From Squalus acanthias (taxonomy: Eukaryota): 64,000 bases of DNA. Under the pieces are notes generated by a model. That model worked only from the letters and a program-made list of their open reading frames with translations, was not told the DNA's origin and made no database searches. The stretch lies in contig CM059429.1 of assembly GCA_030390025.1 (NCBI GenBank), forward strand, positions 145,328,001 to 145,392,000, written 5' to 3'. Both the position numbers and the translations under genes were made by a program. Below are positions 1-64,000 of the stretch, piece by piece. Each line of letters opens with the position of its first letter. Positions within the stretch are counted from its first letter, which is position 1.

Positions 1-996
1 TGGTTCCCTGCGCATGTTATAGCATTCTGCAGTGTGACGGTCATAAATATTCTTGTTTTCAAGTTAGGATTTCAACCTTTTTTATGTTTCTCTAATTGGA
101 GTAAATAAGGCTCAATGCCTACGTTTCTTCTATTATTACTAATAACCATGATACAATGCTAAGGTAGGAAATGGCGTTAGCTTAACAAAACTGCTTGTAA
201 GGATAATTAAAAGTTAATTAGGAAAAGACATAGAATGAAAGGAATTTGAGGAGGTTAAGGTATCCATCTTAAGATGGGCCGTTTGCTAGATGAAAGTAAG
301 ATAATGACCGGCTAAAGTGCGACAGCTCTGGCTTGGGCCTCCTGATTAAAAAGAGGGGTCAGGCCTTGTACTTGCTGTTTCAAGGAGGATAGAGACAAGA
401 GAGATAAGACACGAATTCCAAAGGAAGAACCTTCAGAAAGATTAAACAATAAGACAAATTGGATGAGGTAATAAGACCCCTTTTTTGGGGAGGACGTTCA
501 TCCAAGAATCGAGACAAAGAACCTGATGCCCCATTGGGTAATGAGGTTTATGGGGAACCTCTATAGGTTAAATGGTCTTGTCAATAATATGGCCTCAGGC
601 CCACCCCTAAAAAGAGAATAAAAGTAACACCGAGTGCTTGTCCACGCAGACGGTGAAGGGAGAGCCAAGCAGAAGTTGGGCTGGTCGAACGCTCTTTTAA
701 GAGTGATGCCATGCTCACCAACTTGAAGACTCCAGAGAGAGAGAGAGAGAGAGGGGCCGGAAGCCAGAGAACTGTTCACGCACGCCAGCCGTCTGTCCGA
801 TCTGGACCGGTACCAGCTGCTTGTCACGGTCGTATGTTTTTGCTGTGTAACTAGTGTGTTATATTCCATCTTAAACTCTGATTAAACACAATATACCCAC
901 CATATTGGTTTGCAGTCGATCCTGATTATTTGAAAGACCAGAGATAAGCCAATATCAACAACTTGGCTAATCTCAACAAATTGGCTCATCTCAACA
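1..996 (+). repeat. 5' LTR of ERV-like element (start lies upstream of the window)
   Basis: Position 1 aligns to ~15428 of the second LTR. 766-978 is closely similar to ~16215-16427. Ends in ...TCAACA followed by AAT and a PBS; ATTAAA polyA-like signal at 881. Confidence 0.85.
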
Positions 997-999
997 AAT

Positions 1000-1018
1000 T
1001 GGCGAGCCGAGCCAGAAG
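1000..1018 (+). promoter_or_regulatory. Primer-binding site, tRNA-Arg type
   Basis: TGGCGAGCCGAGCCAGAAG directly after the LTR. It resembles TGGCGAGCCAGCCAGGAG, the complement of the vertebrate tRNA-Arg(ACG) 3' end, with one insertion and one mismatch. Confidence 0.75.
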
Positions 1019-1152
1019 TGCAAAAGGGTTATTGTGGAGAAACGAGTCAGAGACAGACTTGGTCTATAACGTCACCACAAGGTGCCAGGCGTGATGATTG
1101 GGTAGGAAAACCTCGTAAGGGAGTGAGCTTTGTCACTGAAACCTAAAACAAA

Positions 1153-1685
1153 ATGGCGGGTGCTTATTATAGAGATAAAGTCGCGAACAGTCTCTCAGAG
1201 AAATTAGGGCTCCCGGGGGCCCAAGAGGTTATCGGAGTCGTCCAGAAGGACGGATGTAGTTACACCAAGCGCTTGGACGAGATAGCATTCCAAGTGAATG
1301 AGAAGAAAACTAAACTTAAAGAAGCCAGATATAAACTGGCTTACACAACCCACCTCTGCGCCAAATTGCGGAGACTTGAGAAATGGGAGATAGAGAGGGA
1401 AAAGATCTAAGCTGCATTCTAACCCATCTGAGAACTCAGCAAGGGAAGGGAAAAAACAGGGAATTAGGAAATAAGTTGCTGAGACAATTTAAAAGGAAAA
1501 AAAAGAAATTTAAAGTTGAAACTGACACTGAAGCTTCCAGCTTCTGTGCCAAGAAAAATAAAACACAAGATTTGCTGAGTGAAAGGAACCTTAAAAAAAA
1601 AATGCTGGAATTTCAGTTTGTGTTAAAGTGTGGAAGTTTCTCTGACTATGAATGTTTAAGAAGTTACAGTCTTCCTTTTGTCTGA
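1153..1685 (+). pseudogene. Possible degenerate gag N-terminus
   Basis: ATG in strong context ~135 bp after the PBS, basic coiled-coil-like translation, interrupted by stop/frameshift. Positional evidence only. Confidence 0.35.
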
Positions 1686-1705
1686 AAGTCTGTCTTTAAA
1701 AGCAA

Positions 1706-2425
1706 GGGCTGGATTTTGCCAGCCCTGGGGAGGCGGGACAGTTGGCAAAATGGCAGAATTTGGGGGCGGGTGCCCATCCCGCCTCCGTGCCATCTTGCCA
1801 GGAGGCGGGTAGCTGTCCCGCGCCGGGTCCCGTCTCCTTGGAGGCGGGAAGGGATTACAGCCACTTAACTGCCTGTTAACAGGTAGTTAACAGTCAGAAA
1901 ATAGGCTTATCATTTTGCCCACACAAGTGCGGGCTTCCCGAAGGCTCCAAACCCCGCCAAGGTCACCGAGGCGAGTAGTGGGTCTGCGGGGTCGGAGGGG
2001 TGCAAAAGTGCGCTGTGAAGGTAAGTGGTGGGTGCAAGTGTGGAGAGGTGAGTATCTGAGGTAAGTGGAAAGTGTTAAAAAAAAGATTACTTACCTTTGT
2101 TCCTTCCTGCAGGCTTTAAGAGTTGGGTATGTGAAGGGTCTCGCACCTCCGCAGCAGAGATGACAGATGGCCGTTGCATTCTCCAATGCAACAACCATCT
2201 ATTTTCTGCAAAAGAAAGAGGTTTGATGAGTTCTTGTATTCAAGAACTCATCAAACTACAGAGAATGTCATTGTTTGACAGCTTCACAGAGCTGCCACTA
2301 GGCGGACTTAACAAGGTCAATCAAGGGAAAATAGCGTGGGTTGGCCAGAAGTTGATGGAGGCGGACTGAAACCCAACAAGTGGGAGTCCCGCCTCCAAAA
2401 GCTCCCCATTGGCAAAATCTAGCCC
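1706..2425. mobile_element. Harbinger/PIF-type MITE
   Basis: TIRs GGGCTGGATTTTGCCA / TGGCAAAATCTAGCCC, the same terminus as the Harbinger at 54740. Confidence 0.75.
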
Positions 2426-2986
2426 AAAGTGTCTGTTATGTTTGTTTTAGCTCCACCCACTTCTGTGCATAGAGCTAAACGTCGCTTAACCCTTTGTAGT
2501 CTTGTCTTGGATTTGGAAGTTTTAAGAATGTGTGAATATGTTGAGTAAGTTCATTTTAATTTAAGATTGTACACCCAGAATTGTAAGAAAAAAAATCTTT
2601 GAACTACAATTTAACTTAAGCTGTTGTGGCAGAGAAAAACAAAAAGGTTGTTTTTAACAAAAGATTAAGTTTTAGTCTAAGATTTAACCTTGGAGTTGTG
2701 GTTGCTATGGTGACATTTCCAAAGCAGTTTGATTTGATTTGTTTAAATGCGAAAAAACTAATTTTCCTCCGGTTATATTCAGTATTTTTAGTCATTTGGA
2801 AAGGCATCTGAAGAAAGATAAAGAGAAATATGATGTCATTTATTTGATTTTTGTAAGCATGTGCTATTTTGTTTTATTTTATCTGTTCTGCATTGTGTTT
2901 AGTTAATAAAATAATGGTCTGAATTAAATTGGAACTATTGAAGTAAACTAACCTATTAAGGCACCAGCAGCCAGGCTCATGGCACC

Positions 2987-3538
2987 ATGACTGGCTCTGT
3001 TGCAAAGAAGGGAGGGAAAAAGAGTGGCAGGGCTATAGTAATAGGGGATTCGATTGTAAGGGGAATAGATAGGGGTTTCTGTGGTCGCGACCGAGACTCC
3101 AGGATGGTATGTTGCCTCCCTGGTGCAAGGGTCAAGGATGTCTCGGCGCGGGTGCAGAACATTCTGGAGGGGGAGGGGGAACAGCCAGTTGTCGTGATAC
3201 ATGTTGGTACCAACGACGTAGCTAAAAAAAGGGAAGAGGTCCTACAAGTAGAATTTAGGGAGTTAGGAGCCAAGCTAAAAAGTAGGACCTCGAAGGTAGT
3301 AATCTCTGGATTACTACCAGTGCCACGTGCTAGTAAGAGTACAGAGAACAGGATAGTTAGGCTAAATACGTGGCTTGAGCAGTGGTGTAAGAGGGAGGGT
3401 TTTAAATTTTTGAGGCATTGGAACCAGTTTTGTGGTAGGTGTGACCTATACAAAAGGGACGGTCTACACCTGTGCAAAGATGGAACTGATGTTCTCGGGG
3501 TAATTTTTGATAAAGCAGTTCGGGAGCATTTAAACTAG
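2987..3538 (+). CDS. CR1 ORF1 C-terminal SGNH/GDSL esterase domain
   Basis: Motifs VIGDSIVR, HVGTND, DGLHL. Confidence 0.9.
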   Translation: MTGSVAKKGGKKSGRAIVIGDSIVRGIDRGFCGRDRDSRMVCCLPGARVKDVSARVQNILEGEGEQPVVVIHVGTNDVAKKREEVLQVEFRELGAKLKSRTSKVVISGLLPVPRASKSTENRIVRLNTWLEQWCKREGFKFLRHWNQFCGRCDLYKRDGLHLCKDGTDVLGVIFDKAVREHLN

Positions 3539-6479
3539 TATGGCAGGGGGCTAGAAACCTATGTAGTGAAATAAAGGAAAGTGAAAGGCAGACAGAAATA
3601 AATGGTAAAAGGGTGAGGAACAAAAAACAAAGGGCCAAACTAATTCATAAAAAATGTGAGCATAAAAAAAGCCTGAGGGTTTTATACCTTAATGCGAGAA
3701 GCATCAGGAACAAGGTAGATGAATTAGCTGTGGAAATAGAGGTTAATAATTATGATCTAATTGGGATTACGGAAACATGGTTGCAGGGTGAGCAGGGCTG
3801 GGAGCTTAACATACAGGGGTATTCAGTATTTAGGAAGGATCGACAAAAAAGAAAGGGAGGAGGGGTAGCATTACTGGTAAAAGAAGGGATAAATGCAATT
3901 GAAAGGAAGGATATTAACTCAGTTAATACAGAATCTATATGGGTGGAGCTAAGAAATAGCGAGGGGCGAAAAACATTAATAGGAGTGGTATATAGGCCTC
4001 CAAATAGTAAAATAGAGGTTGGGGAGGGCATCACGAGGGAAATTAGAGAAGCGTGCAATAAGAGCACAGCTGTCATCATAGGTGACTTTAACTTACATAT
4101 AGATTGGACTAGCCTAATCAGTAAAAATAATGAGGAGGAGGAATTCCTTGAGTGTTTAAGGGATGGTTATCTGGATCAATATGTCGAGGAACCAACTCGG
4201 GAACAGGCTATATTGGACTGGGTACTGTGCAATGAGAAGGGACTAATTAGTAATCTTGTTGTACGGGGACCCTTGGGTCAGAGCGATCATAACATGATCA
4301 ATTTCTCACTCGAAATGGAGAGTGAAGAAATTGACTCAGAGACTAAGGTCCTGAATTTAAACAAGGGGAATTATGATGCCATTAGACGGGAACTGAGTAG
4401 GTCTGATTGGACAACGTTCCTGGGAGGACTGGAGGTAGATAAACAATGGCAAGCATTTAAAGATAGAATGACAAAATTGCAAAAATTGTTTATACCAATC
4501 TGGCATAAAAGGGAATCTAAAAGGTGACTCAACCGTGGATAACAGGGGAAATTAGAGACAGCATAAAATCCAAAGATAGGGCGTATAAAATAGCCAAAAA
4601 AAGCGCCAGAGCGGAAGATTGGGAACAGTTTAAGATAGAGCAAAGGAGGACAAAGGGCTTAATCAAGAGGGGCAAAATAGCTTACGAAAGCAAGCTGGCG
4701 GAAAATATAAAAACTAACTCCAAAAGCTTTTATAAGTATATCAAGAGGAAAAGACTGGTGAAAACCAAAGTTGGCCCATTGCAGTCAGATACGGGGGAAT
4801 ATATAACGGGAAATAAGGAAATGGCAGACCAACTAAATGCATACTTTGGGTCAGTCTTTACGAAGGAAGACACAAAAAACCTCCCTGGGATATCGGGAAA
4901 AATAGGGACATTTGCAAAGGAGGAACTGATGCAAATCAATATCTCTAAGGATATGGTGTTAAGGAAGCTAAAGGGATTGAAGGCGGACAAATCCCCAGGG
5001 CCTGATAACATGCATCCTAGGGTGCTGAAGGAGGTGGCCCGAGAGATAGCGGATGCACTAAGTATGATTTTTCAGAATTCATTAGACTCGGGAACAGTGC
5101 CCATGGATTGGAGGGTAGCTAACGTTACCCCACTATTCAAAAAGGGGGGTAGGGAAAAAGCAGGTAATTACAGGCCTGTAAGCCTTACATCAGTTGTGGG
5201 CAAAATGCTGGAGTCCATCATTAAGGATGAAATAGCGGAGCACTTAGCAAATGGGGACAGGATAGGACAGAGTCAACATGGATTTACAAAGGGTAAATCG
5301 TGCTTGACTAATCTATTGGAATTTTTTGAGGGAGTAACTGGTAAAATAGATGGGGGAGAGCCAGTAGATGTGGTGTACCTGGACTTCCAAAAGGCCTTCG
5401 ATAAGGTCCCACATAAAAGATTCGCAGGGAAAATTGAAGCTCATGGGATAAAGGGGAAAGTATTGACGTGGATAGAGAACTGGCTGTCAGATAGAAAACA
5501 GAGAGTTGGAATAAACGGCTCATTTTCTGAATGGCAGGCAGTAACAAGTGGGGTACCACAGGGATCTGTCCTGGGTCCCCAGCTGTTCACAATTTACATT
5601 AATGACCTGGATCAAGGAGTCGGATGCAGCATTTCCAAATTTGCAGACGACACTAAACTAGGAGGGGGGGTGGGCTCAGAGGAGGAGACCAGGAAGCTCC
5701 AGAGCGATTTGGACAGACTGGGTGATTGGGCGGATAAATGGCAGATGCACTATAATGTGGACAAGTGCGAAGTTATCCACCTTGGGTGCAGGAACGGGAG
5801 GGCAAATTATTATTTAAATGGCAATAAATTGGGAGAGGGGGAAGTACAGAGAGACCTGGGTGTTCTTGTACACCAGTCACTGAAGGCGAGCATGCAGGTG
5901 CAACAGGCGGTCAAGAAGGCAAACGGTATGCTGGCCTTCATAGCAAAAGGGTTGGAATACAGGAACAGGGATACCTTGCTGCAGCTGTACAGGGCACTGG
6001 TGAGACCACACCTCGAGTACTGTGTACAGTTTTGGTCGCCTCATCTGAGGAAAGATGTTCTTGCCATGGAGGGGGTGCAGCGGCGATTCACCAGGCTGAT
6101 ACCAGGAATGGCGGGATTGACCTATGAGGAGAGACTATGTAGTTTAGGGATGTACACACTGGAGTTTAGAAGATTGAGAGGGGACCTCATAGAAGTGTAT
6201 AAAATTCTGACAGGTCTAGACAGACTAGATGCAGAAGGAATGTTTCCCTTGGCGGGTGAGAACAGAACTAGAGGACATAATTTAAGGATAAGGGCTAAAC
6301 CATTTAGGACAGAAATGAGGGGGAATTTCTTCACTCAGAGGGTGGTGAACCTGTGGAACTCATTGCCACAGAGGGCAGTGTACGCCAGCTCATTAAATAT
6401 ATTTAAGAGGGAATTAGATATATTTCTACAGGCAAAAGGGGTTAAGGGTTACGGAGAGAAGGCGGGGACGGGATACTGA
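3529..6479 (+). CDS. CR1 ORF2 (APE endonuclease + reverse transcriptase), one internal frameshift near 4520
   Basis: YLNARSI, ITETW, YRPP, GDFN, SDH (endonuclease); QHGF, DFQKAFD, GVPQGS, FADDTK (RT). Frame is open from 3514 with no ATG before the endonuclease domain. Confidence 0.9.
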
Positions 6480-8771
6480 ATTGGAGGATCAGCCATGATC
6501 TCATTAAATGGTGGAGCAGGCTCGAAGGGCCGGATGGCCTACTCCTGCTCCTATCTTCTATGTATCTATGTATCTATGTACAATATGACCACAGTGAAAT
6601 TCTGGTTATTTTGAATTATGTGAGAGTTTCTAGTTCTGTACAAGAGATTCTCACATTTAAAAAATATTGGCAGTTGTTGAATTGGAATTTTGGGACATTT
6701 GAGGTAATTCTGCTTATTAAACATTTTGGTTGTGCTAGAAAATCTTGGGTTTGGAAACCTCTTAAAAAAAAAAGTTTAAAAACAGTTGGAGTTTAATCTA
6801 AAATGCTGCCTTCCCTGATGAGAATGTTTTATTTAAAGCTAATAATGGCAGCGTCACTAATGATTTCTGCTGTTTTAGCGGATTTTTTAAAATTCCTAAG
6901 GAAGTTTTGAAGGTGCAAAGACTTGGAAAAAAAGTTTCAATTGGGAAAGTTTTTTTAAATTTGTGTGAAGTGACGCAATTGCGTGCGTCTGACACTATTT
7001 GCTCCGCCTTCTTATAAACCTGCAAAGGAGTTAACCCTTTCTGCTCACAGCTGGGTTTTTTTGGTTCACCACACAACTTTTGTATTGCTGCATGAAATTT
7101 ATATATTGGACATTATTAAATTTAAGTTTCTTAATTTTAAGTGAATATTTCCCTACGGTGACAGAAGGAAAATTATGATTTGACAAATTAACCCCTTGGG
7201 CTCTGAAGCAAAGCCACAATAGATTCTCTGCTTTCTTTTGTTATATGGAAGTTACCTTGTTGCGAGCACTTCTGTCTCTAATGTTAAAACACCATGTAAA
7301 ACCATCAAGCCTGTTTCTGAAATTGGAATAGATAAGGTAAATTGATAAAAATAAAATTGATATGAGTTGCTGTTTCAAGAACTCGAGAAGGGAAAATCTA
7401 ACTGAAGTTTAAGGGGAAAGTCAAATTTTCATTAAAATAAACTGGTTGAGAGCAGTCTAGGTGGTCCTGCCAATTGCTGGGTATCAAGGAAGAAAGATTT
7501 TGGGGAAATAGAAATTGAAGATTGGCAAAGCCTGTCAGTCCAACAATACTGCTGTTTGGATTTGGGATAAGTTTGAAATGATAAAATGGATTCAAGCACA
7601 ATATATCGGGTTATTTTGGGAAATAAAAGATCCTCTAAAATAATGATAAACCAAAAAAAAGTGTTCATAACTTGGACTAAGTGGGAACATTAGATTTTTG
7701 TTTTAAAGATATTATGAAAATATTGTATTGGACAGTAAAGTTCCTCCAGGGCTCATGAATGAGATATGAATAGTAATTAATGGGAAGCCCCACTTAAGAT
7801 GCAAGATAGAAACAGGAAATGTTTCATTACACCACCAAATGGAAATTTTTTTAAATCATTTTTTAGGTGAATTGGCATAAATCACCTGGGTGCAATCTGG
7901 TATTAATGTACATTCTAGTGAAAGTCAGGAAAGTGTAGTTAAAAATAGTAAATTGATAGGTTTCTCTTGGAGACATTTGTGTCCTTGCCTATGAACTTTT
8001 TAAGAAAACTAAATGTGATAGTCTGGCCACTACCCAAGACATCAGGACCATGCAGAGGACGATGAGTAAAGATCTCCAGATGACTACGATCTTTTGATAA
8101 GATCACCTGAAAGCCCGAGAATGGCTTGTATCAGATGTCACGTGTGGCAAGTTATTGGGATTGTGCAAATGTGATTTGTTACATATGAAGCGATTAGCTT
8201 GCGGGAATGCGTGGTGAATTTGCACTGAAGAATGGGTCTCAGACATGTTCAGTTACTCGACAACAGCAAGACATGAAATGGTTAATGTGGCTCAGGAGAG
8301 TGAGACAACTTTTAAAGCATTTACACATATTCCATCAAGAAACTCTCATTAATGAAACAATCAAAATAGAGTTAAACACACTGGTACCTGTTAGAGGGAT
8401 TGAAATTGAAGTTGAAGTGGAGAGTTACATGGAATTTGGATTGGGACAATTGAGGGCTAGGGAGAAATAAATTTAGTAAGAATTATCCACAAGATGGATA
8501 AGAGTAAAAGCGAGATCTGGAGAATCTTTTAAGTCTTTTATTGATTAGATGTTAAACTGCAGCTTTTTAACAATGTCTGTTTTCTTTGTCTGCATCAGTG
8601 TCGCTTGAAATGTATGTACTTAGTCGACGTGCTAATGATTGTAAGACTGAATTATAACTTGTAACTGTAATAATTGTGTTTTGTAGGTAACAGAGCGTGG
8701 GAAAAAACAGTACGAATCCAGTATGAGGTGGTTTTGATGGTGCCTCCTGTGTAACTACTACCGCAACTACC

Positions 8772-9215
8772 ATGCTTTACGGGTCTAACAGGAACTGTCC
8801 CATCAGTTGCCCCAGTTTCTGCTTCACACCACATCTACCCACAACCTTCAACCAACACGTTTTACTCAATATCAAAACCTATGCTCAAGTGAAACTGACA
8901 GTAAATGAGATACTTAAGTATGAGCTGAACAATTATGTGGCACAATTCGGGTACTACAGTCCCCTGTTGTCTGAGGGCTTCAGTGAGCTCGTGATGCGAC
9001 TGAACTCCTCCCTAAAGCATTTTTACGTTTGGAACAAGACAACTCGAGAATAAATATTGAAATTGACAGCATAGGGGAAGATTCACACTGGTGGGATATT
9101 GGACTTAATGTATCAGCATACTCTTAGGTTTGTATTATTTCACATGCTCTGGTAGTTCTCCAACTTGTAATGATAGTGTATTTGATATATGTAACCCATG
9201 TAGTGAGATTTTGAT
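8772..9215 (+). pseudogene. env-like C-terminal remnant (Cys cluster, helical segment, HWWD motif, TM)
   Basis: 8772-9053 reads CPISCPSFC...SELVMRLNSSLKHF. After a frameshift: DSIGEDSHWWDIGLNVSAYS*VCIISHALVVLQLVMIVYLIYV, a Trp-rich membrane-proximal region and hydrophobic TM, in the env position. Confidence 0.55.
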
Positions 9216-9640
9216 ACATAAGCCAATTGTGTACTCATGCCTATGATTAACCAGCACTAACAAATTAATTGAGCACACCAAAAGAGAAGATCCGAAGCAA
9301 CGTAGAGGAGACCCCAGGCGGGGTAAGATCAGGAAAGATAGAAGAAACAGAGGATACACCAGGCGGGGCAGAATTGGAAAACCGGAACAGTGAACTGAAC
9401 CTGTGTGAAGGGTCGGAGGTTGCTCCTTCCCCTCAAAGGAGTGGACTGTAAAAAGGGGGGAAATCTTCATTTCTGAGTCTCCCGACTAACTAACTCCCAA
9501 GTTGAGAAAGCAATAAGTAAATTAGGGGACCATGAGTGGTGGAACGTAGCCTACAATGCCAGCGAGCATCCCTGGGCACGAATGGTATCAGCGGGCCTAG
9601 TGATTGTCCAGTGTCTGGTCTTAATGGCTCTTATTATGAT

Positions 9641-10713
9641 CATAGAAATTTACAACACAGAAGGAGGCCATTTGGCCCATCTTGTCCACGCTGGCCAACA
9701 AAGAGCTATCCACCCTAATCCCACTTTGCAGCACTTGGTCCGCAGCCTTGTAGGTTATGGCATTTCAAGTGCATATCCAAGTACTTTTTAAATATGATGA
9801 GAGTCTCTGCCTCTACCACCCTTTCAGGCAGTGAGTTCCAGACCCCCACCACCCTCTGGGTGAAAAGAATTCTCCTCAACTCCCCTCTCAACCTCCGACC
9901 AATTACTTTAAATCTATGGTCCCTGGTTATTGACCCTCTGCTAAGGGAAATAGGTCCTTCCTATCCACTCTATCTAGGCCCCTCATAATTTTATACACCT
10001 CAATGAGGTCTCCCCTCAGCCCCCTCTGTTCCTAAGAAAACAACCTCAGCCTATCCAATCTTTCCTCATAGCTAAAATTCCCCAGCCCAGGCAACATCCT
10101 TGTAAATCTCCTCTGCACTCCCTCTAGTGCAATAACATCCTTCCTGTAATGTGGTGACCAGAACTGCACGCAGTATTCTAGCTGTGGCCTAACTAGTGTT
10201 TTATACAGTTCAAGCATAACTCCCTGCTCTTATATTCTATGCCTCGGCTAATAAAGACAAGTATCCCGTATGCCTTCTTAACCACCTTATCTACCTGTCC
10301 TGCTACCTTCAGGGATCTGTGGACATGCACTCCAAGGTCCCTCTGATTGTCTGCGCTTCTCAGTGTCCTATCATTTATAGTGCATTCCCTTGCCTTGTTA
10401 GGCCTCCCCAAATGCATTACCTCACACTTCTCCAGATTGAATTCCATTTGCCACTGTTCTGCCCACCTGACTAGTCCATTGATATCTTCCTGCAGTCTGC
10501 AGGCTTCTACTTCATTATCAACCACACGGCCAATTTTTGTATCATCTGCAAACTTCTTAATCATACTTCCTACATTCAAGTCGAAATCATTGATATATAC
10601 CACAAAAAGCAGAGGACCCAGTACTGAGCCCTGCAGAACCCACTGGAAACAGGCTTCCAGTCACAAACACACCCTTCAACCATTACCTTTTCTTTCCTGC
10701 CTCTGAGCCAATT
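9641..10713 (-). mobile_element. CR1 LINE 3' fragment (RT C-terminus and tail)
   Basis: KFADDTK and RPQLEYCVQFWSP motifs, frameshifted. Confidence 0.9.
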
Positions 10714-10725
10714 CATTGATGTTAT

Positions 10726-11000
10726 TGTGGCTGCCGCGAAGCACGAATTGAGGCCGAGTCAATATGTGGAGCACATGGCTTTTAATTACATACTCCTTGG
10801 TAAAATGGCTGCTACAACTTCTCTCTGCAAAACCCTACTGGTTGAGGGCGACGCCCGCTCTTTTTAAGTTCACACTGAGGGCGACGCCCACTCCTTTTTT
10901 CATGCCTTAAAGGCAGCATGCGCCTTAGAGGCAAGGTGCCCGATTTATTGTCCACGGACGGAAAAGTGGATTGCGCCTGTTTAGGTGGCGATCCGCCACA
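10726..11000 (-). repeat. Gypsy 3' LTR
   Basis: TGTGGC...GCCACA termini; preceded on the - strand by a PPT (TGGGGGGAG, ~11004-11012). Confidence 0.95.
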
Positions 11001-11020
11001 CAGCTCCCCCCAGAATCCGC

Positions 11021-14000
11021 TTACGAGGTCTGGACGAGACGCTGCGGCGGTCTGATGGGCCGGCCGGAGCGGCTCTTGTAGGACGCCGGTGGACGTGGAA
11101 CGGCCGGGCGTGGAGCAGCCGGGTGAACTGGCTTGAGGGCAGGTCGGCTGCGTGGCGGTGGACGAGCTACAGGGACCTGCTCACCAGGCTCCGAGTGTGC
11201 TGGCTTGAGTCGGTCAACCGACACTTTTTCGGTCCTGTCGCCCACTTGCAGGGTGAAAAATTTGTCCCCAGCCTGTAGCACCTTGTAGGGCCTGTCGTAC
11301 GGGGGTTGAAGGGGTCCACGGTGGGCGTCGTGCCGGACGAAAATGAACCGTGCCTGGTGCAGGCTTAGTGGGACGTGTGAGGTGGATTCGCCGTGTCAGG
11401 CAATGGGCACCGGGGCGAACTGTAGCGCCGGTGAGGCGAAGTCGTGGCGTTGCTGGTCGGCTGATCAGGGTGTCGTGGCGGTGGGCAGGAACTCGCCGGG
11501 TACACGCAGCGGCTGACCGTACACGAGCTCTGCTGCCGATGCGCGGAGGTCTTCTTTAACCGCGGTGCGCAGGCCGAGGAGGACCCACGGAAGTTGGTCG
11601 GTCCAGGCGCCGTCCTGGAGGCTGGCTCGAAGAGATGCCTTCAAGGATTTGTGGAACCGCTCACACAGTCCGTTGGCTTGGGGGTGGTACGCTGTGGTGC
11701 GGTGAATGGTCACCCCGAGATTGCGTGCGACGGCAGTCCAGAGTTCAGAGGTAAATTGCGGACCTCTGTCCGACGTCATGTCGGAGGGGACACCGAACCG
11801 TGCGACCCAGGTGCTGACGAAGGCTCTGGCGATGTCGGCGGTGGTGGTAGAGGTCAGTGGAATTGCCTCGGGCCAGCGCGTGGTGCGGTCAATGATCGTC
11901 AGCAAGTGCGTGTGGCCTTGCGACAGCGGCAGGGGCCCGACGATGTCCACGTGGATGTGGTCGAATCTACGCGAAGGGACGGTAAACTCCTCGAGGGGTG
12001 CTTTCGTGTGTTGCTGCACCTTGGCCTGTTGGCAGGCTAGGCAGGAGTTGGCCCAAGTACACACATCCTTGCGAAGGCCGCGCCAGACAAAGCGGTTGGC
12101 TACCAATTTGATGGATGCGCGGGCGCCGGGTTGGGAGAGGTTGTGGAGAATGTCGAATACCCGGCGGCGCCAGGACGACGGGCCGAGGTTGACATAGGGA
12201 TATGTCACACTTGACCGTGACTGCGGTCGGGCCACAGGCGACATCGGCCAGGCGTAGCCCTGGAAGGTTGGTAGGTGCGGAGAGCAGATCAGGGTCGGTG
12301 ATCTGGTCTGCTGCGAGTTGAGCGTAGTCGACTGCCAGGTGTGCGGCGTGGATGGCGGGGCGGGAGAGGCAGTCGGCTACCACATTGTCTCAGCCGGAGA
12401 CGTGTTGGATGTCCGTGGTGAACTTGGACACTGCCGCGAGCTGGCGCTGCTGCCTGGCGGACCAGGGGTCGGTTGTCTTTGCCATCGCGAATGTCAGGGG
12501 TTTGTGGTCGACAAACGCAGTGAAGGGGTGGCCCTCCAGCAAAAACCGAAATTGGCGGACCGCCAGGAACAGCACGAGGAGCTCGCGGTCGAAGGTGCTG
12601 TACTTGACCTCCGTGGGGCGTAGTTGGCAGCTGAAGAAGGCAAGTGGTTGCCAGGCGCCGTCGACCCACTGCTCATACACGGCGCCGACCGCATGGTCGG
12701 AGGCGTCCGTGGTGAGCGCTACCCTGGCATTGGGCCATGGGTGCGCGAGTAGGGTGGCGTTGGTGAGCGCGGTCTTGGTGGAGTCGAAGGCAGCTGACGC
12801 GTCTGCCGTCCATTTGACCGCCATCTTGCCGCTCCTGCCCTGGAGGGCTTCATACAGGGGCCTCATGAGGGACGCCGCTTTGGGGATGTAGAAATTCACC
12901 ATCCCGAGGAACTCCTGGAGGTCTTTGATGGTGGTGGGGCGGGGAAATTGTTGGACGGCCTGCACCTTGGTGGGCAGGGGAATGGCCCCAGCATGGGTGA
13001 TGTGGTGGCCGAGGAAGTCGATCTTGTCCAGGCCGAACTGGCATTTGGCTGGGCTGAGGATGAGCCCGTGGTCGCTGAGGCGCTCGAACAGGATGCGAAG
13101 GTGTTTGAGGTGTTCCTGCTTGGAGGAACTGGCTACCAGGATGTCGTCCAGGTAGACGAACAGGAACTTCAGGTCCCGAAGGACCGAGTCCATGAGCCAT
13201 TGGAATGCCTGGGCCGCATTTTTGAGGACGAAGGGCATCCGCAGGAACTCGAAAAGGCCGAAGGGGGTGATTACGGCCATCTTGGGGACATCCGCGGGCT
13301 GGACGGGGACTTGGTGGTAGCCACGCACCAGGTCGACCTTGGAAAAGACTGAGCGGCCGGCCAGACTAGCCGAGAAGTTCTGGATGTACGGCACGGGGTA
13401 CCGATCAGGGGTGGTGGCGTCGTTGAGGCGGCGGTAATTCCTGCAGGGGCGCCAACCCCCGCCTGGTTTGGGGGCGATGTGGAGTGGGGAGGCCCAGGGA
13501 CTGTTGGAGCAGCGGATGATGCCGAGCTGTTCCATGGTGGCAAACTCGGTCCGCGCGAACTCCAGTTTGGCCGTGTCCAGCCTGCGGGCATGGGCGTACA
13601 CTGGGGGGCCTGTGGTGGGGATGAAGTGTTCCACCCCGTGTTTGGCGGCCTCCGCGGAGAAGGTTGGATTGGTAAGGGCCAGGAATTCGGCCAGGAGTGC
13701 CAAGTAGTCATCCGTGGCCCGGGCGTGGCACTGTGACGCCATGTCGGCGGGTTGACGGGGGGCCATGGCGTCCAGGATGGGGGACATGGTGTTCATGTCC
13801 ACGAGGTGGTGTCGAGGGATGTCTACCAGTAGGCCGTGGGCGCACAGGAAATCTGCGCCGATGAGAGGGGAGAGCACCTTGGCAGTGATGAACTCCCATC
13901 GGTAGCGGCGACCAGCGAGGTCGAGGGTGACTGTGTGGGTGCCGTACGTCCGGATTCCGAGCAGTTAACAGCAGCCAGCGCCGGTCCTCGTTTGCCCTTT

Positions 14001-14815
14001 TGGATGTTGAGGGCGGAGGCCGGGATGATGCTGTGCTGAGCTCCAGTGTCGCACAGGAACCGGCGGACGGTTTTGTCATCCGTGACGTACAGGAGGGAGC
14101 CCGCGTGGCCCACGGCCATCGCGGGGGCTGGTACGGGGACGGACTTGAAAGAGCAGGGAGGTGTGCACCGTTGTGCCCTGGTGCCGAACCGTGCATGGTA
14201 GTAACAGTGGCCCTGGTTAGTGGGGCGCGAAGGCCCCGTGAGCCCGGTGGCTGGGCCTTGTGGCCGCGTGGTGGCTGATGAGGGGCGCGCCCAGGCAGTG
14301 GCTGCCAGGTCCGGAGTGACGTCACAGCTGGAGTGAGCGGACAGCAGCTTGTCGGCCTCATCGGCCAGGGCTTCCAGGTCCGTGAGGCCGGACGCCACGA
14401 TCGCTGGGCGGATGCTGAGAGGTAGCTGGCGGATGAACAGCGTGCGGAAGAGGGATCCGGGTGGGCTCTCGTCGGTGAGGGAGAGCATGTGGGAGAGGAG
14501 GTCTGACGGTGAGGCATCACCGAGGCCTGGAAGGTCGAGGAGGTGGCAGTTTCGCTGCTATGTCGAGGCCGTAAATTTTTTAAGGAGCGCGGCCTTAAGA
14601 TGTGCATACTTGCCCTCCTCTGGTGGGTTCTGCAGCGCTGTCCAGACCTTCGTAACTGTGGAGCTACCAAGTGATGTGACGAGGTAGTCGTACTTCGTCC
14701 CATCTGTGGTGATGTGTCGCAGCCGGAATCGGGACTCGGCTTGGAGGAACCAGGCTTCGGGCTGGTTTTCCCAAAACTCCGGCAGTTTCACGGAAACTGC
14801 ATTCATATCCGCCAT
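11021..14815 (-). pseudogene. Gypsy gag-pol (gag, protease, RT, RNase H, integrase), several frameshifts
   Basis: ORF pieces 14558-14815, 13823-14488, 12390-13877, 11967-12383, 11465-12244 and 11021-11281 give the domains in Ty3/Gypsy order. Confidence 0.92.
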
Positions 14816-14840
14816 TGCAGTGCTCGGAATACGTTCTGAG

Positions 14841-14854
14841 CGTCGGGGTCACCA
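14841..14854 (-). promoter_or_regulatory. PBS complementary to tRNA-Trp
   Basis: - strand reads TGGTGACCCCGACG, 4 nt from the 5' LTR end. Confidence 0.9.
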
Positions 14855-14858
14855 ATAT

Positions 14859-15133
14859 TGTGGCTGCCGCAAAGCACGAATTGAGGCCGAGTCAATATGT
14901 GGAGCACATGGCTTTTAATTACATACTCCTTGGCAAAATGGCTGCTACAACTTCTCTCTGCAAAACCCTACTGGTTGAGGGCGACGCCCGCTCTTTTTAA
15001 GTTCACACTGAGGGCGACGCCCACTCCTTTTTTCATGCCTTAAAGGCAGCATGCGCCTTAAAGGCAAGGTGCCCGATTTATTGTCCGCGGACGGAAAAGT
15101 GGATTGCACCCGTTTAGGTGGCGATCCGCCACA
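14859..15133 (-). repeat. Gypsy 5' LTR
   Basis: About 6 substitutions versus 10726-11000 by eye (~98% identity). Confidence 0.95.
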
Positions 15134-15265
15134 ATGTCTTGCTATTTGAAACGTCTGACCCACCAACTGAACCGTCGAACTAACAATTTAGAGCTGGCAC
15201 GATGGATGCAAAATCGATAGTGAGAGGTCGAAATAGAGTTTTTCTCCCTCTCAAGGTGGGGAGTC

Positions 15266-16427
15266 TGTTAGAAATTAGGGGTATTTAAAATGTATATGGT
15301 TATGCGAATGAAATTATGACACGAATAATACTGTGTTTAGATGATTGTATTAGAACTTGAGACAAAAGTGTCTCTGCAGAATAGTATTAGAATAGCTGGA
15401 TAGATGCTTAGAACTTGCTTATGCTTTTGGTTCCCTGCGGATGTTATAACATTCTGCTTCCCAGGCTAGCTATCTGCTGTTTGTAAGTTAGGATTTCGAC
15501 TTTGTTTTATGTATCTTTGATTTGGCCAACCGAGGCCCAACGCCTACATTTCTTCCATTACTGCTAATAACCAGATTATAATGCTAAGTTAGGATTTTGA
15601 CTTTGTTTAACAAAGCTGCTTTAAAATGCATAAGTTAACCAGTGTATGAGAATAGAATAGATGATACCTTTGGGAATTTAATGATTCATTCCATGATACA
15701 ATAGTCTGATAAAGGAATGAAAATTAGTTTTGCACAGCTAAAGCTACATGAACAGCTTGAACATAAATAACTGATAACAAGCAGCTACGAACATCTGAAG
15801 GCCGAGAATGGCATGTCTGACTCCAAACTTGGGAGGGTAAGAAGGAAAGATAAGAAGAATTCAGATGGATGGGCTTTCAGAATGTATAAACAGGAAAGAC
15901 ATGTGAGAGAAGAGCATGAGACCCCTTAGGGGAGGGCTTTCATCTGAAAGTTAAGACAAAGAACTCGACATACCATTGGGCACCTTGGTTTAAGAGGAAC
16001 CCTTACAGGTTAAATGGTCTTGTTAATATTCAATCCCAGGCCCACCCCTAAAAAAGGGTATAAGAGAAAGACCTGAAAAGCCCTTAGCACAGATGGTGAA
16101 GTGGAGAGCTTCCAAGAGTGATCAATGGTCTAACACTCTTCCGAGGGTGGACCCATGCTGACCCTAGTTTAACACTCTTGGCAGTTCTAGAAGAGAGGGA
16201 AAAAGGCCTTAAGCCAAAGAGCTGTTCACGCACGCCAGCCATCTGTCCGATCGGGCCAGGTATCAGCTGCTTGTCACGGTCGTATGTTTTTGCTGTATAA
16301 CTGGTGTGTATATTCCATCTTAAACTCCAATTAAATGCAATATACCCACCATATTGGTTTGCACTCAATCCTGATTATTTGAAAGACCAGAGATAAGTGA
16401 ATATCAACAACTTGGCTAATCTCAACA
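15266..16427 (+). repeat. 3' LTR of ERV-like element (~1.16 kb)
   Basis: Starts TGTTA right after the PPT, ends TCAACA; TATAA near 16058 and ATTAAA near 16330. Confidence 0.85.
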
Positions 16428-17062
16428 AGAATCAGTTTGGGTGGAGCTAAGAACCAACACAGGGCAGAAAACATTGGTGGGAGTAGTTTATAGTCCCCCT
16501 AACATTAATTGTAGTGTTGGGAAGAGTATAAATCAGGAAATTAGAGGAGCATGTAACAAGGGTAATACAATAATCATGGGGGACTTTAATCTTCATATAG
16601 ACTGGGCAAACAAAATTTGCAGTAATAGTGTAGAGGACGAGTTCATGGAATGCATTCAAGATAGTTTTCCAGATCAGGATGTTGAGGAACCAGCTAGGTA
16701 ACAGGCTATTTTAGATCTAGTATTGTACAATGAGACAGGGTTAATAAATAACCTTGTAGTAAAGGGGCCTCTGGAAAAGAGTGATCATAATATGATAGAC
16801 TTTTATATTGAGTTTGAGAGTGATTTAGTTAAGTACAAAACTAGGGTCTTAAGTCTGAACAAAGCAAACTACTTAAGTATGAGGGGCAAGTTGGCTAAGG
16901 TAGATTGGGAAACTAAATTAAAAGATATGATGGTAGGTAAGCAATGGCAAACATTTAAAAGAATAATTCATAATTCTTAATGAATATACATTCCCTTAAG
17001 GAATAAAAATCCCACTGCAAAAGTAGTCCAACCATGACTAACAAGAGAAGTTAAAGATAGGA
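16428..17062 (+). mobile_element. CR1 endonuclease fragment (target of the ERV insertion)
   Basis: ESVWVELRT...GDFNLHIDW...SDHNMI begins immediately after the LTR end. Confidence 0.85.
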
Positions 17063-18782
17063 TTACACAGGATATACGGCACAGAAACAGGCCATTCGGC
17101 CCAACCAGTCCATGCCGGCGTTTATGTTCCACTCGAGCCTACTCCCATCTTTCCTCATCTAAATCTATCCACATAACCCTCTATTTCCCTTTTCCCTCAT
17201 ATGCTTGTCTAGTCTCCCCTTAAATGCATCTATACTATTAGCTTCAACCACTCCCTGTGGTAGTGAGTTCCACAATCTCACCACTCTCTGGATAAAGAAG
17301 TTTTTCTGAATTCCCTATTGGATTTCTTGGTCACTATCTTATATTGATGGCCTCTAGTTATGCTCTTCCCCACAAGTGGAAACATTCTCTCTGTATCTAT
17401 TTTATCAAAATTTTAAAGGCCTCCATTTGGTCACCCCTCAGCCTTCTTTTTTCAAGAGAAAAGAGACCCAGCCTGTTCATCGTTTCCTGATTTGTATACC
17501 CTTGCATTTCTGGTATCATCCTTGTAAATCTTCTCTGCACCCTCTCCAGTGCCCCTATATCCTTTTTATAATATGGCGACCAGAACTGTACGCAGTACTC
17601 TAAGTGTGGTCTAACCAAGGTTCGATACAGGTTTAGCATAACTTCCCTACTTTTCAATTCTATACCTCTAGAAATAAACCCTAGTGCTTGGCTTGCTTTT
17701 TTTTTTAATGGCCTTGCTAACCTGTGTCACAACGTTTAGTGATTTGTGTATTTGTACTCTTAGATCCCTTTGCTCCTCTACTCCACCTAGACTCTCACCC
17801 TCCAAGTGATAAGTGACCTCCCTATTCTTCCTACCAAAATGTAATACCTCACATTTATCTGTGTTGAACTTCATTTGCCAATTATATGCCCATTCTGCAA
17901 GTTTATTAATGTCCTCCTGTAACTTGTTGCAGTCCTCCTCAAAATTGACTATCCCCCCCAAATTGGTGTCATCGCAAATTTAGAAATTGTGTTTTTGATT
18001 CCTAAGTCTAAATCGTTAATGTAAATTGTGAACAGCAGTGGTCCTTCTGCCACTGTGAATAGCTACCCTTTACTCCTACTCTCTGCTTTCTGTCCTGAAG
18101 CCAGCCAGCAATCCAGTCTGCTACTTGTCTCCTGACTCCACATTCTCTGACTTTGTTTATCAGTCTATTATGGGGTACCTTATCGAAGGCCTTTTGAAAA
18201 TCCAGATAAATTACATCTACTGCATTACCATTGTCTACTCTCTTGTTACCTCTTCAAAAAATTCAATAAGGTTGGTCAAGCAAGACTTTCCCTTTTGAAA
18301 TCCACGTTGACTATTCATTATTATATTTTTGGTTTCTAGATGTTCTTCTATTTTCTCCTTTAGTAGGGATTCCATTATTTTTCCTACCACCGATGTTAAG
18401 CTGACTGGTCTATAATTCCCTGGACATGTTCTATCCCACTTCTTAAATATCGGTATTACGTTAGCTATCCGCCAATACTCTGGCACTATACCTTTTTCTA
18501 ATGAATTATTAAATATGCGTAGTAATGCCTCTGCTATTTCTTCTCTAGATTCTTTTAAAATGCGTGGACGCAATCCATCCGGACCAGAGGTTTTATCCTC
18601 TTTGAGTTTGATTAATTTATTTAATATATCCCCTTTTTTTATTTTAAATACGCTTATCTCATTACTAATCTCATCATCCAATGTCATGTCCACCTGTTCT
18701 ATCTCCCTGGTAAATACTGAAGCAAAATAATTATTTAATATTTCTGCTATCTCTCTATCGTTACCTGTGGTATTATCCTGAC

Positions 18783-18920
18783 AAAGGTTCTGACGAAGGG
18801 TCATCGATCTGAAACGTTAACTCTGTTTCTCTCTCTACAGATGCTGCCTGACCTGCTGAGTATTTCCAGCATTTCCTGTTTTTAATTTCAGATTTGCAGC
18901 ATCCACAGTATTTTGCTTTT
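18783..18920 (+). mobile_element. Short Penelope-type repeat with hammerhead motif, inserted in CR1
   Basis: 13-bp TSD GTATTATCCTGAC (18770-18782 / 18921-18933); same family at ~38060-38390 and ~62480-62590. Confidence 0.75.
18786..18822 (+). ncRNA. Minimal type I hammerhead ribozyme motif
   Basis: GGUU-CUGACGA-A-GGGUC AUC GAUCU-GAAA-CG-UU-AACU. Confidence 0.6.
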
Positions 18921-18989
18921 GTATTATCCTGACTATCCCTTAATGGCCCTATTCCCATCCCAACCTTCCTTTTTTTATTGATGTGAAGA

Positions 18990-19900
18990 GGAAGGGTTTT
19001 AAGGAGGTTTGTGAAGGCAGAAAGGGAGATAACAAGGTATAGATGTTGAGGGAGGAAGTTCCAGAGTGTGGAAAAATAATGGCTGAAGGAGCGGCTTCCC
19101 ATGGTGGAGTGGGGAATGAGAAGTAGACCTGTGTTTGAGGACTGGAAGTTGAGCATGGGTACATGTAGCTGGAGGACATCCCAGAGGTAGGGAGGGTCAA
19201 GGCCGTGGAGGAACTTGAGCATCTTAGTCCATTGTACAGGGAACGGGAAGTTAGTAGAGCGTGGGATGCAAGCCTTTGTATGGGTGAGAACAGGTGTGTG
19301 GCATTCTGGGTGACTTGTCACTTTTGAGGGGTGGGAAGTGGTGAAACCGGTAAGGAATACATAGGAGAAGTCCAGCCGCAAGCTGATAAAAATATGGATT
19401 AGGGTTTCAGTGACAAAGCTAACGCAGCAGAGATGATGTTTTGGAGGTGAAGGGAAGCAGTCTTGGTGACGGATTGAATGTGGGGGAGGAAGTGGAGCTC
19501 AGGATCGAACAATACCTCAAGGTTCTGCACATCTGGGTTTAGCCTGAGATGGCAGCTGAGAAGTCAAGGCCAGAGGCACACAGGTGTTTGCAGGTGATCA
19601 GAAAGGTAGCTTTGATTTTGTCAACCTTCAGCTGAAACAAGTTTCGGTCACCTAGATCTTGTCAGACAAGCAGTAGGAGTGGCAATGTCCGTGGCGGGTC
19701 AAAGGAGAAAGCATTGTTGTTGGCTTACCTGTGAAAGCTAATGCATTGCTTCTAGATGAGGTCACTGAGGAGAAGTATGTTAAAGAGGTAGAGAAAGAAG
19801 TCAAAAAAGAGGTATACTAGAAGTGACTGTGGGGGTATGGGAGAGGAAGCCACTGGAGGTGATGTAGTGTCTTGATGTGACTGGTAGAAGTGGAACCATT
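18990..19900 (-). mobile_element. Old L2-type LINE 3' fragment
   Basis: Degenerate translation ...GSRSFSHYFSTLWNFLPQHL...LLKT resembles an L2 ORF2 C-terminus; similar to 26720-27360. Confidence 0.55.
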
Positions 19901-20718
19901 ACAACAACTGCCATGAAACAGAGACGTCAACTTAGAAGAAAAGTTCTACTTTTGGCCTTCAAAGCAAAATGTGTTTATTGCACCAGATTATCAAAACATG
20001 GACGTTATTGTACAGGTGACATTTAAAGTTCCTGATATTTTGAACATCACCCAAATTTTCACAAAATATACAGCTGTGAACCAACAAGACCATAATAATT
20101 AGTCATGATGTTTGAGTGGCATTTACATGTTACTTTTGGTGTTTGAGATGCGAGAAACAAATTGGATTTAATTTTTTCTCAATATTGTACAAATACCTTT
20201 TCAACTGAAGCAGTTATATCGAAACTATCTTGCAGTGAAATCTACTTATTGAGTTACTGATGCCATCCTATCAGGGAAGGGCCAATCATTGCTTTTTTAA
20301 ATCATCTTGTCTGGCATTATGTATATTCAAACTTGAGTCAGACACCTTTGAATTCTGGTCTGAATTAGCCATTGTCAACTATGGTTGCAGCAAAGGTGTT
20401 ATAATTAGCTGCTGTGATCTAGGAAAGAGAAAATCAACCAGCGTATCAGCTCCTGTTAGCTACCAAGCAACTCTTACTGAAAAGTGTGCATATGTGGTTA
20501 TCAAGTGAGGATAGGCTGGCCTATAATGCCCCCTATGTCTGCATAGTCTGTCAACAGTAATTATCTGGGCCCACACATGAAGAACGTCCACTTTTGCAAG
20601 TTACGAGTGACTGGTGCTATGAATCTGTACACCAGTGGAAGCCAGCATCTTAAGGAAATTAGAAGGGGAGAACTATCTTTTAGTTAAGCTGCACACGATT
20701 ACATGTAATGAACACTAG

Positions 20719-21372
20719 GGCCTGTAATTTCCGATAGGAGGCTTCCTGCGTGCGGATGCCTCCTATCGGGAAAAAAATCTACGCCCTTACCTGAGGGCTC
20801 CCGAGGTCTGGTCTCTTCCGCTCCTGGGCCTCTCCTGGTGCGCGCGCAGAGGCCCAGGTATCCCAGGGGTGCAGGTGGTTCGTAAGCGTCCCTGGGATCA
20901 CGTGGGCCAGGCGAGCCAATGGGAGAAGGGAATCCCCCTTCATACTTTTGACAGGTAGACCCGTCAAAAGTTTGAATGGGGATCACTGAAAAAAGACATC
21001 AAAACATTAAATAAATTGAAAACATCACGTTTTTAAAATGAGTTAAAATTATATTAAATTAAATATTTTAAACAAAAATTTAATTAAAAACAAATAATTA
21101 AAGTTTTTTACGGGGCTAAAAATAAACTTACCTTTTTTAAAAGTATTTTAAAATTATAAATGAGTGAAAAAAAATATTTTTCACTTTTTTTAAAACTCTT
21201 ATGCTGGTAAAAGCAGGCCTTACGCTTTTACCAGGCGTAAGATTTTTAAGTGATTTCAGCAGGCAGATTGACAGATCGGAAGTGCCGGTTTCAGCGCATG
21301 CGCCGGCACTTGCAAGGTTCCTACGGGTGTGTACCGCTCATACACACCTGTAGGGATCGGAAATTACGGGCC
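20719..21372. mobile_element. Harbinger-type MITE
   Basis: 17-bp TIR GGCC(T/C)GTAATTTCCGAT, 3-bp TSD TAG. Confidence 0.85.
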
Positions 21373-21609
21373 TAGGTGTTGTAATTTCCCATTCAAACAG
21401 TTGGTATTTTTCCAACCTTAAAGCTGTTGACTGGAACTTAAACCATTCTAGGGTGTTTACCATATGGTACGTACCTTGCAACTCTTCAAATATCCGGAGC
21501 AAAATTATCACTAGTGATTAACTTTATACTGGATTGTAATAGATATTGCTTTCTCTTTTTTTTTTTAAATGCTCACTTTTATAAAAATTCTGATATTCTT
21601 TGGGTCATG

Positions 21610-24600
21610 GAGTCATAGATTTATACAGCACAGAAAGAGGCCCTTCAGCCTATCATGTCAGCACTGGCCATCCAGCCCTATCTATTCTAATCCCATTTTC
21701 CAGCACTTGGTCCGTAGCCTTGTATGCTATGGCATTTCAAGTGCTCATCTAAATGCTTCTTGAATGTTGTGAGGGTTCCTGCCTCTACCACCCTTTCAGG
21801 CAGTGAGTTCCAGATTCCAACCACCCTCTGGGTGAAAAAGTTTTTTCTCAAATCCCCTCTAAACCTCCTGCCCCTTACCTTGAAACTATGCCCCCTGGTT
21901 ATTGACCCCTCTACTAAGGGGAAAAGTTCCTTTCTATCTACCCTATCTATGCCCCTCATAATTTTGTACACCTCAATCAGGTCCCCCCCTCAGCCTTCTC
22001 TGCTCTAAGAAAAACAACCCCAGCCTGTCCAGTCTCTCTTCATAGCTGAAGTGCTCCAGCCCAGATAACATCCTGGTAATCTCCTCTGCACCCTCTCCAA
22101 TGCAATCACATCCTTCCTGTAGTGTGGCGACCAGAACTGCACACAATATTCCAGCTGTGGCCTAACTAGCGTTTTGTACAGTTCCATCATAACCTCCCTG
22201 CTCTTATATTCTATGCCTCGGCTAATGAAGGCAAGTATCCCATATGCCTTTTTAACCACCTTATCTACCTGTCCTGCTGCCTTCAGGGATCTATGTACAT
22301 GCACACCAAGGTCCCTCTGATCCTTTGTCCTTCCTAGGGTCCGACTATTCTTTGTGTATTCCCTTGCCTTGTTAGTCCTCCCAAAATGCATCACCTCACA
22401 CTTTTCAGGTTTAAATTCCATTTGCCACTGTTCTGCCCATCTGACCAACCCGTCTATATCGTCGTGTAGCCTGAGGCTTCCCTCCTCGCTATTTACCACT
22501 CCACCAATTTTCATGTCATCTGCGAACTTACTGATCATACCACCTACATTCATATCTAAATCATTAATGTACACTAGAAACAGCAAGGGACCCAGCACTG
22601 ATCCCTGCGGTACACCACTGGACACAGGCTTCCAGTCACAAAAACAACCTTCGACCATCACCCTCTGCCTCCTGCCACTAAGCCAATTTTGGATCCAATG
22701 TGCCAAATTGCCCTGGATCCCATGGGCTCTTACCTTCTTGACCAGTCTCCCATGCGGGACTTTGTCAAAAGCCTTACTGAAGTCCATGTAGACTACATCA
22801 ACTGCACTACCTCATCCACACACCTAGTCACCCCCTCGAAAAATTCAGTCAAATTGGTTAGACATGATCGCCCCCTGACAAAGCCATGCTGACTATCCTT
22901 GATTAATCCTTGCCTCTCCAAGTGGAGATTAATTCTGTCCCACAGAATTTCTTCCAATAATTTCCCTACCACTGATGTTAGGCTCACTGGCCTGTAATTC
23001 CCTGGTTTATCCCTACTACCCTTCTTAATAATGGTACGACGTTAGTTGTCCTCCAGTGTTCTGGCACCTCCCCTGTGGCCAGAGAGGTTCTGAAAATTTG
23101 TGTCAGAGCCCCTGCAATCTCTTCTCTTGCCTCACACAGCAACCTGGGATACATCTCGTCTGGGTCTGGGGATTTGTCCACTTTTAAGCCCGCTAAAACC
23201 GCTAGTACCTCCTCCCTCTCAATACTGGCCCTGAAATTCGCCTCTCCTGCTTGCCGCGGGGGTAAGGATCGCGCGCGCACGTACCTACCGCGCCTGCCGT
23301 TGACCTCTGGGCCCACGGGAACTTCAGCTCCTGGGCCTGCTCCAAGTGCCGGCGCGCAGTGCTTGCGTGTCCCAGGGGCGCAGTTAGTGCGATGCGTCCC
23401 CTGGGATCACATGGGCCATGGAGAGCCAATGGCAGCAGACCATCTTTCATTCATAGATTTGACAGGACTGTCAAATCTATGAATTGAAATCGGCTCCAAA
23501 AGAACAGCTAAACTTAAAATAAATTTAAAAAAAATCACATTTATAAAATAACTATAAGTTAAATAAATTAACTACTTTAAACAAAAATTTAATTTTTTGA
23601 AAAAATTAAAATACCTTTCAACAGTGCTAAAAATAAACTAACCTTTCTTTAAAGTATCTAAAAAAGATAAACCTGTTGAAAAAATGTTTAAATTATACTT
23701 AATTAACCACTTACCTTGTTGAAAACGGGTCCTGCGCCTCCTTTTTAAAAGCGTAGGTTCTTCAATACTTACCCTCCCGTAGAAACCTGAAAAAAAACCT
23801 AAGTGTGCTGCGTGCGCGCAGCCTCTACCGCGCACGCGGTTCACCTATGAACCGCCCCCTTCACCAGACCAGAAGTTCCGATTTCCCGCGCATGCAGGAA
23901 ACTGGCACTTCAGGACGCCTTACGGGTGAGTACACAGTGCGTACTCACCCGGGAAGGGCCGAATTTTTGGCCCACTAATTTGTTCAAGTATGTCACAATC
24001 CCCCTGCCTGATTTCTATGCCTACATCGTCCTTCTCCATAGTGAACACAGATGCAAAATATTCATTTAAAACCTCACCCACATCTTCCGGCTCTACACAC
24101 AGATTGCCACTTTGGTCCCTACTCTTTCCCTGGTTATCCTCTTGTCCTTAATATACTTATAAAACACCTTGGGATTTTCCTTTATTTTGCCCGCCAGTGT
24201 TTTTTCATGCCCCCTCTTCGCTCTCCTAATTTCTTTTTTAAGTACCTCCCTGCACTTTCTATACTCCTCTAGGGCTTCCACTGTTTTTAGTCCTTTGTAT
24301 CTGCCAAAAGCCTCCCTTTTTTTCCTAATCCATTCTTGTATATTCCTTGACATACAGGGTTCCCTGGGCTTGTTGGTCCCACCCTTGACCTTTACAGGAA
24401 CATGTTGGCGTTGTACTCTCTCTATTTCCTTTCTGAAAGACTCCCACTGCTCTGATGTGGATTTTCCTACAAGTAGCTTATCCCAATCCACTTTGGCCAG
24501 ATCCTGCCTTATCATATTAAAATCGTCCTTCCCACAATTTAAAACCTTTATTTCCGGTCCATCTTTGTCCTTTTCCATGACTACCTTAAATCTCACAGAA

Positions 24601-26550
24601 TTATGGTCACTGTCACCAAAATGCTCTCCGACTGACACTTCTACCATTAGCCCAGCTACATTCCCTAGAATTAGGTCCAGTACCGCCCCCTCTCTTGTAG
24701 GACTTTCTACATGCTGGCTTAAAAAGCTCTCCTGGATGCACTTTAAGAATTCCGCACCCTCTAAGCCTTTCACACTCTGACTATCCCATTTAATATTGGG
24801 GAAGTTGAAATCCCTTACTATTATTACCCTATTATTTCTACACTTCTCTGAGATTTGCCTACATATCTGTTCCTCTATCTCCCCCTGACTGTTTGGGGGC
24901 CTATAATACACTCCCAGCAAAGTGCTTGGCCCCTTTTTGTTTTTAAGTTCTACCCATATGGCCTCATTAGAGGAACCTGCTAAGATATCATCCCTCCTTA
25001 CTGCAGTAATTGACTCCTTGATTAATATTGCGACACCCCCTCCTGTTTTACACCCCCCTCTGTCTCGCCTGAAGATTCTATACCCTGGAATATTGAGCTG
25101 CCAGTCCTGCCCCTCCCTCAACCATGTCTCTGTGATAGCAACAATATCATGTGTTCATCAACACCTTCAATTCATCTGCCTTACTCACAAGACTCCTTGC
25201 ATTAAAATAAATGCCATCCAGCCTTGCCATACTCCCTTGTGCCGTTACATATTTTCTCTGCCTTCCAGGCTGACTTGTTTTTTCCTCTATATTTGGCTGT
25301 GCATCAACCCCTACTATAGCTCCACTCCATATCCCATTCCCCTGCCAAGTTAGTTTAAACCCCCCCCAACAGTACTAGCAAACGTCTCTGCAGTGATGTT
25401 GGTCCCGTTCCGGTTCAGGTGCAACCCGTCCGACTTGTACAGGTCCCACCTTCCCCAGAAGCAGACCCAGTGATCCAGGAAACTAAAGCCCTCCCTCCTG
25501 CACCAACTCTTTAGCCACGCATTCATCTGTTCTATCCTCCTATTCCTATACTCACTAGCACGTGTCACTGGGAGTAATCCAGAGATTACAACCTTTGAGG
25601 TCCTGTTTTTTAATCTGCTACCTAGCTCCCTAAATTCTTGTTGCAGGACCTCATCCCTCTTTCTACCTATGTCATTGGTACCAATGTGAACCACGACCTC
25701 TGACTGTTCGCCCTCCCCCTTCAGAATGCCCTGCAGCCGTTCAGTGACATCCTTGACCCTGGCACCAGGGAGGCAACATACCATCCTGGAGTCACGTCGG
25801 CGGCCACAGAAACGTCTATCTGTTCCCCTTACGATAGAATCCCCTATCACTATTGCTTCTCCCACTCTTTTTCCTCCCCTCCTGTGCAGCTGAGCCACTC
25901 GTAGTGCCACGGACTTGGCTCTTGCTGCATTCCCTGAGAAACCATCTCCCCCAGCAGTATCCAAAACGGAAAATCTGTTGGAGAGGGAGATGGACCCAGT
26001 GGACTCCTGCACTACCTTCCTAGTTCTTTTACTCTGTCTGGCAGTCACCCATTCCCTGTCTGCCTGTGCACTCTTTACCTGCGGTGTGGCCACCTCATTA
26101 AACGTGCTATTCACGAAGATCTCTGCTTCGCGGATGCTTCACAGTGACTCCAGCCGCAGCTCCAGCTCCGAAACGTGGATTTCGAGTTGCTGCAGCTGGA
26201 GACACTTCCTGCACATGTGTTCGCCCTGGACACCGAAAGTGTCCCTGACTTCCCACATAGCACAGGAGGAGCACTCCATGCTGCCGAGCTGCCCTGCCAT
26301 GTCCTACCCTTAACTTACTCCCTTTACTTCCTTTAAATTAAAGAATATTAAATACACTAGGGACCTTACATCACTAACACTACTTACTCTAAACTAGAGA
26401 CCTTACTTTTACTTCAACGACTGGACTGTAGAAATACTCACCAGGACCTACTTACCAATCAGCTCCTTCCCTGGTTGTGACGTCACTTTAGCGGTTTCGC
26501 AGTTGTTGTTGTTTGACTGCTCCCGCTCTCGGACTCTTTCCCAACTCGCA
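21610..26550 (-). mobile_element. Full-length decayed CR1 LINE
   Basis: 5' UTR; ORF1 from ATG at 26300 (MAGQLGSMECSSCAMWE...CRKC zinc finger, leucine zipper, esterase) to 25350; endonuclease ~25200-24500; RT to 21687. Multiple stops/frameshifts. Confidence 0.92.
23227..23973. mobile_element. Harbinger-type MITE inserted in CR1 ORF2
   Basis: Imperfect TIR GGCCCTGAAATTCG / CGAATTTTTGGCCC, TSD ACT; internally related to 20719-21372. Confidence 0.8.
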
Positions 26551-26719
26551 GGGTGTCATGGAAAATTAAATTCCAAACAAAGCTACACTGTAATATTCAA
26601 TACCTTCTGTCTCCGTAAAGAATGTTTGTTGATACAGATTGGTTGCTGTGGGTGATAAGAAAGTTTATCGAAGTAACTATGAACACTGCCAGTGCACACT
26701 GCTTATGTAGTGAAGAAGG

Positions 26720-27360
26720 CTACAGAGATAGGGAGGAGCGAGGCCATGGAGGGATTTGAACACAGGGATGAGAATTGTAAAATTGAGGCGTTGGTGGACC
26801 GGGAGCCAATGTAGGTCAGCGAGCTTAGGAGTAATGACTGTCAGAGACTTGGTGCGGGTTAGGATATAGGCAGCAGAGTTTTGGATGAGCTCAAGTTTAT
26901 GGAGAGTGGAAGATGGGAGGCCGGACAGGAGAGCATTTGAATAGCCGATTCTGGAGGTAACAAAAGCATGGACGAGGGATTCAGCAGCAGATAAGGTGAG
27001 GCAGAGGCGGAGATGGGCAATGTTATGTAGGTGAAAGTAGAGGGTCTTTGTGACAGAGGGGAAAGGGGGTCAGAAGCTCAGCTCAGGATCAAATAGAAAG
27101 CAGAGGTTGTGCATAGTCTAGTTCAGGCTGAGATAGTGGTCAGGGAGGGGGGATGGAATCGGTGGCGAGGGAGCAGAGTTTGTGGCGGGGAGCTGAAGGC
27201 GATGACTTTGGTCTTCCCAATGTTTAATTGGAGGAAATCCAGTACTGGATGTTGGACAAGCAGTCTGCTAACACAGAGGCAGTAGAGGGGTTGGCAGAGG
27301 TGGTGGTGAGGTAGAGCTGGGTGTCGTCAGCGTACATGTAGAACCTGAAGTCATGTCTTC
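26720..27360 (-). mobile_element. L2-type LINE RT fragment
   Basis: - strand reads YMYADDTQLYLTT and HAFVTSR. Confidence 0.75.
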
Positions 27361-27847
27361 AGACCATCAAACCTTGGCCCTCAATACCAACACTGATCCT
27401 CCAGCCATCTTTCTGGCACTCAACATGCAATCAGCAAGCCTCTGTGCAACCAAGGTCCTCACTCAATGGCCCTGCATGGGCACTACATCAATGCTAGATT
27501 ATTCTTCGACCACCAGACCCTAGATTACTCCGCTTGGTACAACAGCCACCGCCATGGCTGCAAATTTGCATATCGTATGTTTGTGCACACTTGAAGAGTA
27601 CCCAATCAATCTGTTCATCACCCAATATGGTGCTACCACCTTATGTTCTACAGTTGCTCCATTTTAACCAAATACTACTATAAGATCGTCTGGAAAGTAA
27701 GAACCGTTCCTAACTCCTCCACTGTAAACTGTCTCCTCCAATCATCTCCATTACTCCTTGTTTGAGGCCCTCCAATAAGTCGTCTTCCCTTCCACAGCAC
27801 AGAGACTGCACTTGTCCAAGTTACACACCACATTGTGTGTGCTGTAC

Positions 27848-27992
27848 AAGGAAGAGGCTTATGATGTTGCCAAAAAGAGTACTAAGCCTGAGAATTGGGA
27901 GGTTTTTAGAATTCAGCAAAGGATGACCAAGAAATTGATCGAGAGAGAGAAAATAGAATATGAGAGTAAACTAGCAAGAGCTATAAAAACAG
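27848..27992 (+). mobile_element. Short CR1 ORF2 linker fragment
   Basis: KEEAYDVAKKS...KIEYESKLARAIKT aligns to the CR1 ORF2 at ~4570-4720. Confidence 0.75.
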
Positions 27993-28932
27993 ATTACATC
28001 GGATATACGGCACAGAAACAGGCCATTCGGCCCAACCAGTCCATGCCGGCGTTTATGCTCCACTCGAGCCTCCTCTCGTCTTTACTCATCTAACTCTATC
28101 AGCATAACCCTCTATCTCCTTCGTCTTGATATGCTTATCTACCCGCCCCTTAAATGCATCTATACTATTCGCCTCAACCACTCCCTGCGGTGGCGAGTTC
28201 CACATTCTCACCACTCTCTGATTTCTTGGTGACGATCTTATATTGATGGCCTCTAGTTTTACTCTTCCCACCAAGTGGAAACACTCTCTCTGTATCTACT
28301 CTGACAAAACCTTTCATAATTTGAAAGACCTCTATTCAAGAGAAAAGAGACCCAGCCTGTTCATCCTTTCCCGATAGGTACACCCTCGCATTTCTGGTAT
28401 CATCCTTGTATATCCTTTTTATAATATGGCAACAAGAACTGTATGCAGTACTCCAAGTGTGGTCTAACCAAGGTTCGATACAAGTTTAGCATAACTTCAC
28501 TACTTTTTCAATTCTATCCCTCTAGAAATAAACCTGTTTGCTTTTTTATGGCCTTGTTAACTTGTGCCGCTACTTTTAGTGATTTGTGTATTTGTACTCT
28601 GAGATCCTTTTGCTCTTCTACCCCATTTAGATTCTTATTTTCCAAGTAATATGTGACCTCCCTATTTTTCTTACCAAAATGTAATACCTCACATTTATCT
28701 GTGTTGAAGTTAATTTGCCCATTCTGCAAGTTTATTAATGTCTTCCTGTAATTTGTTGCAGTCCTCCTCAGTATTGACCTTCCCCCCCAATTTGGTGTCA
28801 TCCGCAAATTTAGAAATTGTGTTTTTGATTCCAAAGTCTAAATTGTTAATATAAATTGTGAACAACAGTGGTCCCAGCACTGATGATTGTGGAACACCAC
28901 TTCCCACCTCATGCCACTCTGAATAGCTACCT
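27992..28932 (-). mobile_element. CR1 3' fragment, same family as 17063-18985
   Basis: GVPQ, KFADDTK motifs; nearly the same 3' UTR/tail as at 17063. Confidence 0.88.
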
Positions 28933-28934
28933 AC

Positions 28935-30890
28935 AACCTTCTTAAAGTGGTGCAAAATAATAATATTTATGTGCTTTAACTAAACAACAGAAACTTAACA
29001 TAACAATTCATCACACATATGTGCATACCCTTGTGCAATTACAAGGCTTTACTCTTCCTTTTCCTATCACTACTACATGGTGCAACCTCTATGGCTTGAG
29101 CAGAGGTAGAGGCAGGCTGCTCAGATCCCTGTTCTGACTGCTGAGATGCTCTTGGCCGACGACCTCTGGGTTTTGGGGTCCCTGAGAGCCTGGCCAAAGA
29201 CAGCTCCACCTGTACATGTGCAGGGGCAGACTCGGCCATCGGGAAATGAGGCAGCATATCGGCTACTGACTCGGGGAGGGGAGGGGGGGAGGCAATGGGT
29301 GAGCACTTTGAATGGAGTCCCTACTTCCATGTCCCCTTTCGCCATCATCACTCGATCCATGCAAGAACACATCATTGCAATGGCCTGCGACATCAACCCA
29401 CTCATATATTTGAGGCAGACTCCTCCATTCTCCGTGCAATCATGGGCAGTGTGCTTGGAAGGCCTGTCAGCGCATCGTGCATTCTCTGCTGCTGCTCAAT
29501 GATTCTCCTTTTCATCGACAACCCCCGAGGTACAGCACCTGTGTCCAGCTGAGCAGAGCTTGGAGGGGGCTGGGGCCTCTCCACTGCTGACCCTGCCTCC
29601 ATCATCTGCTCTTGCTCACTTGTGAAGCGTGAGTCACCAGGTGAAAACCCAAATATCTGTCTACATGAAGTGCGTGTATCTGAGCTAGTGCATGGTATGT
29701 ATGAGTCCTGTGGCAGTGCACCCTCAAAAGGACTCCGCTCCTATGAGGAATCGCTGTCGGCGACCTCCACTGACTTCTACTGCATGCGTGAAGGCCCTGT
29801 CGGACATAAAACATCTGAATTAGTCCTGGCAAGTAAGAATGTTGCAACTTATTATGAAGATGATCATATTTCACTCGCTGTTGAAATCAAGTCAACATGA
29901 CTGTGTGCCGTGTGACATATGGGTGGCTGATATTTAATTGTGTCACCAGGTAGCTGGGAGCTCCCCATCTCCGATGGCCAGGGATGCTGAAACTCCACTT
30001 ACCTCCAGCGCCTCCTCCTCTGCACTCATTAGCTGGGAAATGTGTGGAGGACCACCTCCGGTTCTCTCCCTCTCCCTTGTGTTCTGTGCTCTCTTCGCCT
30101 GCAACGAGGGAAAGAACAGACCTGTGAGTGACTGTAATGGCATGTGTTCACCCAATGGATGGAGTGCATTTGGTGAGGGTGACTAACAGAGAGAGGCATG
30201 AAATTGCATAAGGATCAGGGTGAGTGGGAGTGGTGGATGGATAGATGGGGATGTGAGCAAGTGCATAGAAAGAGAGGATGGCTGCGCATGCAAGGTAACT
30301 AGGTGTGAGGAGTGATGTGATGAAGTAGGCTTGACAAGGCAGAGTGTGGGCTTAGGGTGATGCACACAACAGTATGTAGGTAAACGTGCAACTGTACTCA
30401 GCTTTCCTGACCTGGTTAGGTCCTTAAAGTGCTTCCTGCACTGCATCCAGGAGCATAACACAATGCTGATGCTCCTGCTGCTCACCTCCTAGGCCACCTC
30501 CAGCCAGGCCTTCTTGGTGTCAGCAGCAGGTTTCTTCCTCCCATTGTTGGAGAAGAGTGTCTCTCTGCGGCTCCTCACAGCCCCCAGCAGCACATCAAGG
30601 GAGGAGTCATTGAAGCCCAGCGCATCCTTTGCCCCGTCGCAAATCAATCATTGAACTTCCTGTTCCTTTGCTGCAAACTCCATCTTCGGATTGGCCCTTT
30701 AAATACTGGAGTCAAGATTCCATCATGTGGGTCCTCATCACGCCCGCTGCCGCGGATTGGATGGCAAAACCGGTAGTAAAATGCTAATGAATTGGCTGAG
30801 TTAAATAGCCACTGACAGACCCGGTGAACTTTCTTCCCGGTTTCCCACGCGAGATTGGACCGCCCCCCCCGCCCCTGCTCCTAATGCCAG
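28935..30890 (-). mobile_element. Harbinger fragment carrying a decayed spliced Myb/SANT-like gene
   Basis: Clear similarity to 56100-58300 (WMQCRKHFKDLTRSGK; KRAQNTRERERTGGGPP). Confidence 0.8.
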
Positions 30891-31164
30891 CAGGCTAACC
30901 CAGCTGTAGGAAAAAGCATGTGGCAGTATTGGGAGACCTACCTCATAGGAAAAGAGTATATTGGAATAGAAATTAATTAAAAGAATTCTATAAAGAAAGT
31001 CTACTACCCAAGTGAATTTCATTCAAATCTAAATACAGGTTTATGCCAGTCAGAGGATTAAAGGCCCGCGTATCTATTTTTCTTCTGTTTTAACTTCATT
31101 CTTATTATTAGGTTCAAAGCCGCCACTTGTAAAACCACTTTGTAAGGGTAATTAACAAATAAAC

Positions 31165-32188
31165 ACGATCCAAGGTCGTCCCATCCTCTGTCGTTGAATT
31201 ACAGTATGCAGACAACGCTTGCGTCTGCGCTCACTCGGAGGTCGAACTCCAAACCATCGTCAACACCTTCACCGAAGCGTACGAGAGCATGGACCTTACA
31301 CTAAACATCCGTAAGACAAAGGTCCTCTACCAACCTGCCCCCGCCACACAGTACTGCCCCCCAATTATCAAAATGCACGACAAGGCCTTGGACAACGTGG
31401 ACCACTTTCCATACCTCGGGAGCCTACTGTCAACAAGGGCAGACGTCGATGGCAGTGCGCCAGTGCAGCCTTCGGTCACCTGAGGAAGAGAGTGTTTGAA
31501 GACCAGGACCTCAAACCTGGCACTAAGCTCATGGTCTACAGAGCAGCAGTGATACCCACCCTGCTGTATGCCTCAGAGACATGGACCATGTACAGCAGGC
31601 ACCTCAAAGCACTGGAGAGGTACCACCAACGCTGCCTCCACAAGATCCTGCAAATCCATTGGCAGGATAGGTGCACCAACGTCAGTGTTCTCGCTCAGGC
31701 CAACATCCCTAGCATCGAAGCTTTGACCACGCTCGATCAGCTCCGATGGGCGGGTCACATTGTCCGCATGCCTGATATAAGACTCCCAAAACAAGCGCTC
31801 TACTCGGAGCTCCGACACGGCAAGAGAGCCCCAGGTGGGCAGAGGAAACGCTTCAAGGACACCCTCAAAGCCTCCTTGAAAAAGTGTAACATCCCCACCG
31901 ACACCTGGGAATCCCTGGCCCAAGACCGCACAAAGTGGAGGAGAAGCATCCGGGAAGGCGCCGAACACCTCGAGTCTCTTTGCCAGAAGCAAGCGGAAGC
32001 CAAGCGCAGGCAGCGCAAGGAGCGCACGTCAACCCAAGCACCCCACCCAACCGCCCCTTCAACCACCGTCTGCCCCACCTGTGACAGAGACTGTAGGTCC
32101 CACATTGGACTCATCAGTCACCTGAGAACTCATTTTTAATGTGGAAGCAAGTCATCCTCGGTTCTGAGGGACTGCCTAAGAAGAAGAA
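31165..32188 (+). mobile_element. RTE-clade LINE 3' fragment
   Basis: TLLYASETW, QLRWAGH, GGQRKRFKD, C-terminal CPTC...HLRTH zinc finger, (AAG)n tail. Confidence 0.88.
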
Positions 32189-32947
32189 ACACTACTGATT
32201 GACCAAATAATAAAGAACTTTAGAGGTTAACGATGGCGGTGTGATAAAATGTGAAAAACAAATCAAAACCTAATTATATACGTGCAAAGGAGCAAATGAT
32301 TAAATCACCAGGGAACTAAGGAGTGCAACTCATGGATAGAGACCCCTAACATGGGCAATGTGATAGCATTAACAAATAGTGTGACTAGCACGTGATATTT
32401 TGTAAGAGCTTGCATGAGCAATAACAAATGTATATAAGTAAATGAAATGAGAGAGATTGGCGAAGTCCCACTTGAAGCTGTCAAGTGAGAGTCTTCCCCT
32501 GCATATGCTTGAATAAAGATGGTTGTGAACCTATCTACCATCGTCTGTCTTGACTGAGAGGGAGAAAATCAGAGTCCCCTCTAACACACTTCGACACAGT
32601 CAAGTCAAGAGATCAGCTCAGCAGGGCTGTTTAAGAACACATTGGATTTATTTTCTGTATTTGATTAGCAATGGCTATCTGCTTCTTAATCCAGGTCAAG
32701 TGTGCATAAAACTACAGTGCTGCTATCTCTTTGTTCATCTACATAACTGATGTGTATCAGCTGAGCTGTTGTACGTGACAGAAATTCAGTGAACTGATTA
32801 ATGAAGAGCCAAGCTTGAATTTCAGAGAATTTTGATTTTAGGAACTGTTAAAATAATACAGATAACCCATAACAAATTCACATAGTGAATCTATCTGATA
32901 GCCAACTACCAGAGGCCCGATTCGTGAGATAAGATTAGAGAAACTAA

Positions 32948-33071
32948 GGGGGGAAAATTGGGTTGCTTTGCGCCTCACGTTAGCGCCCCTGGGGAAGTTA
33001 GCGCCCCTGGGGAAGTTAGCGCCCCTGGGGAAGTTAGCGCCCCAAAGGGGGCGCGAGCGAATCTTTCCCCC
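32948..33071. mobile_element. 124-bp Harbinger-type mini-MITE with internal 18-bp tandem repeat
   Basis: GGGGGGAAAATT...ATCTTTCCCCC termini, TSD TAA, (GTTAGCGCCCCTGGGGAA)x3.6. Confidence 0.8.
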
Positions 33072-33257
33072 TAAGGCTTTTCAGCTTTGAAAGAAGTTGA
33101 TCGAAAGGTGACCTAATAGAGATATACAAGATGTTAAATGGTACAGGAAAGGTAAATCTGGAACAAGTTAAACTGCAACAGTGTGACAAGGGAAAACAAG
33201 TTCAAACTGGCAAAAAGCAAATTTAGGGATCCTGTCAGAAATTTCTTCACACAAAAG

Positions 33258-34130
33258 GGATGGATTTTGTCTTTTGGAAGGCCGACCAGCGGAGCCCGCT
33301 CGCCGGTCACCCATTCTGGTGGCAAAGAAGCCCCTGCAATTTTGAGGCCTGGGCATCGTTTGAATCTGACTGGTGAGCTGGGTCTGAGTGGCTGAAGTGC
33401 ATGGAAATGGCAGTGCAGCCTTGAAAAAGACAGTTCAGCCCACACACTTAAGCAACAGACTGAAGGAGGAACACCTACATCACATTCCCCATGGAAAGAG
33501 CGATGCAGGACGAGAGAGCGCTAGGCTTTGCTATACATGGCAGGCTTCCCCAGAGTCCAAGGTTCCACAGACTGCAATCATATTGTCTTGCATGCTCCCA
33601 ATCACCACCCTGGCATCTTTGTCAATAGAAAAATCGCCTTGTTTCCAAAAACAGGCAGTGCATCAGGTAAGCCTGAGTCCGGTTTTCTGGCAGCAGTCAT
33701 GATTCATTCTTCCTGCACCAGTCCTCTGTAGTACCTTTGTTCCAACCAGGCCGTCAGGTGATAGGCTGGCTACTTGGTGACAAGAAATATCCCACCTGGA
33801 CATGGCTTATGACTGCTGTCAGGAACCCAGGTACAGATGTAGCGCATGTCTACAATGAGAGGCTTGCTGCCACCAAAAATCTCATTGACCATAACATCGG
33901 CATGCTCAAGCAACACTTCCGCTGCCTGGACCATTTGGGAGGAGCTCTGCAATACACCTCTGACCACATTTCCAAATGTGTAGTTGAATGCTCCGTGCTG
34001 TGTACCTTCGAGGGGCCAGCTCATATCACCACATGGGCAGCAAGAAGTGGAGGAGGTGGAACAGCATGAAGAGGAGGAAGAACATGAGCAGCATTGACTA
34101 CCAATGATAATGGAATACAGTAGATACAGT
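33258..34130 (+). pseudogene. Decayed Harbinger (HARBI1-like DDE) transposase fragment
   Basis: [44 protein letters not shown], acidic tail. Confidence 0.8.
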
Positions 34131-37100
34131 TTATATGGATTTTCAGAAGACTTTTGTTGAAGTACTGCATAAGAGATTTGTTGCAAAATTAGGAGGTGGA
34201 TTTTAAATCGGAGCGTGTTTCCGGTGGGAATCCGCTCCAACGAGTTCATTTCCTGCCTGCCAGGGGCAGCAGGAGACCATGGTTTAATTGGCCATTGCGG
34301 GCAGGAAGATGGGGTTGCCCTTGGCTGCCCTCTGGCTCCGAGGGAGGGGGTCCCGGCAGGGAATCTTAGGAGGGAAGGGGGAGAGTTTGGAGCAGATAAA
34401 GCCGCGACTTTTCTTGTCGAGTACTCCTGCTCCTTCTGGCCCCACAAAGGACATTTATTCACTTACCTAGAGGGCCTCTTTAGCCTTCCCACCAGTTGCC
34501 GACTTGCTGCAGCCTGGCGGGGAAGTTCTTACCTGTGTTTTAAAGGGGTGCAGTCTTGATCAAAAAGCATTAAGCTAATTTAGGTTCAGAGGCAGAGAAG
34601 AGCCAGACGAGATATGCTTCAATCACAGCAAAATTATGCCATGCAGAAATGGTCCAGTGAAACATTTTGATGCGATTTATATCTTCATACTGTGCTTTGC
34701 AAACAAAGAAAGGTTCGCCAAACAATTTACCTTGAAGTTGGTGCCCCTCGAACACAGGTGAAAATATTGTGTGTGCTGTATGGAAATAGTTTTCCTTGCA
34801 CTAAGGAGCTTAAATAACAACCGCTGTCATTAGGGGGTAAAAAAAGCATTGAAGGAATAATAGTTGTATAAAAAGAATGAAAGACACCTAAAGGTGTACG
34901 TAAAAGGACAGAAATGATACAGGAAGTAGGAAAGAAGTGCAAGATAGTATTCTTGTTGTGGTAAAATGATAATGCAGGATGGTTTGATCTGTTGCCAATG
35001 TCACCTTATTCTGACAAGCAAAATAGGGCACAGAGCAAGATGGGGCATAAAGCTCCAGTCAGGTGCTCCCTTTATGGCTCAGTTGTTAATGCAACGTAAT
35101 TGGCAGATCCTCAAAGACCTGTTCGCTGCCTGCACTGGCTGTTCTGCTGCTGGTTCCTGCTGAATTGAATGTAGCAGGATGTGTGACAATATAGGGCTTC
35201 AGTTAACTCCTTAATGTCAAAGTGCATAGCCACTGTGGTGAAATGGTTGGTCCAGTTAAGATTCTGGGCAATTATGACCCACCATCAACATTCTGTAGTT
35301 AGACTTTCTCTTGTTTAGGATGGTCACTCCCTGGCATTTATGCAGTGTGAACGTTACCTATCACTTACCAACCCAAAGCTGATGTTTTACAAACTGGACC
35401 AGCCACGGAAAATCTGTGGCTACTAGAGCAAGTCAGAGGCTGGGTATTCTGTGGAGAGTGGCTTACCTCCTTAATGGAGGTGACTCCCCAAAGAGTGTTC
35501 CTCCTGGGCCTCCAAAAAAACTTCACCCCATTTTGGCCCGTTTGAGGTAACCTCATTTTGGCCTGTTTGGCTGCTTGCCCTCCCCTTGGTAAGCTTGACA
35601 TCTGCAGCTTGCCAGTGGCATGTTAATGAGGCCTGGGTCTCACATTGGCACAAAATGGACTTTGCACCCATTTGGGGCAATACTTGAAAATCACGCCTGA
35701 TATCTTAGAATGTTTTACAAGAGGGAAGAGAAGAACACCAGGCATGAAATGAGAAATTAAACTGTCAAAAAGGTGGGTTTTAAGAAAGTTTTGAAGTAAA
35801 GGAGAGAGATAGCAAGGCAAAAAGATTTTGAGAGAATAGTGACTGAAACCTTGGTCTTCAAGGGTGGAGCACGAGTGTGTGGGGACTAGCAGAAATCTAG
35901 AGTCAAGAGGTTGAGGGTGCAAACTGGGAATTGCAGGTGAATATCAAATTTCTATAATCAATAGTCTGACTTTTTGTTGCTTACTTCTAGTAAATCCAGG
36001 GAATAGGAGCCATCTCAGTGATCAGGAGCAATTACTTATACGGGCTACAAGGCCAACAAATGTAGGAGAAAATGGGAATGTTGTACACAACCTCAAAAAG
36101 GAGTACAATTTCAGTTTTGTATTTAAAATATATACATTTCATATTATTCCTCTGTTAATAGTGATGTTTTCAACAATCTCCATTGGAAATGGTATTGAAA
36201 AGCTATTGAATTATGTTGGATGTTTATTTTCCTACTTGTAATATACCGTTGCTATTTCTGGGGATGAATCCCATTGTAGGCCTACGTTTAAGGCTTGGGG
36301 TATTTTAACTACTGGACCTTATCTGCATGCTGCCGGTCAGCTGCCCGCCCAAAATGGGCATAAAGTGGCAGCTGGCCAGTGGCGGGAATGATTGTTTGGG
36401 TGACTGGAGGCCACCAGCCAGTGCCAAAGGAAGGATCGCCAGCAAGCAGGTAAATCGCGGGGATGGTCTCGCATGAGCGAATGGGGGGTGGGGGGGGAGG
36501 GGGGAAATCAGGGTTAGGGAGGGCGCTACTGTCCTTGAGGAGCCTGGAGGAGCAGGAGAAATGCATTAGAGAGGATACCCATAACCTGCAGCCAAAAATC
36601 CATTTTTGTTACAATCCCATTTCATATCCACTTCAAATATCTACACGCATTCTATCTACCCTTCCCTCAATCATTACTCCTATTATGTTACTAATATCAG
36701 CTACTGGGTTGTTTGGTCTGAAAGAAACATTTAATAGCTAAAAGAGGGACCTTAAATGGAGATAATTTAAAAAAAAATAGATGGACTGAAACATGAAGAA
36801 TATTGGTCTGTGAAACAGATTATTGAATAACTTATCATGGCTTTTTCTTCTACTACCCTCCTGTATGATAATCATTGTACCACCCAGCGTGTATAGCAGG
36901 CAAATTGCGTTTGCACGAACACACCTGCTATAAGCGCTGGGGACTGTATTTGCGTAGGACGTGCATAAGCGTTGAAAGATAATTATCCAAGACCGTATCT
37001 ATTTCCAGTCACAATATAACAATAGAGATTAACATCCATAAGCCTAGATGCATATTTATGATGTACTGACAGGAAACCATTTGTATAGCAAAGGTTTTTA

Positions 37101-38059
37101 GAAAAAGTGTGCAGGTGGGCAATGCACAATGCTTACATCGAAGATATATATCTCGGGTGACCCCAAATACAAATAAATTACAGTATCCCACCAGTGAGCA
37201 AGTTAAGCAGATCTTTTTTGTGTGTGAAAGATCCAATGAATTTTTGCATGGATGAGAAAACAGTTGGAAGTAAGTATTAGAAGAGGTATGAGAAAGGCGA
37301 ACTGCAAATAGCTAAAGGAAAGATCCAAGGAAGATTTTTTTTCAGCTAAGCAGGAAGTAGACAGTGTATTAAAGACTGTATTAACCCTTCAAGGGACAGG
37401 AATGGAAACATTATGAAGGATCAAGAATGATCAGATGTGTTGAATTAATTTTTCACAAATGAAAACTGGATAAAGTTTAACTCAGAAAACTAAAGCTTGT
37501 AGAGGTCAGTAAAGTATTGTATGAAGAAACTCAAGGAAGTCTATAGGGCACCTGGACTGGAGGTGAAATCTTCCGGGAAATGAGTGAGGAAACATGCAAG
37601 GCTAGGGGAATGTTTTTAGAAAATCTATAAACACTTCAGTTATGCTTGAGGACCGAAGGATAGCAAACATGCAATATTCAAAAAAAAAGTGAGACATAAA
37701 TCAGGTAACTATAGATGAACGAAGGCACCCTGCGACACTCAGATTAATGTATCCATGTGGATTTGAATACTGAGCCCAGTCCACAAATCTAAAGTTAAAT
37801 ATGATTTTGTTACACTACTGCAGCTTGCATTACTGCTTTCAATTTCAGACCATAACCTCTGCCCCTATCTTTTTTTCTCATTTTTTTTCTCTCTCTCACA
37901 TGGCAGCTGTCAATCATTCTGCCATTGCCCTTTTTTTTTTAATTCGTTTATGGGATCTGGGCGTCGCTGGCAAGGCCAGCATTTATTGCTCATCCCTAGT
38001 TGCCCTTGAGAAGGTGGTGGTGAGCCGCCTTCTTGAACCGTTGCAGTCCATTACACTTC

Positions 38060-38390
38060 ATCTAGAGCCAGCTTTTGTTTCTTAACTTGTCCCATTACCA
38101 TCTCCTTTTGCCTTGCACCATCATCCCTTTTGTCTCTTAATCTCTCCTGCCTTCCATCCTATCACAGAGCTTCCCTTTTGTTCTTTACTCCCCTCCTCCC
38201 TTTCCCTGCCCCTACACTTGCTTAAAAACCTGTTACATCTCCAACTTTTTCCAGTTCTGACAAAGGGTCATCGACCTGAAACGTTAACTTTGTTTCTCTC
38301 ACCACAGATGCTGCCTGGACCTGCTGAGTATTTCCAGCATTTTCTGTTTTTATTTCAGATTTCCAGCATCCGCAATGTTTTGCTTTTGTA
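38060..38390 (+). mobile_element. Penelope-type repeat end with mutated hammerhead motif (38253-38289)
   Basis: Same family as 18783-18920; core reads CUGACAA (G8 changed to A). Confidence 0.7.
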
Positions 38391-40254
38391 TTACTGCTTT
38401 CCTGTTCAGTCATTAGTTTTGCACCTTTGTGGAATATCGCAGGTAATGACATTACAGATATCTATCAATAGACTTTCACTCAATTTAGTATTAATTTTAT
38501 TGTTCAAATAAGGTTTAATACGGAACTTTGCAATAGTCAGAAATCATCTAGTCAAAGACAAGATTTTTCATTAACCACACTGTTTAGCTGTAGGGTTCAT
38601 ATCAAATGTAATCGTGTATCTCCAAAAAAGGAAGTGTTGACAGCAGTTACTGAGAGTTACTCTCCTGATTCAGCAGCACGACACATATTCGTCCTTAACT
38701 TCACGTAAGTGCTTTAGTTTATTGTCCTTTGTGGAGGGTTTGTTGGAGTATTAAATAGCATGACATGATACTAATGTACATATCAGATTCTTATAACTGA
38801 CAATTTACTGCATTTAGGCAGTTGAGTAACAAGGGACCAGGTGAATATTCTGTCTGGCAAACAGGTTCAGAGGCAGAAGGGGCAGTAACTGAAGCTTCAC
38901 CACTGATATTCTAAGTATCCCATGGAACACTTTCCTTTCCCTGCATGATTCTGTAAGGTTCGTGATTAACATTTTCTTTTTTATGCTTGAGTAATGGGTA
39001 AAAATGGAAAGTTTGACTGAAATGTTAATTTTTTATTTATTTTGTCACTGCTATTTACAATATCTATAAACTTTTGTTAGTGATATATTTTCTTATGGAC
39101 TAAAGTTTACTGTAAGGTACTAAACAGAAAGTTAACATAGAATTTACAAACCTAATAAATGGGGGCTTGTGTTGGGGAAGGGGTGCCCACTGAATTTAGT
39201 TAGGGACCCCTTCCACATTATTATTTAACAGAAAGAAACTGCAAATGCTGGAAATCTGAAATTATACAGCATGTCCATCAGATTGAATGAATCATCAGAA
39301 CTATGTCCTAGACTGTTTGACAGCTCTTGATTTATGCTTGGGAAATACTGCTGGAGGTAGAGCAGGATTTAGGGGTACAAGCTGTAACACATTTTACGTC
39401 AAAATTTAGAACTGGAACTTCCTATGTTCACATTTATAATAGGAAAACCATACATCTACATTTAACAATAAGAAAAAGCTCTCTCACCGTGTAAACATTT
39501 ATACTGGAAAACAGTATGTGAACGTTTATAATGGGAAAACCATATGTATCTATTTTGCGATCTCAGATTGTTGATAAACATTCAAATCACCCAAAATACT
39601 GTCTGAAAAGGTTTTGACATGCCATTTTTACCCCCGTAACTGAAATTTCTATGTCCAAAATGAAGTTTTAAAACAAAATTCAAAAAAATTACATATTTTA
39701 CAATTACATGACTAAATTTATCCATTGAGATTTTTTATGTCTTTTAATGCCATTCTTAAAGATTTTATTTGAAGGCCCCAACCGTTCCCAAAAGCCTGGC
39801 TATGGACATGGTATTTTTGCCCAGAGCTGTGACTGGGAGCTGAAGTTACACCCTGCAATCTGACCATGAGCATTGTGTGCAATTTCCCAGGATGCAGCAG
39901 TAGCATTTAGCTAGACAAACGGTAGAACGATTCTCTCAGACTCTTAAAATCTATTTCGTTGGGGGTTTTTTTCAAAATTATTTGAAGAAAAGCTAAATGA
40001 CAAATTTCAAAAGCTTTATCTGGGAAAAAATTGTATGAAGTGTTTTTTAAAAATATATAACAGCTGTGTGTGTATATGTAAATTGGCCCTTAGAGAAACA
40101 CACACACATACGCTTCTGGGAGCCAAACAAAAGACACCAAATTTAATGTTTGCTGAGATCTCTTCGAAAGTTCTAAACCAGTGCTGTCAGTGCTGGGATG
40201 CCCCACCCATATTCAGTACTATCAGGTCCATGTCCCCCCGTCACTGTTGAGCTG

Positions 40255-40605
40255 AGCTTCTGACCACATATCCTCTCCATTACCAAGACCGCATGCTTCT
40301 ACCTCCGTAGCATCGCCCATCTCCGCCCCTGCCTCAGCTCACCTGCTGCTGAAACCTTCATCCATGCCTTTGTTACCTCTAGACCTGACTGTTCCAATGC
40401 TCTAAACTTGAGCTCATCCAAAACTCTGCTGCCCCTATCCTAACTCGCACCAAGACCCGTTCACACATTGCCCCTGTGCTCACTGACCTACATTGGCTCC
40501 CAGACTGGCAACGCCTCAATTTTTAAGTTCTCATCCTTGTTTCCAAATCCCTCCATGGCCTCGCCCGCTCCCTATCTCTGCAATATCCTCCAGCCTGACA
40601 ACCCT
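40255..40605 (+). mobile_element. L2-type LINE fragment
   Basis: HAFVTSRPDCSN...IQNSAA...LHWL motifs. Confidence 0.7.
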
Positions 40606-42352
40606 CCGAGCAATATTCCCTCTAATTTTTTTGTGGGTGCGTGGCTCCTTTAACGGACTGTGCGGCCTATTCAAATTTCCGTGTATGCGCGTTTTTTCCA
40701 TTGCCAGCAAGCAACCTGCGCGGGACAGTTGTTGTTGTATAAACTTATTGACTAGTATAAATTAAAAAGTTATTGCTATAAGTGCTAAACTATTTCAGTA
40801 AATGAACCCTGCTCTGAAAGTACTTCATTTAATTGATATTTTAGTGGATTTACAAACACCCAATTAGAATAGGTGTTTACAATGGTCTGGCTCCGGTATA
40901 AAGTATATATTTCCCAGTCTTTGGTAAATAAAGCCTAATAGTGCACGGAATAAATTAATGATTCTGATAAACTAAATTCTATTAAAAAAATGAGTGAGTA
41001 AATGACAGCATACGGTGAGATTTGTGACACTGTGGTCTGCATTGGTTATACCACTCTCTGTACCAGTGCACCAGCCAATTGCATTCATTCTGTTTTTAGT
41101 TAAATTAGTTTCATTGAGCAGTACTGAAAAAATACACATACTGACTGAGAATGACAAATGCTGTTCCCCTGATGGCCTAGGGCAACAGTGGCCAAACCAC
41201 AACCTTTGAGCTACCTGTGGCTCCAGAGCTTCAGAAATCCAGCCCTTGAAGCCGAGGCAATTCAATCTTATGTATGTTTATATCTGTTATTCGCTGGTTT
41301 GTGGTGTTTGATTTTTGGGGCCTTGGAGGTTTGGAAATGGCTGTTCTTAACGCTATTGCTTTATTATTGGATAAATCCTAAATCAGAACACCAAGATCCT
41401 TTGGTATTAATAATCTGAGAAATATAAAAGTGAATGCGGGTATTGATTTAAATTGTATATGGGCCCCCCCACACCCATACTAAACACCTATTGCCTACAG
41501 ACAAGAAGCTTAGACACTCACTCAGGGGTGGTATCACCCTGTATACAGTACGAAATATTGCAGAAGACTGCAGATTCAACTGTTTGATCTCAATCAGGGC
41601 AACAGTCAAACTGTTACAATTGACTTCAGCATCTGGGGTTACAATAAGCAGAGTTCTCACCACTGATCATTGCCTGGTGGCCCTTTCAGTCTCTGATTAA
41701 GTTGGAGCTGTAAGTTGCTTTGGGAAATCCAACCCAGAAAGCCACAGGGAGAGAAGCTGAGCAAGACATCTCGAAGAGTTATTTATCAGTGACAGCAGTG
41801 CACGCGCATTAAAATCAGTCAATTCAAATTTCCCACTCTCTGGGGAGCCACACTGACTAATGATCTGCTGGTTTTAATGCACACATTCTACCAATGATAA
41901 TTGACACACAGAGGAGCCCCACAGTCCCCAGTGGAACCTTTGCCTACAGAAAAACCAACTGCTAGCCAGGCACAAGCTCTCAGGTTAACACTGAAGGGGC
42001 ACTCTCCACAAGTCAACACCTAATAGCACAACACAAAATGTCTGAGCTTGATTTCACACTCCACTTCCCTCTTGGGGCGCTAAAACTCAATTTCGCAGTC
42101 GCCGGCGCTAATTAGCGTTGGGCGCCAAAAGAACTTTGGTATTAATCACAAGGAATGGCACATCATAGTATCTACCAAATAATCCTGTTCCGATTCTAGT
42201 GCCAATATCATAGTGTGACTTCCAAAACAATATCTATTTCCATTTGATTGATTAATTGGAGTCACCCTTTCATCTGTCACACATTTTCAGTGAAAATCAC
42301 TCATTTTGTTTAAAATTGCCAGATATTTTAACGTATCGCCTTCTCAGAAATA

Positions 42353-42925
42353 TGTGAGAAGTCGCATAACACCAGGTTATAGTCCAACAGCTTTATTTGA
42401 AATCACAAGCTTTCGGAGCGCTGCTCCTTCGTCAGGTGAAGTGAAGAGATGCATATCGGCACAGCATATATAGTCAGAGAACACTGCCAGATGATTACAG
42501 TTAATCTTTCTAACTGCCCTTTATCACACCTCGCAGAGAGATAATCACGGCAATCACGGTTTTTTGTTTTCCATACAGACCCCAGCATCTGCCATATTTG
42601 ACCCCTTGTGACCCCACCTCATTGTCTTTGATGTAATGTTTTCCTGACTGACCTGTTTGGACACCATCCACACCTTTGATTGCCGTGATTATCTCTCTGC
42701 CGAGGTGTGATAAAGGGCAGTTAGAAAGATTAACTGTAATCATCTGGCAGTGTTCTCTGACTATATATGCTGTGCCTATATGCATCTCTTCACTTCACCT
42801 GACGAAGGAGCAGCGCTCCGGAAGCTTGTGATTTCAAATAAAGCTGTTGGACTATAACCTGGTGTTGTACGACTTCTCACATTTGTCCACCCCAGTCCAA
42901 CACCGGCATCTCCACATCATGGCTA
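42353..42925. mobile_element. Penelope-like insertion with ~205-bp inverted arms
   Basis: Arms 42352-42556 and 42677-42882, 120-bp spacer, 12-bp TSD TTCTCAGAAATA (42341-42352 / 42926-42937), hammerhead motif in each arm. Confidence 0.8.
42404..42438 (-). ncRNA. Minimal type I hammerhead ribozyme motif
   Basis: CAC-CUGACGA-A-GGAGC AGC GCUCC-GAAA-GC-UU-GUG. The + strand twin at 42796-42830 has GGAA instead of GAAA. Confidence 0.65.
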
Positions 42926-43186
42926 TTCTCAGAAATAAATCATTTTAAATGGACTTGCAATCTGTCTCACTCCAATATTGCTTCAATGTTGACGGCCCTG
43001 ATGTTGTCTGGGTAGAAAAACAACACCGACAACATGCTTTTAAAGATGAAAATTAAGTGTTAAAGATAGATGGTTGAAATACACTAAATCAGCAGATCTT
43101 CACTGCTAAGTGTAAGGAAATCTACTGGACGGTTACTTATCAAAGTTCATTGTTTCCTTTTCTATATTTTCAGAACTCGTCAAATA

Positions 43187-43250
43187 ATGTTACTGCTGGG
43201 AAATCAAGGAGTCCAGATTCCTATTTTACTGCATATCCTTCTCAGTGCAG
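43187..43250 (+). CDS. IgSF receptor, leader exon
   Basis: MLLLGNQGVQIPILLHILLSA; pyrimidine tract + CAG acceptor at 43173; CAG/GTAAG donor in phase 1, compatible with the V exon. Confidence 0.75.
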
Positions 43251-43857
43251 GTAAGGGAGCTTACAATGTCTTCTTCTAATTCACATTAGAAAGTTACAAA
43301 AATATTCCCCTATTTTTTACATGACACAATACATGTCCAAATCTTGAAACCTAATAAGGTTCTAATTCTCCAAATCCATGGTCTTCGTTCTCTCCCTCCC
43401 CGACCTGCCTTCTCTGATTGTCATTTTTACAGCTGGCTGATTGATGAAGAATCCTCACTTCTCCTCCTCCCCCACCCGCCATTGTTGCATTGTAGCTGGT
43501 TTTGGGGTGCAGGGTTTTTATCCCATTAATTGTTGTTTTATAACTGACTACTTAAACATTTTCAGTTGAAATGGAGGCTCCATCAGAAATATTGAACTGA
43601 CTTTCTCTTTCAGATGCTGATTAACACATTGTGTACTTACAGCATTCTCTGCTTTAATTTCAAGTTTTCAGTATGGTTGTCTTTTCTTTTTATCGCATCT
43701 GCAAAATAATTTAAAATGCAGACTGCAATATTACTCATGCTTGTTTGTGGTGCTGTTGAGAGAAATTGCTACAAAAGCAGACTCTACTGGTGCTGTAGCT
43801 GTTTAAACATATTAAAAATATGAAATGAGGAAAAACACATTTGGCCCATGAACCCAT

Positions 43858-44005
43858 TCCAGAGCTGTTATCTTTCGGATGAGACATTAAACTGAGGCCC
43901 CCGTCTGCCCTCTCAGGTGGACGAAAAAGATTCCATGGCACTATTCGAAGAAGGGCATGGGAGTTCTCCCTGGTGTCCTGGCCATTTATTTATCCCTCAA
44001 CCAAC
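43858..44005 (+). mobile_element. Deu-domain SINE (SacSINE1-like), 5' part; 3' part resumes at ~46115-46280
   Basis: TCTTTCGGATGAGACATTAAACTGAGGCCCCGTCTGCCCTCTCAGGTGGA Deu core; split by a CR1 and a MITE. Confidence 0.75.
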
Positions 44006-44007
44006 TA

Positions 44008-45405
44008 TACTCCTAGTAACTACAGGCCGGTCAGTTTAACATCAGTGGTGGGTAAAGTTTTAGAAACAATAATCAAGGGAAAAAATTAATGGGCACTTGG
44101 AAAGGTTTAAGCTAATTAAGGAGAGCCAACACGGGTTTGTAAAAGGCAGATCATGTTTGACTAATCTAATTGAATTTTTTGATGAAGTAACAGGGAGGAT
44201 TGATGAAGGGAATGCAATGGATGTTGTCTACATGGATTTTAGGAAGGTGTTTGACAAAGTACCACATAGAAGACTGATTAACAAAATTGAGGCTCATGGA
44301 ATAGGTGGGTCAGTGGCAGCTTGAATAAGGAATTGGCTTAAGGACAGAAAACAGCGAGTTGTGGTAAATGGCTGTTTTTCAGACTGGAGGATGGTAGACA
44401 GTGGTGTTCCCCAAGGGTCAGTGCTAGGGCCACTATTTTTTTTGATAAAATGACCTGGATATTGGAATACAGAGTAGAATTTCTAAATTTGTTGATGACA
44501 CCAAACTTGGGGGTGTGGCAAACAGTGAGGATGATACCAATCGACTGCAAGGGGACATAAAAAGGCTAGCAAAATGGGCAGACAAGTGGCAGATGGAATT
44601 TAATACAGAGATGTGTGAGGTGATACATTTTGGCAGAAGGAATAGGGAGAGGCAATATACACTTAATGGCACAGTTTTACAGCGTGTGCAGGGACAGAGA
44701 GACCTGGGAGTTAATGTGCATAGGTCCCTGAAGGTGGCAGAACATATTGAGAGAGTGGTCAGCAAAGCATATGGGGTCTTGGGCTTCATAAATAGAGGTA
44801 TTGAGTACAAAAGTAGAGAAGTTATGCTGAACCTTTATAAAGCACTTGTTAGGTCGCAACTGGAGTATTGCGTCCAGTTCTGGTCACCACACTTTAAGAA
44901 GGATGTGAAGGCCTTTGAGAGGGTGCAGAGGAGATTTACCAGAATGGTTCCGGGGATGGGGGAATCTTAGCTACAAGGACAAGTTGGAGAAGCTGGATTT
45001 GTTTTCATTAGAGCAAAGGAGGTTGAGGGGTGATTTGATAGAGGTGTACAAGATTATGACTGGTTTGGATAGGCTAGACGGGGAAAGGCTGATCCCACTA
45101 TTTGATGGTACAAGGACTAGGGAACATAGATTTAAGATTTTGGGCAAGAGATACAGGGGGGATGTGAGGAAAAACTTTTTTATGCAGCGATGGTGAGGAC
45201 CTGGAACTCGCTGCCGACGGAAGTGGTGGAAATGGATACACTCAATGTTTTCAAGGGGAGACTGGATAGACACTTGAGGGAAATAAACTTGCAGGGATAT
45301 GGGGATAGAGCGTGGGAATGGGACTGACTGGATTGCTCTACAGAGAGCTGGCACGGACTCGATGGGCCGAATGGCCTCCTTCTGTGCTGTTATGACTGTA
45401 TGACT
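44008..45405 (+). mobile_element. CR1 RT 3' fragment (intronic)
   Basis: YRPVSLTS, QHGF, QLEYCVQFWSP motifs; TATGACT-type tail. Confidence 0.9.
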
Positions 45406-45406
45406 T

Positions 45407-46102
45407 AAAAATTCGGTTGCTTTGCACCTCCTGTTAACGGGGCGCAAAGCAACTATTGCCTGGGCGCGGCGCCGCCAACACCTCCCACGAAATTCAGCGG
45501 GAGGTTAGCGGCGGCGGTAACCATTAGCACCCCGCGGCGCTGCGCCACCAGCGATAACATAATCGCCATGTGCAGCGCCCCGGCCGCGATCTCCGGGAGC
45601 GCCCCGACTTACCGCCGGACGCTATGTCCAACTGGGTCACGGGGGCCTACCTGCGGCCGGGGTGGCGCAAATTAAAGGGGAGGTGCAGGGCAGCCATTTT
45701 TGTTGCTGGCCACTTGCCAGCACCTGCCCCTGTTGCCGTCCCCGGCCTCCTCTGCAGCCTCCCGGCGGAGTGCCGGCTGCGTTCCGTGAGCCCGGCACTT
45801 CTCAAGTGTCGGGCTCTTTTGCCGGCACTCCGAACCCTGGTGGCCCAGCTGGGCCCCAGGTCACGCTGCGCTGGGCCCCTCCCCTTTAAGAAGGGGAGGA
45901 AGGCCTGCAGTACCATGGCGCTGCGGCACATCGCGCCGCAATATTCACTCGCAGCACCCCGAGAGAGAGGCGGGGTGCTTGCAGTAGCACCCCGCTTCCC
46001 TCTTGGGGCGCTACCGGTGAATTTTGGCCGTGGGGGGCGCTAATTTTTTCGGGCTCCGGTGAAGTTAGCGCCGCAAAGGGGGCGCGACTCAATTTTTCCC
46101 CC
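45407..46102. mobile_element. GC-rich Harbinger-type MITE, longer relative of 32948-33071
   Basis: Shared ends AAAATT(C/G)GGTTGCTTTGC... and ...AAAGGGGGCGCGA..AATTTTTCCCCC. Confidence 0.7.
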
Positions 46103-47648
46103 TTTGACTCTATGACTAAAAACAGATCATCTGCTCATTATCTCATTGCTGTTTGTGGGACCTTGCTGTAGGTAAATTGTCTGCCGCATTTCCTTCATTA
46201 CAACAGTACTTCAATGGCTGGAAAGCACTTTGGGACGCCCTGAGGTTGTGAAAGGCACTATATAAATTCAAGTTTGTTCTTTGACTATCTGGTGGCAATC
46301 ATATAAATATAGAGTTCATTAGGGAGTGTACAGTGCAATTTAAAATTTCCTTTGGAAATGCACATGTGCTGTTTCTGTTAAATTTATAGTGGCTGATTTC
46401 CATTACTAATGTGTGGTTCAGAACTGGTGCAAATTGCAACAGAATTGCCATTTTAATAGCCCTCAAATTTTGCATGATTATTGACAGCTCCAGGTACAGA
46501 TTTGAGCATGTGCAGGGAGCATAAAATCACATTTGTAATATAATTCATACATTATAAAGAAAGAATTTGCACTTATACAGTGACGTACCGTGTCTCTCAG
46601 AAATGTTGCAAAGCACGACATATAGAATGAATTCTTGTGCAATTATTTTTTTATGGTTAAATGTGGCTGTAATTTTGCACACAGCAAGTTTCCGGAATCA
46701 GCAGAGATGAATGACCAATTAATCCGATTGTTTTGGTGGCGGTTATGAGTGGGTGCACAAAAAAATCGGATTATCACAATTGCAGAGAAATTCTTCTGGT
46801 AAACTGAGAATAGACAAAATATAAGTAACTTAAATCACTGAGAGAGCTTTCTTAAATGGATTTTCTAATCATTGAAAGTTTCATTTTCTAAATAAAAGCA
46901 TTCCGTGAATTTGGTGCTTTGTAGTGTGATGTTTTAATGCGACAAGCAGGACTTCTAGGTACACAGTACAATGGCCCACTAGGGTTGTACCCCTGTACCA
47001 TAGTGTAAGGTTATACAACACTCCATGGGTTATACTGATGGATTCATTTGGGGAGATTTTAACACTGCTCTCCCGACGGAAACAGGGTGGGCTGGCAGTT
47101 AAACTCGCCCATGGGACTTACCTGCCGAGATCCCGCTGTCTTCACGCGGGTTCCGATTTTAACCTGCTTTTCTGAGCCGGCGAGAGACACACTTGTGGCG
47201 GGATCCTTCTTTAAATATGCAGATCGGGTTCTGATGATGTTGTTAAGGTCCGAATGCGATTTTAACCAGAAGCCGTTGTGGCTTTCTCGCCAGGCCAACC
47301 TACCAGGAAGAGTAGGGGACAGAGGAGGCCCAAAAAGCTAAGTCTTTTTCATTTTTTTGACTTTCCTTGTGGGACCAGGAGGAGCAGGAGTTCTCCTGCT
47401 TTCCTGAACTTCCAAGGCCATTTTGGGCACTTCAGTACCTGATTTCCAGAATATTAGAATATGCTGCTCTCTCTTAGCAAACAAAACATAGAATCAGCAG
47501 TGTGTAAATACTGGAGTGGAGCGATTATCACCAAAATGAACTGAACCTAGATTTTAAATGGGTTGATCAGTGATGTGTCAGCAGGGTGATGGGTTATTAA
47601 CGTTGCATTATCTACACAAACTAATTAATGTTTTTTTTTTGCCCCAAG

Positions 47649-48011
47649 GAAAAAGCCAAAGGCTGACAGTTTCCCAGACGCCATCTGTGATCAAAGCACT
47701 AAAAGGACAGACAGTGAAAATAAACTGTTCGCACAGCAATGAAAACGGAGAACAGTTGAGGATTAAATGGAGAAAAAGTGACAGCACACAAGAGCTTTGC
47801 GATTATACTTACAATAAAAATGAAACAAAATATACATTATGGCATTGTTTAGAACGTGCTAACATTACAATGAACCTCTCAACAAACTCATCTTTAATAC
47901 TCTACGATCTACATGTAAATGACTCTGACATTTACTTCTGTCAGACTTCTATTGAAATACCTCCCCCTACACAAACAGCAGAAGGTACCGGCACGCACCT
48001 AACAGTGGAAG
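47649..48011 (+). CDS. IgSF receptor, germline-joined VJ-type V-set exon (CD28/CTLA-4/CD28H/NKp30-like)
   Basis: 363-nt phase 1-1 exon with AG/GT ends. VSQTP, KINC, IKW, extra ELC...C pair, DSDIYFC, IEIPPP, GTGTHLTV. Confidence 0.92.
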
Positions 48012-48454
48012 GTGAGTTTAACTTAGTGATGGCCCATAATGGAAGCTGACACCAAAATTGGAAAGAAGTACTTGCTCCTACATTACAACAGTGACTACAC
48101 GTCGAAAAGGACTTTGTTGGCTGTAAAGCACTTTGGGACGTCCTGAGATCTTGAAAGGCGCTAGATAAATGCAAGTCCTTTCTTTTTTTAGATGACACCA
48201 AGCTTAGGTTTTTAAACCATGCAGGTTGTAAGAAGAGAAGACTGACAGGAGGTGTTTCCTTCCTGGGAGTGAGTTGTATCCATGAAATGGAAAAAAACCA
48301 AAAAAGCTGATTGAGAATTTGAAGGCTAGAAGTGTGAAAAGGATGGCTTATCTTTTTTCTTCTCAGTAAGTGTGGGAGAGATGCTGGAAGAGCCTCCTGA
48401 GCTATGAGGGCAGGTGTTCAGGTTTAGAATAGACTTAGACTTTTGTTATGCTTG

Positions 48455-49070
48455 GGGGTGAAATTGATCTTGGGCGGTAGTGCAAAATAAGCAATGACAA
48501 ATTGACAGCCCGTTTTACACACCGCCCATTTATTTTAGGAAAGCACTGGGTGGAGCGTGCACAAGGCATGTTCTGCCCAGTATCAACTGGTGGGCCAGCT
48601 GAAGAGAAAAGAAAGACTTGCATTTATATAGCGCCTTTCACAACCTCAGGATGACCCAAAGCACATTACAGCCAAAGAAGTAATGAATAATAATAAGCAA
48701 TGAAGGGGAGGTGACAGCTAAGTTGGTGTTCATTTTTACGTGGGTGGGAGGAGCAGAAGTGTTCCTCTGGGCTCCATAGCACCAGCCTGGGCGGCTGCTG
48801 TTCCTGATTCACCCCGCCCCGCCCGCCTTTCCCTTCCTGAGATCGCCCTTCTTCTCCACAGACCTATCTTTCCTGGCCCGGAGGCCACCCAATATTGCAG
48901 TGGACCGGAGCTGGCGGGATGCCCAGGGGGTGTTCATTTTGTGCCCGAAGCCCGCCAGCCAAATGCTAACGAGACCCGACCCTCAAAATGTGCCGGGAGT
49001 ATCGGATGACAGGCTGGCACTCTCCGCCACTGGCTGCCCAAAGTCCGCTCAGAGTGAAAATCTACCCCTA
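48455..49070. mobile_element. Probable MITE with embedded SINE piece
   Basis: GGGGGTGAAATTG...AAAATCTACCCC-like termini, GC-rich interior. Confidence 0.4.
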
Positions 49071-49179
49071 AGTTTCTTGGAGGCAGCTTTTGCATTCAAG
49101 GAAATCAGGGAGTTCCATTTGAGGTTAGAGGAGATAGTGAATGCCAATAGAGGAAGGAAGGAAATTTATGCAGTGCTTT

Positions 49180-49550
49180 ATATTGTCCCAAAGTGCTTCA
49201 CATCCAATGGATAACTTTTTGAAGTGTGGTCACTGTTGCACATAGGCAAATACGGCAGACAAGTTACGCACAGCAAGATCCCACAAACGACAAATGAGTT
49301 GAGTGACCAGTTAATTATTTTTTGATGGTATTATTTGAGGGAGAAATGTTGGCCAGGATACCAGAATAATTTACTGTTCTGCTTTACATAGTACCATGGG
49401 ATTTTTACATCCACCTGAATAGGCAGACAGGGCCTTGGCTGCGCCTCTGACATTGCAGTACCCCCTCAGTAGTGCATTGACATCTCAGACTATAACTATG
49501 CGGTCAAGTCCTAGAGTGGGATTTAAATGCACAATCTTTTGACTCAAAAG
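49180..49550 (-). mobile_element. Diverged Deu-domain SINE
   Basis: Similarity to 53728-54180. Confidence 0.65.
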
Positions 49551-51193
49551 TGAGTGATAGGACTAAAGATGGTGCCATCAAAGGTAAGAACTAATGATTT
49601 GTTGGACTTTCACAATTCAAGAGTTCTATATATTTATAACACTTTTAATTTTATACTGTTTCTACTTCGCAGTCAGCATTTTCTCAGTATGTTTCATTAA
49701 CAGAACTTATAAGGACAGGAAGCATACACTGGACAATCTATTCCTGCATCTTGAATAAACAGCAGAATGTTTCAAAAACAATTTTTTTCTCAGTATCAGT
49801 AGATTTTTGATATGCTGATAATGGAATATATTGTTTCATATAAGAATCTAAAGCCCCACGTACTCAATTGGGGGAAGAGGAAACACGGCAGCCATTTTGT
49901 GCATGTAGTGCTCGTGTAGTCTGCTGCTGTTTTGGTCATTATTATACTTTATGATCAGATTATTGTGCAAAATGATAGAGCTCCTTTCAACTGAACTAAA
50001 TCTAACTGTAACTAAAATAAACCAACATGTGCTGATACATCAGGCTGTTAACATTAACTGTTAACTGTATCCTCATTAAAAGTAATGGCAACATAAAGAT
50101 GAACTCAGATTTTGACCTGGATTCACAGTTACTCCCATCAGTAACATGGTTACAGCTACTTCAACAAGAATGAGTGTCCCCTTCCCCTGAATTAACCGCG
50201 ATCCTTACAGGAGGTCCAAATCATTTTAGAAATCTGCTTTGGTTATTTATTAGATTTGACAACTACTTGGATGAATCCATATGAATAGTTATTGTAATTT
50301 AATCCAAAGATTGTTCTCTGAGGTTGTTATTTTTCACTTCCCACCCTCCAAAAAGGCAGATTAACTTTGTGCCTTGTGCCTGTTGTATTTTACCCACAAA
50401 GTGTTAAGGATAATTTTTTTTAATTTTTATCCATAATTAAATCAAATATATTTAAATCTCTCAGGCCTAAAACAACTTTCAGGAGAATCCAAGTATAGAA
50501 ACACTTCAATTAAATTACAGAGCAGGAGGCTGCTCCCAACAGTGTCCTGGGTGACAACTTCCAAACCAACATCTAACACAACCTGGCTGGTTTGTTTTTA
50601 ATTTTTTGTTTTAGAAAGTAAGGAGACAGATTTGAAGATGCTGAGACAGAACCAGTGTCCATTCCAATCATAGCCTTGGTCCTGGTGTTGGTCCTCATCT
50701 TGATACCTCCTTTACTAAACTGCTTCAAGGAAACCAGCAATTCCAGTCACCCACCACCAGCAACACATGTGGGTGAAAGAGTGCAGAGGCCTGAGGGGCA
50801 AGAAGAATCAGGGGCATTCAGGCTGGGAGCAAACAGGAGTAGGGTGTGTTGGGCTATGGTCTGGGAGGAAACAGATGGCCTAGGACATGGGCCAAGGCCT
50901 TGGAAGAAACAAGTGGGATGGGAGTGAGCCAGTCAGACCTAGTATCTGATAATGGGGCAGACGGCATGGGAGATTTAGATGAATGCCTGGGGAATTTAGT
51001 GCAGCCTATTCCAATTTTCTTATTTCTGAAGTTGGCTTGTTAATACAGGTCTCACAGTAAAGCATAATGTAACTTTAATTAAACAGTTCCTAAATCTCAC
51101 AAAGTAACAATTGAAGAAGCAGTGGAAAAAAATGACAGGCAGTGTGAACAATGGAAATAGAAGGTCTAATAACCTGTCACAATTGATTTTCAG

Positions 51194-51499
51194 CTCATCC
51201 AACAGTCCAGTTAAGAGCAGAGACTCTGCCTTACCCTAATGAAGGTGTACAGCTAGTCTGCTCATCACTGGAGTTCTATCCTGGCAGCATTCAAGTGTCC
51301 TGGTTTAAAGATGGACAGTTAATCATCAATGGGTCTGAGAATGGGACTCTTTACACTAACAGTGACGGCTCATTCTCCATCACAAGTTTCCTGAATCTTT
51401 CTGGATTTGAGTGGAATGAAAGTGGAAATTATTCCTGTCAGGTGAACCACTCGACACTGTCTGCACCCATCACTGAACGGATTTCTGTTAGTAACCAAG
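51194..51499 (+). CDS. IgSF receptor, C1-set exon
   Basis: 306-nt phase 1-1 exon; LVC, FYP, VSWFKDG, NSDGSFS, YSCQVNH (Ig/MHC C1 signature). Confidence 0.92.
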
Positions 51500-52800
51500 G
51501 TAAGAACAGCTGTGTGTTCTATTGTACAGATGTTATTAAATATAATACCTTTCTAGTAAAATACATGACATTGATTGAAGACTTGATGCTTTAACTGCTG
51601 ATTAGCGTCACTGAACAGCATTCTTTATCTGTTTTTTTTGGTGCTGGGTGAAAGAAAAATGATTATCAAGACAACTGGCAAACTCCCTGCTCTTCTTTGA
51701 ATAGTGTCATGAGACCTTTAATGTCCACCAGAGCAGGGGCTGTGGTTTAATGTCTCATCTAAAGATTGACATCAGCTCCCTCGCTGAAGTGTCAGCCTAG
51801 ATTGTGCGCTCAGGTCCTGCAGAGTGCGCTACCAACTGAGTCAAGCTGACATCCATAAAATCAATTCTTTGTATAATTTCCAAAATATTCTAAAAAAAAT
51901 TATATGCCGCAAGGAGGAAGTAAAAGGGCTTCCTCAGCATTGCTCTCAAGGAAAGCAAAATAATGCTAACTTTGTGTTCAAAATTCAAATGAACTACAAG
52001 CAGAAGACAGCCATCCACACAGATCCAAGCCTTGACATCACATTTTCATAATATCGAATCTGAACCTTAGATACATTTTCAAATCTCAATTATTTCGAAA
52101 CATTGAACTTCTAATCTAAACACTGCCAGTGGAGATCCAATCTCAATCCCAAAAATCCAATTCCAAATGTATACAGCTGCAGAAAAATGAGTTTTTCTTT
52201 ATGTTTACACCACAAATCTTATTGTTTACATGTTTCTTTTTTCTTTCATTTCCTTCTATTTTAATTTTTGCTTTCTTTCTCTCAGTCATTTTTATTTTGT
52301 TTCATTTCTTTATTCACTATTTTTCTTCTCACTTTCTGTGCCCAAGATAACTATGCAGGTCTGCCCTTTGTAGTTTAAGTACCATCCTCCTACCACTAGG
52401 AGATGCTGACACAATTTACAATTATGCGAAAGCAGGTGTCAATTTTGAGTGACGATAAATGGGGCAGCAACTGCTACAGATGTGGAAAGGATTGGAAACA
52501 GCAGAATTAAATAGATACTTTTACACATCAGTTGGTGCATTTTTAGTTTGACCCACATGAAAGTTTGGAGAACTTAAACAACAGATAATGGCCAATAAAG
52601 AATTACGACAATTGTAAGTATAGCTTTAGAGTGAAGAAAATAAAACTTAATTATACCCATAATTTCAGCAGCCAGATGTATGTGTTATGGTTAAAAAAAA
52701 ATCTCCATTAAAGTCAATGTGCTGATAATGAAACAGTGTTATATCAATGTCTGCCTATTGGTGGATAGTCATGTGATGCTTTATCAATAACTCTTCACAG

Positions 52801-52901
52801 ATAATAACAGTAATACATGGGCAATAGTACTAAGAGTCGCTATCCTTGCTGTGGCAACAATGATTGGGATGGCAGCATTTATTTTATATTTCAGACTTCA
52901 T
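52801..52901 (+). CDS. IgSF receptor, transmembrane exon
   Basis: CTCTTCACAG acceptor, GTAAGT donor; DNNSNTWAIVLRVAILAVATMIGMAAFILYFRLH, phase 1 to phase 0. Confidence 0.85.
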
Positions 52902-53727
52902 GTAAGTACTCTGATTTATTGTCATTTTATGAAATATGTGGTGTTGCTGGGTCAGTAGATTTCTTCCAGGACCAGTGGGCACTGCATGGAATTTTAACTT
53001 ATACTATTTTAAATTAATTTATTTAATTTTTGCTTTAAAAATAATAGCTCAGACATGCCAAATCCCTCCCCCAGGTTTTTTTTTTGTGGTGTTGCATCTT
53101 TAAGGGGAGATATTTGTTTATATTCCATTGGGATTAGGTTCTCCTAACCCCACAAATTCACCAGCCTACTTAAAATAGGATGTGTGCTCTCTATATATCT
53201 GGTCGCTGGCGATGGGATGAATGACCCCAGGTATGAAAAGCATCCCTATTCTCCCGTAAGAAATAATTCACCATACTGAATAACATCTTCAAAAGTGAAC
53301 TGGATCAATATCTAGTCATAAAATGTAGAATACAATTAGCCATCCTAGAATTATGTTGTGTATTATAGCATTAGATAGTGTTTTGGGGCTTGTCCTTCTT
53401 TGATATTTTGTGGGTGGTTATTATTTCATCAGGAGATTAAACAAACTAGAGAAAGCCCATGATAATGTCAATTGTACCCAATGGAACATCTTTTGATACC
53501 TGAATGGCCTTTTTATCATTTTGTTCTTTGCGAGGTATATATTCCTCCATTCGCTAAAATTAGTGAAAAAGTCATGCGAGTATGTGATGAAACCTACTCT
53601 AAAATCAATAACCTTTTTGATAAAATTAGCAAACAGAGGAAAGTATATCCCATTTGTTCATACATGCTTAATTTATAATCTTTGATTGTAGAGGATGTTC
53701 AGAATTCCAAATAAAGAATTAACTTTA

Positions 53728-54180
53728 GCATTTATATAGCACCTTTCAAGACCTCAGGATGTCTCAAAGCACTTTACAGCCAATTAAGTACTTTTGTAGT
53801 GTAGTCTCTGTTGCAATGTAGAAAACGTGGCAGCCAATTTGCTCACAGCAAGGTCCCACAAACAGCAACGAGATAGTGACCAGATAATCTGTTTTAGTGA
53901 TGTTGGTTGAGGGATAAATATTGACCAAGACACTGAGAGAAATCTCGTTCTCTTCTTTGAATAGAGTTGTGGGATCTTTTACGTCCACCTGAGAGAACAG
54001 ATGGCGCCTTGGTTTAACGTCTCATCCGAAAGACGGCACCTCTAATAGTGCAGCACTCCCTCAGTACTGCACTGGAGTGTCAGCCTAGATTATATGCTCA
54101 GGTCTCTAGAAAGGTGCTTGAACCCATGAACTTCTGATTCAGAGGTGAGACTGCTTCCACTGACCCAAGGCTGACCCCTA
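53728..54180 (-). mobile_element. Near full-length Deu-domain SINE (SacSINE1-like)
   Basis: tRNA-like head near 54110-54180, Deu core, 3' tail. Further partial copies at ~46560-46740, 48070-48180, 51680-51850, 54387-54560, 60060-60340, 60665-60720. Confidence 0.8.
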
Positions 54181-54822
54181 ATAAACAAGAGAGAGATAAC
54201 AAACCCATTTTCCCAGGACAGATCTATTCTTGTACAAGTTTTCATAACTACCATTTTGATTATTGTCCCAGGTAACTTCTGCTCTAAAATAGACACTCAT
54301 TGTAAAAACAAAGGATGACTCTTCACATAGTTAATGGACCATAATTTGATGTAGCAGGGCATCTGACAGCGTCTGCTATTAGTTACACTTGCATTTATAT
54401 AGCACCTTTTACAATGTCAGCACGTCCCAAAGTGCTTTACAGCCAATGAAGTACTTTTTGAAGTGTAGCCACTGTTGTAATGTAGGAAATGTGGCAGCCA
54501 ATTTGCACACAGCAAGGTCCCACAAACAGCAATGTGATAATGACCAGATAATCTGTCATTATCTGATTCGCTGTGGAGCAGCCCAAGTCTCTGAGGCTAC
54601 AGTGGTGTCAGCCATGTAGGTAAAGGTATTAAAGGAGATGAAAGTGGATGGAGGCCTGCTCTTTATTTATTTAATTTCCCTGAAAGAGGATAATTAGAGG
54701 CCTGCAGGAGTAAGAATCAAAGTCTGCTGCGGGATGTTAGGGCTGGATTTTGCTGGCGCTCAGAGGACGGGTTTGGAGGCGGGTCAGCTGTCAAAATAGC
54801 AAAGATCCGACAGCGGGTAGAA

Positions 54823-55981
54823 ATGGGTACGGTTTACACTCTCTCACCTTGGTCCTCAGAATCTGACTACGAAGAGCCCCAACACCAGCAGAACCAGGCA
54901 CCCCAGCAGCAACAGCAACAGCGACAACCTTCTCCTCAATCACCTGATGCTGCACAGGGCAAAGATCATCAGCGCAGGGCTGCATCACATCGCAGGAGAT
55001 ACCCCCAACACAGGGTTTACAGGCCGAGGACGAGCTTCCTCAACATGACATGGCGAACATTTGCAGATTGCTGGAGCAAGAGCTGCAGCTCAGAAGACCC
55101 CTTACCAGTAGCTGTGAAAGTCATCCTTGTCCTCAACTTCTTCGCCTCATGCTCCTTCCAGGCATCTGCAGCAGACATTTGCGGCATCTTGCAGTCGGCT
55201 GCCCACAGATGCATTACGCAGGTGACCGATGCCCTATTTGACAAGTCAGCAAATTATATAAACTTTGCCACTGATGAAGCCAGTGCTGCTGAGCACGCGG
55301 TTGGCTTGCGGCTCTGGCTGGATTCCCACGAGTGCAGGGCGTCATTGACTTCACACATGTGGCCATCAGGGCACCCCATCATAACCCAGCAGTGTTTATC
55401 AACCGCAAGGGCTTCCACTCCCTCAATGTGCAGCTTGTCTGCAACCACAGGAAGATCATTGTCCATGTGTGTGCCAGGTTCCCTGGGAGCTGCCATGACA
55501 CCTACATCCTGCGCCAGTCCACCATCCCTCAGCTCTTCAGACCTCCAGTGTTTCCGGCTGGCTGCTTGGCGACAAGGACTATCCATTAAAGACGTGGCTC
55601 GTGACACCTTTGAGGAGGACAACAAACGATGCTGAGGAACATTACAATCAAAGCCTCATCTGCACCAAAAGTGTCATAGAGCAAACAATAGGCATGCTGA
55701 AAACGTGCTTCAGATGCCTGGACAGATCGGGAGGAGCCCTGCAGTACACACCAGCCAGGGTCTCCAGCGCCCTGCACAACATAGCGCAGCAGCAAGGATT
55801 AGCGATACAGGAGGAAGAAGGTGCAGAGCGCACAGCCACTTCGGAGGAGGACGACGATGATGAGTTTGAATATGAGGATGATGAAGACCTTGAGCAGCCG
55901 CCAGTACCAATGCCACCAGTACATGACCACACTGCTGCCCATGAGGCCAGGAATCACCTCATCATGGCCAGATTTAGTTAA
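54823..55981 (+). pseudogene. Harbinger DDE transposase (HARBI1-like), frameshifted
   Basis: [52 protein letters not shown]. Confidence 0.9.
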
Positions 55982-56174
55982 GTTCATGCAAAAAAGACAT
56001 GTGGCTGCCACATTGGCATCAGACCACATCAACGCCATTAACCACTTCCAAGTGTCAACACACATTTGCCAAGAACCACAAAGTTCACGCATGTAAAGGT
56101 TTAATGGACAAAATCACTAACAGAAACTTGTCCATAACATTGAAAGAAACACCCAAGTGACTAGCCTTGTGATT

Positions 56175-58053
56175 CTATTTGTGTGGCATCTTTCCTTTCC
56201 GCGTGCTTCTACGTGGTGCAACCCCTGTGGCTTCAGCAGAGGTAGAGGCAGCCTGCTCACTTCCGTGCTGCATATGCTTAGACGCCTTTGGCTGTCGTCC
56301 TCTGGGTTTTGGAGCCTGTGTGGGCCCCGCCAAAGTGTGCTCCTCCTGCGACTGTGCAGTGGCAGACTCGGCCCATCGCTGTCCGTGGAGGCATCTGGGG
56401 CGCTGACTGAGGGGTAGGCAAGGGGTTTGAAATGTGAGCGCTTGGAGAGGAGCCCCACTTGCATGTGCCCTCCCACCATCATCCCTCCCATAGGTCACCT
56501 GCACTTCTCTGCTAGAAAGTAGCTGGAGAGCACCTTGCTGCACCTCAGTGGGGCCATGAGGACCCATGTCGATGTTGACATTCCTCCTCGCAAGGACGTC
56601 TATGAGCCTTTGGTTTCTCTTCTCAATAGATGTCCATCTATTTTGAATTGAGATCATGTGCTCAAGCGACTGGCACATTATGTTCTCCATGCAGGTTGCC
56701 ATCCTATCTAAGGAGGAAACAACGGTCGCAAGTGCATGCGCCACGGTGTTGGCCATGCTTGAGATGGACTCCTCCATTCTCTGCACACTCGCAGTCACCG
56801 CGGTTGCAAAACCTGTCAGAGCTTCCTACACTTGTTGCTCCAGCTCCAGGACCGCCCTCTTTCTCGATGGCCCCCAAGGCTCAGCTTCCACATGCAGCTG
56901 CGCAGAGCGAGGAGACTCCTGCGCCCTCCAGCAAGGAGTCTCCACTGCTGTCCCTGTCTCCACCATCTCCTCTTGCTCACTTGTGACTTGTGAGACACCA
57001 GGTGACAACATTACTCTATCTCACGTACGACCCACTGAGGTGTGCGTATCTGCGCTAGTGCTGGCTTGCCTTGTCAGAGGTGATGCTGCGCCCTCAAAGG
57101 CTGGAGCCTCCTCTGAGGAGTCCTCTTGATGTTCCTCATGGCCATTGGGGGTGGGGGGGCTCTTGATGGACCTGTGGGAGAGTAAAGACATCAGTTAGAT
57201 AAATGATATGTCCAGTGCATATAGATACCATTATGCACATTATGAGCAATCAATTCCTGTTGACATCAGCCCTAATATGAGTGACTGATGAATGACATGT
57301 AGGTGTATGGAAAATGATTCTGTCACCAGGTTGTTCTGATGAGCCCCTCTCTCCGTCCCCCACTTCCGGCTGATCCACCGCTCCAGTAATCTCCAGGGCA
57401 GCCTCCTCTGCAAGAGTCAAAATGGCCAGTGATTGAGGCTACCTCCCGTTCTCCCCTTGTTGTGGGCTCTCTTCTCCTGCAAGGAGGGAAAGAAGAGGTT
57501 GCGTGAGAGTGATGAAATGAGTGTAATGAATGGATGTGTTAGATCTTTATAGGGAAACTATAATGGAGGGGGGTGGATGTAACAAGTTGCCTCCTTTAGT
57601 GTTGCTAGCTGGCGTCATTACATTAGGATGAGGGTGAGTGTTCGGGGTGCATAGTAAGATGGGTATGCAGTAATGTAGCTAGAGAGGGATAGCTGAAGGT
57701 GTAAGGGATGTTGCATTGAGTTGCACTGTGCAGGAGTAGGGTTGGGAATGCTGAGTGATGGGGAAGTGATAACAGACACAGAAGTATGAAGGTAAGTGTG
57801 GCTTTATACTCACTTTTCCAGATCGTAGAAGATCATGAAAACACTTGCGGCACTGAACCCAGGTCCTCATCACCACACACCTGCCCGTTACCTCCTCAGT
57901 TATTTGCAGCCAGGCTGCCTTGGTCTGCTGGGGTGGTCTCTTCCAACCACTGGCAGGGAAGAGAACCTCCCTGCGTGCTCTGACTCCCTCCACAAGAACA
58001 TGGAGGGAGTCATTACTGAATCGAGGTGCAGCCCTCTGCCTTTGTGAGCTCAT
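56175..58053 (-). pseudogene. Harbinger Myb/SANT (trihelix) DNA-binding gene, three exons (58053-57814, 57476-57327, 57171-56175)
   Basis: APRFSNDSL..LVEGV...AWLQI...RTWVQCRKCFHDL; GT/AG sites visible; small frameshifts. Confidence 0.85.
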
Positions 58054-58402
58054 TTTTGGAGTTGAACAAGCTATCTCAGCAATGGTCGTTTCAAATTCAG
58101 GAAGTGGAATAAAGAGAGGCCATGGGCCCTTTAAATAAACCGGCAAGAGAAGCGTCAGCGCTGACGTCACCTAACCCGCACTTTCAAATAGGGTCGGGGA
58201 ACGTGACGGGCGGGCTTAGCAAGGCCCATTAACATAAAATCCTTTTTTTCGGTGGGCTTCAGTAGGCAGCAGGACCATATCCCGACAACGACCTCTCCCG
58301 CCCTGAACCCGCCTCGGCCGGCAAAATCATGATCTTAGAGTGGGTTGGAGCAGAGAGGATCTGGCCACGCTATTGGAACCAGCAACCAGCAAATATGGCT
58401 AT

Positions 58403-59467
58403 TATCTGCTTTTTTTAAATCACTTCCTCTCCAGGTCCAAGCACCCAGCCTATGCTCAGCTTCCCTCTGACAGCTATCTGAAACTCTGGAGCCCTCTGTA
58501 TAAGGGCCTGTATTCACACCACTCCACACCAGGCTCAGTGCATTAATATATTACCAAGCTGTCCACAATTTCACATAAGTACATTAAGGAGGTCGGGGGA
58601 GAAGGGAAAGGGGAGGAAGAAGAGATGGGGAGTGAGGAGGGGGTGAGAAAAGGGATAAGGAGTAGAGGATGGGGAAAGGGGAGAAGGGAAGAGGATCAGG
58701 AGTGGGGCAGAAGATGGGGTAAAAGAGATAGTCAAAAGAAAAGATGGAACTCAAAATGAATTGAACACTGTAAACCTCTATACAGTCGTTAGGATAATTC
58801 TTGATCCTACTATAAACATCTGGTAGCAGCATTGCAGGTGCCTGGAGAGATCAGGGGACATATTACAGTGCAACCTGGCCTGAATCTCAAAGGTTATTGT
58901 TGTCTACTGCATGCTTCACAACTTTACTATTCAGACAGGCCTAACAATGGAGATGGAGGTGGTCAATGGCCACCAGAAGACATCTCGACTGAAAGATGTT
59001 CACAGACAGGAAAAGTTAAACAAGAGGCTATCACAGATAAGACCTTCACCTGTGCCTGAACCACCCAATGCAATGTGGATATCTCACCCAAAGTCATGAA
59101 GTTCAGTCTGGGACCTAATTTTAATCAATATGCAAGATTAACAAGGCTCATGCTTGCCTGTAGCATAGCCTCATTCTGTCCCTCAAAATTGACCATTGCA
59201 AATGGCAGCATGCAATGATTCAGGCATGCAGGGTCATGCACCTAGTGTAACATCCCAAGCCCTTCACCAATTGTGTCTCCAAAAAATCAGGGTTACTATC
59301 TGCTTTTTTAAAATCACTTCCTCTCCAGGTCCAAGCACCCAGCCTATGCTCAGCTTCCCTCTGACAGCTATCTGAAACTCTGGAGCCCTCTGTATAAGGG
59401 CCTGTATTCACACCACTCCACACCAGGCTCAGTGCAATATATTACCAAGCTGTCCACAATTTCACAT
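58403..59467 (+). repeat. Near-identical direct repeat, 58403-58576 and 59297-59467
   Basis: 174/171-bp copies 894 bp apart, differing mainly by a 3-bp indel. Confidence 0.92.
58935..59099 (+). CDS. Candidate cytoplasmic/terminal exon of the IgSF receptor (one of several)
   Basis: TTTACTATTCAG acceptor; phase-0 frame open for 54 codons (TGLTMEMEVVNGHQK...HPKS*). Alternatives at 53433-53462 and 59506-59640. Confidence 0.3.
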   Translation, partial: TGLTMEMEVVNGHQKTSRLKDVHRQEKLNKRLSQIRPSPVPEPPNAMWISHPKS

Positions 59468-61084
59468 TTCTATAATCAATCATCTGACATGTTCCTCATT
59501 TCTAGGATATTGATGATGAATTTGAACCAACTTCCCTGTGCCAAGTGAAAAAACATCAACAGTTACAAACAAAACTCATTAAAGCAACAAGTGCCAGGAA
59601 ACAGGGCCTTGAGGTCCACAGCAGTCTAATTGGGAAATAAGGTTACAATTTTGGTGTTTCCAACTTAACATAAGCATACTTTACAGTACTTGTATGATTT
59701 ATCTTACTTCCACTGGAAACTTGTCTGCAGACAAAGCTGATTGCTCGTGATCAAAACGTGAACCTTCATTTATATTATTCACAGATTCTTTTGAATCACT
59801 ATTGTGGCCAGACTGCTATTCATTTTTGTTTTTCACCATAAGCTGTTCATTGTGTTCTAGAGGTAACAGATGTCAATTTGAGAGACTGGGCACCCTACAC
59901 TTTATTTCAATAAAGGAACAAAATTCTGTGTGATATGCTTGCTGGAGAAGCTCAGCCAACTCGGATTCATATATAATCCTATTGCACCACCTGACTCATC
60001 CTGCAATTTACAGATTTTTATTTTTAAGGGTGTAAGTGTGGCAGGGGGCAGTTTGGGACTTTCACGACCTCAGGACGTCCCAAAGCACTTTACAGGCAAT
60101 GAAGTACTTTTGAAGTGTAATCGCTGTTATAATGTAGGAAATGTGGCAGCCAATTTGCGCACAGCAAGCTCCCACAAACAATGTGATAATGACCAGATAA
60201 CCTGTTTTAGTGATGTTAGTTGAGGGATAAATATTGGCCAGGACACTGGGGAGAACTCCCCTGCTCTTCTTCAAAATAGTGCCATGGGATCTTTTACATC
60301 CACCCAAGAGGGCAGATGGAGCCTCGGTTTAATGTCTCATACTAAACCACTAATATTACGTTATTGACAGGTGAATTTGTCAATAACTCATGGAACATTT
60401 TGAATGGCATGGCATCAGTTCTCTAAATCTATCCCCTGCAATGATTGGACATCAGGAAATGCATGGCCAGGGCTATAGGATGCTGCTGGGAAAATGCCCA
60501 AACCTCATAATGAACATATGCATTACACAAATAGGGAGCTGAATTGTATTAATACAAACAGATGCATTTGACATAAGGACACCAATGTCTTAATAGGGGT
60601 TGTTTCTGTGTTGAGAGTCACAAATATTTAAGCTGTATTGTCATACTGTAGATGGTTTAGAAAGAAAGACTTGAATTTATTTAGCGCCTTTCATGACCTC
60701 GGAACGTCCCAAAGTGCTTCATGAAATAGCCATTTAGAATAAGAAAAGACCTGCACAGCCGCCCTATGTAGTGTGGAAAGTAAGAGGCAGGCTTTGTGCT
60801 CTACGCTATCTCTGCAGTACCATTACAATTAGAACTGAGCTTACAGATATGTAGGAATTGTAACTGTTTAAACATAATTAATCGTGTTTCCATGTTCATT
60901 TTCTGGTGTGTGTATATTTTAAAAAGTAGTTTTTCTTAAGTCTATCCTTGTATAGCATTTGGATTGTCATATAATTACTAATACCCTGTAAACTGATTTA
61001 AAAAACAGCTCACCAATGTATAAAGATTAAAATTGATTTAAATTTACTAAAGTCTGAGGTCTTCATGAAGTTTTGTGCACTTCA

Positions 61085-61408
61085 TTCATCAATCACCACT
61101 TGTGGGAGAATCAAAAACTAGGGGTCACAAATTTAAGATAGTCACTAATACATCCAATGAGTAATTCAGGAGAAACTTCTTTACCAGAGAGTGGTTAGAA
61201 TGTGGATCTTGCTACCACATGGAGTAGTTGAGGCAAATAGCATAGATAGGGGAAGCTAGATAAGTACATGAGGGAGAAAGGAATAGAAGGATATGTTGAT
61301 AGGGTGAGATGAAGCAGGGTGGGAGGAGACTCCTGTGGAGCATAAACACCTGCATAGACCTGTTGAGCTGAACGGCCCGTTTCTGTGCTGTAAATTCTAT
61401 GTAATCTC
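61085..61408 (+). mobile_element. CR1 extreme 3' fragment
   Basis: KTRGHKFK...RRNFF and 3' UTR ending TATGTAATC. Confidence 0.75.
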
Positions 61409-61581
61409 CATTTTCCAGCAGTCATTCAGTTAGAGCATGATGCTTTGCGGATTTCCACATGTCTTTGGCAGTGCAGCTTTCTATTCAGCCGACAGTTAAT
61501 GCAGCTTTGACATGCGGGGCTAATCGTGGTGCTTTCTCGTCTTGCATCAGATGAGAGCAGTTAACTACTCCAGTGCCAGGG

Positions 61582-62305
61582 TGCCAGTGCAGCCTTCGGT
61601 CGCCTGAGGAAGAGAGTGTTTGAAGACCAGGACCTCAAACCCGGCACCAAGCTCATGGTCTACAGAGTAGAAGTGATTCCCGCCCTACTTATGCTTTAGA
61701 GACATGGACCATGTACAGCAGGCACCTCAAAGCACTGGAGAGGTACCACCAACGCTGCCTCCGCAAGATCCTGCAAATCCATTGGCAGGATAGGCGCACC
61801 AACGTCAGTGTTCTCGCTCAGGCCAACATCCCCAGCATCGAAGCTTTGACCACGCTCGATCAGCTCCGATGGACGGGCCACATCGTCCACATGCCCGATA
61901 CGAGACTCCCAAAACAAGCGCTCTACTCGGAGCTCCGGCATGGCAGGAAAGCCCCAGGTGAGCAGAGGAAACGCTTCAAGGACACCCTCAAAGCCTCCTT
62001 GAAAAAGTGCAACATCCCCACCGACACCTCGGAATCGCTGGCCCAAGACCGCACAAAGTGGAGGAGAAGCATCCGGGAAGGCGCCAAACACCTTGAGTCT
62101 CTTCGCCGGGAGCAAGTGGAAGCCAAGCGTAAACAGCGGAAGGTGCGCACGTCAACCCAAGCACCCCACCCACCTGCCCCTTCAACCACCGTCTGCCCCA
62201 CCTGTGACAGAGACTGTAGGTCCCACAGTGGACTCATCAGTCACCTGCGAACTCATTTTTAGTGTGGAAGCAAGTCATCCTCGGTTCCAAGGGACTGCCT
62301 AAGAG
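61582..62305 (+). mobile_element. RTE-clade LINE 3' fragment
   Basis: Highly similar to 31455-32180. Confidence 0.9.
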
Positions 62306-62493
62306 ACAGCGCGGTCCTCCAGTAATTCTACCACTTACTGAATAGAGAGAGACGTGTTCAAAATTCAGCCGGAGCAGTCAGAGATCCCAATGTCTCACCT
62401 GCAGCTTCCGACTCCATCACTGGAGGAAACAGGGCCTCCCCCTTTTCCCAGCTTTACCCTGGCCTTAAATCTATTTGATTTCCGGCTCTTCCC

Positions 62494-62530
62494 AGTTCTG
62501 ATGAAAGGTCATCGACCTGAAACGTTAACT
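62494..62530 (+). ncRNA. Minimal type I hammerhead ribozyme motif with canonical core, in Penelope-type repeat (~62480-62590)
   Basis: AGUU-CUGAUGA-A-AGGUC AUC GACCU-GAAA-CG-UU-AACU. Confidence 0.7.
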
Positions 62531-64000
62531 CTCTTTCTCTCTCCACGGATGCTGCCTGGCCTGCTGAGTTTTTCCAGCGTTTTCTGTTGTTATATCGTAA
62601 TTCACATGCTGGGTTACTGTATGTTTTCCTGCAAGTATTGTTCTGTTCAACTTTGGGGAAATCATATCAAGTAAAATTATATTCATGTTTTACTGTGAAA
62701 GTTAAGCACGCGCTTGCTCTTTTCAAAATCAGCAGAAAAAGCCCCTGTGCAATGCTTCGTGAGGATCTAGATTTATGTAACTTGGTGCGCTAACTGAAAT
62801 TCAGCGCATTCCGATCAGGTATTATGTTCGTACAATACAGATCAGAATCCAGATTTTAATATTTTAAAAAACGTGCTTTCAAAATGTTTATGGTTTCTTG
62901 AGAGTTGGAATGAACTCTTTACCCTGCCCACTAGTTTTCACTAAATACCTTAAAGGATATTCCATGTTCACAGGGTTGATCACATGGCATTTAATCACGT
63001 GATATCTGATCAGGTGACATTTGATCACATGAATACCCCCAGGAGCACCCTGTTGATGGTAATGGCTTAATTCAATGCTTGTGTACTCAAACGAAGAGGC
63101 GATCAGTGTAAATATGCAAACAAACTGATCCAGAGAGACCAGGAACAAAAGTTTAGCTCACCTCAATTAGGGTGGTGGTAGGGGTGCTACAATTAGCTTC
63201 AGCTCCCCTAGGTTAGGGTGGGAGAAAAGCAGCCAAGCGTTCCCACTTCTGTTCGCCAGCTATGTCTTTAAAAACTCAGGCCTAAGAAAAGCTGCTATGC
63301 TGAGCACAAGTTTGCTTAACCTTTCGCAGGGTAATACTATTTCTCTCTCCCTTTACTCTCTGCTACACCCCCTACACCAATCATCATCAGAGGGAAGAGC
63401 AATACCTAGACGGTCCATCTAAAGTTTGCACCATATCAAAGCTCAATGATCAACTTTAATCATCGACTTAATCTTCACTCCAGTACTATGTATGGGCAGA
63501 AGTCAATGATTAAAATTATTTTCTTTTTAGTAGTGCCCTCAATATTTAATTTGGAAATCAATGAGACTATTTGTTTAAACATTGCATTGCTCCACAAGTT
63601 TTGAGACATATCAAAAGCAAGTAAGTTCATCCTAAAAAGAAACTAATAGGATGTGTATTCTATTTCACTATGGAGATGCTGTATTAACATCTAAAATGTA
63701 GCAAGTTGTGTTGTAATAGACTCGACTTTTCCCCTTCGCTTACAGTAGTGTAAACTCAACAAAGGATCACATGCAGCTCTGCAATGGATCCTGCTGTATT
63801 GAATACTGTCGAAACATATAAACTGCACACAGGATACAACATTTCTTAAAAATCAGGAGACAGTTTATTTTCAGCAACTCTTAGTAGTTTACTCAAAGCT
63901 CCAAGTGCTTCCGTCGGCTTGAAATGTTTACATAGAAACTTTGGGGGTGGGCTGGAGATGAGGAAATATAATAGCATTAAAAGATTGCAGGGGTCCAGAT

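Follow-up and report, generated by a model that had tools for sequence, protein, structure and literature searches.

A conserved slippery heptamer at the ORF1/ORF2 junction of vertebrate CR1 retrotransposons points to probable -1 ribosomal frameshifting

How LINEs translate their second open reading frame is still incompletely understood, and most work concerns L1 and SART1, both of which use reinitiation. SART1 ORF2 is translated by termination-reinitiation, a route associated with a TGGGA-type tether motif. L1 ORF2 is likewise made by reinitiation (PMC11485995, PMC2241872), which is reported to be independent of an AUG (PMC11485995). Programmed -1 ribosomal frameshifting (PRF), as outlined in PMC7618472, uses a slip site of the pattern X_XXY_YYZ, and its canonical signals require an RNA structure 5-9 nt downstream. 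Among such heptamers, U_UUA_AAC ranks with the most shifty for mammalian ribosomes (PMC5009743). CR1 LINEs are widespread in reptiles and sharks. Chicken carries CR1 as its most abundant repeat (PMC11835228). Our search of the open-access literature, which did not take in the primary CR1 descriptions, found no report of CR1 frameshifting.

The window, a stretch of 64,000 nucleotides from Squalus acanthias, contains two CR1 copies, the second diverged from the first (Table 1). The first copy is assigned to the vertebrate CR1s with an esterase-type ORF1 (CR1 subgroup 7 of PMC4120745) by its domain layout, its tail and an identity of 44-49% with bird-like loci that end in CR1 octamers. Pfam places a GDSL/SGNH esterase (PF13472, 1.1e-11) in ORF1, an APE endonuclease (PF03372/PF14529) at 3514-4524 and a reverse transcriptase (RT; PF00078, 5e-31) at 4521-6476, and finds no protease domain in ORF2; the 3' UTR ends in short tandem repeats, and the CR1 3' tail is described in PMC2612034. 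The first copy is 5'-truncated inside ORF1, with family contigs from the RNA runs (X2 contig 1) extending upstream of 2958. Its ORF2 is interrupted at about 4521-4527, where a stop occurs and the frame changes, unlike loci L004, L006 and L009, in which endonuclease and RT share one frame; the break is apparently specific to the window copy. Because this copy is both truncated and broken, the frameshift proposed below concerns the CR1 family rather than the copy itself. The deepest contigs of two RNA runs are identical to the window across the junction, and its Met-less state is therefore that of the family. The ORF1 of the second copy shares 77% nucleotide and 67% amino-acid identity with that of the first.

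Table 1. Coordinates of the CR1 features within the window.
Feature	Position	Strand	Basis
ORF1 remnant, 5'-truncated, SGNH/GDSL esterase, C-terminus ...HLN-stop	2960..3538	+	ORF, Pfam, contig comparison
Slippery heptamer T_TTA_AAC in ORF1 phase	3529..3535	+	sequence; invariance in alignment
ORF1 stop adjoining the heptamer (TAG here, TAA/TGA in other lineages)	3536..3538	+	
G-tract from 10 nt after the heptamer, invariant core GGG 3547-3549, candidate 3' stimulator	3546..3550	+	
Linker from slip site to first endonuclease motif (YLNARS at 3685), -1 frame, stop-free, Met-free, basic	3536..3684	+	
5' part of ORF2 with the APE endonuclease, -1 frame, earliest in-frame ATG 4294	3514..4527	+	
ORF2 3' part, reverse transcriptase	4521..6479	+	
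3' UTR stem-loop, arms GGAGCAGG/CCTGCTCC	6513..6551	+	
TATCTATG-type tail repeats, 3' of the UTR stem-loop	to about 6580	+	
Second copy: diverged ORF1 esterase, C-terminus ...GLN-stop	25350..26138	-	
Second copy: junction T_TTA_AAC TAA	25350..25359	-	
Second copy: G-tract, spacing as in first copy	25342-25339	-	

The ORF1 frame, read from 2960, ends in GAG CAT TTA AAC TAG, with the heptamer in X_XXY_YYZ phase directly before the stop. ORF2 occupies the -1 frame relative to ORF1; this frame is shut by TGA TAA at 3508-3513, opens at 3514 (SSSGA FKLVWQG...) and, within the 5' part of ORF2, holds in-frame ATGs at 4294, 4315 and 4468 only. The original prediction, made from the sequence alone, had described the junction in these terms, including the lack of an ORF2 start until near the end of the endonuclease, and each of them stands. 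We consider it likely that the junction is a programmed -1 frameshift site, at which a small share of the ribosomes would go on to make an ORF1p-ORF2p (ORF1p-endonuclease-RT) fusion. In the family of the window copy, tRNA-Leu and tRNA-Asn would re-pair on UUU AAA to give ...HLN-LVWQG..., and the majority of ribosomes would terminate and release ORF1p. Because the element has no protease domain it would leave the fusion uncleaved, and the two parts would remain joined through a variable linker of 37-88 codons unless a host enzyme cuts it.

One heptamer by itself carries little weight, because the + strand of the window has 359 matches to the X_XXY_YYZ pattern, 9 of them TTTAAAC; its invariance across lineages, as judged from the alignment, is beyond chance. 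Junction DNA was compared in 19 copies, namely the two window copies and 17 bird-like loci, 9 of which come from one assembly; turtle, frog and lizard CR1s are represented by protein only. Exact TTTAAAC is kept in 16 of these, and the first T in all 19. The last three ORF1 codons show no synonymous change at all (GCT for 14/14 Ala, TTA for 18/18 Leu, AAC for 17/17 Asn), against a mean of 3.85 changes at 20 control codons over the same copies (tree length 5.9), where a single codon (Phe -44, TTT in 16/16) is likewise invariant. At other positions Leu is written TTA in 10 of 118 codons and Asn is written AAC in 21 of 46. A rough Poisson estimate gives p of about 1e-6 for the invariance, and an arbitrary conserved 7-mer would match the slip pattern in phase with a chance of about 5e-4. 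Conservation at the nucleotide level thus goes beyond what the protein needs (0 against 3.85 changes) and extends to deeply diverged CR1 lineages, as the original prediction presupposed. The codon that follows is TAG in 11 copies, TAA in 3, TGA in 2 and a non-stop in 3; since all three stops occur, selection acts on a stop and not on AG. Copies without the exact heptamer (L002, L005, L010) or without the stop are read as decay.

At the protein level, 122 of 137 ORF1 relatives from sharks, rays, frogs, turtles, lizards and birds end in Leu-Asn, as do 7 of 8 relatives retrieved with a query lacking LN-stop. Both the Asp and the His of the DGxH motif lie at their usual offsets in only 89 of the 122. 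The active esterase of ZfL2-1 ends at Ile302, without LN. One predicted protein (P0139) starts with part of ORF1, attached via a gene model.

Upstream of the heptamer, the -1 frame meets a stop within 5 codons in 11/19 copies, and an upstream ATG in that frame occurs in one copy only, so that a conserved upstream start for ORF2, which the original prediction had named as an alternative, is not found. Downstream, the frame is stop-free from the heptamer to the endonuclease motif in 8 of the 12 copies that are long enough, with linkers of 37-88 codons; no Met precedes the endonuclease in the window copy or in L028. The junction presents an in-phase heptamer and, in the window family and L028, a -1 ORF open from the slip site without a start of its own, but 7/19 copies have an ATG just past the stop.

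The second conserved element is a G-tract that begins at +11 of the heptamer. GGG occupies +12 to +14 in 17/17 copies, compared with 100 of 286 Gly codons in ORF2, and the alignment has no indel in the spacer. This places a conserved motif at the fixed 10-14 nt spacing found in protein-stimulated PRF of the PRRSV/cardiovirus type, although the invariant GGG could instead reflect a glycine requirement together with codon bias. The G-rich segment, for which the original prediction had suggested folding, shows no local fold in the window copy (z = 0.34), and a coronavirus-like structure is absent. Across 16 folded junctions z ranges from -1.68 to +1.37, with 0 consensus base pairs downstream, and a local stimulatory structure was rejected. 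No stem-loop or pseudoknot was found 5-9 nt downstream; folding tools ignore pseudoknots, yet the alignment shows no conserved C-rich local partner. A G-quadruplex is unsupported as a general feature, being the minimum-energy fold in only 3/16 junctions and in neither window copy. Because the downstream structure is missing, we describe the signal as working like -1 PRF and do not class it as canonical. On this reading neither a hairpin nor a pseudoknot would make the ribosome pause; the adjoining stop codon would do so together with the single-stranded G-tract.

These observations permit a broader and more tentative proposal, which we regard as possible but rather doubtful. The LINE that dominates in birds, reptiles and sharks may have retained a structure-free -1 frameshift since the jawed-vertebrate ancestor, with the ratio of ORF1p to ORF1p-ORF2p set by the stop and by a single-stranded G-tract 10 nt downstream. 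Either a trans-acting protein (ORF1p or a host binder of G-runs) would read this tract, or it would fold into a G-quadruplex. If so, particles would incorporate the RT as part of an uncleaved fusion, in contrast to L1 ORF2p, and its output might be subject to regulation.

Termination-reinitiation, though unlikely, is the main alternative, in which ribosomes restart 2 nt past the ORF1 stop at an AUG or near-cognate codon to make free ORF2p, while heptamer and G-tract hold the 40S. It has the L1 precedent (PMC11485995, PMC2241872), agrees with the absence of a frameshift-stimulating structure, and is favoured by an in-frame ATG at +6 to +8 from the heptamer in 7/19 copies (TTG in 2, GTG in 1), which frameshifting does not predict. 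One locus, L035, has a TAATG stop-start, and the predicted protein P0143 begins MQGDG at what is, by eye, the matching position. An in-frame AUG next to the ORF1 stop is lacking in both window copies; reinitiation in L1 is reported to be AUG-independent. Against termination-reinitiation, the window family and the second window copy have TGG at the restart position, where others have GAC, GAA, TCG or TCC. No conserved upstream tether of the TGGGA type was seen, and the DG codons vary. Moreover, reinitiation leaves unexplained an exact in-phase X_XXY_YYZ that is constrained from its first T. Both processes may coexist in lineages with the ATG 2 nt past the stop.

Long-range pairing of the G-tract is an improbable driver of a real frameshift, whether the partner is an arm of the 3' UTR stem-loop, as in BYDV (PMC7618472), or the CCLPG codons, which lie about 420 nt upstream. 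In the first window copy the 3' UTR arm forms a good duplex with the G-tract (-17.9 kcal/mol, rank 7 of 879 windows), but the ranks in the other three paired elements are 45/1059, 234/907 and 118/859, and cognate G-tract/3' UTR pairs do not outdo non-cognate ones. With competing structure allowed, 20, 39, 94 and 87% of ORF2 windows bind the G-tract equally well. The pyrimidine-rich CCLPG codons rank first as partner in both window copies, yet their Leu, Pro and Gly codons vary synonymously. Long-range pairing with either partner is unsupported, the 3' UTR comparison comprising only 4 paired elements, 2 of them visibly degraded.

Very little probability attaches to ORF2 being supplied by splicing, with AAACTAG as 3' splice site, or by an internal promoter, with TTTAAA as a TATA-like element for a subgenomic RNA. 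TAG fits a YAG acceptor in 11/19 copies, and one RNA run has a cluster of 14 read starts at 3523 (depth 62). TAG is, however, replaced by TAA or TGA in 5/19 copies, the sequence upstream is purine-rich without a pyrimidine tract, and two RNA runs that cover the junction with about 90-120 reads list no GT..AG joint. The splice acceptor, which the original prediction had also weighed, is rejected on the stop-codon variation and the absent joints, and a subgenomic RNA of the window copy's family would offer no AUG ahead of most of the endonuclease.

Least probable of all is dual coding without slippage, in which the terminal Leu-Asn of ORF1p and the Phe-Lys-Leu of an ORF2p whose translation begins further upstream in the -1 frame fix the bases: overlapping LN and FK would fix 6 of 7 and LN is indeed conserved in 122/137 proteins, but the idea is largely refuted by a -1 frame shut 1-5 codons upstream in 11/19 copies with an upstream ATG in 1/19, and the seventh base, free to be C or T, is C in 17/17 Asn codons while a related active esterase does without LN.

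Viral contigs scanned with the ORF1 alignment, ORF2 and the junction pattern returned no match, nor did plasmids, and GTDB contigs returned a single 506-bp locus without the junction. When a fused ORF1-ORF2 query was run against 1.84 billion representatives, none of the best 150 matches covered both esterase and endonuclease, and 0/8 long hits scanned had an esterase Pfam match; a widespread natural ORF1-ORF2 fusion family is thus rejected within those best 150.

If frameshifting is correct, CR1 ORF2p would be an ORF1p fusion, changing both the annotation and the assays of active CR1s, and CR1 would be exposed to host inhibitors of frameshifting. A gene model whose ORF2 begins with an internal Met would then cut into the endonuclease. 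The conserved slip site amounts to a signal of about 40 nt with one predicted transframe peptide per family. As it seems to lack the RNA structure on which canonical sites depend, it may reveal another slippage stimulus.

Among described systems, coronavirus ORF1a/1b (IBV U_UUA_AAC; PMC5009743, PMC7618472) resembles CR1 in heptamer, phase and a downstream -1-frame polymerase ORF. CR1, a non-LTR retrotransposon, differs in that neither a pseudoknot nor a hairpin lies 5-9 nt downstream and in that the zero-frame stop adjoins the heptamer. Rous sarcoma virus gag-pol, as described in PMC5009743, likewise joins a structural product to an RT polyprotein in a minor fusion, and its non-shifting ribosomes soon terminate, as proposed for CR1. 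Support for the esterase-endonuclease-RT fusion of the original prediction is comparative. The gag-pol likeness does not extend to processing, since CR1 ORF2 has no protease domain and hence no self-processing; its ORF1p is a zinc-finger/esterase protein, and no stimulatory pseudoknot is present. The Dictyostelium APE-type LINEs TRE5-A and TRE3-A are stated to need a -1 frameshift for ORF2, in a statement that gives no slip site or assay (PMC5911963); they belong to another lineage with another ORF1. PRRSV nsp2 offers a parallel to the G-tract, with a short conserved motif 10 nt past the shift site in place of RNA structure; there nsp1beta/PCBP bind a C-rich motif (PMC7618472), whereas the CR1 motif is G-rich and a candidate stimulator. 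L1 (PMC11485995, PMC2241872) and SART1 share with CR1 a bicistronic LINE RNA and low ORF2 output, and some CR1 lineages have an AUG by the stop. Rat L1, in the same accounts, makes no fusion and separates its ORFs by a 60-bp spacer that contains in-frame stops, whereas in CR1 an invariant slippery heptamer lies where the two ORFs overlap in the -1 frame.

On the evidence of aligned sequences, the ORF1/ORF2 junction of CR1 carries a genuine, deeply conserved signal of the recoding type, which is probably a programmed -1 frameshift. The original prediction described the junction of the window copy exactly: ORF1 ends in CAT TTA AAC TAG, placing the heptamer TTTAAAC (3529-3535) in X_XXY_YYZ phase directly before the stop. 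ORF2 lies in the -1 frame, which is closed at 3508-3513 by TGA TAA and has its first ATG at 4294, past most of the endonuclease. The nearest named relatives of this ORF1 come from sharks and rays, with a top identity of 77% for named species. The window copy is incapable of making a full ORF2, its coding frame being broken around 4521-4527 by a stop and a shift of frame; unlike it, three related loci keep endonuclease and reverse transcriptase in a single frame.

Layout of the CR1 copy carrying the junction (window coordinates)
Feature	Position	Strand	Basis
CR1-type LINE	2958 to about 6580	+	ORFs, Pfam, 3' end
ORF1, 5'-truncated, SGNH esterase	2960-3538	+	PF13472
APE endonuclease (ORF2 5' part)	3514-4527	+	-1 frame
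RT (ORF2 3' part)	4521-6479	+	
3' stem-loop, then short tail repeats	up to about 6580	+	

Further CR1 fragments of distinct subfamilies are found at 9.7-10.7, 16.4-18.8, 21.6-26.3, 27.8-28.9, 44.0-45.4 and 61.1-61.4 kb, most of them sharing a GGGCC-N4-TGGCC hairpin ahead of the tail. At about 11465-14787 (-) lie the ORFs of a Gypsy-type LTR retroelement, with RT, RNase H and integrase in separate frames. A putative LTR element occupies about 1-1410 (+), where sequence resembling an LTR is succeeded, by eye, by a motif near 1001 that looks like a primer-binding site; a short ORF from 1153 (+) has no Pfam match.

Since 359 heptamers on the window's + strand fit X_XXY_YYZ, the heptamer in one copy alone is not beyond chance. 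The second, minus-strand CR1 of the window, with an ORF1 77% identical to the first, ends in GGT TTA AAC TAA. Additional loci were obtained from metagenomes (49) and GTDB (1), the metagenome scan using an ORF1 alignment whose first row ends 45 nt before the heptamer and patterns from the esterase core. Seventeen of these 50 loci span the junction and, with the two window copies, make up a set of 19; L001, which ends within the heptamer, L014, with a non-homologous junction, and 31 loci ending earlier or without a usable hit were left out. Exact TTTAAAC is present in 16 of the 19 copies, a narrow sample of mostly bird-like elements (by similarity), nine of them from one assembly. The following codon is TAG in 11, TAA in three, TGA in two and a non-stop in three.

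Synonymous changes were counted on a tree of the ORF1 codons upstream of the heptamer (length 5.9). The last three ORF1 codons show none across the 19 copies (GCT 14/14, TTA 18/18, AAC 17/17), compared with a mean of 3.85 at 20 other well-conserved degenerate codons, among which only Phe -44 has none (TTT in 16/16 copies). Elsewhere TTA is the rarest leucine codon (10/118). By these sequence comparisons, heptamer conservation across copies exceeds chance. Phe -44 corresponds to the Phe codon of a second in-phase heptamer in the window ORF1, G_GGT_TTT (3397-3403, +), from which the -1 frame does not stay open as far as the junction.

At the protein level, 122 of 137 ORF1 relatives from sharks, rays, frogs, turtles, lizards, a snake and birds end in Leu-Asn, a count slightly biased by queries that carried LN; the same end is found in 7 of 8 ORF1-type representatives retrieved with a query lacking LN-stop. 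The 15 exceptions, one of which ends in IN, appear by eye to be fused, read-through or truncated proteins or else distant relatives. Of the 122 LN-ending proteins, only 89 retain the Asp as well as the His of DGxH at their usual offsets, and LN is missing from the active ZfL2-1 esterase, which terminates at Ile302; the esterase fold therefore has no need of the dipeptide, whose conservation most likely reflects that of the heptamer. Two Hypanus sabinus gene models (P0003, P0004) run from esterase in frame through ...GFKL... into endonuclease as ORF1-ORF2 fusions at the junction. They may represent indels in single copies, artefacts of gene modelling or a subfamily in which the fusion is hard-wired; a search aimed at longer proteins enriched for such gene models. 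Vertebrate CR1 ORF1 also occurs on short contigs labelled as bacterial, from Providencia, Klebsiella or Pseudomonas (L050, P0067, P0119), probably as host contamination.

Downstream of the heptamer, the -1 frame is stop-free up to the first endonuclease motif in 8 of 12 copies that are long enough, with linkers of 37-88 codons; L035 and L046 by eye reach endonuclease-like sequence in this frame, and L010 and L030 are shifted. Termination-reinitiation, as reported for L1 ORF2 (AUG-independent and without fusion; PMC11485995, PMC2241872), would place a start near the ORF1 stop, and 7 of 19 copies do have an ATG in the ORF2 frame 2 nt past it, with TTG or GTG in three more; L035 has a TAATG. Reinitiation leaves unexplained the lineages whose codon there is TGG, GAC or TCG, as well as the exact in-phase slippery heptamer, a pattern that a conserved 7-mer would fit by chance at about 5e-4. 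Met is absent ahead of the endonuclease motif in the window copy and L028. The window copy also has an out-of-frame ATG 1 nt past the stop (3540-3554, +). With an A at -3 and a G at +4 this ATG sits in a strong context; it opens only Met-Ala-Gly-Gly-stop and would draw reinitiating ribosomes off ORF2 in this family. Reinitiation is unlikely as the sole source of ORF2, and possible alongside slippage. Dual coding from an upstream -1 start is excluded, as the -1 frame is closed within five codons upstream of the heptamer in 11 of 19 copies and contains an upstream ATG in one.

Across the junction, the deepest contigs of sequencing runs X5 and X2 show zero differences from the window. An X2 contig covering 3521-4399 differs at five positions, and among the variants listed the five changes fitting it yield no ATG before 4294. 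No splice-type joints at the junction are listed in two RNA runs (about 90-120 reads there, on both strands and possibly derived from embedded copies). RNA run X24 has 14 read starts at 3523 (+; depth 62), 6 nt upstream of the heptamer; none are listed for X23.

A folded G-rich 3' segment had also been expected, and here the prediction failed: no structure was found in the window copy (z = 0.34), z ranged from -1.68 to +1.37 in local folding of 16 junctions, and 13 aligned junctions yielded no consensus base pairs. A G-quadruplex is the minimum-energy fold in 3 of 16. The G-run begins 10 nt past the heptamer, after a spacer without indels across aligned copies, and its core codon is GGG in all 17 copies extending that far, against a background of 100 of 286 Gly codons in the ORF2 of four elements. 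The idea that the G-run pairs with the 3' UTR failed on four paired elements, and pairing with upstream CCLPG codons was unsupported. In L017 (4505-4524) and L035 (4490-4510) a short hairpin directly past the stop (GGAC...GTCC) could hold the G-run in its loop, a fold possible in one bird-like lineage and impossible in others.

Open-access searches on CR1 frameshifting and LINE frameshifting generally yielded no paper with a -1 frameshift proposal for CR1; the 1997 chicken/turtle CR1 papers and Repbase may mention an overlap or frameshift, and "CR1" does not occur in the first 300,000 characters of PMC5009743. Among other LINEs, ORF2 of Dictyostelium TRE5-A and TRE3-A requires a -1 frameshift according to a figure legend (PMC5911963), and +1 shifting or reinitiation has been suggested for Paramecium LINEs (PMC5405496). 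The CR1 junction misses the structure expected of a canonical site, but in kind it would act like viral frameshift sites. By analogy only, its G-run has the same spacing as the C-rich, protein-bound motif downstream of the PRRSV shift site (PMC7618472).

What the first reader, a model, noticed from the sequence alone, without database searches (positions are those of the whole stretch)
43187..52901. Non-rearranging VJ-C1 receptor: CD28-family V domain on an antigen-receptor-type C1 domain
Seen: four exons (64+363+306+101 nt, phases 1,1,1,0) splice into an open 278-aa leader-V-C1-TM protein. The J-like G strand (GTGTHLTV) is in the same exon as V, and I saw no RSS beside it. The V has the extra ELC...C cysteine pair and IEIPPP loop that recall CD28/CTLA-4 (EVC...C, MYPPP) and CD28H/TMIGD2 (VEIP). 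Known: CD28-family and NKp30 receptors have a single V domain, whereas VJ+C1 is the Ig-light/TCR architecture; non-rearranging VJ-C1 genes (PRARP/VJC1 types) are discussed as relics of the pre-RAG antigen receptor. Inference: this may be an uncharacterised shark link between costimulatory/NK receptors and antigen receptors, possibly binding a B7-family ligand.
Basis: partly seen in the sequence, partly recalled or inferred. Interest (0 to 1): 0.85.

Follow-up and report, generated by a model that had tools for sequence, protein, structure and literature searches.

The report
Shark CD28-like V-C1 paired receptor
This is a real, intact shark gene for a cell-surface receptor that puts a CD28/CTLA-4-type binding domain on an antibody-type constant domain; it belongs to a conserved pair of genes that databases predict in many fishes and reptiles but that I could not find named or described in print.

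Summary
The four exons are there exactly as described, with AG/GT sites and phases 1,1,1,0. A fifth exon (59506-59640) adds 44 codons and the stop, giving 322 codons. There is no RSS. Contigs of RNA-like runs end at the exon borders, consistent with exon 1>2, 3>4 and 4>5 splicing. No listed piece bridges V>C1. That join rests on a Callorhinchus cDNA-derived protein and more than 20 gene models.

The V domain is of the CD28 family: it has the YxCQxxxEIPPP..GxG motif, its nearest kin outside its own family are single-V CD28-like proteins, and CTLA-4 takes 9 of the top 10 Foldseek rows. The C1 is closest to Ig constant domains and shark UrIg2.

Elasmobranchs carry two linked paralogues. Type A, which is this gene, has an Arg in the membrane span (8 of 8). 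Type B has an uncharged span and a C-terminal IYSLLGQ (YxxL) motif. V domains follow the type, whereas C1 exons are homogenised within each species. More distant V-C1 kin occur in sturgeon, gar, bowfin, turtles, tuatara and alligator, so this is not a shark-only gene.

I read it as a paired, non-rearranging receptor; the signalling and the ligand are inferred. The scan noted a second such gene 26.7 kb before this window (s1-887976). Eight literature searches found no description.

The parts
43187..43250 (+). Exon 1: start codon and signal peptide (21 codons + 1 nt, phase 1)
   Evidence: tblastn with the leaders of P0002 and P0003 hits 43172-43261 (E 4e-5 and 2e-4). An RNA-like contig (X2 record 9) carries 139 further letters upstream of exon 2.
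47649..48011 (+). Exon 2: V domain with the J-like G strand in the same exon. E-I-P-P-P is at 47954-47968. The extra Cys pair is C50/C66.
   Evidence: Pfam V-set 4.2e-14, ICOS V-set_2 1.1e-5. AF2 pLDDT 90.8. CTLA-4 fills 9 of the top 10 Foldseek rows. 78.5% identical to Pristiophorus P0001. Contigs X1 record 1 and X2 record 9 match with 0 differences.
51194..51499 (+). Exon 3: C1-set constant domain
   Evidence: Pfam C1-set 2.2e-18. By PDB sequence search it is nearest the lambda constant region (40.6 bits) and UrIg2 C1 (38.9 bits). Contig X2 record 15 ends its match at the exon end and runs on for 126 letters.
52801..52901 (+). Exon 4: short stalk and membrane span with Arg (AGA at 52833-52835), ending in phase 0
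   Evidence: The Arg is present in 8 of 8 type-A sequences that include this exon. Contig X2 record 16 covers 52799-52901 with 0 differences and has 20 and 30 extra letters at its two ends.
59506..59640 (+). Exon 5: cytoplasmic tail (44 codons, begins D-I-D-D-E-F-E-P) and the TAA stop. It has no tyrosine in this species.
   Evidence: tblastn of P0001 residues 392-436 gives E 1.2e-14 and 69% identity. The AG acceptor and reading frame are read. The same tail occurs in P0167, P0174 and P0002. An AATAAA lies at 59909. No RNA was laid here.

Best explanation
The window holds an intact, transcribed five-exon gene (43187-59640, + strand). It encodes a non-rearranging type-I membrane receptor: signal peptide, one CD28-family V domain with a built-in J-like strand, one Ig-type C1 domain, a membrane span with an Arg near its outer end, and a 47-residue tail without tyrosine. 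It is the 'type A' member of a pair of linked paralogues kept throughout elasmobranchs. 'Type B' has a different V, an almost identical C1, an uncharged span and a conserved C-terminal (V/A)IYSLLGQ motif. Shown here: the gene structure, its conservation, the two types, and the homogenisation of the C1 exon within species. Inferred: type A signals by pairing its Arg with an acidic residue of an ITAM adaptor (FcR-gamma/CD3-zeta/DAP12 kind). Also inferred: type B signals through its YxxL (ITIM-like in most sharks), and the V domains bind a B7-family-like ligand through the PPP loop, as CD28 and CTLA-4 do.
For: Structure.

No RSS.

Transcription: contigs of three small runs lie only on exons and stop at exon borders with extra letters beyond. 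They have zero depth in the seven bins 49953-51219, where a DNA run has depth 14-38.

V-C1 joined in relatives: the Callorhinchus protein NP_001279395/AFK11223 and 22 of 22 hits carry C1-set, 21 of them V-set as well. C1-set is found in 25 of 25 and V-set in 24 of 25 aligned members.

CD28-type V: the family V profile scores its own family at 103 bits or more, and the next hits are single-V CD28-like proteins at 75-60 bits. TMIGD2, CD28-like and CTLA-4-like names appear. Foldseek agrees. The nearest Atlas cluster is the PD-1 family.

Two types: the V tree separates A from B, each label needing 2 changes against a shuffled mean of 8-9. The C1 tree pairs A with B by species (99/98*, 100/98*, 100/99*, 100/100*), and the labels need 9 changes, no better than random. 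Identity between A and B within a species is 50-65% for V and 92-98% for C1.

Arg in the span: 8 of 8 type A against 1 of 10 type B.

Same chromosome: A and B share the contig length in 4 of 4 species that have a contig length for both.
Against: No listed contig bridges exon 2 to exon 3 in this species, and the runs are only guessed to be RNA. The type-A tail is 47 residues, longer than in many adaptor-dependent receptors, and has its own conserved DDEFEP motif of unknown role. Only 4 of 10 full type-B tails (5 of 12 counting P0006 and the fragment P0081) have the canonical residue at -2 of an ITIM. With acidic residues upstream, the motif could instead be a hemITAM. The V tree cannot place the family within the CD28 family (81/93 for the group, bootstrap not settled). 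By phmmer against solved structures, TCR V-beta scores as high as CD28 (30.4 vs 27.6 bits). No ligand, adaptor or tissue data exist.
Confidence: 0.7

Rival explanations
1. A and B chains pair through their near-identical C1 domains and GxG-bulged V domains. They would form a non-rearranging, antigen-receptor-like dimer (AB, or AA and BB) rather than acting as two separate opposing receptors.
For: C1 domains usually act as dimerisation modules (established knowledge of Ig, TCR and MHC). The C1 exon is kept 92-98% identical between A and B within species while V diverges. The two genes stay linked (lead s1-887976). The GxG motif is conserved.
Against: There is no conserved membrane-proximal Cys for an interchain bond. 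Gene conversion between tandem copies gives the same C1 pattern without any pairing. No multimer model could be made here. Callorhinchus shows only a B-like chain.
Confidence: 0.12
2. It is a member of the B7/butyrophilin ligand family (a V plus C1-like ectodomain), not a CD28-type receptor.
For: The whole-ectodomain model of the orthologue P0167 has B7-H6 as its first Foldseek row (E 2e-16, TMt 0.74). The CD80-like C2-set_2 profile matches 11 of 25 family members and the BTN3A2-like Ig-C profile matches 9 of 25.
Against: E-values across the 50 rows differ by less than tenfold, and the B7-H6 advantage reflects only the interdomain angle of a monomer model. The V alone matches CTLA-4, CD28 and PD-1. 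No B7 chain is among the 60 best sequence matches. C1-set scores far above C2-set_2 (2e-18 vs 4e-3).
Confidence: 0.06
3. It is merely a SIRP, tapasin-related or germline-joined Ig light-chain gene, as NCBI's automatic names say.
For: The names given by sources are 'kappa/lambda light chain-like', 'SIRP 1-like' and 'tapasin-related-like'. It shares the V-C1 order, and it shares the paired logic of SIRP-alpha/beta.
Against: The names disagree with each other across orthologues. It has one C1, not two. It has a membrane span and a tail, unlike a light chain. No SIRP or tapasin chain appears in the 60 best rows for V or C1. The nearest V domains are CD28-family ones.
Confidence: 0.05
4. The V exon and the C1-TM exons belong to different transcripts, for example a CD28-like V gene using another membrane exon such as the hydrophobic ORF at 50655-50927.
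For: No listed contig bridges 48011 to 51194. There is a hydrophobic ORF in the intron.
Against: RNA-like depth over 49953-51219 is zero. That ORF has no Pfam match. V, C1 and TM exons appear together at similar depth in the same runs (X2: 2.0, 3.2, 2.6; X3: 5.9, 9.9, 11). The V-C1 join is present in a cDNA-derived chimaera protein and in models from more than 15 species.
Confidence: 0.03

Closest known systems
CD28 family (CD28, CTLA-4, ICOS, CD28H/TMIGD2, CD28HL1-3, CD28X, PD-1), as set out in PMC11599192
   Same: V domain with Y-x-C-polar-xxx-E-I-P-P-P followed by GxG, and an extra Cys pair. CTLA-4, CD28 and PD-1 are among the best structural matches. Single-V family members are the nearest outsiders. 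It is a type-I membrane protein.
   Different: That paper states that every one of its nine members has a single extracellular V domain, whereas here a C1 domain follows the V. There is an Arg in the span. The type-A tail of this species has no YxN or YxxM motif. Synteny is unknown.
UrIg / UrIg2 (non-rearranging elasmobranch Ig-like genes; PMC12227049; PDB 9dmx)
   Same: It is a non-rearranging V with a J-like strand followed by C1. UrIg2 is the best profile match of the C1 (5.7e-45 over three domains; 38.9 bits for its C1 alone). It is found in sharks.
   Different: UrIg2 is V-C1-C2-C3 and antibody-like, and it is reported from elasmobranchs only. This gene has one C1, a membrane span with Arg and a CD28-type V, and it has kin in bony vertebrates.
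SIRP-alpha/SIRP-beta and other paired receptors (KIR, PIR, and NKp30 for the Arg) - features recalled, not tested here
   Same: The logic is the same: linked paralogues with related ectodomains, one carrying a tyrosine motif and the other a basic residue in the span. SIRP is also V plus C1.
   Different: SIRP has two C1 domains, and its V is not among the best matches. Here the stalk domain is homogenised and the V domains are kept apart, the reverse of the usual pattern.
PRARP (Fu et al. 2019, J Immunol; paper not held, recalled)
   Same: It is a non-rearranging VJ-type IgSF gene with a tyrosine motif, discussed as a relic of an antigen-receptor precursor (mentioned in PMC10751288 and PMC11599192).
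   Different: As I recall it, PRARP has a single V domain and no C1. No sequence of it was available for comparison.
Ig light chains and TCR chains
   Same: The V(J)-C1 order is the same, and so is the C1 type. NCBI names several orthologues 'light chain-like'.
   Different: This gene has no RSS and no separate J. It has a membrane span with a tail. The V is closer to the CD28 family.

Membership tests
CD28 family (definition of PMC11599192: domain structure, conserved motifs, synteny) | Single extracellular IgSF V domain | tested here: not met
   A C1-set exon (2.2e-18) follows the V exon. C1-set is found in 25 of 25 relatives.
CD28 family | CDR3-loop motif YxC...(E-I-)P-P-P followed by GxG | tested here: met
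   Y-F-C-Q-T-S-I-E-I-P-P-P-x5-G-T-G is read. PPP is at least 90% conserved. The motif definitions were read.
CD28 family | V domain groups with family members by sequence and fold | tested here: inconclusive
   The nearest outsiders are CD28-like single-V proteins, and CTLA-4 tops Foldseek. However, the tree support is weak (81/93) and TCR V-beta scores similarly by phmmer.
CD28 family | Tyrosine-based cytoplasmic motif (YxNx, YxxM, ITIM/ITSM) | tested here: not met
   The tail of this gene has no tyrosine. Type B paralogues do carry YxxL.
CD28 family | Conserved synteny block of a named member | not testable with these tools
Non-rearranging VJ-C1 IgSF genes | V and J-like strand in one exon, with no RSS | tested here: met
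Non-rearranging VJ-C1 IgSF genes | C1-set domain next to the V | tested here: met
Non-rearranging VJ-C1 IgSF genes | V-to-C1 splice in mRNA | tested here: inconclusive
   It was not seen in this species. It is present in the cDNA-derived Callorhinchus protein and in RefSeq models.
Paired activating/inhibitory receptors | Linked paralogues with related ectodomains | tested here: met
C1 is 92-98% identical within a species. For this genome there is only an unchecked note (s1-887976).
Paired activating/inhibitory receptors | One member has a basic residue in the span, the other a tyrosine motif | tested here: met
   Arg is present in 8 of 8 type A and 1 of 10 type B. YxxL is present in 10 of 10 full type-B tails.
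Paired activating/inhibitory receptors | Association with an ITAM adaptor, or recruitment of a phosphatase | not testable with these tools
   This needs cell experiments.
SIRP family | V-C1-C1 ectodomain with a SIRP-type V | tested here: not met
   There is one C1 only. No SIRP chain is in the best 60 rows.

The most novel reading that the evidence does not exclude
The A and B chains form a germline-encoded, TCR-like dimer. Two different CD28-type V domains would sit on matched C1 domains, and the Arg of one chain would recruit ITAM adaptors. Such a dimer would be a surviving example of the non-rearranging V-C1 receptor from which both the costimulatory receptors and the rearranging antigen receptors are thought to descend.
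Probability: 0.1. Interest if true: 0.9.

Novelty: new variant of a known kind. Interest (0 to 1): 0.62.

Why it matters
The most recent survey of the CD28 family that I could read (PMC11599192, 2024) lists nine members and states that all have a single V domain. This gene adds an old, widely kept branch in which the same kind of V sits on an Ig-type C1 domain. It comes as a linked pair with opposite-looking signalling parts. Three concrete questions follow:

- Did the CD28-type V and the antigen-receptor C1 share a gene before RAG?
- Why is the stalk, and not the binding domain, kept identical between the two paralogues?
- Which B7-like ligand, if any, do they see?

It also corrects misleading automatic names (light chain-like, SIRP-like, tapasin-related-like) on more than 20 database entries.

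Tried and rejected
A search with the V exon alone in the search for homologous proteins found nothing. This reflects its length window of 66-210 residues; the full-length kin came.

I looked for the type-B tail motif and for further V or C1 exons in the whole window and found none. The partner gene is therefore not within 43 kb upstream or 4 kb downstream.

At first I took the last 45 residues of P0001 for transposon read-through. I withdrew that when the same DDEFEP tail appeared in P0167, P0174 and P0002 and a clean acceptor was found at 59504-5. The middle part of P0001 still looks like read-through, but I did not test it.

The hydrophobic ORF at 50655-50927 was considered as an alternative membrane exon. 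I rejected it because it has zero RNA-like depth and no Pfam match.

PRARP identity could not be tested, because Fu 2019, Ohta 2019, Flajnik 2012 and Flajnik 2023 are not held and no source name says PRARP.

Eight literature searches gave no description of a CD28-like V on a C1. Subscription papers and all supplements, including the sequence sheets of PMC11599192, were out of reach and may hold one.

The wide V tree did not resolve a sister group. Five rows that I had labelled 'outgroup' grouped with non-outgroup rows. Three of them (P0033, P0090, P0145) sat inside the V-C1 group and turned out to be V-C1 proteins themselves. The other two (P0084, P0099) grouped with single-V proteins outside it.


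Full report
THE OBSERVATION. Reading 43000-53100 shows the four exons exactly as described. They are 43187-43250 (64 nt), 47649-48011 (363 nt), 51194-51499 (306 nt) and 52801-52901 (101 nt). Each is bounded by AG and GT, the phases are 1,1,1,0, and every frame is open. I kept to the rule of treating a spliced model exon by exon. The exons were translated and searched apart, and the joined protein was never built, searched or folded. Pfam calls exon 2 a V-set domain (4.2e-14, with the ICOS V-set_2 model at 1.1e-5, just under its cut-off) and exon 3 a C1-set domain (2.2e-18). The J-like strand G-T-G-T-H-L-T-V-E ends the V exon right at the donor site. No RSS-type heptamer lies between 43000 and 56741, and no heptamer-spacer-nonamer lies anywhere in the window.

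A FIFTH EXON. The frame is still open at 52901. tblastn with relatives found 59506-59637 (P0001 residues 392-436, E 1.2e-14, 69% identity). The sequence there has a pyrimidine tract and an AG at 59504-5, then 44 codons beginning D-I-D-D-E-F-E-P, then TAA at 59638-59640. An AATAAA lies at 59909. The same tail ends the models of Heterodontus (P0167), Chiloscyllium (P0174) and Stegostoma (P0002). The coding region is therefore 322 codons in five exons spanning 43187-59640. Intron 4 holds a decayed Harbinger-type transposon.

TRANSCRIPTION. One run search gave no run on record as RNA. It did give three small runs guessed to be RNA (X1 and X2 from two organisms, X3 from a third) and larger runs that behave as DNA. 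I laid X1-X4 on 47600-53000. X1 and X2 give exon pieces with 0 differences:
- X1 record 1 covers 47827-48010.
- X2 record 9 covers 47647-47773 and is preceded by 139 letters that lie elsewhere.
- X2 record 15 covers 51377-51501 and is followed by 126 further letters.
- X2 record 16 covers 52799-52901, with 20 letters before it and 30 after.

The two-letter overhangs fit the last bases of the preceding exon (AG), and the single mismatch of record 15 fits the first bases of exon 4. X3 gives the same exon-bounded pieces at about 8-13% divergence (records 17, 23, 24). All three runs have zero depth in the seven bins from 49953 to 51219, where the DNA-like run X4 has depth 14-38. These runs therefore behave as RNA and are consistent with exon 1>2, 3>4 and 4>5 splicing. 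No listed piece bridges exon 2 to exon 3. Most joints were crowded out of the listing by repeats (734 were not shown). The V>C1 join in this species is therefore inferred, not shown.

RELATIVES. A full HMMER scan with the V exon found 173 proteins at E<=0.001 and five at E<=1e-30. The best are uncharacterised proteins of Pristiophorus, Stegostoma, Carcharodon, Hemitrygon, Pristis, Amblyraja and Callorhinchus. All of them have the V followed directly by a C1 (Y-S-C-Q-V-N-H). One Callorhinchus member carries the accessions NP_001279395 and AFK11223. By accession type these derive from a cDNA, which is my inference from accession conventions. A search with a full-length ray protein gave 22 proteins from 16 named species, plus one unnamed Logan cluster. 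C1-set is present in 25 of 25 and V-set in 24 of 25 aligned members. NCBI's names for these orthologues contradict one another: kappa or lambda light chain-like, SIRP 1-like, tapasin-related-like, uncharacterised.

More distant V(PPP)-C1-TM-tail proteins occur in sturgeon, gar, sea turtles, tuatara and alligator. A second subfamily occurs in bamboo shark, bowfin, paddlefish and a cyprinid. In all, 28 of the 150 best V hits carry a C1-like domain. So this is an old gnathostome family, not a shark oddity.

TWO TYPES. The elasmobranch proteins fall into two kinds.
- Type A includes the window's gene. It has an Arg a few residues into the membrane span (the window plus 7 of 7 models that include that exon; three further models lack the exon). 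In sharks its tail is the DDEFEP tail.
- Type B has an uncharged span (9 of 10; Carcharodon has an Arg at the edge). Its tail ends (V/A)-I-Y-S-L-L-G-Q. YxxL is present in 10 of 10 full tails, but the residue at -2 fits the recalled ITIM consensus in only 4 of them.

On the V tree, A and B separate. Each label needs 2 changes, against 8-9 for shuffled labels, and the window's V is sister to Pristiophorus type A at 96/91*. On the C1 tree, A and B of one species are sisters (Pristiophorus 99/98*, Scyliorhinus 100/98*, Mustelus 100/99*, skates 100/100*). There the labels need 9 changes, no better than shuffled. In identities, A against B within a species is 50-65% for V but 92-98% for C1. The same type between Carcharodon and Scyliorhinus is 72-78% for V and 82-83% for C1. 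The C1 exon is thus homogenised within genomes while the V exons keep their separate identities. I could not read that DNA, so it is a lead only, but it fits the linked partner.

WHAT KIND OF V AND C1. The loop Y-F-C-Q-T-S-I-E-I-P-P-P fits the motif that Quiniou et al. give for CD28H and its paralogues. They call E-I-P-P-P, found in reptiles and chondrichthyans, possibly primordial. GxG follows, as in CTLA-4 (PMC11599192, sections 14-16 and 23 read).

A profile of the family's V scores its own members at 103 bits or more. Next come single-V proteins at 75-60 bits. These include proteins named CTLA-4-like, CD28-like and TMIGD2.

The AlphaFold model of the V exon (pLDDT 90.8) matches CTLA-4 in 9 of the first 10 Foldseek rows. 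CD28 is at rank 15, PD-1 at 29 and a TCR V-beta at 4. All E-values lie within about one order of magnitude. The nearest named Atlas cluster is a PD-1 family (a lead only).

Against a clean assignment stand two results. phmmer against solved chains gives TCR V-beta 30.4 bits, CD28 27.6 and CTLA-4 26.3. The 64-row V tree joins all V-C1 proteins with three single-V proteins only at 81/93, with an unsettled bootstrap, and TMIGD2 is left unresolved.

The C1 exon is closest to a lambda constant region (40.6 bits) and to the C1 of shark UrIg2 (38.9 bits). With a seven-row profile, UrIg2 is first. All 60 rows shown are Ig constant regions or UrIg2, and none is a TCR, MHC, beta-2-microglobulin, SIRP, tapasin or B7 chain. 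Multi-domain chains do gain from summed scores.

The model of the whole orthologue P0167 (pLDDT 84.5, helix 244-281) has B7-H6 as its first row (TMt 0.74) ahead of TCR, light chains and UrIg2. All lie at E about 1e-16. I take that as a match of the interdomain angle, not of kinship.

HOW IT LIKELY WORKS. Shown: an intact, conserved, apparently transcribed gene for a membrane protein with a CD28-type V, an Ig-type C1 and a basic residue in the span, partnered in other species by a YxxL-bearing paralogue. Inferred from established knowledge of paired receptors (recalled, not tested): the Arg pairs with an Asp of an ITAM adaptor and makes type A activating. Type B is inhibitory if its motif works as an ITIM, or activating if it works as a hemITAM. 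The PPP loop binds a B7-like ligand. The reversed pattern of homogenisation (stalk kept identical, binding domains kept apart) has no settled explanation. It could result from gene conversion confined to one exon. It could also mean that the C1 domains must match because the chains dimerise, and that is the bolder reading I keep at about one in ten.

COMPARISON AND NOVELTY. It works like a paired receptor, and its V looks like a CD28-family V. It nevertheless fails the family's stated defining feature of a single V domain, so I do not file it as a member. It shares the non-rearranging VJ-C1 idea with UrIg/UrIg2 but differs in domain number, membrane anchoring, V type and taxonomic range (abstract and passages of PMC12227049 read). 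PRARP is mentioned as a VJ gene in PMC10751288 (passages) and PMC11599192. The original paper was not held, and my recollection is that PRARP lacks a C1. Eight full-text searches found no description of this family. Several key subscription papers and all supplements were out of reach. I rate it a new variant of a known kind: predicted in databases, unnamed, and with an unreported architecture and pairing.

Noticed in passing
window 55332-55981 (+) and 57679-58170 (-): Intron 4 holds a decayed Harbinger/PIF-type DNA transposon. It has two out-of-frame DDE_Tnp_4 pieces (1.9e-14 and 6e-5) and a Myb/SANT-like ORF on the other strand (2.4e-9).
   Followed up: partly
window 50655-50927 (+): A 90-codon ORF starts with a strongly hydrophobic stretch and lies inside the V-C1 intron. 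It has no Pfam match and no RNA-like depth. It is probably chance or part of a repeat.
   Followed up: partly
window 48076-48190, 48604-48690, 49180-49410, 51580-51940, 53720-54180: Copies of a very abundant short repeat. They reach depths of thousands to millions in all four runs and dominate the joint and loose-end tables. This is why the exon junctions were not listed.
   Followed up: no
window 44097-45200 (+): A frame-shifted LINE reverse-transcriptase remnant lies in intron 1, judged by eye against the intact CR1-like ORF at 4524-6479. It is followed by a GC-rich stretch at 45400-46100 of unknown nature. The one ORF scanned had no Pfam hit.
   Followed up: no
P0001, P0002, P0003, P0169, P0171, P0004 (database models of type-A orthologues): The public gene models of type A are often wrong at the 3' end. 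They skip the membrane exon, read into the intron or run into transposon ORFs. This may be why the type-A form has gone unnoticed.
   Followed up: partly
P0152 and P0155 (Callorhinchus and Chiloscyllium isoforms): Predicted isoforms lack the membrane exon but keep the tail, which hints at soluble or alternatively spliced forms.
   Followed up: no
same genome, other pieces (notes s1-890145, s1-889389, s1-888231, s1-888611, s1-889400): The scan's first readers list several 'VJ-C1-TM-ITIM' genes embedded in Ig light-chain clusters of this genome. Whether they are related to this family is not known.
   Followed up: no
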